Positions 1 to 34,208 are shown, numbered from the stretch's first letter. The stretch is 34,208 nucleotides of DNA from Dehalococcoidia bacterium LH_S1 (GCA_023660035.1 JAGXOF010000003.1:1-34208); one strand, 5' to 3'. Notes: a model not told the origin generated them from the letters alone. A program made the numbers and translations.

Positions 1-26
1 TTTCCTTTTGGAAATCGATATCTCCT

Positions 27-54
27 CCAGGCCCATTTTGTATTGGAAGAGAGT
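27..54. repeat. Copy 1 of a ~29-bp motif, probable mobile-element terminus
   Basis: ccaggcccattttgtattggaagagagt matches 4047-4075 at 23 of 29 aligned positions and lies where the response regulator reading frame loses homology. Confidence 0.5.
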
Positions 55-163
55 GTACCTCTCCGATGACGGTGATTGCATTTACCCCTTCCAGCAAGGC
101 TCGAAGACCTGTCCGGATTACCATATTGTCATTGATTATGAGAACTCTTACCGAATTCATCAT
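55..163 (-). pseudogene. N-terminal fragment of a NarL/FixJ-family response regulator receiver domain
   Basis: Manual translation MMNSVRVLIINDNMVIRTGLRALLEGVNAITVIGEV fits the receiver pattern IRVLIVDDHxxVRxGLRxLLxxxxxIxVVGEA; similarity stops at about position 55. Confidence 0.7.
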
Positions 164-212
164 TCATTTACCAAGATATCTACTTAATTGCATTCTATTA
201 CATATCTACATG

Positions 213-246
213 GATGAAAAGTGGTACATCGGTACCACTTTTCATC
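213..246. promoter_or_regulatory. Perfect 15-bp inverted repeat, candidate operator or hairpin
   Basis: gatgaaaagtggtac-atcg-gtaccacttttcatc between divergent genes. Confidence 0.55.
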
Positions 247-477
247 GTCAAAGCTGATCCTGGCCAAAATTTGGTACTTGGGTGTCATTACAAAATGTTT
301 TCGGTGTGCTAGCTTTGAGACATGTTTTCAGTATTGGTCAGAGTATGTGATTTTATAGGTTCATTATAAAGAGAGTGAAACAAGGAATCTGACTAAGGGG
401 GTGAGCATATGAGAGTGTGAAGTTTGGGGGTGAAAGGGAGTTGGGGAATCAAGAACTATTTTAAGGAAGCAAACAGG

Positions 478-981
478 ATGAAAAAGGCATTGGTAATGGT
501 TCTGGTTGTGGTGTTCCTATCGAGGGGTATAACACCGATTGCATTTGCGGATGGCCATTCTGATTTGGGCAAGTCTACTGATGGTGATTATGATCTGTTA
601 ACAGAGAGTGCCATAAGCGGAGCAAACGGTCTGGAAGTAGTAGAAGACCCCTCCCCTTGCTCCAAGGATGCAGAAACTAAGCTAAATCCTTCTGACAAGA
701 TGGAGGAAAAGGCAGACGCACACAAAGCTGTGGCGCTTGTTTTGGCTTCTGATGACTTCCACTCCTTGCACCAATCCCTCATAGAAGACGGCTTGCATTT
801 TGATGCTGGTCAGCATCGTGCGTTTCGCTTCGGAGGATGTAGTGGGTGTGAGGAACACCAAAGGTATGTAGTAGCTTTTGGTTTTAGTCCTTTGGCCACT
901 GGAAACAGTGTGGGCATAATAGCTTCTGTGGATTTATCGGCAGAGAAGATTCTGGACATTGAGCGTGTGGATCTATGTTAG
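478..981 (+). CDS. Hypothetical exported protein, possibly truncated
   Basis: ATG 478 after aaggaag; MKK plus hydrophobic stretch plus AFA-D resembles a signal peptide; CxxC (CSGC). Confidence 0.55.
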   Translation: MKKALVMVLVVVFLSRGITPIAFADGHSDLGKSTDGDYDLLTESAISGANGLEVVEDPSPCSKDAETKLNPSDKMEEKADAHKAVALVLASDDFHSLHQSLIEDGLHFDAGQHRAFRFGGCSGCEEHQRYVVAFGFSPLATGNSVGIIASVDLSAEKILDIERVDLC

Positions 982-1094
982 TTCTGCTGGGAGTGGCCTG
1001 TATAGGCGGATTTATCTGGCTCATGTTTCAGGGAGAGGTAATTCGTGCTGCTCTTTTTGCTGTCATAATCGTCTTTCTGGGAGTAATAACTCTT
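975..1094 (+). pseudogene. Small membrane protein fragment interrupted by IS1595
   Basis: Two hydrophobic segments (MLVLLGVACIGGFIWLMF; AALFAVIIVFLGVITL), then the frame runs into the IS end. Confidence 0.35.
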
Positions 1095-2068
1095 ATGCCT
1101 ATCTTGTTAACTCAGAACAGGATTGGTTGGATGTACCCAAGCTTTCCGACCTTTAGCGACTCCATACAGCCCCTTATAGGTTGGCTCCAACCTCTCTTTC
1201 ACTAATCCCAGTACGGTCTGGAAAGCAGCCATCGGAGTTTTCCTACGATTGAAAGGGAAGCAGAACTCGTTCAAATACGCTTGTAGATGTTGAGGACTAA
1301 CCCCGTGGTGAGTGCCGATTATCCACATCTTCAGGTTAGAGAACACTCTGTGAATATGTATTAGCTGTGGCGTCACGATATGCCTGTATCCCACCGTTTC
1401 CAGTTTGGAGTAGCTAACCCACTCATCCGTCTTCACTGTGGAGCCTCCCTCTACATTTAACTGAATGAAATCCGTCAGGGTCTTACCTGTGACATCTGGT
1501 ATAACCTTAAGACGCACTCTGTTGGCATACTTGCCTCTGATGTCCATCGCACCTGCCACTATCACTTTGCCTTCGGCACCCCTACCGCTTTTGCCGGGAT
1601 GTTCTCCACCGATATAGGTTCATCCACTTCTACTAATCCACTGAGTATACTACGGGCCGTTTTCACCATAGCGGAACGGAGCTTATGGAGCATGGTAAAA
1701 GCAGTCTGATAGCTGTATAACCCTATCTGCCTCTGGAACTGGAGAGCCGACATACCGGGCGTATGCGTTGTTACAAGGTAGGCCGCCTGAAACCACATCG
1801 TAAGTGGCATTCTGGAACGATGCATTACCGTTCCAGCAGTCACCGATGCCTGATAGCTACATTTCTTGCATTGGAGAAGTTCGCGAGTGTCTATCCAATA
1901 GGACTCTGTATTACCGCAATGGGGACAAATAAACCCATCGGGCCAACGTGATTGTATCAAGAACTTCAAACACGCTTCCTCAGTGGAAAACACCTGCTGG
2001 AATTCAAATACCGTGCGAGGGAAAGTACGTCTAGGTATTTTCACTACCTCTCCTTCCTCATAGGATTC
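1094..2068 (-). mobile_element. IS1595-family element (ISSod11-like end), 5' end lost
   Basis: End tatgcctatc just past the transposase stop fits the nnnGcnTATC pattern; the other side abuts IS630. Confidence 0.75.
1107..2044 (-). pseudogene. IS1595-family (ISXO2-like) DDE transposase with one frameshift near 1619
   Basis: Zn ribbon CPHC..CKKC, VEVDE(TYIGG), TDEWxSY, HHGVSxxHLQAYLNEF; split across ORFs 1562-2044 and 1107-1565. Confidence 0.85.
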
Positions 2069-2963
2069 TAGTGGCTTGTCAGGTTATTAACTGAACTAAA
2101 AATGACATCAGCTGTTTTTGTCCAACGGAAGACATGCCCCTCTTCGTTGAATTTCCGGATATAGTTCATGATAGCTGATACCAGTGCTTGCTTGGATGTG
2201 AACACTCCTCTCCGAAGCGCTTTGGCTTGTAACAGATTGAACAGTACTTCAGCCAGATTAAGCCAAGAAGAGTAGGTGGGGATGAAATGAAAGACTCCCC
2301 TCTTATGGCTTGGGCGTTTGTGCCACTCTTTCACCTCTTTGGAGTCATGACTCTTGACGTTATCCAGAATAATGTGAATCTCACCGGATGGATAGGCATG
2401 CAGTAATTGGTTCATGAAGGCAATGAACTCCCGTGACCGGTGGCGTTCCTCGATGCGGGGAACAACGTGTCCAGCCTGTACTTCTAAGGCGGCGTATAGT
2501 TGGACGGTGCCGTTACGCTTGTAGTCGTGAGTTGCCGCTCAATCTGTCCAGGACGCATTGGTAACAACGGCTGAGTTCTATCCAGCGCCTGCACCTGGGT
2601 TTTTTCATCTACACACAACACTACGGCATTTTCCGGCGGATGCATATACAGCCCAACGACGTCCACCACCTTAGCGGTAAAATCGGGGTCATTTGACACG
2701 GAGAAAGTACCTGCCAGATGTGGCTTCAGGTTGGTCTGATCACCAAAAAACCGCTGACGCCACTGCACTACCATAGACCGCTGTAGCCTCACCTCCTGGG
2801 CTATCGCCGTGTTGGTCATCCCTTCCGCCGCCAGCAGGATGAGAGGAGCACGCTGTACCTTTCTATATGGGGCAATCCGTGAATTTGAGATACTTTCCAA
2901 TATCTCCTTTTCTTCCCCATTCAATACGATGGGAGACGCTTTTCTGCTCATGCTCCCCATCAT
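2068..2963 (-). pseudogene. IS630 transposase, frameshifted near 2532 and missing part of the HTH region
   Basis: VLCVDEKTQVQALDR, (T)HDYKRNGT, IILDN, PTYSSWLNLAE motifs. Confidence 0.85.
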
Positions 2964-3011
2964 ATCATATTTGGATATTATCTGTGCATTTATTAGTCTG
3001 ACAAGATACTA
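2069..3011 (-). mobile_element. IS630-family element, internally deleted
   Basis: Imperfect TIRs TA-gtggcttgtcaggttattaa and TA-gtatcttgtcagactaataa (reverse complement), each flanked by TA. Confidence 0.85.
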
Positions 3012-3840
3012 CCATGGGCTCGAACTCAGCATGGTCAGTGGCATTCTGGCTGACATCTGCAGCTACGATTATCTGATCCCTGTCATCTACTGCTATCTGC
3101 CCATTATAGTTGGGCTGAACAACGTCCCGGCTGTCCTTCATCAGCCTGGAACTCGTATCGGTTACATTCACTTTCTCCAGTTTTTCCCTCTCCAGCACCC
3201 CTCTCGCTTCCTGAAGCCTCTTCAGGCGGTATTCCTTCCCCCTCAACTCCTCCGCCATCTCTGAGCCGTCACCATCGGGGTATATCTGATCCTCCAGTTT
3301 ATCCAGGTTAGCTGATGCTTGAACCATCTCCTTCATTTGCTCCTTGATGCGCTCTATCTCCTTCTCTAAACCCTCTTTATCTCTGGTCTGTCTCACTGAA
3401 GCATTTGCCTTTAGCTTGGTGCCATCAAAGGCAATGTGCCCCAAGCCTACCATGCCTAAAGAGGCACACATCCTCACTACTTCTACAAATAACCCGGGAA
3501 GCACGTCAGAGTACTCGGCGCGGAAAAGACATATGGTTCGGAAATCGGGAGATTGTAGTCCCGACAGGAACATGAAGGCAGTGTCTGTCTTTAGGTCTCA
3601 GGCGATGCTGCGAGAGCTGTAGATTTCGTGGCTATAAGCATAAATGACTACCTCTAGTATCATGACCGGGTGGTAAGCTGGCGCCCCTCCACCTTCATAC
3701 TTGGCAAGCAGCAGCGACAAATCCATGCTCTCGACTACATCATTGATAATCCGTGCCTCATGATTCTCGGGCACAAATTCATCCAGTGAAGGGGGAAGCA
3801 GCAATCCCTGACTCTGGCTGTATTCCTTGAATATCTTCAT
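3012..3840 (-). pseudogene. IS1182 transposase with in-frame TGA at 3598-3600, truncated
   Basis: LLPPSLDEFVPENH, GAPAYHP, SSRSIA, PDFRTIxxFR, DGTKLKANAS, TDxxSRLMK, YNGQIAVD. Confidence 0.85.
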
Positions 3841-3930
3841 TTACACTTACCTGCAGGGCATCCTCTACGCACATTATACCTTACTTGCCCTGCCACCAGC
3901 TACCTCTCTACCGGACTTTTTGGACAGCCT
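3012..3930 (-). mobile_element. IS1182-family element, 3' half missing
   Basis: End aggctgtccaaaaagtcc (reverse complement) at 3913-3930; transposase cut off at the IS630 end. Confidence 0.8.
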
Positions 3931-4046
3931 GTTGAACGAGTTTCCTCACGTTGAAATCTACCGAAGGAGGGAGGTTATCCACATACTCACACTATTCAGA
4001 AAGAAAGGAAAAGTAGCAAAAAGAAAGAAACGGTTATTACCACTCC

Positions 4047-4075
4047 CCAGCCCCATTTCTGGATTAGAAAAGACT
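4047..4075. repeat. Copy 2 of the ~29-bp terminal motif
   Basis: ccagccccatttctggattagaaaagact, preceded by a purine-rich tract. Confidence 0.5.
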
Positions 4076-4211
4076 CCCCCAAATCAGTGAGGGCAATTGA
4101 GATCGACTTGGCCCTACCCTTATTTTTCTCTTCAATTAGCATATATAAGTTATCGATCCGAATAAAGATGTGAAGTAGTAAGAGGAACTAGATGGATCTG
4201 TCAAGGAACTG

Positions 4212-4802
4212 TTATCCCTGGCTTCCTCCTTGTCCTTGATCCCCCTGGTTTTCATCAAGGTCTTCAAGATTGAGTTGGTCTATTACATCACGGAAAGCGG
4301 ATAAACTCTTCAGCTCTTGCTCACTTATTTCACCTGATTTTCCCTCACCTTGAGTTATAGGCTTGCCCGTTTCCCGATCTATCAAGATGCCTGCTCGATC
4401 CAGCACTGTCTCCTCAGCGTATATAGGGGCGTTCACCCGCACTGCCAATGCTGCCGCATCGCTAGGTCTGGAATCCAGTTCCAGTCGTTCACTGCCAATA
4501 CTAAGTATTAGCTTGGCATAAAACGTGTCATCTCGAAGATCGTTTACAATAATGGAATTCACGGAGGCTTTCAAACTGTCAATAACAGATACCAGGAGGT
4601 CATGTGTGAGAGGCCGGGGTAGATTGACGCCTTGGAGCTTAATAGCAATTGCATCTGCCTCCGCTGGCCCAATCCAGATGGGTAGATAGCGATCGCTTTG
4701 TTTCTCTTTCAGGATGACTACACGCGGGTTATTCATCATGCTGACTTCACCCTGGTTATTCATCATGCTGATGCGAATGCTGTCAATGCTCATCTCGATC
4801 AT
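4212..4802 (-). CDS. Bifunctional nuclease family protein (DUF151/BFN)
   Basis: LPIWIGxxEAxAI, RPLTHDL, DxRPSDAxALA motifs. Confidence 0.9.
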   Translation of the reverse strand: MIEMSIDSIRISMMNNQGEVSMMNNPRVVILKEKQSDRYLPIWIGPAEADAIAIKLQGVNLPRPLTHDLLVSVIDSLKASVNSIIVNDLRDDTFYAKLILSIGSERLELDSRPSDAAALAVRVNAPIYAEETVLDRAGILIDRETGKPITQGEGKSGEISEQELKSLSAFRDVIDQLNLEDLDENQGDQGQGGSQG

Positions 4803-4964
4803 GGTAGCCTCCGTTGCGCTGGATGTGAGTATTGTATCTCAGACCGTCTATATTGTCAAATGCATAATCCACAAGGTGCAGTGGCTGTAAAACAGGATTA
4901 AATTACCAGAAGGTTGAGCATAAGGGAATAAACCTGATATCATAAAAACTTGTGCTTACACCTC

Positions 4965-4997
4965 TTGACATCACTGATAATTCGTGTAAGCTATAAT
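4965..4997 (+). promoter_or_regulatory. Candidate sigma70 promoter of the ribosomal operon
   Basis: TTGACA 4965-4970; TAAGCT at 16-bp spacing or TATAAT (4992-4997) at 21-bp spacing. Confidence 0.5.
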
Positions 4998-5010
4998 GTG
5001 GTTAACATTA

Positions 5011-5108
5011 CTGCGGGAGCGTAGGTGGTAAGAGGGTTTAATTAGCCCACGGCCCGCAGCCTATAGGCAGAGCACAAACGGTTTACTGTAGGCTGTTGGT
5101 CTTTTTTT
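5011..5108 (+). promoter_or_regulatory. Structured leader with alternative stem and intrinsic terminator (attenuator-like)
   Basis: ctgcggg(5011-17)/cccgcag(5053-59) competes with terminator stem 5051-5066/5086-5101 followed by T7. Confidence 0.65.
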
Positions 5109-5131
5109 GTTGATTGGGACGGTGATAGGCC

Positions 5132-5770
5132 ATGAATGTTAAGGTTTATAACACACAAGGTACGGCAGTAGGGGATCTTGAACTGGATGGGAGCGTGTTT
5201 GGGGTTCTCATGAATGATGCCTTAGTGCACCAAGCACTTGTAAGGCAACGTGCCAATGCAAGGGCTGGTACCTCAAGCACTAAAACCCGTAGCGAGGTTG
5301 CTGGCAGTACCCGTAAGCTCTACCGGCAGAAGCATACTGGCCGGGCCAGAGCGGGGAGTGCAAAGTCTCCCCTGCGACGTCATGGTGGGGTGACATTTGG
5401 GCCTAAACCGAGAAGCTATCGGCAAAGGATGCCCAAGAAGATGAGGAGACTGGCGATACGGTGCATGCTGTCTGATAAGATGTCTAACGGGAAGCTCACT
5501 GTGTTGGATAACCTGAAGATAGATCAGCCTGAGACCAAGAGGATGAAGGATGTGTTGCGAAGGTTAGAGGCTGACCGTTCGGCTCTGGTTACCATATCCT
5601 CCCCGGACGGGAACGTCATTAAATCGGCCAATAATCTGGAAGGGGTTAAGGTAGCTCCGGCTCGATTACTAAATGTAGTTGATCTGCTTTCCTATGACAA
5701 TTTGGTTATGACCCAAGATGCAGTACAGGCGGTTGAGGAGCTTTGGGGGGAAAAGAAAAGTGCTGTGTAA
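5132..5770 (+). CDS. rplD: 50S ribosomal protein L4
   Basis: TKTRSEV..RKLYRQKHTGRARAGS..GGVTFGPKPR. Confidence 0.98.
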   Translation: MNVKVYNTQGTAVGDLELDGSVFGVLMNDALVHQALVRQRANARAGTSSTKTRSEVAGSTRKLYRQKHTGRARAGSAKSPLRRHGGVTFGPKPRSYRQRMPKKMRRLAIRCMLSDKMSNGKLTVLDNLKIDQPETKRMKDVLRRLEADRSALVTISSPDGNVIKSANNLEGVKVAPARLLNVVDLLSYDNLVMTQDAVQAVEELWGEKKSAV

Positions 5771-5811
5771 TTTAGTATATATATATAATATATAAGGATT
5801 AGAGAGTTATT

Positions 5812-6102
5812 ATGAATCTCTATGAAGTTGTTCGTGAACCTATAATTACGGAAAAGGTAACTGACCTGATGGGTCAGAAGCAGAGTAAATATGCCTTTAA
5901 GGTAGCAAAGGGCGCCAACAAACATCAAATAAAAGCAGCAGTGGAAAAGGCGTTCAAAGTAACCGTTGTATCTGTGAATGTGGTTACGGTGCCGAGCAAG
6001 CCAAGAGGCTTTGGCAGGCTGAGGGGTCACAGGCCTGCTTGGAAGAAGGCGATCGTTACACTTAAGCCTGGGGATAAGATCGAGGTGTTCGAAGGAGTTT
6101 AG
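5812..6102 (+). CDS. rplW: 50S ribosomal protein L23
   Basis: PIITEK, ANKxQIKxAVE, WKKAIVTL. Confidence 0.98.
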
Positions 6103-6106
6103 AGCA

Positions 6107-6934
6107 ATGGCGATTAAAGAGTACAAGCCAACATCTCCCGGTCGAAGAGGCATGACCAGCCAGCCGACGGGGGAGGTTACAAAGAGCGAACCCGAAAAGT
6201 CGCTTGTTGTGCCCCTGAGGAAGAAAGGCGGCAGAAATAACAAGGGAAGGGTGACAATCCGACATCGGGGTGGTGGTGCTAAGAGAAATTACAGGATAAT
6301 AGACTTTAAAAGGAACAAGCGGGATATTCCAGGGAAGGTGGCTGCCATAGAATATGACCCTAACCGTTCGGCCAATATCGCTTTGATAAACTATGTTGAT
6401 GGTGAGAAACGTTATATTCTGGCACCTACCGGGTTAAAGGTTGGAGATAGAATCATGGCTGGCCAAAATGCGGATATCAAGGTTGGGAACGCGTTGCCTT
6501 TAAGAAGGGTTCCAACCGGCGTGCCCATCCATAATGTTGAACTCCAGACCGGTAAGGGGGGGGAACTGGCACGGGGTGCTGGAACTGCGGTGTATGTTAG
6601 AGCGAGGGAGTCTGATGGATATGTGATGCTTACTCTCCCTTCCAAGGAAGTTCGCTATGTTCGGGGGGAATGTTTGGCCACAATAGGTCAGGTGGGGAAC
6701 TCTGAGCATACTTTTATTAATTGGGGTAAGGCTGGTAGAAGGCGTTATTTGGGCCGCCGGCCTAAGGTAAGGGGTTCAGCTATGAACCCCTATGACCATC
6801 CTCATGGTGGTGGTGAAGGTAGGGCACCAATAGGATTGCCGGGCCCCAAAACTCCCTGGGGGAAGCAGGCATATGGTGTCAAGACGAGGAGAAACAAGCG
6901 CTCCGACAATAGGATCGTGAAAAGGCGTAAGTAA
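6107..6934 (+). CDS. rplB: 50S ribosomal protein L2
   Basis: [37 protein letters not shown]. Confidence 0.99.
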
Positions 6935-6947
6935 CCGGAGGTGAGAA

Positions 6948-7211
6948 GTGAGCAGGTCTACTAAGAAGGGGCCATTTATTGACCAGAAGTTGATGAAGAA
7001 AGTGGATGCTATCCACAAGAGTGGTGAGAAGACAGTAATTAGAACATGGGCAAGAGGCTCTGTGATACCTCCTGAAATGGTGGGACTTACTATAGCGGTG
7101 CATAATGGGAAGAATCATGTTCCAATATTTATAACTGAGAACATGGTTGGACATAAGCTTGGGGAGTTTGTCCCCACGAGGACCTCTCCTCGGCGTGCGG
7201 TTAAAAAATAA
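6948..7211 (+). CDS. rpsS: 30S ribosomal protein S19
   Basis: RSx[14 protein letters not shown]. Confidence 0.98.
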
Positions 7212-7303
7212 AATTCAAGCTTCGAGTAAGAAGGGCTAAATCGTTTGTATTTTATTAAAGGTATGGCTTTAATGAATGATAATCGGGCATTGAAGGTGAT
7301 CTT

Positions 7304-7636
7304 ATGGAAGTAAGAGCAACGGCGAAGGGAGTTAGGGCATCGCCACACAAGGTGAGGCGTGTTGTGGATATGGTTCGTGGCCGGAAGGCTGAGGAGGCTG
7401 TGGCTATCTTAAGCTTTACGCCGACCCCGATAGCGAGGAGGGTGGTGCGTGTGGTGAAGTCGGCCATTGCTAATGCTGAGAACAATTTCCATATGACACC
7501 GTCTGCTCTTACAATTGTAAAGGCGTTTGTGGATGAAGGGCAGACTATGAGGAGGGTTCGGTTCGGTGGAAGAGCAACGGTGAAGCCTATTCGGAAGCGT
7601 ATGAGCCATATTACTATAGTAGTTGAGGAGAAGTGA
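7304..7636 (+). CDS. rplV: 50S ribosomal protein L22
   Basis: SPHKVRRVVD, SAIANAENN, SHITIVV. Confidence 0.98.
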   Translation: MEVRATAKGVRASPHKVRRVVDMVRGRKAEEAVAILSFTPTPIARRVVRVVKSAIANAENNFHMTPSALTIVKAFVDEGQTMRRVRFGGRATVKPIRKRMSHITIVVEEK

Positions 7637-8317
7637 ATGGGACATAAAACCCATCCAATCGGTTTCAGGCTTGGAAGTTACAAGGATTGGCAATCCAAAT
7701 GGCAGGATGACAGGGATTATGCAACCCTTGTGCAGGAGGACCTCGCCATTCGGCGGGCCATTAATGCGAATTACAGGAATGCCGGAATTTCCAGGGTTGA
7801 GATTGAGCGAGGTGTTGGGGAAATTAATGTTACTATAAATACCTCTAGGCCGGGGGTTGTTATTGGCCGAGGGGGACAGAGGGTTGATGAGGTAAGGAAT
7901 ATTTTGCAAGGGTTGACGGGCAAAAGGATCCAGCTTAATATTCAAGAGATACAAGTTCCCGAATGTGATGCCTATTTAGTGGCGAGAAACATTGCTGATC
8001 AGCTTGAGAAGGGTATTACATACCGCCGTGCTGTCAAGAGAGCCATCTCTCAGACGATGAATGCTGGAGGCAAGGGCGTCAAAGTTGTGGTTAGGGGGCG
8101 TCTTGGGGGACGTGAGATAGCTCGAACTGTAAGTGAACACCAGGGCAGCGTTCCCCTTCATACCATACGTGCCGATATTGATTATGGGCTGGCGGAGGCA
8201 CATACTAATTCCGGTAAAATCGGAGTGAAGGTATGGGTCTATAAAGGGGATATACTGCCCGAGCAAAGCTATGTTGAAGGTGGGAATCTGGAAGCGTCAA
8301 CTGAGACTGCGGAGTGA
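7637..8317 (+). CDS. rpsC: 30S ribosomal protein S3
   Basis: GHKTHPIGFRLG, RPGVVIG, VPLHTIRADIDY. Confidence 0.98.
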   Translation: MGHKTHPIGFRLGSYKDWQSKWQDDRDYATLVQEDLAIRRAINANYRNAGISRVEIERGVGEINVTINTSRPGVVIGRGGQRVDEVRNILQGLTGKRIQLNIQEIQVPECDAYLVARNIADQLEKGITYRRAVKRAISQTMNAGGKGVKVVVRGRLGGREIARTVSEHQGSVPLHTIRADIDYGLAEAHTNSGKIGVKVWVYKGDILPEQSYVEGGNLEASTETAE

Positions 8318-8322
8318 TTTGA

Positions 8323-8721
8323 ATGTTGCAACCGAAGAAGGTAAAACACAGGAAAATGCACAGGGGCCGCCTTAAGGGTAAGGCCCAGTCTGGGAACAAG
8401 GTTGATTTTGGTGAACTTGGCTTGCAGGCTTTAGAGCCGGCGTGGATAACCAGTCGACAAATCGAGGCGGCCAGGATAGCGATCACACGGCATGTCAAAC
8501 GTGGAGGTAAGGTCTGGGTTCGTATATTCCCGGACAAGCCGGTTACCGCGCGCCCACCCGAGACGAGGATGGGGAAAGGCAAAGGCGTGGTTGATCATTG
8601 GGTAGCCGTGGTCAAGCCAGGGAGAATAATGTTTGAGATCGCGGGAGTGAATAAGGAAATGGAGCGTGAGGCATTGCGCCTGGCTGCTCACAAGCTTCCT
8701 ATTGACACTCGTATCGTATGA
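8323..8721 (+). CDS. rplP: 50S ribosomal protein L16
   Basis: [28 protein letters not shown]. Confidence 0.98.
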
Positions 8722-8797
8722 AGAGTAAAGCTGCGGAAGGGGATTTCAAGTAGAAAAGGTCCTTTCACAAAGTTATGAGTGTAAACGGAGCCTGAAA

Positions 8798-8995
8798 TTG
8801 AGAATAGACGAAGTTCGAGGAATGAATTACGAGGAACTTAAAAGGGAAGAGGAAAATTCCCGCCAGGAGCTTTTCAATCTGCGATTCAGATGGGCTACCA
8901 GGCAATTGACGAACTACCGGGAGCTCAACAGAGTTAAGAAGAAGATTGCTCGGATCAAGACGGTGATGCGGGAAATCGAATTATCCCAAGGATAG
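8798..8995 (+). CDS. rpmC: 50S ribosomal protein L29
   Basis: ELFNLRF..IARIKTV; gene order. Confidence 0.96.
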   Translation: MRIDEVRGMNYEELKREEENSRQELFNLRFRWATRQLTNYRELNRVKKKIARIKTVMREIELSQG

Positions 8996-9001
8996 AAAGA
9001 T

Positions 9002-9247
9002 ATGGGAACAAAGCGAACTCTTACAGGCGAAGTGGTAAGTAATAAGATGGACAAAACCGCAGTGGTGGAGATTAGGCGACTGCGCCAGCATCCCCGCTAT
9101 AAAAAGTACACCAAATACAGGAAGAAATTTAAGGCGCATGATGAACACAACTCATGCGAGATAGGTGATACGGTAAAGCTTGCGGAAACTCGTCCATTAT
9201 CTGGAGAGAAGCGGTGGAGGGTACTTGAGATTTTTGTCGAAAGGTAG
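9002..9247 (+). CDS. rpsQ: 30S ribosomal protein S17
   Basis: [20 protein letters not shown]. Confidence 0.98.
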
Positions 9248-9278
9248 CCCAGTAAAGGGAGTTGAAGGTTAGACTGAA

Positions 9279-9647
9279 ATGATCCAGATACATACCAGAC
9301 TTAAGGTAGCCGATAACTCCGGGGCGCGTGAGATAATGTGCTTCAACATTCCTGGAGGCACGAAACGGAAGTACGCTGGATTAGGGGATACGATTGTGGC
9401 CTCGGTTAAGGAGGCTATTCCCAATTCCCCGGTGGGAAGGGGTAGTGTAGTGCGTGCAGTAGTGGTGAGAGTAGCCACGTCGCACGGGCGTAGGGACGGT
9501 TCACATATTCGATTCGATGAGAATGCCGCTGTGATTTTGGATGAGAGAGGGAATCCCAGAGGCACGCGCATTTTCGGACCTGTGGCACGTGAGCTCAGGG
9601 AGAAGAACTTTATGAAGATTGTGTCGCTGGCACCGGAGGTGCTGTGA
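9279..9647 (+). CDS. rplN: 50S ribosomal protein L14
   Basis: [26 protein letters not shown]. Confidence 0.99.
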
Positions 9648-9961
9648 TGAGGAAGATTCGCAAGAACGACGAAGTGATGGTGATCTCAGGCAAGTATCGC
9701 GGGAGAAAGGCGAAAGTGCAGCGGGCTTTTCCCGACAGGGATTATGTGATTGTGGAAGGGGTCAACATGGTCAAAAGGCACATGAAGTCTACCCAGCAAG
9801 TGAGACAAGCGGGCATTGTGGAAAAAGAGGCTCCTATCCATGTCTCGGATGTGAAGCTTGTATGTAAGAAATGTAATCAGCCTACTCGAGTGGGGTTTAC
9901 TTATCTCGAGGATGGAAGCAAAGTCCGTGTATGCAGGAAGTGCCAAGAGGTGATTGATTAA
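9647..9961 (+). CDS. rplX: 50S ribosomal protein L24 (C-terminal CxxC..CxxC type)
   Basis: [24 protein letters not shown]. Confidence 0.97.
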
Positions 9962-10503
9962 TGGCTGTCCCGAGACTTAAGAAAAGGTACGAAGAGGAAA
10001 TAGTGCCCCAGATGATGGAGGAGCGAGGGTATCAGAACTCTATGGGGGTACCCAAGCTTGAGAAGGTAGTTCTTAATATAGGTTTGGGTGAAGCTATTGA
10101 TAATGCTCGTGCTCTGGAGGCGGCATCAGGGGATCTTGCTACGATATCAGGGCAACGTCCGGTAGTTACCAAGGCAAAGAAGTCGATATCCAGTTTCAAG
10201 GTGCGAGAGGGGATGGTAATTGGGCTTATGGTAACGTTGCGGAAAAATAGAATGTATGATTTCTTCGACCGGATGGTAAGCACAGCTCTACCTAGGATAA
10301 GGGATTTTTCAGGGATATCCAGATATGCTTTTGACGGTCGGGGGAACTATTCCTTGGGAATAAAGGAACAGCTTATATTTCCCGAGATAAATTATGACAA
10401 GATTGATAGGGTTCGAGGGTTGCAGGTGTCTATTGTAACTACAGCAGGGGACGATGATGAGTCTAGGCGACTCTTGGAGCTTATGGGAATGCCATTCGCT
10501 TAG
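9961..10503 (+). CDS. rplE: 50S ribosomal protein L5
   Basis: [28 protein letters not shown]. Confidence 0.99.
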
Positions 10504-10515
10504 GAAGGAGTAAAC

Positions 10516-10701
10516 GTGGCCAAGACTTCTCAGATTATGAAATCTCAAAAGACTCAAAAGTATAAGGTAAGACACAGGAATCGTTGTAAGCTTTGCGGCA
10601 GACCTAGGGGGTATATCCGCGAGTTTGGACTGTGTCGCATATGCTTCCGGAAGTTAGCCAATGAGGGACAACTGCCCGGGATTCGGAAGTCTAGCTGGTA
10701 A
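10516..10701 (+). CDS. rpsN: 30S ribosomal protein S14, short zinc-binding type Z
   Basis: [21 protein letters not shown], 61 aa. Confidence 0.98.
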
Positions 10702-10713
10702 GGGGGGAAACGC

Positions 10714-11106
10714 ATGGATGTAATAGGAGATATGCTAACCAGGATAAGGAATGCCAATATGGTCAGGCACAAGTCCGTGCAGATTCCTGCTTCGAGGCTC
10801 AGAACGGCCGTTGCTAAGGTCCTTAAGAATGAGGGATATATAAATGACTATGAGATACTCAAGGGCGAAACTCCACAAAGAGTAATGAAAATATATCTCA
10901 AGTATGTTGATAATAAGGAAGCCGTAGTGTCGGGACTTGAACGGGTAAGCAGACCTGGCTGCAGGGTGTATGCTGGAAAGGAAGAAGTCCCCAGGGTGTA
11001 TAGAGGATTAGGGATCGCAATATTGTCAACTACCCAAGGGATAATGACCGGCCAGGAGGGGCGGCGGCGTGGTATAGGTGGTGAGGTTTTGTGTAAGGTT
11101 TGGTAG
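10714..11106 (+). CDS. rpsH: 30S ribosomal protein S8
   Basis: DMLTRIRNA, RVSRPGxRVY, GGEVLC. Confidence 0.98.
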   Translation: MDVIGDMLTRIRNANMVRHKSVQIPASRLRTAVAKVLKNEGYINDYEILKGETPQRVMKIYLKYVDNKEAVVSGLERVSRPGCRVYAGKEEVPRVYRGLGIAILSTTQGIMTGQEGRRRGIGGEVLCKVW

Positions 11107-11115
11107 TAAGTCGAG

Positions 11116-11133
11116 AGCAGTGTATACACTGCT
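11116..11133. repeat. Perfect 18-bp palindrome between rpsH and rplF
   Basis: agcagtgtatacactgct equals its own reverse complement. Confidence 0.7.
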
Positions 11134-11154
11134 TTGTATGAGGGTATAGTCAAT

Positions 11155-11706
11155 ATGTCAAAACCGTGGGTAAAAACAATACCTGTTCCAGAGAATGTCA
11201 AGGTAGATATCAAAGGGAATGAAGTGGCTGTGACAGGTCCTAAGGGGACTTTGAGCTATTCTTTCCATACGGATATGTCTGTTAACCTAAGTGATGGGAC
11301 CGTCACAGTGTCGAGACCTACTGACAGCAAGGAGCATCGCACCTTGCTCGGAGTTACTGGTACGCTTATCGCTAATATAGTTCATGGCGTACATGAGGGG
11401 TTCCAAAAGCGGTTGCAGGTTGTAGGAGTCGGGTACCGAGCACAGGCATCAGAGGGTGAACTGATGCTCCGTGTAGGATATGCACAACCGGTTGAGATCA
11501 CACCTCCTCAGGGTGTCTCTGTCACTGTTGAAGAGAACAATGTGATAGTTGTCTCTGGCATTGATAAGGAGCTTGTAGGAGGAGTAGCGGCTAAGATCAG
11601 GGAAGTCAGACCACCTGATGCGTATAAGGGAAAGGGTATCAGGTATGCAGACGAGGAGTTGCATCTTAAACCAGGGAAAGCAGGTAAGATACGAGCCAAA
11701 GGCTAA
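11155..11706 (+). CDS. rplF: 50S ribosomal protein L6
   Basis: [25 protein letters not shown]; ATG 11155 chosen by length and gagg RBS. Confidence 0.97.
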
Positions 11707-12044
11707 TGGCGAGGAAAAGGAACAGGGAAACGAAGGCAAGACGCGCAGTTGGCACGGCTAATAGGCCACGCCTTTGCGTCTTTCGTAGCCTGAGATATAT
11801 TTATGGTCAGGTGATCGATGACACCACAGGTCATACCCTTGTGTCAGCTTGTTCGTTTGATCTCAATGGGAATGCATCTGGTTCATCCAAGACTGAGCAG
11901 GCAAAGCAGGTTGGTGATTTGTTGGGTAAAAGGGCTCTGGCGAAAGGAGTTCAACAGGTTGCCTTTGACAGGAGGAGATATAAATACCATGGTCGGGTCA
12001 AGGCACTTGCCGACGGAGCAAGAGAAGCTGGACTGAATTTCTGA
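11706..12044 (+). CDS. rplR: 50S ribosomal protein L18
   Basis: RPRLx[24 protein letters not shown]. Confidence 0.97.
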
Positions 12045-12054
12045 GGTTTTATAT

Positions 12055-12600
12055 ATGAAGGAAAAGGTTAATCCAGAAGAGCTGAATCTCGCAGAAAATT
12101 TGGTTTATATAAGGCGGGTTGCGAAAACGACAACTGGCGGCAGGAGGCTTGCCTTCAGCGCCCTTATGGTGGTTGGTGATAATGAAGGGCATGTGGGGTT
12201 TGGGCTTGGTAAAGGGAAGGAGATACCGGTTGCTATTAGTAAAGGGACCGCCAGGGCCAAGAAAAACCTCATACGCCTTCCCATGAAGGGGGGTACTATT
12301 ACCCATGAAATAAAGGCTAAGTTCGGAGCTGCTGAGGTTTTTCTCAAGCCCGCTTCTCCAGGAACGGGTGTGATGGCAGGAAGAGCTGTTAGATCTGTGG
12401 TTGAAGCGGCTGGAATAAGGGATATTTTAACGAAGTCCATGGGTAGTTCCAACTCTGTTAATGTGGTGCAGGCGACTCTGAGAGCCTTGAGTTTGCTTAA
12501 AGATCCCCAGGAGGAATTTGTCAAGAGAGGCAAAGTAGCACCCAAATCGGGTGAAGAAAGTAAGTCAGAGGAAAACGTTGAGGAGAGTGAGCAACAGTGA
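12055..12600 (+). CDS. rpsE: 30S ribosomal protein S5
   Basis: RVAKxxxGGR, VVGD, PASPGTG. Confidence 0.98.
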   Translation: MKEKVNPEELNLAENLVYIRRVAKTTTGGRRLAFSALMVVGDNEGHVGFGLGKGKEIPVAISKGTARAKKNLIRLPMKGGTITHEIKAKFGAAEVFLKPASPGTGVMAGRAVRSVVEAAGIRDILTKSMGSSNSVNVVQATLRALSLLKDPQEEFVKRGKVAPKSGEESKSEENVEESEQQ

Positions 12601-13043
12601 GGCAAAATGGGTTAAAACCCAGTGTAGGTGCTAAGCAAAAGCGCAAGCAGGTGGGGCGTGGAGTAGGAACCGGGCATGGAACTTATTCTTGTTGTGGCAT
12701 AAAAGGCCAGAACGCTCGCTCTGGTGGCGGTGTGCACCCCCTCTTCGATGGCAAGGCGGACAGTCTGATAAAGTGTCTCCCGAAGAAACGAGGCTTTAAT
12801 AATCCCTTCAGGGTAGATTATAATGCTGTCAATCTTGAGTCTCTTAAAGCCTTTCCTGAGGGAAGCGAGATTACACCAGAGAAGCTGATATCAACAGGTA
12901 TTGTTAAGAGAAAGAGCAAGCCAGTGAAGGTGTTGGGAGAGGGCGATATAGACAGGCAGCTGGTGGTGAAGGCACATAGGTTCTCATGTGTGGCGAGGGA
13001 GAAAATAGAAGCTGCAGGAGGAACAGTAGAGGTGATCCGCTGA
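12597..13043 (+). CDS. rplO: 50S ribosomal protein L15
   Basis: GRGxGTG, KGQNARSG, VKVLGEG, KIEAAGG. Confidence 0.96.
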   Translation: MRQNGLKPSVGAKQKRKQVGRGVGTGHGTYSCCGIKGQNARSGGGVHPLFDGKADSLIKCLPKKRGFNNPFRVDYNAVNLESLKAFPEGSEITPEKLISTGIVKRKSKPVKVLGEGDIDRQLVVKAHRFSCVAREKIEAAGGTVEVIR

Positions 13044-14407
13044 TGCAGCGAACTGCAAAACAGGGTGCAATGCCCAAACTCATGCAGGCGGTCATTGATT
13101 CCCTCCATCACCCTGACCTCAGGCGGAAGCTGTTCATCACTTTTGGCATCCTCGTAATATTCCGTTTTATGGCCCAAATCCCCGTTCCGGGGGTTGATCT
13201 TCAGGCACTTGAGCAGCTTTTTGAGCAGAATCAGCTCTTGGGCATGCTGGACCTGTTTAGCGGCGGTGCTATGCGCAGATTGAGCATAGTTGCCATGGGG
13301 GTTTATCCTTACATAACGTCCACAATTATAATGCAATTGCTTGTGCCAGTTGTCCCCAAGTTGCAGGCGATAGCGAGTGAAGGTGATGAGGGCACGCAGA
13401 AGATCAATCAATATACATACTGGCTTACCGTGCCTTTGGCTATGCTTCAGGGATATGGGCAATTGGTTCTATTTAGCCGGCCTATGTCAGGTATGTCACA
13501 ACCAGCTATCAGTGGCGTGGGGTTGTCCGGGGAAAACTTGCTTCCTACTGTCTCGATGATATTGTGTTTGACGGCGGGCACGATGTTCCTGGTATGGCTG
13601 GGAGACCGGATCACTGAGCATGGCATTGGCAACGGCATCTCAATAATTATATTTGGCGGGATTGTAGCAGTAATGCCAACGAATATAGGGCAAAGCTATC
13701 TGACTGTAGGGGTTGGAGGGTTGCTAAAACTGCTAATACTGCTTATAGCAATCGCATTCTTTATAGTATATGTAAATGAGGGAGCTCGGCGCATTCCCGT
13801 TCAATATTCGAGAAGCATCTTTCGGGGCGGAAGAGTGTATCGGCAAAGCGGTGGGACCCATATCCCGCTTCGAGTGAATTCGGCTGGGATGATCCCGCTA
13901 ATATTTGCTATGGCGATAATGATTTTCCCGGGGACAGTAGCCAGTTATTTTATGAGTCAGTCGGGGGATCCTAATATAGCGAATTTTATTTACAACCTTT
14001 TCGACTCCGGAGGCAATTACTGGTGGTTCTATTGGGGAGCTTACTTCTGGCTCGTCGTTGGATTTACTTTCTTCTACACAATGACCATCTTTCAGCAACA
14101 GAATATACCTGAGACTCTGCAAAAGCAGGGAGGTTTCATACCAGGCATTCGTCCGGGAAAGCCGACTTCCGGGTATCTTAATGCTGTGAATACCCGTATT
14201 ACCTGGGGAGGGGCAATCTTCCTTGGATTGGTTGCTGTAATGCCTCTATTGGGTGGAGTTCTCGTTGGTGCCTCGGTGGCCAATGCACAGAACCTGATGA
14301 TCCTCAGCAGCGCGGGAATGCTGATTGTGGTGGGAGTGGTTCTGGATACCATGAGGCAGATGGAGGCACAACTCTTGATGCGTCATTATGAAGGATTTAT
14401 TAAGTAA
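13043..14407 (+). CDS. secY: Preprotein translocase subunit SecY
   Basis: GVYPYITSTIIMQLL, GIGNGISIIIF, FIPGIRPG; ATG overlaps the rplO stop. Confidence 0.98.
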   Translation: MQRTAKQGAMPKLMQAVIDSLHHPDLRRKLFITFGILVIFRFMAQIPVPGVDLQALEQLFEQNQLLGMLDLFSGGAMRRLSIVAMGVYPYITSTIIMQLLVPVVPKLQAIASEGDEGTQKINQYTYWLTVPLAMLQGYGQLVLFSRPMSGMSQPAISGVGLSGENLLPTVSMILCLTAGTMFLVWLGDRITEHGIGNGISIIIFGGIVAVMPTNIGQSYLTVGVGGLLKLLILLIAIAFFIVYVNEGARRIPVQYSRSIFRGGRVYRQSGGTHIPLRVNSAGMIPLIFAMAIMIFPGTVASYFMSQSGDPNIANFIYNLFDSGGNYWWFYWGAYFWLVVGFTFFYTMTIFQQQNIPETLQKQGGFIPGIRPGKPTSGYLNAVNTRITWGGAIFLGLVAVMPLLGGVLVGASVANAQNLMILSSAGMLIVVGVVLDTMRQMEAQLLMRHYEGFIK

Positions 14408-14417
14408 GAGGTAGTAA

Positions 14418-15059
14418 ATGAATATAATACTGTTAGGTGCACCGGGTGCAGGTAAGGGAACGCAAGCTGTGGTTTTATCACAAAAGTTATCCCTAGCACA
14501 TATCGCATCGGGGGATTTGTTCAGGCAGGCGCAGAATAGCGGGACTGAATTAGGGAATACAGCTAAGTCCTACATGGAGAAGGGCCTTCTTGTGCCTGAT
14601 GAAATAACAGTTAAAATGGTATTGGAGCGAATTTCTGAGCCTGATTGCGCCAATGGGTTTATCCTGGATGGTTTCCCGAGGAACCTCGAACAGGCCAAAG
14701 CTTTAGAGAAAGTTCTGAATGACAAAGGCCAGGGTATTGATAAGGTAGTCTACATAAAGGTGCCCGAGGAAGAGCTTGTGAGGCGCCTTGCGGGACGCCG
14801 GATTTGTCGGAATTGCCAAACTCCTTATCATGTAACTGATATGCCTCCGAAGGTGGAGGGGAAGTGTGATCGGTGTGGTGGAGAGCTTTATCAGAGGCCT
14901 GATGATAAGGAAGAGACGGTGCGCAGCCGGATAAAAGTCTATTCCGAGGAGACAGCTCCCTTGGTTGATTACTATAGGAAAGCCGGGAAATTGCTGGAGG
15001 TAGATGGTGCACAGGGGGCGAAGAAGGTAACTAACGAATTAGTAGATGCTTTAACATAG
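14418..15059 (+). CDS. adk: Adenylate kinase (zinc LID)
   Basis: GAPGAGKGTQ, LDGFPR, CxxC..CxxC lid. Confidence 0.98.
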   Translation: MNIILLGAPGAGKGTQAVVLSQKLSLAHIASGDLFRQAQNSGTELGNTAKSYMEKGLLVPDEITVKMVLERISEPDCANGFILDGFPRNLEQAKALEKVLNDKGQGIDKVVYIKVPEEELVRRLAGRRICRNCQTPYHVTDMPPKVEGKCDRCGGELYQRPDDKEETVRSRIKVYSEETAPLVDYYRKAGKLLEVDGAQGAKKVTNELVDALT

Positions 15060-15068
15060 GAGAGTGAC

Positions 15069-15818
15069 ATGGGGATTATTGTTAAGTCACCACGTGAATT
15101 GGAGGGGATGAGGAAAGCCGGAAAGATCACGGCAGCTATCCTTGATACTTTAAGAAGTGAGGTAAGGCCGGGTATAACCACAAGTATGTTGGATGATGTC
15201 GCTGTTAGGGAATTGGAACGGCATGGTGCTGTCTCTTCTTTTAAAGGATATAGGGGGTACCCTAATTCTGTTTGTGCTTCTATAAATGAGCAGCTTGTTC
15301 ACGGTATCCCTGGCGAGCGGAAGTTGAAAGAAGGGGATATAATAAGTATAGACTTTGCTTCAGTTTATGAAGGCTTTCACGGCGACGCAGCGTTCACAGT
15401 GGGGGTAGGAGAGATAAGTGCTGAGGCAGAACGGCTGCTTGCCACGACTGAGGGAGCTTTGAAAGCTGGCATATCAGCGGCACGTGAAGGGGCGCATTTG
15501 GGAGATATTTCCGCTGCCATCCAGGAGTATGGGGAAAGTCGAGAATTCTCTGTGGTTCGGGAATATGTGGGACACGGGATAGGAAGAGAGATGCACGAGG
15601 ACCCGCAGATTCCAAATTTCGGTAGTCCTGGGCAGGGCCCAGTGCTAAAGAGGGGGATGACCATGGCCTTGGAACCTATGGTAAATGCCGGGGGGTGGCG
15701 GACAAAGGTGCTCCCTGACCAGTGGACTGTGGTTACGGCTGACGGTAGTCTTTCAGCTCATTTTGAGAATAGTATCGCTATTGCCGGTGATCAGGCGGAG
15801 ATATTAACCCTCTTGTAA
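15069..15818 (+). CDS. map: Type I methionine aminopeptidase
   Basis: HGIP, GHGIGREMHEDP, EPM, SAHFE. Confidence 0.98.
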   Translation: MGIIVKSPRELEGMRKAGKITAAILDTLRSEVRPGITTSMLDDVAVRELERHGAVSSFKGYRGYPNSVCASINEQLVHGIPGERKLKEGDIISIDFASVYEGFHGDAAFTVGVGEISAEAERLLATTEGALKAGISAAREGAHLGDISAAIQEYGESREFSVVREYVGHGIGREMHEDPQIPNFGSPGQGPVLKRGMTMALEPMVNAGGWRTKVLPDQWTVVTADGSLSAHFENSIAIAGDQAEILTLL

Positions 15819-15880
15819 GCGGGGGCAGCTTCAGAGCTTAGAAGAGGTTAAGGACTGAAAGCTTATTATTAGGGAGGTTG

Positions 15881-16096
15881 ATGGCAAAAAAAGAAGCCAT
15901 TGAGGTAGAGGGAACGGTTGTAGAGCCGTTGCCCAATGGCATGTTTAGGGTGGAATTACCTAACGGACATATAGTGCTTGCTCATGCTTCGGGCAAGATG
16001 CGAAGATATTTTATAAAGGTTGTTCGAGGTGATAGGGTCTTGGTGGAGCTTTCACCGTACGATTTGTCGCGTGGAAGGGTGACTTATCGGCTTTAG
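15881..16096 (+). CDS. infA: Translation initiation factor IF-1
   Basis: [24 protein letters not shown]. Confidence 0.98.
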
Positions 16097-16120
16097 TATA
16101 GAGGGGTTAGGTGATATAAT

Positions 16121-16234
16121 ATGAAAGTCAGAGCATCAGTTAAACCAAGGTGCAATAAGTGCAAAGTGGTAAAACGTAAGGGAGTACTTAGGGTCATTTG
16201 CTCCAATCGCAGGCATAATCAGAGGCAGGGCTAG
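16121..16234 (+). CDS. rpmJ: 50S ribosomal protein L36 (absent from the ORF track)
   Basis: Manual translation [37 protein letters not shown]. Confidence 0.97.
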
Positions 16235-16277
16235 GAGAGTATGATGGCTAAATTCATTATCTTAAGGAGTAAACAAA

Positions 16278-16667
16278 ATGCCACGCGTTGCAGGCGCTGA
16301 TATTCCAGCAAACAAACATGTGGAAATAGCTCTCCGGTATATCTATGGGGTTGGTCCCACCCTGAGCAAACAGGTGGTGGAAAAGGCCGGCATCGATCCA
16401 ACGATAAGGGGGAAGGATCTTGATGATAATGATCTGGATCGCATCCGTGAGGTAATTGATAAAGACTATAAGGTTGAAGGTGACTTGAGGAAGGAGATCA
16501 ATTTCAACCTCAAGCGCCTTGTTGAGATAGGGAGCTACCGTGGTGTACGCTATCGGCGAGGGTTGCCCGTGCATGGACAAAGAACCAAGACTAATGCCCG
16601 GACGAAACGTGGTCCGCGCAAGACCGTGGCTGGAAGAGGCCGCCGTGGTGGTTCCGGTAAGAAGTAG
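16278..16667 (+). CDS. rpsM: 30S ribosomal protein S13
   Basis: [26 protein letters not shown]. Confidence 0.98.
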
Positions 16668-16718
16668 CACAGGCGTTCATCTTTTATCACTAACCGGGTG
16701 TTTCTTAAGGAGGAGATT

Positions 16719-17117
16719 GTGTCGCCAAAGAGAAAAGGAACTGCAGGTATCAAAAGACGTGAGCGTAAAGGTATAGCGAAGGGTTGTGCTTATATACAGT
16801 CTACCTTTAACAATACAATCATTACGCTGACTGATGACAATGGAAATGTTATAACCTCTGGCAGTGCCGGGACAGTGGGATTTAAAGGAACCCGCAAGGG
16901 GACTGCTTTCGCTGCTCAAAGGGCTGCTTCCGAGGTGGCTCGTCGTGGTGCTGAGCATGGCTTGCAGCAGGTCGATGTTTATATAAAGGGCCCTGGCAGC
17001 GGGCGGGAAGCCGCGATTCGGACCCTGCAGTCCAGTGGTCTTAACATTGCAAGCATAAAGGACATCACCCCTACGCCGCATAATGGGTGTCGTCCACGGA
17101 AAAGGAGGCGGGTATAA
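16719..17117 (+). CDS. rpsK: 30S ribosomal protein S11
   Basis: STFNNTI, GPGSGRE, PHNGCRP; GTG after aaggagg. Confidence 0.98.
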
Positions 17118-17131
17118 CCCAGGGAGGGAAT

Positions 17132-17761
17132 ATGGCTCGTTACATGGGGCCTGTTTGTAGAATTTGTAGACGTCAAGGTGAGAAATTAATGCTCAAGGGG
17201 GGACGGTGTTTTACCCCTAAATGCCCCTTGGAGCGGAAGCGGTATCCGCCAGGACAAAGAGGCACTGGGCGTCCGAAGAAGATGTCCGAGTATGGTGTTC
17301 GACTTCTGGAGAAACAGAAAGCGAAGCATATCTATGGTGTACTGGAGCGCCAGATGCGGAGGCATTTTGCTCAGGCAGAGAAACTTCCTGGCCGGGCAGG
17401 GGAAAACCTGGTGACCGTGTTGGAAACCAGGTTGGATAGTGTAATTTACCGTGCTGGGTTTGTTGAGAGCCGTCGTCAAGCCAGGCAGTTGGTTCAGCAT
17501 GGATACTTTACCATCAATGGTCGCAGGACGAATATACCATCGGTTTTGGTAAAACCGGGTGATGTCATTGCATGGAAGCAGGGTAAGGACAAACGTGTTC
17601 CTTACGAATCTGCTGCCCAGAGCGTTGCTGCTAAGCATGTGCCGGCATGGTTGAGCGTCGATGATAAGTCCCTTGCAGTAAAGGTTCTGTCCCAACCGTC
17701 CAAAGAAGATATCGATGTTACTATAAATGGAAGGCTAATAGTAGAGCTTTATTCGAGGTAA
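17132..17761 (+). CDS. rpsD: 30S ribosomal protein S4 (cysteine-containing type)
   Basis: MARYxGPVCRICRR, EKQK, LETRLD, ARQLVxHG. Confidence 0.98.
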   Translation: MARYMGPVCRICRRQGEKLMLKGGRCFTPKCPLERKRYPPGQRGTGRPKKMSEYGVRLLEKQKAKHIYGVLERQMRRHFAQAEKLPGRAGENLVTVLETRLDSVIYRAGFVESRRQARQLVQHGYFTINGRRTNIPSVLVKPGDVIAWKQGKDKRVPYESAAQSVAAKHVPAWLSVDDKSLAVKVLSQPSKEDIDVTINGRLIVELYSR

Positions 17762-17787
17762 AGGTTGTGTTGCAGGAGGTTGAGAAT

Positions 17788-18813
17788 TTGGCTGAGGATA
17801 TCAATCCGACAGTAAACTATGAAGTAATCTCCGAGAATCGGGGGGTTTTTGCAGTAGAGCCGCTGGGGCCCGGTTACGGAACTACCTTAGGGAATCCTCT
17901 GAGGAGGGTCCTTCTAAGCTCACTGCCGGGTGCTGCAGTGACGACAGTCAAAATAGACGGTGTTCAGCATGAATTTTCCACTATTCCTCATATGAAAGAG
18001 GATGTGTTGGAATTCCTGTTGAATGTGAAGGGAATCAGGCTGCGCTATCTCTCGGAGCGTTCTGACACACTTCACCTTGAAGCGAGTGGTGAAGGTGAGG
18101 TGTGTGCCAGGGATATAAAGCCCTCAGCCGTGTTTGAGATTATTAACCCTGATCACCATCTCGCTACCTTGGAGTCTCCTGAAGCAAAGCTTGATGTGGA
18201 GTTGACAGTTGAAATAGGAGAGGGGTATGTGATTGCCCCTTCTGCAAGTGGCCAACCCATAGGGGTTTTGCCTGTAGACGCGGTTTTTACCCCGATTCGG
18301 AATGTGAATTATAGAGTTGAGAAGACCAGGATTGGACATCGGGGAGATTATGATCGGTTAATCCTTGATGTCTCTACTGATGGCACTGTTCCTCCTGAAA
18401 AAGCCGTTGTCGAGGCTGCTCAGATACTGTCCAATCAGTTTGGTATGTTTGAGGTACTGGGTAGACCGAGGGAAGAGGAAGCCGTTGCTGGATCAGGGGA
18501 GGGTGGTGCTTTGGCAGGCGAGGCTGATATTCCCCTTGACCAGTTGGAGTTGTCTCTGAGGACTATGAATGCCCTTCGGAGGGCTGGGATCACCACTGTG
18601 GGAATGCTGATGGGAAAGAGCAAGAAGGAATTGTTGAACCTGAGCAACTTTGGGCCGAAGTCCTGGGATGAGGTTCAGGATTGTTTAGGGCAAGCTGGTT
18701 TGACTAAGGGCTCTGAAGGTGAAGCCGCAGCGGGTGAAGAGAGTGAAACCGAAGAAATGAAAGAGATGAGGCAAAAGTTGCAAGAGAAATTCCCGGTTAG
18801 GAGGGGTAAGTGA
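17788..18813 (+). CDS. rpoA: RNA polymerase subunit alpha
   Basis: [22 protein letters not shown], HEFSTI, DAVFTP, NFGxKS; TTG after aggagg. Confidence 0.98.
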
Positions 18814-19169
18814 GGCATCGTGTAGCGGGGAGGAAACTCTCACGGGAAACAAGTCATCGAAGGATGTTATTTCGTAATCAGGTAACCGAGCTTTTGCGAT
18901 ACGGGAAGATTGTGACCACACAGGCGAAAGCTAAAGAGGTGCGCCCATTAGCCGAGGAGATGATAACCCTGGGTAAAGATGGCGATCTGCATTCTCGTCG
19001 CCAGGCTTCGGAATTTTTAACCGACCGTAAAGTAGTGAAGAAGCTGTTTGATGAGATTGGTCCGAAATATGGAAATCGAAATGGCGGCTACACGAGGATA
19101 TTCAAGCTCGGTAGGCGCCTGGGTGATGGTGCCCCTGTTGCTCGGTTAGAGCTAGTGGAAGGGGAATAA
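18810..19169 (+). CDS. rplQ: 50S ribosomal protein L17
   Basis: [23 protein letters not shown]. Confidence 0.98.
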
Positions 19170-19170
19170 G

Positions 19171-19926
19171 ATTGGCAACATCGCTTTACTCCTTGAGTAT
19201 GAGGGTACGGGGTATCATGGTTTCCAGGTTCAGAATGGTGTTCCTACCATCCAGGGGGAGCTGGAAAAGGCGATATGGCAGGTCACTGGGGAGGTTGTGC
19301 GAGTTCGGGGTGCCGGCCGCACCGATGCTGGTGTCCATGCCAGGGGGCAAGTGGCCGCTTTTGAGACCGAATCCACTCTTCCTCAACATACTCTCGTGAA
19401 GGCATTGAACTTTTACTTGCCGTTGGATATAGTTGTTAGGAATGCCTGTGAAGTTAACGCAACGTTTGATCCGAGAAGAAATGCTCTTAGCCGCTGGTAT
19501 CGCTATATTATCCTGAATAGACCGACACGTTCGCCTTTGTGGCGTAAATGGGCATATTTTGTAGCAAAAGAGTTGGATATGGATGTCATGAGGAGAGCGG
19601 CCAAGTTGCTGGTGGGAGAGCATGATTTTGCGGCATTTGCAGGAACGCAAGGGTTGCCTGAGAATACAGTGTGTACGGTCTCCAGGGCGGGTATTTCTAG
19701 GCAAGGTGAATTGGTGCTGTTCGATATTGTAGCAAACGCTTTTTTGCCTCATCAGGTGCGGCATACCGTTGGATCTCTGATAAAGCTTGGGTTGGGTAAA
19801 GATAGCATCGACCATTTTTACGATCTGTTGAATTATGCTACTATAGGGGAGGTAGCAATGGCAGCTCCGCCGTGCGGCCTGTATTTGATGGAAGTAAATT
19901 ATTCTGATATAGGGTTTGAACAATGA
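19171..19926 (+). CDS. truA: tRNA pseudouridine(38-40) synthase; start codon uncertain (ATT or frameshifted TTG)
   Basis: [16 protein letters not shown] upstream of the listed [18 protein letters not shown], FLxHQVR. Confidence 0.9.
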
Positions 19927-20360
19927 AAACATACAGTACAAAAGCAGCGGATATTAAACGTGAGTGGCATGTTATTGATGCATCGGATAAGGTATTAGGG
20001 CGGCTGGCAACCGAGGTTGCTACCCTCCTTCGAGGGAAGCACAAAGCTATGTATGTTCCGCACCTTGATACAGGGGATTACGTTGTGGTAGTTAATGCAG
20101 CTAAAGTGCGTGTAACGGGCAACAAGGCAGAGAAAAAAATGTACTACTGGCATACAGGGTACCCCGGAGGAATCAAGTCTGTGCCATTTGAGGAAATGGT
20201 GGAAACATATCCGTCCAGGGTTATAACCCACGCGGTAAATGGCATGCTCCCTAAGAATAGATTGGGCCGGTCGATGTTGCAAAAGTTAAAGGTTTATGAG
20301 GGGCCAACTCACCCACATGAGGCCCAATTGGGATCTGGAAGCAAGGTTGAGGAGGGTTAA
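19923..20360 (+). CDS. rplM: 50S ribosomal protein L13
   Basis: [28 protein letters not shown]. Confidence 0.98.
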
Positions 20361-20362
20361 CT

Positions 20363-20755
20363 GTGGAATCGCAATACTACTATGGAACCGGAAGAAGAAA
20401 AGAGGCAATTGCCAGGGTAAGGCTTTACTCGGGGAGCGGCAATGTTACTGTCAATGACAGGAGTTTTGAAGAGATATATAAGACAGAGCATCTTAGATTA
20501 AAGATTATGCAGCCGCTGATAGCGACTGACACGTTGGGGAAGTTTGATGTTGTGGCCAAAGTCAGTGGTGGTGGGATATCAGGGCAGGCCGATGCCATAA
20601 AGCATGGTGTCAGCCGGGCGCTGGTCGTGTTCGATGAGAACTTGAAGCCTGTACTCCGTAATCATGGATACCTTACCAGGGATTCCAGGATTAAAGAGAG
20701 GCAAAAGTACGGGTTGGTCCGCGCGCGGAAGAGGAAGCAATTCCGCAAGAGATAG
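20363..20755 (+). CDS. rpsI: 30S ribosomal protein S9
   Basis: GTGRRK, GGGISGQA, LTRD..KR end. Confidence 0.98.
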   Translation: MESQYYYGTGRRKEAIARVRLYSGSGNVTVNDRSFEEIYKTEHLRLKIMQPLIATDTLGKFDVVAKVSGGGISGQADAIKHGVSRALVVFDENLKPVLRNHGYLTRDSRIKERQKYGLVRARKRKQFRKR

Positions 20756-20766
20756 TTTAAAGAGAG

Positions 20767-21282
20767 ATGTTGGATTCTTCTGTATTAGTTCTAAATCAGA
20801 ACTATGAGCCACTTAATGTCTGTCGAACGAAACGAGCGGTGGTGCTGGTTCTTGGTGGCAAAGCGGATGTGATCGAAAACAACTCCAACATTGTACGAAG
20901 TCTCTCATTCTCAATGACTGCTCCTTCGGTGGTTCGTCTCAATCATTTAGTGAAACGTCATCGTCGCGATGTAAAGATTACACGACGGAGAGTGTTCATC
21001 CGTGACCGATATATTTGCCAGTATTGTGGAAAAGAGACCAGTGATCTTACCCTTGATCACGTAGTTCCTCGCCGTTTGGGAGGGGGACATAGTTGGGAAA
21101 ATATAGTGAGTGCTTGCAAGACATGTAACCAGAAAAAGGCAGGACGTACCCCGCAGGTAGCGGGGATGAAGCTTTTACGGAAGCCCTTTCGTCCTCCCCC
21201 GGTTGACTACTATGTCTTCTGTCCTTTTCATGTGCCAACCGAATGGCAGAAGTACCTTAGCTTGCCCAGGTCTGGCAATTGA
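20767..21282 (+). CDS. HNH endonuclease (McrA-like family)
   Basis: VLVLNxxYEPL, RDxxxCQYCG, TLDHVVP, WENIVSACxxCN. Confidence 0.9.
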   Translation: MLDSSVLVLNQNYEPLNVCRTKRAVVLVLGGKADVIENNSNIVRSLSFSMTAPSVVRLNHLVKRHRRDVKITRRRVFIRDRYICQYCGKETSDLTLDHVVPRRLGGGHSWENIVSACKTCNQKKAGRTPQVAGMKLLRKPFRPPPVDYYVFCPFHVPTEWQKYLSLPRSGN

Positions 21283-21338
21283 ATGTTGTGGTGCGCGTTG
21301 CTGGGTTGTCGATTAAGATGTTAATATAGGAGGCGCAT

Positions 21339-21411
21339 GGGGCTGTAGCTCAGCTGGGAGAGTGCCTCAATGGCATTGAGGAGGTCGGGAGTTCGAATCT
21401 CCCCAGCTCCA
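21339..21411 (+). tRNA. tRNA-Ala(GGC), CCA not encoded
   Basis: GGGGCTG/CAGCTCC acceptor stem with G3-U70, anticodon arm cctca-atGGCat-tgagg, GTTCGAAT T-loop. Confidence 0.97.
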
Positions 21412-21428
21412 TTTTGTACCAAAATGAG

Positions 21429-21785
21429 GTAACAGGTAAGTTTTCCAAAAAAGTTCTCTCAGTGGCGCGCGTATGAGTCTGGTTTGAAAACCGGGCTGCT
21501 CTCCGTTTTCCAAGGAACCTGAGTGGTCCTAAGCCTGTTTTAAGGAATGGTGGTAGTTTTGGCTCTGGCAACTCGCCAAATGAAGTCAAGGTCTTTATTG
21601 ATAAAGCCCTGAAGATATCCAGTGGCTCAACATCGTTCAAGACGCCGGTTTCGACAACGCTCATTAGCACTGCCTCATTGGAAGCACCCGAGTCCGAACG
21701 GTTGCCGAAGGTCAGCTTCCTCATGATAACCATAGGCCTCAAGTGCCGCTCAGCCCGATTATTGGTGGGCTCGACCGATGGGTAG
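21429..21785 (-). mobile_element. IS66-family remnant (right end plus C-terminus of TnpC)
   Basis: PTNNRAERHLRPMVIMRKLTFGNRSDSGA; GTAAC terminus at 21429. Confidence 0.8.
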
Positions 21786-22380
21786 ATGTGGTACACGGCA
21801 CTCAGTAAGGATGAGCCTGCCGGCAAGCCACTTTCTCGTTGTCAGAAGGTGAGGGTAAAGCTTACCCTGTTCTCCTCCGATGATCTCTCCGTCACCGAAC
21901 CGGAGAAACGCCGTGAGCTTCTGGTGCATCGTCTTCTCTGGGAGGCATAGGAGCAGAGGGCCGTTCTTACCGTGGAGGACCTGGTCCATCTGCTTATTAC
22001 CAGCGAAAGGACCATTAGCCGCATCCTGGCCACCTATGTCAAGCAGGATATCTTCATCCCGACGAGGGGACGTGTTAAGGACATCGGCCCGGGCATCTCT
22101 CACAAGACCCAGGCAGTCCATCTCTATCTCAAGGGGCTTACCCCTACCGAGGTCGCCACCCGCCTGGGACATGACCTTTCCTGTGTTGAGCGTTACCTGG
22201 ACGATTTCTGCGTGGTAATGATGGGGCTAGAGGATGGCTCTCCACCATGCGCATTGCCCGCAATACTAGGCTTGTGGAGAGGCTTGTGGAGAAATACGCC
22301 ATCCTCTACCGCAGATACTCCTCCCTGCCTGAGTGTGCTACGGTCATGGCCCGGCTCCGAGAGCGTCTGGCCTACCTGCT
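21786..22380 (+). pseudogene. DUF1670-family protein remnant (TAG at 21948, frameshift near 22239)
   Basis: EPAGKPL..EQxAVLTVEDL..SERTI..PTRGxxxDIGPGISHK..HxxxxVERY. Confidence 0.7.
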
Positions 22381-23442
22381 TATAGTTAAGTGCATAATCC
22401 TCCATAGCAAGGGAAGGCGGGAGAGGAATTTATCTATCCATGACTTGGCGAAGATCAGCCTTTTGGATAGACAATCAAACGTATGTCCTACTATTTGCTT
22501 GAAATTATCCAGATGTTTTACAAAACTTACAGAAACGACCCTCTTTATGCCCTTCCAGATAAACTCTATTGGATTGAGATTTGGGGAATATAGCGGCAGA
22601 TACGTCAGATATATCCCCATGCCTTCTGCTTCCTCTCGCACTCTCCTGGCCTTGTGAGTGGAGAATGAGAAACCCTACAAAGCTCTCTGTTTTTGAATCG
22701 GCTGTAAATTCTCGAACACTCGTGCCCCTTAAGGCGTAAAAGCCCACTGTGTTAGCTTTCATCTTCTGCGTGTTTTTCTGCATCTCCGGTTTGCCAAAGC
22801 TCCATACCCTTACCGTGTTGGCTGTGAGTTGTGGTGCACTCTCATCTGCAAACCCAAGGGCTATTTCCTCAAACCAGTCGCCTTTCACCTCCATCAAATA
22901 CTTGTAACTTAACTCCAACTGGCTACCCAGTAACTCCTCTGCATTATCCGGCCTTCTGTAATCCTTCGGATACGGCTTGGAGAAATTCATCCTGAGCTTG
23001 TCTCTCAGAATCCTCCTTACCTGGTGCTGAGATAATCTCACACCAAATCTCTCTGCTATAAGGTCCACAACCTCTGAGGTTTGCCAATAGTCCTTCTCCT
23101 TAAGTAGCTCCTCCAGACATCTCACGTTCTCATCACTAAGCTTTGATGACCTGCCTCTTTCTGAGTTATGCTTGAATAGCAGCCCATCATATCCGTCTTT
23201 GTTTCACTTTCTTATCCACACATAAGCTGTAGAATGAGGCACATCGAACAGCCTCGCTGCTTGCTCAAAAGATGTCTTGCAGTTTGCTAAAGCGTTCAAG
23301 AGCCCGAGCTTCTTCCAAACAGTGAAGTCCACCTCCCTTTTCAACAATTCCTCTACAAGTTCAGGATCATTTATCTGTATCTTGTCTCCCTTCATAATGG
23401 CTTAAGTATACCTCATTATGGAGCTTAATGCAACTTACTATA
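22381..23442 (-). mobile_element. Second IS630-family element; transposase inactivated (TGA at 23204-23206, deletion near 22665)
   Basis: TIRs tatagttaagtgcataatcctccata and tatagtaagttgcattaagctccata (reverse complement); DESAPQ, LPLYSPNLNPIEFIW. Confidence 0.85.
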
Positions 23443-23698
23443 ATGGGGACTTGAGTGATGCTATAGCGAGTGATAGTATCGGGATAGTCAGTGACTGTAG
23501 CCCTGTTCGGGGGGATGTGTGTGGGGTGGTGGGGAACCCTCCTGTGGCAACCGAGCAGTTTTTGGGCGAGGCTGTTCTGCTAGATGATGTCCTAAGGTGA
23601 AGGAAACAGTGGTTGTGGAGAAGTTCTTGGATATTCCTGAATTGGGCAGGTTTGTCCTTGTGAAGGACAGGAACATTGGAGCTGGGGTGGTATTATAG
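23443..23698 (+). pseudogene. C-terminal remnant of a CysN/EF-1alpha-like GTPase
   Basis: DSIGI..RGDVCG..PP..FLGEAVLL, then in another frame VVVEKFLDIPELGRFVLVKDRNIGAGVVL*. Confidence 0.6.
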
Positions 23699-23724
23699 GG
23701 TAACTGATTCGCCTGAGAGGATGC

Positions 23725-23769
23725 GAGTTTGTTGAGTTTATAGAGTTCCTTGAGTTTGTTGGGTTGGTT
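23725..23769 (+). repeat. Five imperfect 9-bp tandem repeats (gagttNNtN)
   Basis: gagtttgtt gagtttata gagttcctt gagtttgtt gggttggtt. Confidence 0.7.
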
Positions 23770-23810
23770 CATAGCTGATGGCTGATATAACGCAGTGAAG
23801 GAGGTGTTGG

Positions 23811-24587
23811 GTGTTTTTGGTTTTAGGTATTGATGCAGCTACATGGACGATCGTGAGTCCGAATCTGGACAAACTCCCCAACTTCCAGAGACTTTCCAAT
23901 ATGGGCAAGGCCAAGGAGGTTACCCTGAAGGAGAAACCCCTTTCCGCCCCTATCTGGTGTGGCATGTTCTGTGGGAAAACCCCCGAAGAGCATGGGCATG
24001 AAGCCTTTGTCGCAGGCGGGGATATCGTAAAGAGGGAGAACATCAATGTAGACTTCATCTGGGATATCCTTGACAGGGAAGGCAAAAAAGTCCGGGTGAT
24101 GAACGTTCCCTTCGTGATTCCTCCTTATTCCTTCAATGTCGGCTTCAAGCCCATCGGCTTTGGTCTCCCGACCAATGAAAAGGAGTGGTGGGAAGAATTG
24201 CAGACGGTCACGGAGAAGACAAAGGAATTGATGGGAGAGAACCCCGATGTTTTGATCTCGGTATATTCACTTTTGGACAGGATTCAGCATTTCCACTGGG
24301 GCGAGGATTGCGTCCTGGAATGGTATGAAAGGGTTGATGAAAAGCTCGGCGAGATCATGGACACCGGATTTCTGGACAACGCAAATAACAAGCTCATTGT
24401 CATTTCCGACCACGGGTTTTGCTCCTTTGGCGATGCGAAGGTCCAGACTTTGCCTGAACAGACGCCTGAAGGCACTCTCAAGGGTGACCATCACGAGAAT
24501 GCGTTGGTGATAACAGTCGATGTCGACTATGAGATAGAGAGGCCACAGGACGTTTTCTATGCCATCAGAGAAGCAGTAGGGTGGTGA
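23811..24587 (+). CDS. Alkaline phosphatase superfamily protein (type I phosphodiesterase/nucleotide pyrophosphatase-like)
   Basis: LGIDAATW, SxPxW, DRIQH, SDHGF, GDH motifs. Confidence 0.85.
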   Translation: MFLVLGIDAATWTIVSPNLDKLPNFQRLSNMGKAKEVTLKEKPLSAPIWCGMFCGKTPEEHGHEAFVAGGDIVKRENINVDFIWDILDREGKKVRVMNVPFVIPPYSFNVGFKPIGFGLPTNEKEWWEELQTVTEKTKELMGENPDVLISVYSLLDRIQHFHWGEDCVLEWYERVDEKLGEIMDTGFLDNANNKLIVISDHGFCSFGDAKVQTLPEQTPEGTLKGDHHENALVITVDVDYEIERPQDVFYAIREAVGW

Positions 24588-24607
24588 GAATGGTATACTC
24601 AGGCTCT

Positions 24608-25351
24608 ATGTTCGATGGCAAGGTGGCTGTTGTCACCGGCGGTGGCAGGGGGATCGGAAGAGCTATGGCCCTCGCTTTTGCAAGGTGTGGCGCCGATGTG
24701 GCAGTGGCTAGCCGGACCGTTTCTGATCTGGAGGAGGTGGTTGAGGAGGTGCGTGCCTTGGGTCGGCGCTCTCTGCCAGTCCAGACGGACATAACAGTGA
24801 GGGCTGACGTTGACAATATGGCGTCGAAGATCAAGGAGGAAGTGGGCACCATCGATATCCTGGTTAATAATGCGGCCACGAATGTGATGCGCAAGCTCCT
24901 GGACCTGCGGGAGGACAAGTGGGACCAGATCATCGATACCGATCTCAAGGGATACTGGCTTTGCAGTCAGGCTGTGGGCAAGATCATGGTGGAGCGAGGA
25001 AGAGGTTGCATAATAAACATATCCTCTACAGCTGCCCAGAAGGCGGCAAATGGCATGGGGGCATACTGTATTGCCAAAGCGGGTGTGGTCATGCTGACGC
25101 GGGCGTTAGCCCTTGAGCTGGCGTCCTCCAATATCAGGGTGAATACCATAGCCCCCAGCATTGTGAGAACCGAGTTCAGCAAGCCGATATGGAGCAATCC
25201 AGAGATGCTGTCCAAAGTAGCTCCGGATATTCCGCTGGGGCGCATCGCCGAGCCCGAGGACGTGGCGGAAATGGCCCTTTTCCTTGCCTCCGATACCTCA
25301 AGCTATTTGACAGGGCAGACTGTTTATCTGGATGGGGGGATATCCGCTTAG
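24608..25351 (+). CDS. Classical SDR oxidoreductase
   Basis: TGGGRGIG, NNAA, YxxxK (YCIAK), IRVNxIAP. Confidence 0.93.
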   Translation: MFDGKVAVVTGGGRGIGRAMALAFARCGADVAVASRTVSDLEEVVEEVRALGRRSLPVQTDITVRADVDNMASKIKEEVGTIDILVNNAATNVMRKLLDLREDKWDQIIDTDLKGYWLCSQAVGKIMVERGRGCIINISSTAAQKAANGMGAYCIAKAGVVMLTRALALELASSNIRVNTIAPSIVRTEFSKPIWSNPEMLSKVAPDIPLGRIAEPEDVAEMALFLASDTSSYLTGQTVYLDGGISA

Positions 25352-25455
25352 GCATAGTTATTCTGGACTTGATCCATAATCTTCCGCCGAAGGCGAACAC
25401 AAGCATGTGGGAGGTCGGGCTAGTAAAGCAGGGAAGGACAATAAGGGAAGAGCAG

Positions 25456-25965
25456 GTGACAACAGGCAAACTGCGGCGCATTATCGATGGTTCCTATCTT
25501 CCATTAGCCTTGAGGCTCGTTCTGGGAGTCATTTTTATCACAGCGGCTGTGGGTAAGCTAGCCTATCCGGCTCAGTTAGCCGCCGAGGCTGAGGTTGTGG
25601 AAATATATGCCGGCCTTTTCCTCTGGCTTCCTTACAAGCTCGTTTCCGCCTACATGGCGGTCCTTCCCTGGGTGGAAGCTGTACTGGGCGCTTTCCTGGT
25701 GTTGGGGTTGTTCCCGAGAGTCTGTAGCGCTATCTTTATCCCGATAGTCCTGAGTTTTATCGGCGCCAACGCGGTGTTGTTCCGGGGTGCTCTCGGTACA
25801 CATGAGGAATGTCCTGATTGCTTTGGAATGCTGTATGTACTTTCGCATGAGCTTGCGCTGGTGATAGATATACTGATGCTGGCGGTGGCTGTTCTGATCG
25901 TGCGCAGCCGTTCCAATTTTCTCAGACTGGACCTGTGGTTTCCCCGGCGTTATCTCAAATGTTAA
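25456..25965 (+). CDS. MauE/DoxX-family membrane protein
   Basis: RLVLGVIFITAAVGKL, LPWVE, CPDCFG, four hydrophobic segments; start uncertain. Confidence 0.75.
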   Translation: MTTGKLRRIIDGSYLPLALRLVLGVIFITAAVGKLAYPAQLAAEAEVVEIYAGLFLWLPYKLVSAYMAVLPWVEAVLGAFLVLGLFPRVCSAIFIPIVLSFIGANAVLFRGALGTHEECPDCFGMLYVLSHELALVIDILMLAVAVLIVRSRSNFLRLDLWFPRRYLKC

Positions 25966-26803
25966 TCTCCATCCCGTCGTAGGCGAAGCTGATTCTCCCG
26001 TCTGCTGATTCCAGAGCACTATAGTCGTCGTAGCTTCTGTTCCAGTATTCTTCCAGGTGGACGAAAAGCACCTGCCTGGCCCCAAGGCGTTCTGCCAGTT
26101 GCAGGGTATCCTCGAACGTGTAGAGAGTGGTTCTGGAAATGTGATCGGGTGGGTACTCGAAATCGTGTTTTAATCCCGTCTCGAATATCCCCGGCTGGAT
26201 AATGAGCAGGTCAGGTTTCTGGACCTCGATGCGGTGTTCCGGGAAGGGCTTTATATCGCAGGGAGCGTAGACTACCCTCTGCCCGTTCTGCTCGAAGACG
26301 TGTACGAAGGAGATCTGGGAACCGCCGTCGATGGGGATGGCCGTGATGTGCACGTCTTCTACCTGGATTTCGCCTTTAAAGATTTCGATGTAAACGAATC
26401 CGCTCTCCCTGTAGAAATCGATCACAGGTCCGTATTGAGACTGTATTGACGCTATGCGTTCAGCAAGTTCCTCCTGGAGCAGCAGGCGGATTTGCTTTTC
26501 CGGATAGGCTTTCCAACTGCGGAAGTCGAGGGCTATCTGCTCTACCACTCGAAACCCCTCTACATGATCGGGGTCAAGGTGACTGAAGATGAGGCTGTCG
26601 ACGCGGCGGATGTCTTCCCGATTCAAAAGCCCTGCGATCTCTGCGGGCGTGTCTATCAGCAGGTTGAGATCATGCAGAAAAGCAGAAGGACCTGCCCTGG
26701 AATAAGGGAGGCCCTTCTGTCTCGCTTCCTGACATATTCTGCATTGACAAAGCGGCTTGGGGATAGGTGAGCATCCGCCGGAGCCCAGGATTGTCCACTT
26801 CAT
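25955..26803 (-). CDS. PhnP-like metallo-beta-lactamase-fold hydrolase
   Basis: LGSGG..P..CxCxxC, LLIDTP, variant HLDPDH. Confidence 0.82.
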   Translation of the reverse strand: MKWTILGSGGCSPIPKPLCQCRICQEARQKGLPYSRAGPSAFLHDLNLLIDTPAEIAGLLNREDIRRVDSLIFSHLDPDHVEGFRVVEQIALDFRSWKAYPEKQIRLLLQEELAERIASIQSQYGPVIDFYRESGFVYIEIFKGEIQVEDVHITAIPIDGGSQISFVHVFEQNGQRVVYAPCDIKPFPEHRIEVQKPDLLIIQPGIFETGLKHDFEYPPDHISRTTLYTFEDTLQLAERLGARQVLFVHLEEYWNRSYDDYSALESADGRISFAYDGMEINI

Positions 26804-26810
26804 ATTGCTA

Positions 26811-28289
26811 CTATTTGAAGGGGTCCCAGCGAATCGTCTGTTTCTCATAGGCAGCCGGGAATTGCCTCAGGAACTCATCGTAGTAGTATAGTTCCTTGAA
26901 TGTGGCAAACGGCATGCCGTAGTACGACTTGGGAGTCTCTTTGATTCCCTCGGGATCCACTACCGTGGATACTATCCTGTCCATGACATCATCAATGCCT
27001 GTTCCCATGGCAAATCTCAGTTTCTCCCGTTTGTAAATTCGCTCGGGGAGCATGTCCTTAAAGGCTTCTCTCAGGATATACTTCTCCGTCTGATTCTCGC
27101 CGTAGATCTTCCATTCCATGGGGATTTTACGGCTAAAGGCCAGCACTTTCGGGTCCAGGAACGGGGTCTGGTAGACGATGCCGTTGGCCATCCACCCTCT
27201 ATCCAGACGCCTGAGTGCCGTATTATACGCTATAGCCAGCAATTTCTTAGCGAGTTCCTCTCTGTGCTCATCGCTGGTCACGTGCTCGCTTTTCAGCACC
27301 ATGCGATATCCGCCGAACAGCTCGTCGGCGCCTTCACCGACCATAATGCTGTCACAGTATTGCTTGGCCATTTTCGAGACGTAGTAATTGGCGATCACGC
27401 CGGATATGCAGTCTTCATCAAAGCTCTCCAGGTACCATACTGCTTGGGGGATGAACTCGGATATCTCCTGATCTGTAATGTGGTAGATATTGTGTTCAGC
27501 TCCCAGGAATTCGGCCATAAGTTTGGCATTCTCGAGGTCTGGAGCGTTAGCGCTTTCAATAGCACCGGTGAAGAGATGCAAGTCTTTATTGTACTGCTTG
27601 GCTACCGCTGCGATAATGGAGCTATCCAGTCCGCCACTAGCCGAGACGGTGTTTACGCCCTTCATTCTTTTCCGGACTGCCTCTATCATGAGGTCCCTTA
27701 GCACCTTCGTTGCATGCTCCAGGTTTTCAGGCTCAGGAACATCAGCAAAGTATGGCTCAAATGGCTTTAAGCCGTCTTTGGTGCTGTATATGTGCCCGGG
27801 AACTAGCTCATGCATATCGAAGCGGATGTTGCCTATAAGCCCTTTCATCTCCGTGCTAAAACAGAAAAGGTCATTCTCTGTTCCGTAAAAGAGCGGCCTG
27901 GCTCCCACTGCGTCGCGGGCTATAATCGTTTCTCCGTTGTCCACCACGGCGCAGCAGTAACTTCCTTCCATATGCGTGAAGCAATTCTTGCCGTACTTTT
28001 GATAGTACTCTTTGAAGAGCTCTGTATCGGTCTGGCCCTCGGGTCTTTCATTGAACAGCTCTCCGTCAAAGAGGATATAGGGAGCTCTGGCGACTGCTGC
28101 ACACTGCGTCCTTTCAGGTGTCAGATTAACTTCAGCTGCTCCCAGTGCTCCTGTCCTGTCAGGGAGGGTCTGGACGATCTTGTTGTCCGGTCCACGGTGG
28201 TGCATCAGGTTAACCGCTTTCTGCACCTTTTCTGTCGCTTCTGTAAGCTGCTTTCCTTTTGTCGATATTATTCCAGCTATCGCTGCCAT
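26811..28289 (-). CDS. Asparagine-synthetase-like ATP-dependent amide ligase lacking the glutaminase Cys
   Basis: HRGPD, ARDAVGARPLFYG, SGGLDSS, GEGADELFGGY, PFLD; N-terminus MAAIAG. Confidence 0.88.
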   Translation of the reverse strand: MAAIAGIISTKGKQLTEATEKVQKAVNLMHHRGPDNKIVQTLPDRTGALGAAEVNLTPERTQCAAVARAPYILFDGELFNERPEGQTDTELFKEYYQKYGKNCFTHMEGSYCCAVVDNGETIIARDAVGARPLFYGTENDLFCFSTEMKGLIGNIRFDMHELVPGHIYSTKDGLKPFEPYFADVPEPENLEHATKVLRDLMIEAVRKRMKGVNTVSASGGLDSSIIAAVAKQYNKDLHLFTGAIESANAPDLENAKLMAEFLGAEHNIYHITDQEISEFIPQAVWYLESFDEDCISGVIANYYVSKMAKQYCDSIMVGEGADELFGGYRMVLKSEHVTSDEHREELAKKLLAIAYNTALRRLDRGWMANGIVYQTPFLDPKVLAFSRKIPMEWKIYGENQTEKYILREAFKDMLPERIYKREKLRFAMGTGIDDVMDRIVSTVVDPEGIKETPKSYYGMPFATFKELYYYDEFLRQFPAAYEKQTIRWDPFK

Positions 28290-28356
28290 TCACACTCTCC
28301 TTTCGTGTCGGTTCTATGTCCACATATTTGTTACTTGCTCTCTTTCGCCAGACCTT

Positions 28357-28384
28357 CTGGATTCCGGCTTTCGCCGGAATGACG
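28357..28384. repeat. REP-like palindromic element
   Basis: ctggattccggc-tttc-gccggaatgacg. Confidence 0.7.
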
Positions 28385-28432
28385 AAATTGCCACGCCTAA
28401 AAAGACGCAATCCTATCGGGTGAACGCTTGCT

Positions 28433-29968
28433 CTACTTGTTGTAAACGTTCAACCGCGGGAGTACCCCGGGTATTTGCTCAAATATCTTTTTAGTGGTGG
28501 CTTCATCTATGTGCTCCACAGGTTGAGAAAGGAGCTCGTTCACCTTGTCACAAGCAAGCTCTAATGCCTGGTCGCTTTCTCTATCCCCTTCGAATGGATA
28601 GGGTTGTGTAATCTGCCCACTTTTCAGCATAGGGCGGATTGACCGGATATAAAGCTTTTGCTCCGTGTTCATTACCTCTCTTATCTGTTTGAGAACTGTG
28701 TCGGTCTCATCCTGGTTGATCTGTGGGTCCCTCAAGAAGAACTTCAGCATCTGAAAATGCGCGTCATCCAGAACTGTCTGAGGCAGACAGAATGTGGAAT
28801 TACAATCGAAGAGGCCGTATGTGAGATGGAGGTATTGAGGTCCGCTCAGTGTCACCAGTATGTTCGAGAAAAGCCTTTCTACGGAGGACTGTGTGCCGGG
28901 TACTTTTGCGTCGCACACTCCAGAGCTCCCGTAGCAGGGTAATTTATAGAATCTGGCTAATTGAGCACAGTCGACGTTATACTGGCTGGTCTCAGGTGCG
29001 CCATAGGAATCGCTCAGGTCGTCAAGCCTGGCTCTTACGGGTACGCTTCCGTAAATGATCGGTGCTCCGGGGTTCACCAGCTGGCTCAGCGTTATGCCTG
29101 CCAGAACCTCAGCGTTTATCTGGGCCAGGATGCCCATTTCCTTAACGGGGGCAGTGGTCCCAGCCTGAGGTGAGGATGAAACAACTACAGGCAATTCCCT
29201 TCTGCAAAGTTCTATCATGGTCTGTGTCGTATCATTAACGAATTGCAGAGGGCTTTTTACCAGACAGGTGATAAAGGAAATGATTGGGTTCTCTTTTAAT
29301 TTCTCTTCACTGCCGACGATCAATTTGGCCATGTTGACGACGTTGTCCAGCTGCTCCAGGTTTGTTAATCCCATCATGAAGTGTTTGGTGGTATTATTCA
29401 CTGAAGCGAAGAACTTGTTAACGTCCTTGTTGTCATCTGTTATGTCGTCGTCCTGAATGTTCACTGTGCGGATAAAGGCGTCCACGGTCTCAAGGTGTTC
29501 GCATACATGAGCAGCTTTAGCCAGGTCTTCAACCATACCACGCCGTGCGTGGAATTCAGGCACCTTAGCCTCGGTGCTTGAGCCGGACTTCTTTACATAA
29601 GTTTGAAAGTCAACGTCCAGCCAGACATTTGTCTCCGATCCCGTAACGAAGAACACCCTTGGTTCATCACCGTGCATTATCAAGCTGTTATCCTCGTTCC
29701 TGGCTCCCAGCTTGACCGTCTTCGGTGCGCTATCAAGAGCTTTGGAAACGAGGTTCTCCGGTATTTTGATCGACCATGTTGGGTGCTCGCCGCCGGAGAC
29801 AAATGTAACCTCTGCACCATTACTGCTAAATATGTCCGCAGCCTCCTTGTTAAAGCAGAACAGCCCGGGGTCCATCAGAACATCCAAAGAACTCTGATGG
29901 ATCTGTTCAAGTTGCTCCTTGCTTACCCTTTCATAGGGATTAGTGATTAAGGTCCCTTCCCTTGGCAT
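28433..29968 (-). CDS. Trimethylamine methyltransferase (MttB superfamily), non-pyrrolysine, divergent paralog
   Basis: IHQSSLDVL, SPL, AGTTAPV, AQINAEVLAG..QLVNPGAPIIYG, AQLARFYKLP; ATG after aggagg. Confidence 0.9.
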   Translation of the reverse strand: MPREGTLITNPYERVSKEQLEQIHQSSLDVLMDPGLFCFNKEAADIFSSNGAEVTFVSGGEHPTWSIKIPENLVSKALDSAPKTVKLGARNEDNSLIMHGDEPRVFFVTGSETNVWLDVDFQTYVKKSGSSTEAKVPEFHARRGMVEDLAKAAHVCEHLETVDAFIRTVNIQDDDITDDNKDVNKFFASVNNTTKHFMMGLTNLEQLDNVVNMAKLIVGSEEKLKENPIISFITCLVKSPLQFVNDTTQTMIELCRRELPVVVSSSPQAGTTAPVKEMGILAQINAEVLAGITLSQLVNPGAPIIYGSVPVRARLDDLSDSYGAPETSQYNVDCAQLARFYKLPCYGSSGVCDAKVPGTQSSVERLFSNILVTLSGPQYLHLTYGLFDCNSTFCLPQTVLDDAHFQMLKFFLRDPQINQDETDTVLKQIREVMNTEQKLYIRSIRPMLKSGQITQPYPFEGDRESDQALELACDKVNELLSQPVEHIDEATTKKIFEQIPGVLPRLNVYNK

Positions 29969-30079
29969 TTCATTCCTCCTCTGATTTCTATCGTGTACAG
30001 TATGCTCGGCTCTGTTTGTCAACGCTTGGATTGCAGTACTGTGCTGGTTCGATGCCGAGGATATTCTTTCGGCGTTCTC

Positions 30080-30757
30080 TTAACCGACCAAGCTTGTAAC
30101 CACTCTTACAGCGTCGAAGCCGTCAGCACCGTAGCCGTCAGCACCGATATTGTTGGCAAACTCCTCGGTAATGGGCGCTCCACCTATAACCACCTTGACC
30201 TGATCTCTGACCCCGGCTTCTTTTAATACTTCAATCACGCCTTTCATGTTCCCCATGGTACTGGTGAGGAGTGCTGATAATCCGACAACCATAGGTTTCT
30301 CTTCCTTGATGGCATTTGCTATGGTTTCAGCCGAAATATCATTGCCTAAATCATTAACGATGTAGCCATTCCCCCGCAGTAATATGGCCACGATGTTCTT
30401 CCCGATGTCGTGAAGATCCCCTTTCACTGTAGCCAGAAACACTTTACCCTTGGGTTCAATTCCGCTCTGGGCAAGGAGGGGATCCAGCATTTCCATGGCT
30501 ACCCCGACTGTTTCAGCCGCAGCTAACATGTCCGGTATGAAGAACTCCTTGGATTCGAATTTATCCCCCACTATGGTCATGGCGTCGGTTATGGTATCTA
30601 GTATCGTACGTGGCTCGTAATTATTATCCAGAGCTTCCTGGACGAGCTCCTTCACACCCGGTTGCCCTGTCATTTCATCTTCCAGTCCTTCATCGTCCTT
30701 CGTGATTCGTCCCTGTATCACGTTTTCCTTCATTGCGCCAAGTATGTCTTCTGTCAT
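30080..30757 (-). CDS. Corrinoid (cobalamin-binding) methyl-acceptor protein
   Basis: DLHDIGKNIV (DxHxxG), SALLTST, GGAP, IGADGY. Confidence 0.95.
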   Translation of the reverse strand: MTEDILGAMKENVIQGRITKDDEGLEDEMTGQPGVKELVQEALDNNYEPRTILDTITDAMTIVGDKFESKEFFIPDMLAAAETVGVAMEMLDPLLAQSGIEPKGKVFLATVKGDLHDIGKNIVAILLRGNGYIVNDLGNDISAETIANAIKEEKPMVVGLSALLTSTMGNMKGVIEVLKEAGVRDQVKVVIGGAPITEEFANNIGADGYGADGFDAVRVVTSLVG

Positions 30758-30813
30758 GCCCCCTCCCTTTATTCGAGGATTTTGCTTGATCAATCCCTTG
30801 TAGGGGTGGCTTC

Positions 30814-31623
30814 TTACTCCACGAGCAGGCCTTTTCTATTGGCCTTTATGAACGCCTTGCAGTTAGGGTCATTGCCGGTGAGCAAATCAGCCAACTTGAT
30901 GAACGGTGTCATCTTTGAGTCCCGCGGATCGAGAATCGCTGCGTCGAGCCCGGCATAAGCTGCCATAAGCAGAGTAGCTCTGTTAACCATCTTTCTCGCT
31001 GGCAAGCCGAATGAGACATTGCTCAGTCCCACAACGGTCTTGGCCTCCGGATAGCGGCTTTTGATTCCCTCTATCGTCTTCATTGTTACCATACCCTGTG
31101 TGGGATCCACGGAAATGGGAAGCACCAGTGGGTCGAAGAAGATGTTCTCAAGTTTTATCCCTAAGGATTGTGCCTTCTCCACGATCTGACCGCAGGCGGT
31201 TAGCCTATCCTCAACATTATCCGGTATGCCCTCTGCCCCATGAGCCAGAGCTACCAGCAAAGCTTGCCGCTCGGCGGCCAGGGGAAGAATGGCCTCCATC
31301 CTCTCTGATTCGGCACTCACCGAGTTGATTGTTACCTTATCGCCATTGTACTTGTCGAGGCCAGCTTTGATGACCTCCGGGCTATCGCTGTCGATTACCA
31401 GGGGTTTATCCGTTACCTCCTGGACGATTCCTACCAGCCACTGCATAGCCACCGCTGCTTCTTCGCTGGATTCCCCTCCCCTTGTTGCGTTTACGTCAAG
31501 AAAGTCCGCCCCTGCATTCTCCTCCTCCTGGGCCAGGTTTTGTAAAAACTCCTTGTCCCTGTCAGCAATTGCTTGCCCGACCTTTTTATTTGTAGCGTTT
31601 ATCACTTCCCCGATTACTAACAT
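30814..31623 (-). CDS. Methyltetrahydrofolate:corrinoid methyltransferase (AcsE/MtgA-like pterin-binding barrel)
   Basis: IGExIN, GADFLDVN, IDS, INS, DPLVLP, GLSNVSFGLPAR. Confidence 0.92.
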   Translation of the reverse strand: MLVIGEVINATNKKVGQAIADRDKEFLQNLAQEEENAGADFLDVNATRGGESSEEAAVAMQWLVGIVQEVTDKPLVIDSDSPEVIKAGLDKYNGDKVTINSVSAESERMEAILPLAAERQALLVALAHGAEGIPDNVEDRLTACGQIVEKAQSLGIKLENIFFDPLVLPISVDPTQGMVTMKTIEGIKSRYPEAKTVVGLSNVSFGLPARKMVNRATLLMAAYAGLDAAILDPRDSKMTPFIKLADLLTGNDPNCKAFIKANRKGLLVE

Positions 31624-31682
31624 ATCCCCCCTCTTGTAGTTAAGCGTTGAAATGGAAACACTGAACCCGCTGACCTCCTGAG

Positions 31683-33122
31683 CTAGCCTTTGATGTTCTG
31701 TATTTCCGAGAGTATTCGCCCTCTTACCTCAGTGGGTAAGTTTCGTGCGGGGCCTGCCAGAATCTCGTCCACTCTCTCAGCAGCTCTCTGGAATGTATCC
31801 TTCGATCCTTTGGTCTCCCAATCTTCACGGAAGTCCTTATCGCTCAAAGTAGGGGTGTAGTGTTCCTTGCGCATGAAGCGGCGTGTATGGTTGGTGGTGA
31901 CAAAATTCCCGCCTGGCCCGGTCTTTTTAATAACATCCAACCCGATAGACTCGTCATCCACTCTTATACCTTCCACAGCTCGCATTACCATTCCCAGTAT
32001 CTCATTGTCGATGACAAGCTTTTCCTCTGACATGCTCATAGCAAATTCCATGAGTCCTGCCGCGTCGTGAATGAAATTGGCCCCCGCTAATGCGCACAGC
32101 GTGCTTGTTATGGCGGACTCGTATCCGCTTTGAGAGTCCAATACCTTTGAATCAGTCATGCCGCCTGTAGCATAGTAAGGTATCTTGTAGAATTGAGCCA
32201 TCTGGGCGGCACCGGCATTGACGAGCCCTGATTCCACCGTTCCTGCCAGATACTTGAGGTCAGAAAGGTCAGTTGAAGTAGCTACTGAACCGTAGATAAC
32301 TGGTGCTCCTTCCTTTATTAGCTGAGAAAGCATCACCCCCATAAGTGAGTCCACCACCTGGATCACCAGGTTCCCTGCGAGAGTGACCGGCGATGTGGCC
32401 CCTGTCAGCGGTTCGGCGGGAACGACGAGAGGTATGCCTGCCTCAACTATAGGTCTTGCCAGATCTCCGTAGCTCTTATCGAGTATCATGGGGCTTATTG
32501 CGCATGTAATCATGGAGATAATGGGACGCTTGCGGAGCTCTTCGGGTGAACCAGCGATCATTTCCGCCATCTTTATAACTTGCTGCACGCCCTCTGGAGT
32601 ATATACGCCCCCCATAATGTGTTTGGTGGTATTATCCAGCCCGGCGAAGAAACGATTTATGTCTACTTCTTCGACAGGTAAGTCATTAGGATAGGTGCAG
32701 AGCATAAATAGATGGATATTGTCCAGGCCGTCAGCCAATCTGGCTATGTCCTTGAGGTCCTCAAGCGTGGCATGGCGTTTCTCCCCTTTGCGTTGGTCCC
32801 ATATGTAAAGGGCGGTGCCACCAGTACCAGCGTGTACGCGGGGTCCGCCCAGTAGTAGATCGTGTTTTTCCTCTTGCCCGCACAGATTGATTTCAGCGGG
32901 GGCCATGTTAATGAGCTCCATGACCTTACTCTCAGGGACGCGCGCGATTCTGTTCTCTATATCTACCTTCGCTCCGCCCTTCTCGAAGAGGCCCATGGCC
33001 GCTTCCGAATTGACTTGGAAGCCCACTTCCTCGATAATTTGCATTGCAGATTGGTGAATTTTGTTTATAGATTCCTCTGTAAGAGGCTTATAGCTGCCTC
33101 CTTCTACTCCTTTGTTGCTCAT
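31683..33122 (-). CDS. Trimethylamine methyltransferase (MttB superfamily), non-pyrrolysine
   Basis: GATSPVTLAG, AQMAQFYKIP, DSKVLDSQSGYES, GPGGNF; ATGA overlap with upstream gene. Confidence 0.94.
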   Translation of the reverse strand: MSNKGVEGGSYKPLTEESINKIHQSAMQIIEEVGFQVNSEAAMGLFEKGGAKVDIENRIARVPESKVMELINMAPAEINLCGQEEKHDLLLGGPRVHAGTGGTALYIWDQRKGEKRHATLEDLKDIARLADGLDNIHLFMLCTYPNDLPVEEVDINRFFAGLDNTTKHIMGGVYTPEGVQQVIKMAEMIAGSPEELRKRPIISMITCAISPMILDKSYGDLARPIVEAGIPLVVPAEPLTGATSPVTLAGNLVIQVVDSLMGVMLSQLIKEGAPVIYGSVATSTDLSDLKYLAGTVESGLVNAGAAQMAQFYKIPYYATGGMTDSKVLDSQSGYESAITSTLCALAGANFIHDAAGLMEFAMSMSEEKLVIDNEILGMVMRAVEGIRVDDESIGLDVIKKTGPGGNFVTTNHTRRFMRKEHYTPTLSDKDFREDWETKGSKDTFQRAAERVDEILAGPARNLPTEVRGRILSEIQNIKG

Positions 33123-33799
33123 ACTATCCTTTCCGGACAATCGGTCTTGTCACACTTTTTGCAAGGGTTATAAGTGTCTGCTCCGCTATCGGGTGTACCA
33201 AGCCCTATAATGCCGGAGACTGATTTCTGTGGAATCATCAAGCAGCCGTCGGTCAAGCGGACCCCTATGGAACCGCCATCGACAGCCTGAAAGATCGCCC
33301 TTTGTTGTTCGGTGTCCCAGTCGCACCAGCCGGGGCTCAATCGCCGACTTAGAACGAGGTATTCCCTGCTGGCTACTCTCTCTATGCGGTCCCGAACAGA
33401 GTCGGCTACGCTTTGAACAGCAACCGAGCCTATAGCATCCAGACATGATGCCTGGAGCATGAGCCCATTTTTGACCAACCGTTTTGACATGTTTTCCAGA
33501 TAATCATCAATTGTGGCTATAAATACTGCCACCTTCTCACAGTGTTCCAGTAGCCCTGCGAGGGTTTTGCTCTGTAGTGCAGCCATATCCTCCACAACTA
33601 CCAATGAACCATGTACTAACTCGATATCTTTCACGGTATATGAATATGATGGCTGGATGAGGGACGGAGCATTCTCCGTGTACTCGTCGATCAACGACAC
33701 GGCCCGCCCTCTGGGTTTGGAACCATTTTCATAGCCCATGTATTTGTAGAGTTCACTTTTGTCTATATCAACTTCTATATCCTGAGTTGCGCTTGTCAT
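33119..33799 (-). CDS. Stand-alone methionine synthase (MetH) reactivation-domain protein
   Basis: AVFIATI, LDAIGS, RLSPGWCDW, QxxIF, LTDGCLMIPQKSVSGIIG, C-terminal CxxCxxxxC; ATG after ggagg. Confidence 0.85.
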   Translation of the reverse strand: MTSATQDIEVDIDKSELYKYMGYENGSKPRGRAVSLIDEYTENAPSLIQPSYSYTVKDIELVHGSLVVVEDMAALQSKTLAGLLEHCEKVAVFIATIDDYLENMSKRLVKNGLMLQASCLDAIGSVAVQSVADSVRDRIERVASREYLVLSRRLSPGWCDWDTEQQRAIFQAVDGGSIGVRLTDGCLMIPQKSVSGIIGLGTPDSGADTYNPCKKCDKTDCPERIV

Positions 33800-34108
33800 A
33801 ATCTTCCACCTCCCTTCCTTATTATGTCGGGATCGAGTGAGACTCTGGTTGGCGCTGTTAGAGGGTCCAAAGAACAAATACCCCATCTCATAAGGCTGCA
33901 CATTGAGGATTAATACAAACAAGGTCTCTTGCGGAGATTGCTGGGTAACCAAAATTGCGCAAGAGCTTTATGGTAAGGCCAGTGGAAGTACTATCAAACT
34001 GCAAGGGACCGGTGCGTAGGGAAAAGACCCCTAGACCCTGAGTTGCTATTCTCACATCATCTCACTTAATTCCCCCCTTACAGGATTCCTCTTTCCATAA
34101 CCTATGTT

Positions 34109-34137
34109 ATTCTGCCATGTCGGGACCCCTTTGTCAA
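34109..34137 (-). promoter_or_regulatory. Sigma70-type promoter of the methyltransferase operon
   Basis: Minus strand TTGACA-17 bp-CAGAAT with extended TGn. Confidence 0.7.
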
Positions 34138-34166
34138 GGATCACTCTCTTCTGTGTTATCTACAGC

Positions 34167-34201
34167 TGAAAACTGGACTGTTTCTGCTTGAAAACTGGAC
34201 T
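34167..34201. promoter_or_regulatory. 13-bp direct repeat, candidate activator site
   Basis: tgaaaactggact at 34167 and 34189 (22-bp period), 30 bp upstream of the -35 box. Confidence 0.6.
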
Positions 34202-34208
34202 TTGAGGG

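What the first reader, a model, noticed from the sequence alone, without database searches (positions are those of the whole stretch)
25955..33799. Corrinoid methyl-transfer operon extended by an amide ligase and a PhnP-like hydrolase: candidate undescribed amine pathway
Seen: seven co-directional genes with short gaps or overlaps (MetH reactivation domain, MttB, methyl-THF methyltransferase, corrinoid protein, second MttB, AsnB-like, PhnP-like) under one clear promoter. Known: non-pyrrolysine MttB plus corrinoid protein plus MtgA-type enzyme demethylate quaternary amines (glycine betaine, proline betaine, carnitine) onto THF; an ATP-dependent amide ligase is not part of the characterised systems I know. 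Inference: the ligase either prepares the substrate (attaching a methylated amine to a carboxylate, or forming a lactam) or captures the demethylated product. The module could also run biosynthetically toward an N-methylated metabolite.
Basis: partly seen in the sequence, partly recalled or inferred. Interest (0 to 1): 0.75.

Follow-up and report, generated by a model that had tools for sequence, protein, structure and literature searches.

The report
Methylamine operon with dead-glutaminase asparagine synthetase
A sediment bacterium carries a vitamin-B12-type operon for stripping methyl groups from nitrogen compounds that always travels with an unusual asparagine-synthetase-like enzyme, which points to an undescribed ATP-using step in how anaerobes handle methylated amines.

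Summary
Observation confirmed. Seven same-strand (minus) genes lie at 25955-33799: a MetH-activation-like protein, MttB1, a methyl-THF:corrinoid methyltransferase, a corrinoid protein, a divergent MttB2, a Cys-less AsnB-like protein (BL1) and a PhnP-like MBL.

- 67 of 80 genome loci with a BL1 orthologue (Dehalococcoidia and Desulfobacterales) have an MttB-family gene beside it. With both flanks present it is 33 of 37.
- In 22 of 25 related genomes with MttB2, an AsnB-family gene follows MttB2/CoP.
- A second Cys-less clade (BL2, 34-35% identity) fills the same slot.
- The MBL is accessory: present in 29 of 51 loci with enough downstream DNA, not found in one genus, broken in one genome.

BL keeps the adenylation site but has C1→A, R49→E and N74→D. 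Both MttBs lack the Arg that binds acidic quaternary amines. The 28361-28380 hairpin is a dispersed REP-like repeat without a T-tract.

Best reading: a catabolic methyl-transfer pathway with an integral ATP-dependent amide-forming step. The substrate is unknown. The scan saw the same module in two other genomes. No paper on it was found.

The parts
34109..34137 (-). sigma-70-like promoter match: TTGACA, 17 nt, CAGAAT with an upstream TG. It lies about 310 nt upstream of the first ATG.
   Evidence: 10 of 12 positions match. This is a consensus match only. No Rfam riboswitch was found in the leader.
33119..33799 (-). g1: stand-alone MetH activation-domain-like protein (226 aa) with a C-terminal Cys-rich tail. 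Presumed reactivation factor for the corrinoid protein.
   Evidence: Pfam PF02965, 25.6 bits against a cut-off of 25. PDB 1J6R, E 0.007. It is the first gene of the operon in relatives, at 38-89% identity.
31683..33140 (-). g2: MttB1, a non-pyrrolysine MttB-family methyltransferase closest to MtgB. It lacks all four glycine-betaine-binding residues.
   Evidence: PF06253, 369.9 bits. PDB 2QNE/9YCE, E 3e-83. Mapping onto MtgB: Y97 becomes G108, R312 becomes Y323, the Pyl position is M328, H348 becomes D359 and F356 becomes A367.
30814..31623 (-). g3: methyl-THF:corrinoid methyltransferase (MtgA/AcsE type).
   Evidence: PF00809. NCBIfam NF005719, 289.5 bits against a cut-off of 259.
30080..30793 (-). 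g4: corrinoid protein (MtgC-like).
   Evidence: PF02310 plus PF02607. Best NCBIfam family is MtgC, 187 bits, below its cut-off.
28433..30022 (-). g5: MttB2, a divergent non-Pyl MttB. Likely start is 29968. It has Val at the Pyl position and Tyr at the MtgB-R312 position.
   Evidence: PF06253, 199.5 bits. Closest solved structure is TMA methyltransferase 7XCL, E 1e-44. Orthologues occur in 25 of 41 related genomes. The Tyr is present in 14 of 14 orthologues.
28361..28380 (-). REP-like palindrome (8-bp stem, GAAA loop) inside a roughly 115-nt insert between g5 and g6.
   Evidence: 8 copies in the 1.12-Mb genome against 0 for the reversed control. No T-tract follows it, and no terminator-like site lies on the minus strand. 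The insert is absent from the 94%-identical relative, where the gap is about 25 nt.
26811..28289 (-). g6: BL1, an AsnB-type PP-loop amide synthetase with a dead, charge-remodelled glutaminase domain.
   Evidence: Pfam. Below the NCBIfam AsnB cut-offs (286 against 499; 227.6 against 267.1). Closest structure is E. coli AsnB 1CT9, E 2e-38. Residue table. Neighbourhood conservation.
25955..26848 (-). g7: PhnP/PqqB-like MBL-fold protein. Likely start is 26803. It has an N-terminal 4-Cys cluster and the motif HxDxDH in place of HxHxDH.
   Evidence: PF12706. Invariant residues C11, C19, C21, C24, H75, D77, D79 and H80. Model pLDDT 84. Best PDB matches are 6B9V, PqqB and PhnP. Found in 29 of 51 loci.

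Best explanation
This is one catabolic operon of an anaerobic Dehalococcoidia bacterium. It moves methyl groups from an imported, still unidentified methylated nitrogen compound onto tetrahydrofolate.

Inferred from family membership:
- MttB1 and MttB2 each methylate the Co(I) corrinoid protein (g4).
- The pterin-binding enzyme (g3) passes the methyl group to THF, which feeds the Wood-Ljungdahl pathway.
- g1 reactivates oxidised corrinoid.

The AsnB-like enzyme (BL1) is an integral part of this pathway, not a passenger. It keeps the adenylating site of asparagine synthetase B, including the residues that hold the amino-acid end of aspartate. It cannot hydrolyse glutamine, and its former glutamine pocket has become acidic.

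Most likely mechanism (inferred):
1. BL1 spends ATP to join an aspartate-type carboxylate to ammonium or a small or cationic amine taken from solution.
2. The product is asparagine or an N4-substituted asparagine-like amide.
3. This amide either prepares the substrate for the Arg-less MttB enzymes or ties up their product. The nearest parallel is MthK phosphorylating choline before MthB acts.

The PhnP-like MBL is an optional hydrolase. It probably removes or recycles a group after demethylation.
For: Shown: gene conservation
- All seven family assignments hold.
- BL1 orthologues at 63-94% identity sit directly after MttB2/CoP in all 9 relatives' loci examined.
- Of 80 genome loci from two phyla, 67 have a same-strand MttB-family gene next to BL1. 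Of the 37 loci with both flanks present, 33 do.
- Of 25 related genomes with an MttB2 orthologue, 22 have an AsnB-family gene following it. That is 10 with BL1, 9 with BL2, 2 with only the true-AsnB class and 1 with another Cys-less form. The other 3 are broken by contig ends.
- Two Cys-less clades, only 34-35% identical, occupy the same slot.

Shown: BL residues (71 BL1, 7 BL2, 19 true AsnB)
- Conserved in all three groups: PP-loop SGGLDSS, E348, D351, R387, K449.
- Changed from true AsnB: C1 becomes A (60 of 71 BL1; 7 of 7 BL2), R49 becomes E (70 of 71; 7 of 7), N74 becomes D (70 of 71; 7 of 7), R325 becomes S or H.

Shown: MttB residues
- Tyr replaces MtgB R312 in MttB1 (16 of 20 orthologues) and in MttB2 (14 of 14).
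- The authors state that this Arg is conserved in every characterised non-Pyl member, all of which use acidic quaternary amines (PMC13080624, Discussion).

Context
- OpuA-type betaine ABC importer genes follow BL1 on the same strand in L041. Such genes recur near other loci.
- Acetyl-CoA synthase and MTHFR are present in the own genome.
- Precedent for ATP-dependent substrate preparation: MthK (PMC12155760, abstract).
Against: - No substrate is identified and nothing was assayed.
- 4 of the 37 fully flanked BL1 loci have no MttB neighbour: L021, L031, L078 and L096. BL1 can therefore work outside this context.
- A bona fide AsnB (NCBIfam 599.8 bits against a cut-off of 499) lies next to BL1 in 20 of 80 loci. 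It alone fills the slot in G023 and G033. Plain asparagine synthesis may be what the pathway needs.
- Cys-less AsnB-like proteins with N74→D are common. About 80 of the 132 nearest 50%-identity representatives are Cys-less, so the signature is not specific to MttB-linked genes.
- ATP to AMP plus PPi for each substrate molecule is costly for a low-energy methylotroph.
- The window has a 143-nt gap with a hairpin before g6, and co-transcription is untested.
- The mapping of MtgB residues onto the short MttB-like proteins rests on a distant alignment.
Confidence: 0.55

Rival explanations
1. BL1 is simply an ammonia-dependent asparagine synthetase. Alone or with the neighbouring true AsnB, it assimilates nitrogen or supplies free asparagine. 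It sits beside methylamine genes for regulatory or nitrogen-economy reasons and does not act on a pathway intermediate.
For: - The closest solved relative is E. coli AsnB, E 2e-38 over nearly the full length.
- All adenylation and aspartate-holding residues are kept.
- A true AsnB is adjacent in 20 of 80 loci, and alone in the slot in G023 and G033.
- 11 of the 16 relatives without MttB2 have no strong AsnB-family gene, so the order seems to make Asn-tRNA another way and the module may bring its own asparagine supply.
- An acidic pocket could recruit NH4+.
Against: - Two divergent Cys-less clades are kept in the same slot across two phyla. The partner MttB types differ: MttB2, short MttB-like and canonical.
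- R325, invariant in the 19 true AsnBs, is S or H in BL, and a new invariant Cys sits at position 294.
- This reading gives no reason for a second asparagine synthetase next to a true one.
Confidence: 0.17
2. The module runs biosynthetically. Methyl groups flow from methyl-THF through the corrinoid protein and the MttB paralogues onto an asparagine-derived amine, giving an N-methylated osmolyte. AsnB and BL supply the precursor.
For: - The association with true AsnB suggests precursor supply.
- Several MttB paralogues could carry out successive methylations.
- An earlier scan note raised 'making or breaking of an asparagine-derived betaine' (unchecked).
Against: - From my own knowledge: quaternary amines have a higher methyl-transfer potential than methyl-THF, so this direction is uphill, and no corrinoid-dependent N-methylation of amines is described.
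- Betaine-type importer genes lie in or near the operon.
- The hosts have the Wood-Ljungdahl pathway to consume methyl-THF.
Confidence: 0.1
3. g6-g7 form a separate transcription unit, unrelated in function to g1-g5. The adjacency is inherited gene order within a mobile island.
For: - There is a 143-nt gap with a stable hairpin before g6 in this window.
- Orthologues in two phyla at 61-70% identity imply horizontal transfer of a block.
- BL1 stands without MttB in 4 of 37 fully flanked loci.
Against: - The hairpin belongs to a dispersed REP-like repeat with 8 genomic copies. It has no T-tract and is missing in the closest relative, where the gap is about 25 nt with the same Shine-Dalgarno sequence.
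- Gene order around BL1 is reshuffled between lineages, yet an MttB-family gene stays adjacent. Mere inheritance does not predict this.
Confidence: 0.1
4. BL1 is a cyclase of the beta-lactam-synthetase/CarA type. Alternatively it builds a small amide-linked electrophile that activates non-quaternary methylamines in place of pyrrolysine.
For: - It lacks Cys1, like beta-LS and CarA, and both appear among its PDB matches.
- In Desulfobacterales it is followed by a DAO-family flavoenzyme. This gives a ligase-plus-oxidase pair, which from my own knowledge recalls PylC/PylD.
- Neither MttB has Pyl, and both resemble the TMA enzyme at the R312 position.
Against: - It is much closer to AsnB (135 bits) than to CarA (58 bits) or beta-LS (43 bits).
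- The Dehalococcoidia operons have no DAO gene.
- There is no direct evidence for any cofactor product.
Confidence: 0.06

Closest known systems
MtgB/MtgC/MtgA glycine betaine:THF methyltransferase system (Desulfitobacterium hafniense; PDB 2QNE/9YCE)
   Same: A non-Pyl MttB-family methyltransferase, a cognate corrinoid protein and a pterin-binding methyl-THF methyltransferase encoded together. MttB1 matches MtgB at E 3e-83.
   Different: - There are two MttB paralogues.
- In MttB1 all four glycine-betaine-binding residues are replaced: Y97, R312, H348 and F356 become G, Y, D and A. MttB2 also has Tyr at R312.
- The operon adds a Cys-less AsnB-like enzyme and an MBL.
MthB/MthC/MthA/MthK choline pathway (Eubacterium limosum; PMC12155760, abstract read)
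   Same: An MttB-family system encoded with an ATP-using enzyme that modifies the substrate before demethylation. This is the nearest published logic to 'the ligase prepares the substrate'.
   Different: - The helper there is a kinase that makes phosphocholine. Here it is a PP-loop amide synthetase.
- MthB is among the members said to keep R312 (PMC13080624, Discussion). The MttBs here have Tyr at that position.
- I did not search for an MthK homologue.
Asparagine synthetase B (E. coli AsnB, PDB 1CT9; human ASNS)
   Same: Two-domain architecture. PP-loop SGGLDSS, E348, D351, R387 and K449 are conserved. Best PDB match, E 2e-38.
   Different: - C1 becomes A, R49 becomes E and N74 becomes D, so there is no glutaminase activity and the pocket is acidic.
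- R325 becomes S.
- A new invariant Cys sits at position 294.
- Scores fall below both NCBIfam AsnB cut-offs.
Beta-lactam synthetase and carbapenam synthetase CarA (PDB 1JGT, 1Q15)
   Same: AsnB-fold enzymes without the N-terminal Cys. They use ATP to form an amide without glutamine.
   Different: Much weaker similarity: 43 and 58 bits, against 135 for AsnB, and covering only the C-terminal domain. There is no natural-product cluster context.
PhnP family phosphodiesterases/diphosphatase and PqqB (PDB 3G1P, 6B9V, 4Z7R)
   Same: MBL fold with an N-terminal Cys cluster. These are the best structural matches: E 2e-15 to 1e-13, TM-score 0.62-0.67.
   Different: 14-21% identity. The motif is HxDxDH in place of HxHxDH. 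The TIGR03307 PhnP score is 40.5 against a cut-off of 272. There is no phosphonate or PQQ gene context.
Gamma-glutamylmethylamide synthetase (N-methylglutamate pathway) and PuuA (putrescine pathway); recalled, not tested
   Same: ATP-dependent amide ligases that tie an amine to an amino acid before further catabolism. Both pathways continue with a DAO-family oxidase and a hydrolase, as in the Desulfobacterales version of this module.
   Different: Those ligases have the glutamine-synthetase fold and use glutamate. This one has the AsnB fold and sits with corrinoid methyltransferases.

Membership tests
MttB superfamily, non-pyrrolysine quaternary-amine methyltransferase | PF06253 match above the gathering score | tested here: met
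   MttB1 369.9 bits and MttB2 199.5 bits, cut-off 25.
MttB superfamily, non-pyrrolysine quaternary-amine methyltransferase | No in-frame UAG; an ordinary residue at the pyrrolysine position | tested here: met
   Both frames are open. The Pyl position is Met328 in MttB1 and Val in MttB2.
MttB superfamily, non-pyrrolysine quaternary-amine methyltransferase | Encoded with a cognate corrinoid protein and a methyl-THF methyltransferase | tested here: met
   g3 and g4 lie between the two MttB genes.
MtgB (glycine betaine-specific) | Binding residues Y97 and F356 (cation-pi) and R312 and H348 (carboxylate), from PMC13080624 | tested here: not met
   In MttB1 these are G108, A367, Y323 and D359. MttB2 has Tyr at R312. 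In orthologues the Tyr is present in 16 of 20 MttB1 and 14 of 14 MttB2.
MttB superfamily, any member | Substrate:Co(I) methyl transfer activity | not testable with these tools
   Needs purified proteins.
Asparagine synthetase B (glutamine-hydrolysing) | N-terminal nucleophile Cys1 | tested here: not met
   The protein starts MAAIAGI. Ala at this position in 60 of 71 BL1 and 7 of 7 BL2; Cys in 19 of 19 true AsnB.
Asparagine synthetase B (glutamine-hydrolysing) | Glutamine-pocket residues R49 and N74 (E. coli numbering, recalled) | tested here: not met
   R49 becomes E in 70 of 71 BL1 and 7 of 7 BL2. N74 becomes D in 70 of 71 and 7 of 7. True AsnB has R and N in 19 of 19.
Asparagine synthetase B (glutamine-hydrolysing) | PP-loop SGGLDS and synthetase residues E348, D351, R387 and K449 | tested here: met
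   Invariant in all 71 BL1, 7 BL2 and 19 true AsnB.
Asparagine synthetase B (glutamine-hydrolysing) | Curated NCBIfam score cut-offs | tested here: not met
   NF006949 scores 286.4 against 499. TIGR01536 scores 227.6 against 267.1. The neighbouring paralogue in relatives scores 599.8.
Beta-lactam synthetase / CarA | Closer in sequence to these than to AsnB | tested here: not met
   CarA 58.5 bits and beta-LS 43.1 bits, against 135.5 bits for AsnB.
PhnP family MBL | MBL fold with an N-terminal Cys cluster, closest to PhnP-type structures | tested here: met
   The model has pLDDT 84. Top matches are 6B9V, PqqB and PhnP. C11, C19, C21 and C24 are invariant.
PhnP family MBL | Canonical HxHxDH metal motif and the PhnP equivalog score | tested here: not met
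   The motif is H75-x-D77-x-D79-H80. TIGR03307 scores 40.5 against 272.
MetH activation (reactivation) domain | PF02965 match | tested here: inconclusive
   25.6 bits against a cut-off of 25, covering only 48 residues. 1J6R matches at E 0.007.
Mth-type 'activate then demethylate' system | MthK-type kinase beside the MttB gene | not tested
   I made no search for MthK. None of the seven genes has a kinase domain.

The most novel reading that the evidence does not exclude
The module is a pyrrolysine-independent route for methylated amines that are not acidic betaines.
1. BL1 captures a cationic amine in its remodelled acidic pocket and ligates it to aspartate. Candidates are mono- or dimethylamine, or an amine-bearing quaternary compound.
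2. The Arg-less MttB paralogues then strip the methyl groups from this asparagine-type carrier conjugate onto the corrinoid protein.
3. A hydrolase regenerates aspartate. This would be the MBL here, and a CN-hydrolase with a DAO enzyme in Desulfobacterales.

The result would be an amino-acid carrier cycle for anaerobic N-demethylation.
Probability: 0.1. Interest if true: 0.9.

Novelty: new variant of a known kind. Interest (0 to 1): 0.62.

Why it matters
Only a handful of the many MttB-superfamily branches have known substrates, and by the authors' account all of those are acidic quaternary amines.

This branch is widespread in sediment Dehalococcoidia and sulfate-reducer-type bacteria. At least 120 protein clusters have 65% identity or more to BL1, and 80 genome loci were kept of the 105 relatives found. 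Three things set it apart:
- It lacks the acid-binding Arg.
- It is tied to an ATP-dependent amide synthetase.
- Such a synthetase is not part of any described system that I could find.

If the link is catalytic, it defines a new substrate class or a new activation chemistry for anaerobic methylated-amine turnover. That process feeds acetogenesis, sulfate reduction and, indirectly, methane budgets in marine sediments.

It also gives a testable function to a large group of 'asparagine synthase-related' proteins with a dead glutaminase domain.

Tried and rejected
- Complex prediction of MttB2 (residues 5-511) with BL1 gave no verdict: score 0.00 against a mark of 0.32, and the controls were not run. 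It counts neither way.
- Expression: no RNA holder was listed.
- Riboswitch in the 5' leader: no Rfam match at E up to 1.
- A TAG inside the MttB2 homologue of G027 looked like possible pyrrolysine, but it lies upstream of the real start. Rejected.
- ESM Atlas look-alikes of BL1 gave only generic 'asparagine synthase' clusters.
- Literature: 'MttB' plus 'asparagine synth' found 1 unrelated paper. 'Dehalococcoidia' plus 'MttB' plus 'betaine' found 3 unrelated papers. The search on Cys-less AsnB homologues found 1 unrelated paper.
- D384 of E. coli AsnB as a specificity marker was dropped, because the neighbouring true AsnBs do not keep it either.
- A Zn-type Cys site in MttB2: six Cys are invariant, but I could not measure distances in a model, so I make no claim.
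- Two Pfam calls failed on a mis-set frame. The remaining items were re-sent. Those were covered by NCBIfam.

Full report
**What is there**

The window is contig C139 of a 1.12-Mb, 64%-complete MAG. Its closest public relative is a Dehalococcoidia MAG contig, where the BL1 protein is 94% identical.

On the minus strand between 33799 and 25955 lie seven ORFs with gaps of at most 143 nt. Pfam and NCBIfam assign them as follows:
- g1: a stand-alone MetH activation-domain-like protein. The match is borderline (25.6 bits against a cut-off of 25). It is weakly like 1J6R, E 0.007.
- g2: MttB1 (369.9 bits).
- g3: a methyl-THF:corrinoid methyltransferase (NF005719, above its cut-off).
- g4: an MtgC-like corrinoid protein.
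- g5: a divergent MttB2 (199.5 bits).
- g6: an AsnB-like protein beginning MAAIAGI.
- g7: an MBL-fold protein.

A convergent MauE/DoxX-like gene closes the unit. Upstream there is one sigma-70-like match and no Rfam element in the roughly 300-nt leader.

The own genome encodes acetyl-CoA synthase and MTHFR. Methyl-THF therefore has an obvious sink.

**Is the AsnB-like gene a passenger?**

No. A search of 41 related genomes found BL1 orthologues (63-94% identity) in 10, counting the own genome. In all 9 of the relatives' loci, BL1 follows MttB2 and a corrinoid protein directly.

MttB2 orthologues occur in 25 of the 41 genomes. In 22 of these an AsnB-family gene follows MttB2/CoP on the same contig:
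- 10 have BL1.
- 9 have a second clade, BL2, only 34-35% identical to BL1 and starting (M)AGIAG, so also without the Cys.
- 2 have only the true-AsnB class.
- 1 has another Cys-less form.
- The other 3 are cut by contig ends.

Of the 16 genomes without MttB2, 11 show no strong AsnB-family gene. These genomes are kin, so the counts are not independent.

A scan of one genome per species kept the best 80 of 105 BL1 loci (61-94% identity). They come from Dehalococcoidia and, in greater number, from Desulfobacterales, Desulfotignum and Desulfatiglandales MAGs.
- 67 of the 80 have a same-strand MttB-family gene within 1.2 kb upstream or 4.5 kb downstream.
- Of the 37 loci with both flanks present, 33 do. 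The exceptions are L021, L031, L078 and L096.

The partner differs by lineage:
- MttB2-CoP in Dehalococcoidia.
- Two short MttB-like proteins of about 400 aa in the common Desulfobacterales layout: MarR, short MttB, BL1, DAO flavoenzyme, MBL, short MttB, CN-hydrolase.
- A canonical-looking MttB-CoP-MttB set in a third layout.

Gene order is reshuffled, yet the BL-MttB link is kept.

**The MBL is looser**

It lies within 3.5 kb downstream in 29 of 51 loci that have that much sequence. It was found in 15 of the 41 relatives. It was not found in any of the 5 genomes of genus g5, and four of these carry BL1. In G011 it is broken by 7 stops.

Its model (pLDDT 84) is closest to a PhnP-family diphosphatase, PqqB and PhnP. 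It keeps an invariant four-Cys N-terminal cluster but has HxDxDH where MBLs have HxHxDH.

**What the residues say**

I aligned 71 BL1, 7 BL2 and 19 neighbouring true AsnBs (one of them scores 599.8 bits against the AsnB cut-off of 499).
- All three groups keep the PP-loop SGGLDSS, E348, D351, R387 and K449.
[quoted passage not shown] The acyl substrate is therefore probably aspartate-like. This is inference.
- In the glutaminase domain both BL clades share C1→A, R49→E and N74→D. The nucleophile and oxyanion residue are gone, and the pocket has changed from basic to acidic.
- R325 is S or H, and a Cys at position 294 is invariant in BL but is Leu in true AsnB.

Cys-less relatives with N74→D are common. 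About 80 of the 132 nearest 50%-identity representatives are Cys-less. E at R49, S/H at R325 and C294 together mark only the closest few.

For the MttBs I mapped the four glycine-betaine-binding residues of MtgB (PMC13080624, abstract) through the printed PDB alignments.
- MttB1 has G, Y, D and A at Y97, R312, H348 and F356.
- MttB2 has Tyr at R312, as does the TMA enzyme 7XCL, and Val at the pyrrolysine position.
- The Tyr is present in 16 of 20 MttB1-type and 14 of 14 MttB2 orthologues.
- The authors state that R312 is conserved in all characterised members, all of which use acidic quaternary amines (Discussion).

These enzymes therefore probably bind something that is not an acidic betaine, or they bind it in a different way.

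**The hairpin**

The stem-loop at 28361-28380 has 8 copies in the genome, against 0 for the reversed control. It has no T-tract, and no terminator-like site lies on the minus strand of the region. It sits in a roughly 115-nt insert that the 94% relative lacks. There the MttB2 stop and the BL1 ATG are about 25 nt apart, with the same Shine-Dalgarno sequence. This argues against a dedicated terminator but does not prove read-through. No RNA data were available.

**Mechanism**

Shown: the families, the conserved linkage and the residue patterns.

Inferred from family knowledge: the direction of flow is substrate, then MttB1/MttB2, then Co-protein, then g3, then methyl-THF. g1 acts as reactivator.

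Inferred from residues: BL1 adenylates an aspartate-type carboxylate and couples it to ammonium or a cationic or small amine taken from solution.

Speculative: this amide is the form on which the Arg-less MttBs work, or the form in which their product is held, and the MBL later removes a group. In Desulfobacterales a CN-hydrolase and a DAO enzyme would play that role.

Import is suggested by OpuA-type betaine ABC genes. They run on directly from BL1 in L041 and lie near other loci. The published choline route, in which MthK phosphorylates choline before MthB acts (PMC12155760, abstract), shows that 'activate with ATP, then demethylate' exists in this superfamily.

**Against this reading**
- The true AsnB is a frequent neighbour (20 of 80 loci) and sometimes the sole occupant of the slot.
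- ATP to AMP is a high energetic price.
- Four loci have BL1 without any MttB.
- There is no identified substrate.

**Novelty**

I found no paper connecting MttB systems with an AsnB-like enzyme. The scan itself had already noted the same module in two other genomes (e1-3932329 and e1-1412141). I treated those notes as leads and re-derived the layouts from my own loci.

I rate this a new variant of a known kind: a corrinoid methyltransferase system with a new class of ATP-dependent partner and probably a new substrate class.

Noticed in passing
window 32060-32159 (-): Rfam PYLIS_3 (pyrrolysine insertion sequence of mttB) matches above its gathering score (48.1 bits against 38). The match lies inside MttB1 and starts exactly at the codon equivalent to the Pyl position, which here is ATG (Met328). 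Most likely it reflects conserved coding sequence, not a working PYLIS.
   Followed up: partly
window 28361-28380, and 7 other places in G000 (C125, C155, C110, C118, C148, C153, C8): A short REP-like palindrome (core of about 27-30 nt, 8-bp stem, GAAA loop) is dispersed in the genome. There are 8 copies in 1.12 Mb.
   Followed up: partly
L099-L105 (G036, G028, G007, G020, G016, G008, G039): A second clade of Cys-less AsnB-like proteins (BL2, starting (M)AGIAG) is only 34-35% identical to the window's protein. It occupies the same operon slot after MttB2-CoP and shares the R49→E and N74→D changes.
   Followed up: yes
L048, L059, L066 and about 30 other Desulfobacterales loci: A MarR-headed layout recurs: short MttB-like, BL1, DAO-family flavoenzyme, MBL, short MttB-like, CN-hydrolase. 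The CN-hydrolase is most like the glutaminase domain of NAD+ synthase (109 bits). Betaine-type ABC transporter genes are often nearby.
   Followed up: partly
P0121-P0268 (50%-identity representatives): Cys-less AsnB-like proteins of about 490 aa with N74→D form a large, diverse, unnamed group (N-termini MAGI... or MSGI...). About 80 of the 132 nearest representatives are Cys-less, against 46 canonical Cys/Arg/Asn ones.
   Followed up: no
L021:6456-10479: In a 'Spirochaetes' MAG contig the BL1 orthologue (78% identity) has no MttB neighbour. On the same strand it is preceded by a SAM-type methyltransferase and an MBL of a different Pfam family (PF00753).
   Followed up: no
window 1107-2044 (-), 20767-21826, 21972-23125: Mobile-element debris flanks the ribosomal-protein/SecY/RpoA operon at about 5100-19000. 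It includes an IS1595-type transposase split over two ORFs, an HNH endonuclease gene, a tRNA at 21339-21411 under an IS66-fragment ORF, and DUF1670 and HTH fragments.
   Followed up: no
MttB2, window 28433-29968 (-): Six Cys are invariant in 15 MttB2 sequences (C174, C253, C273, C352, C370 and C407, numbered on the 529-aa ORF). One of them sits next to the Pyl-equivalent Val. Whether they form a metal site could not be checked.
   Followed up: no
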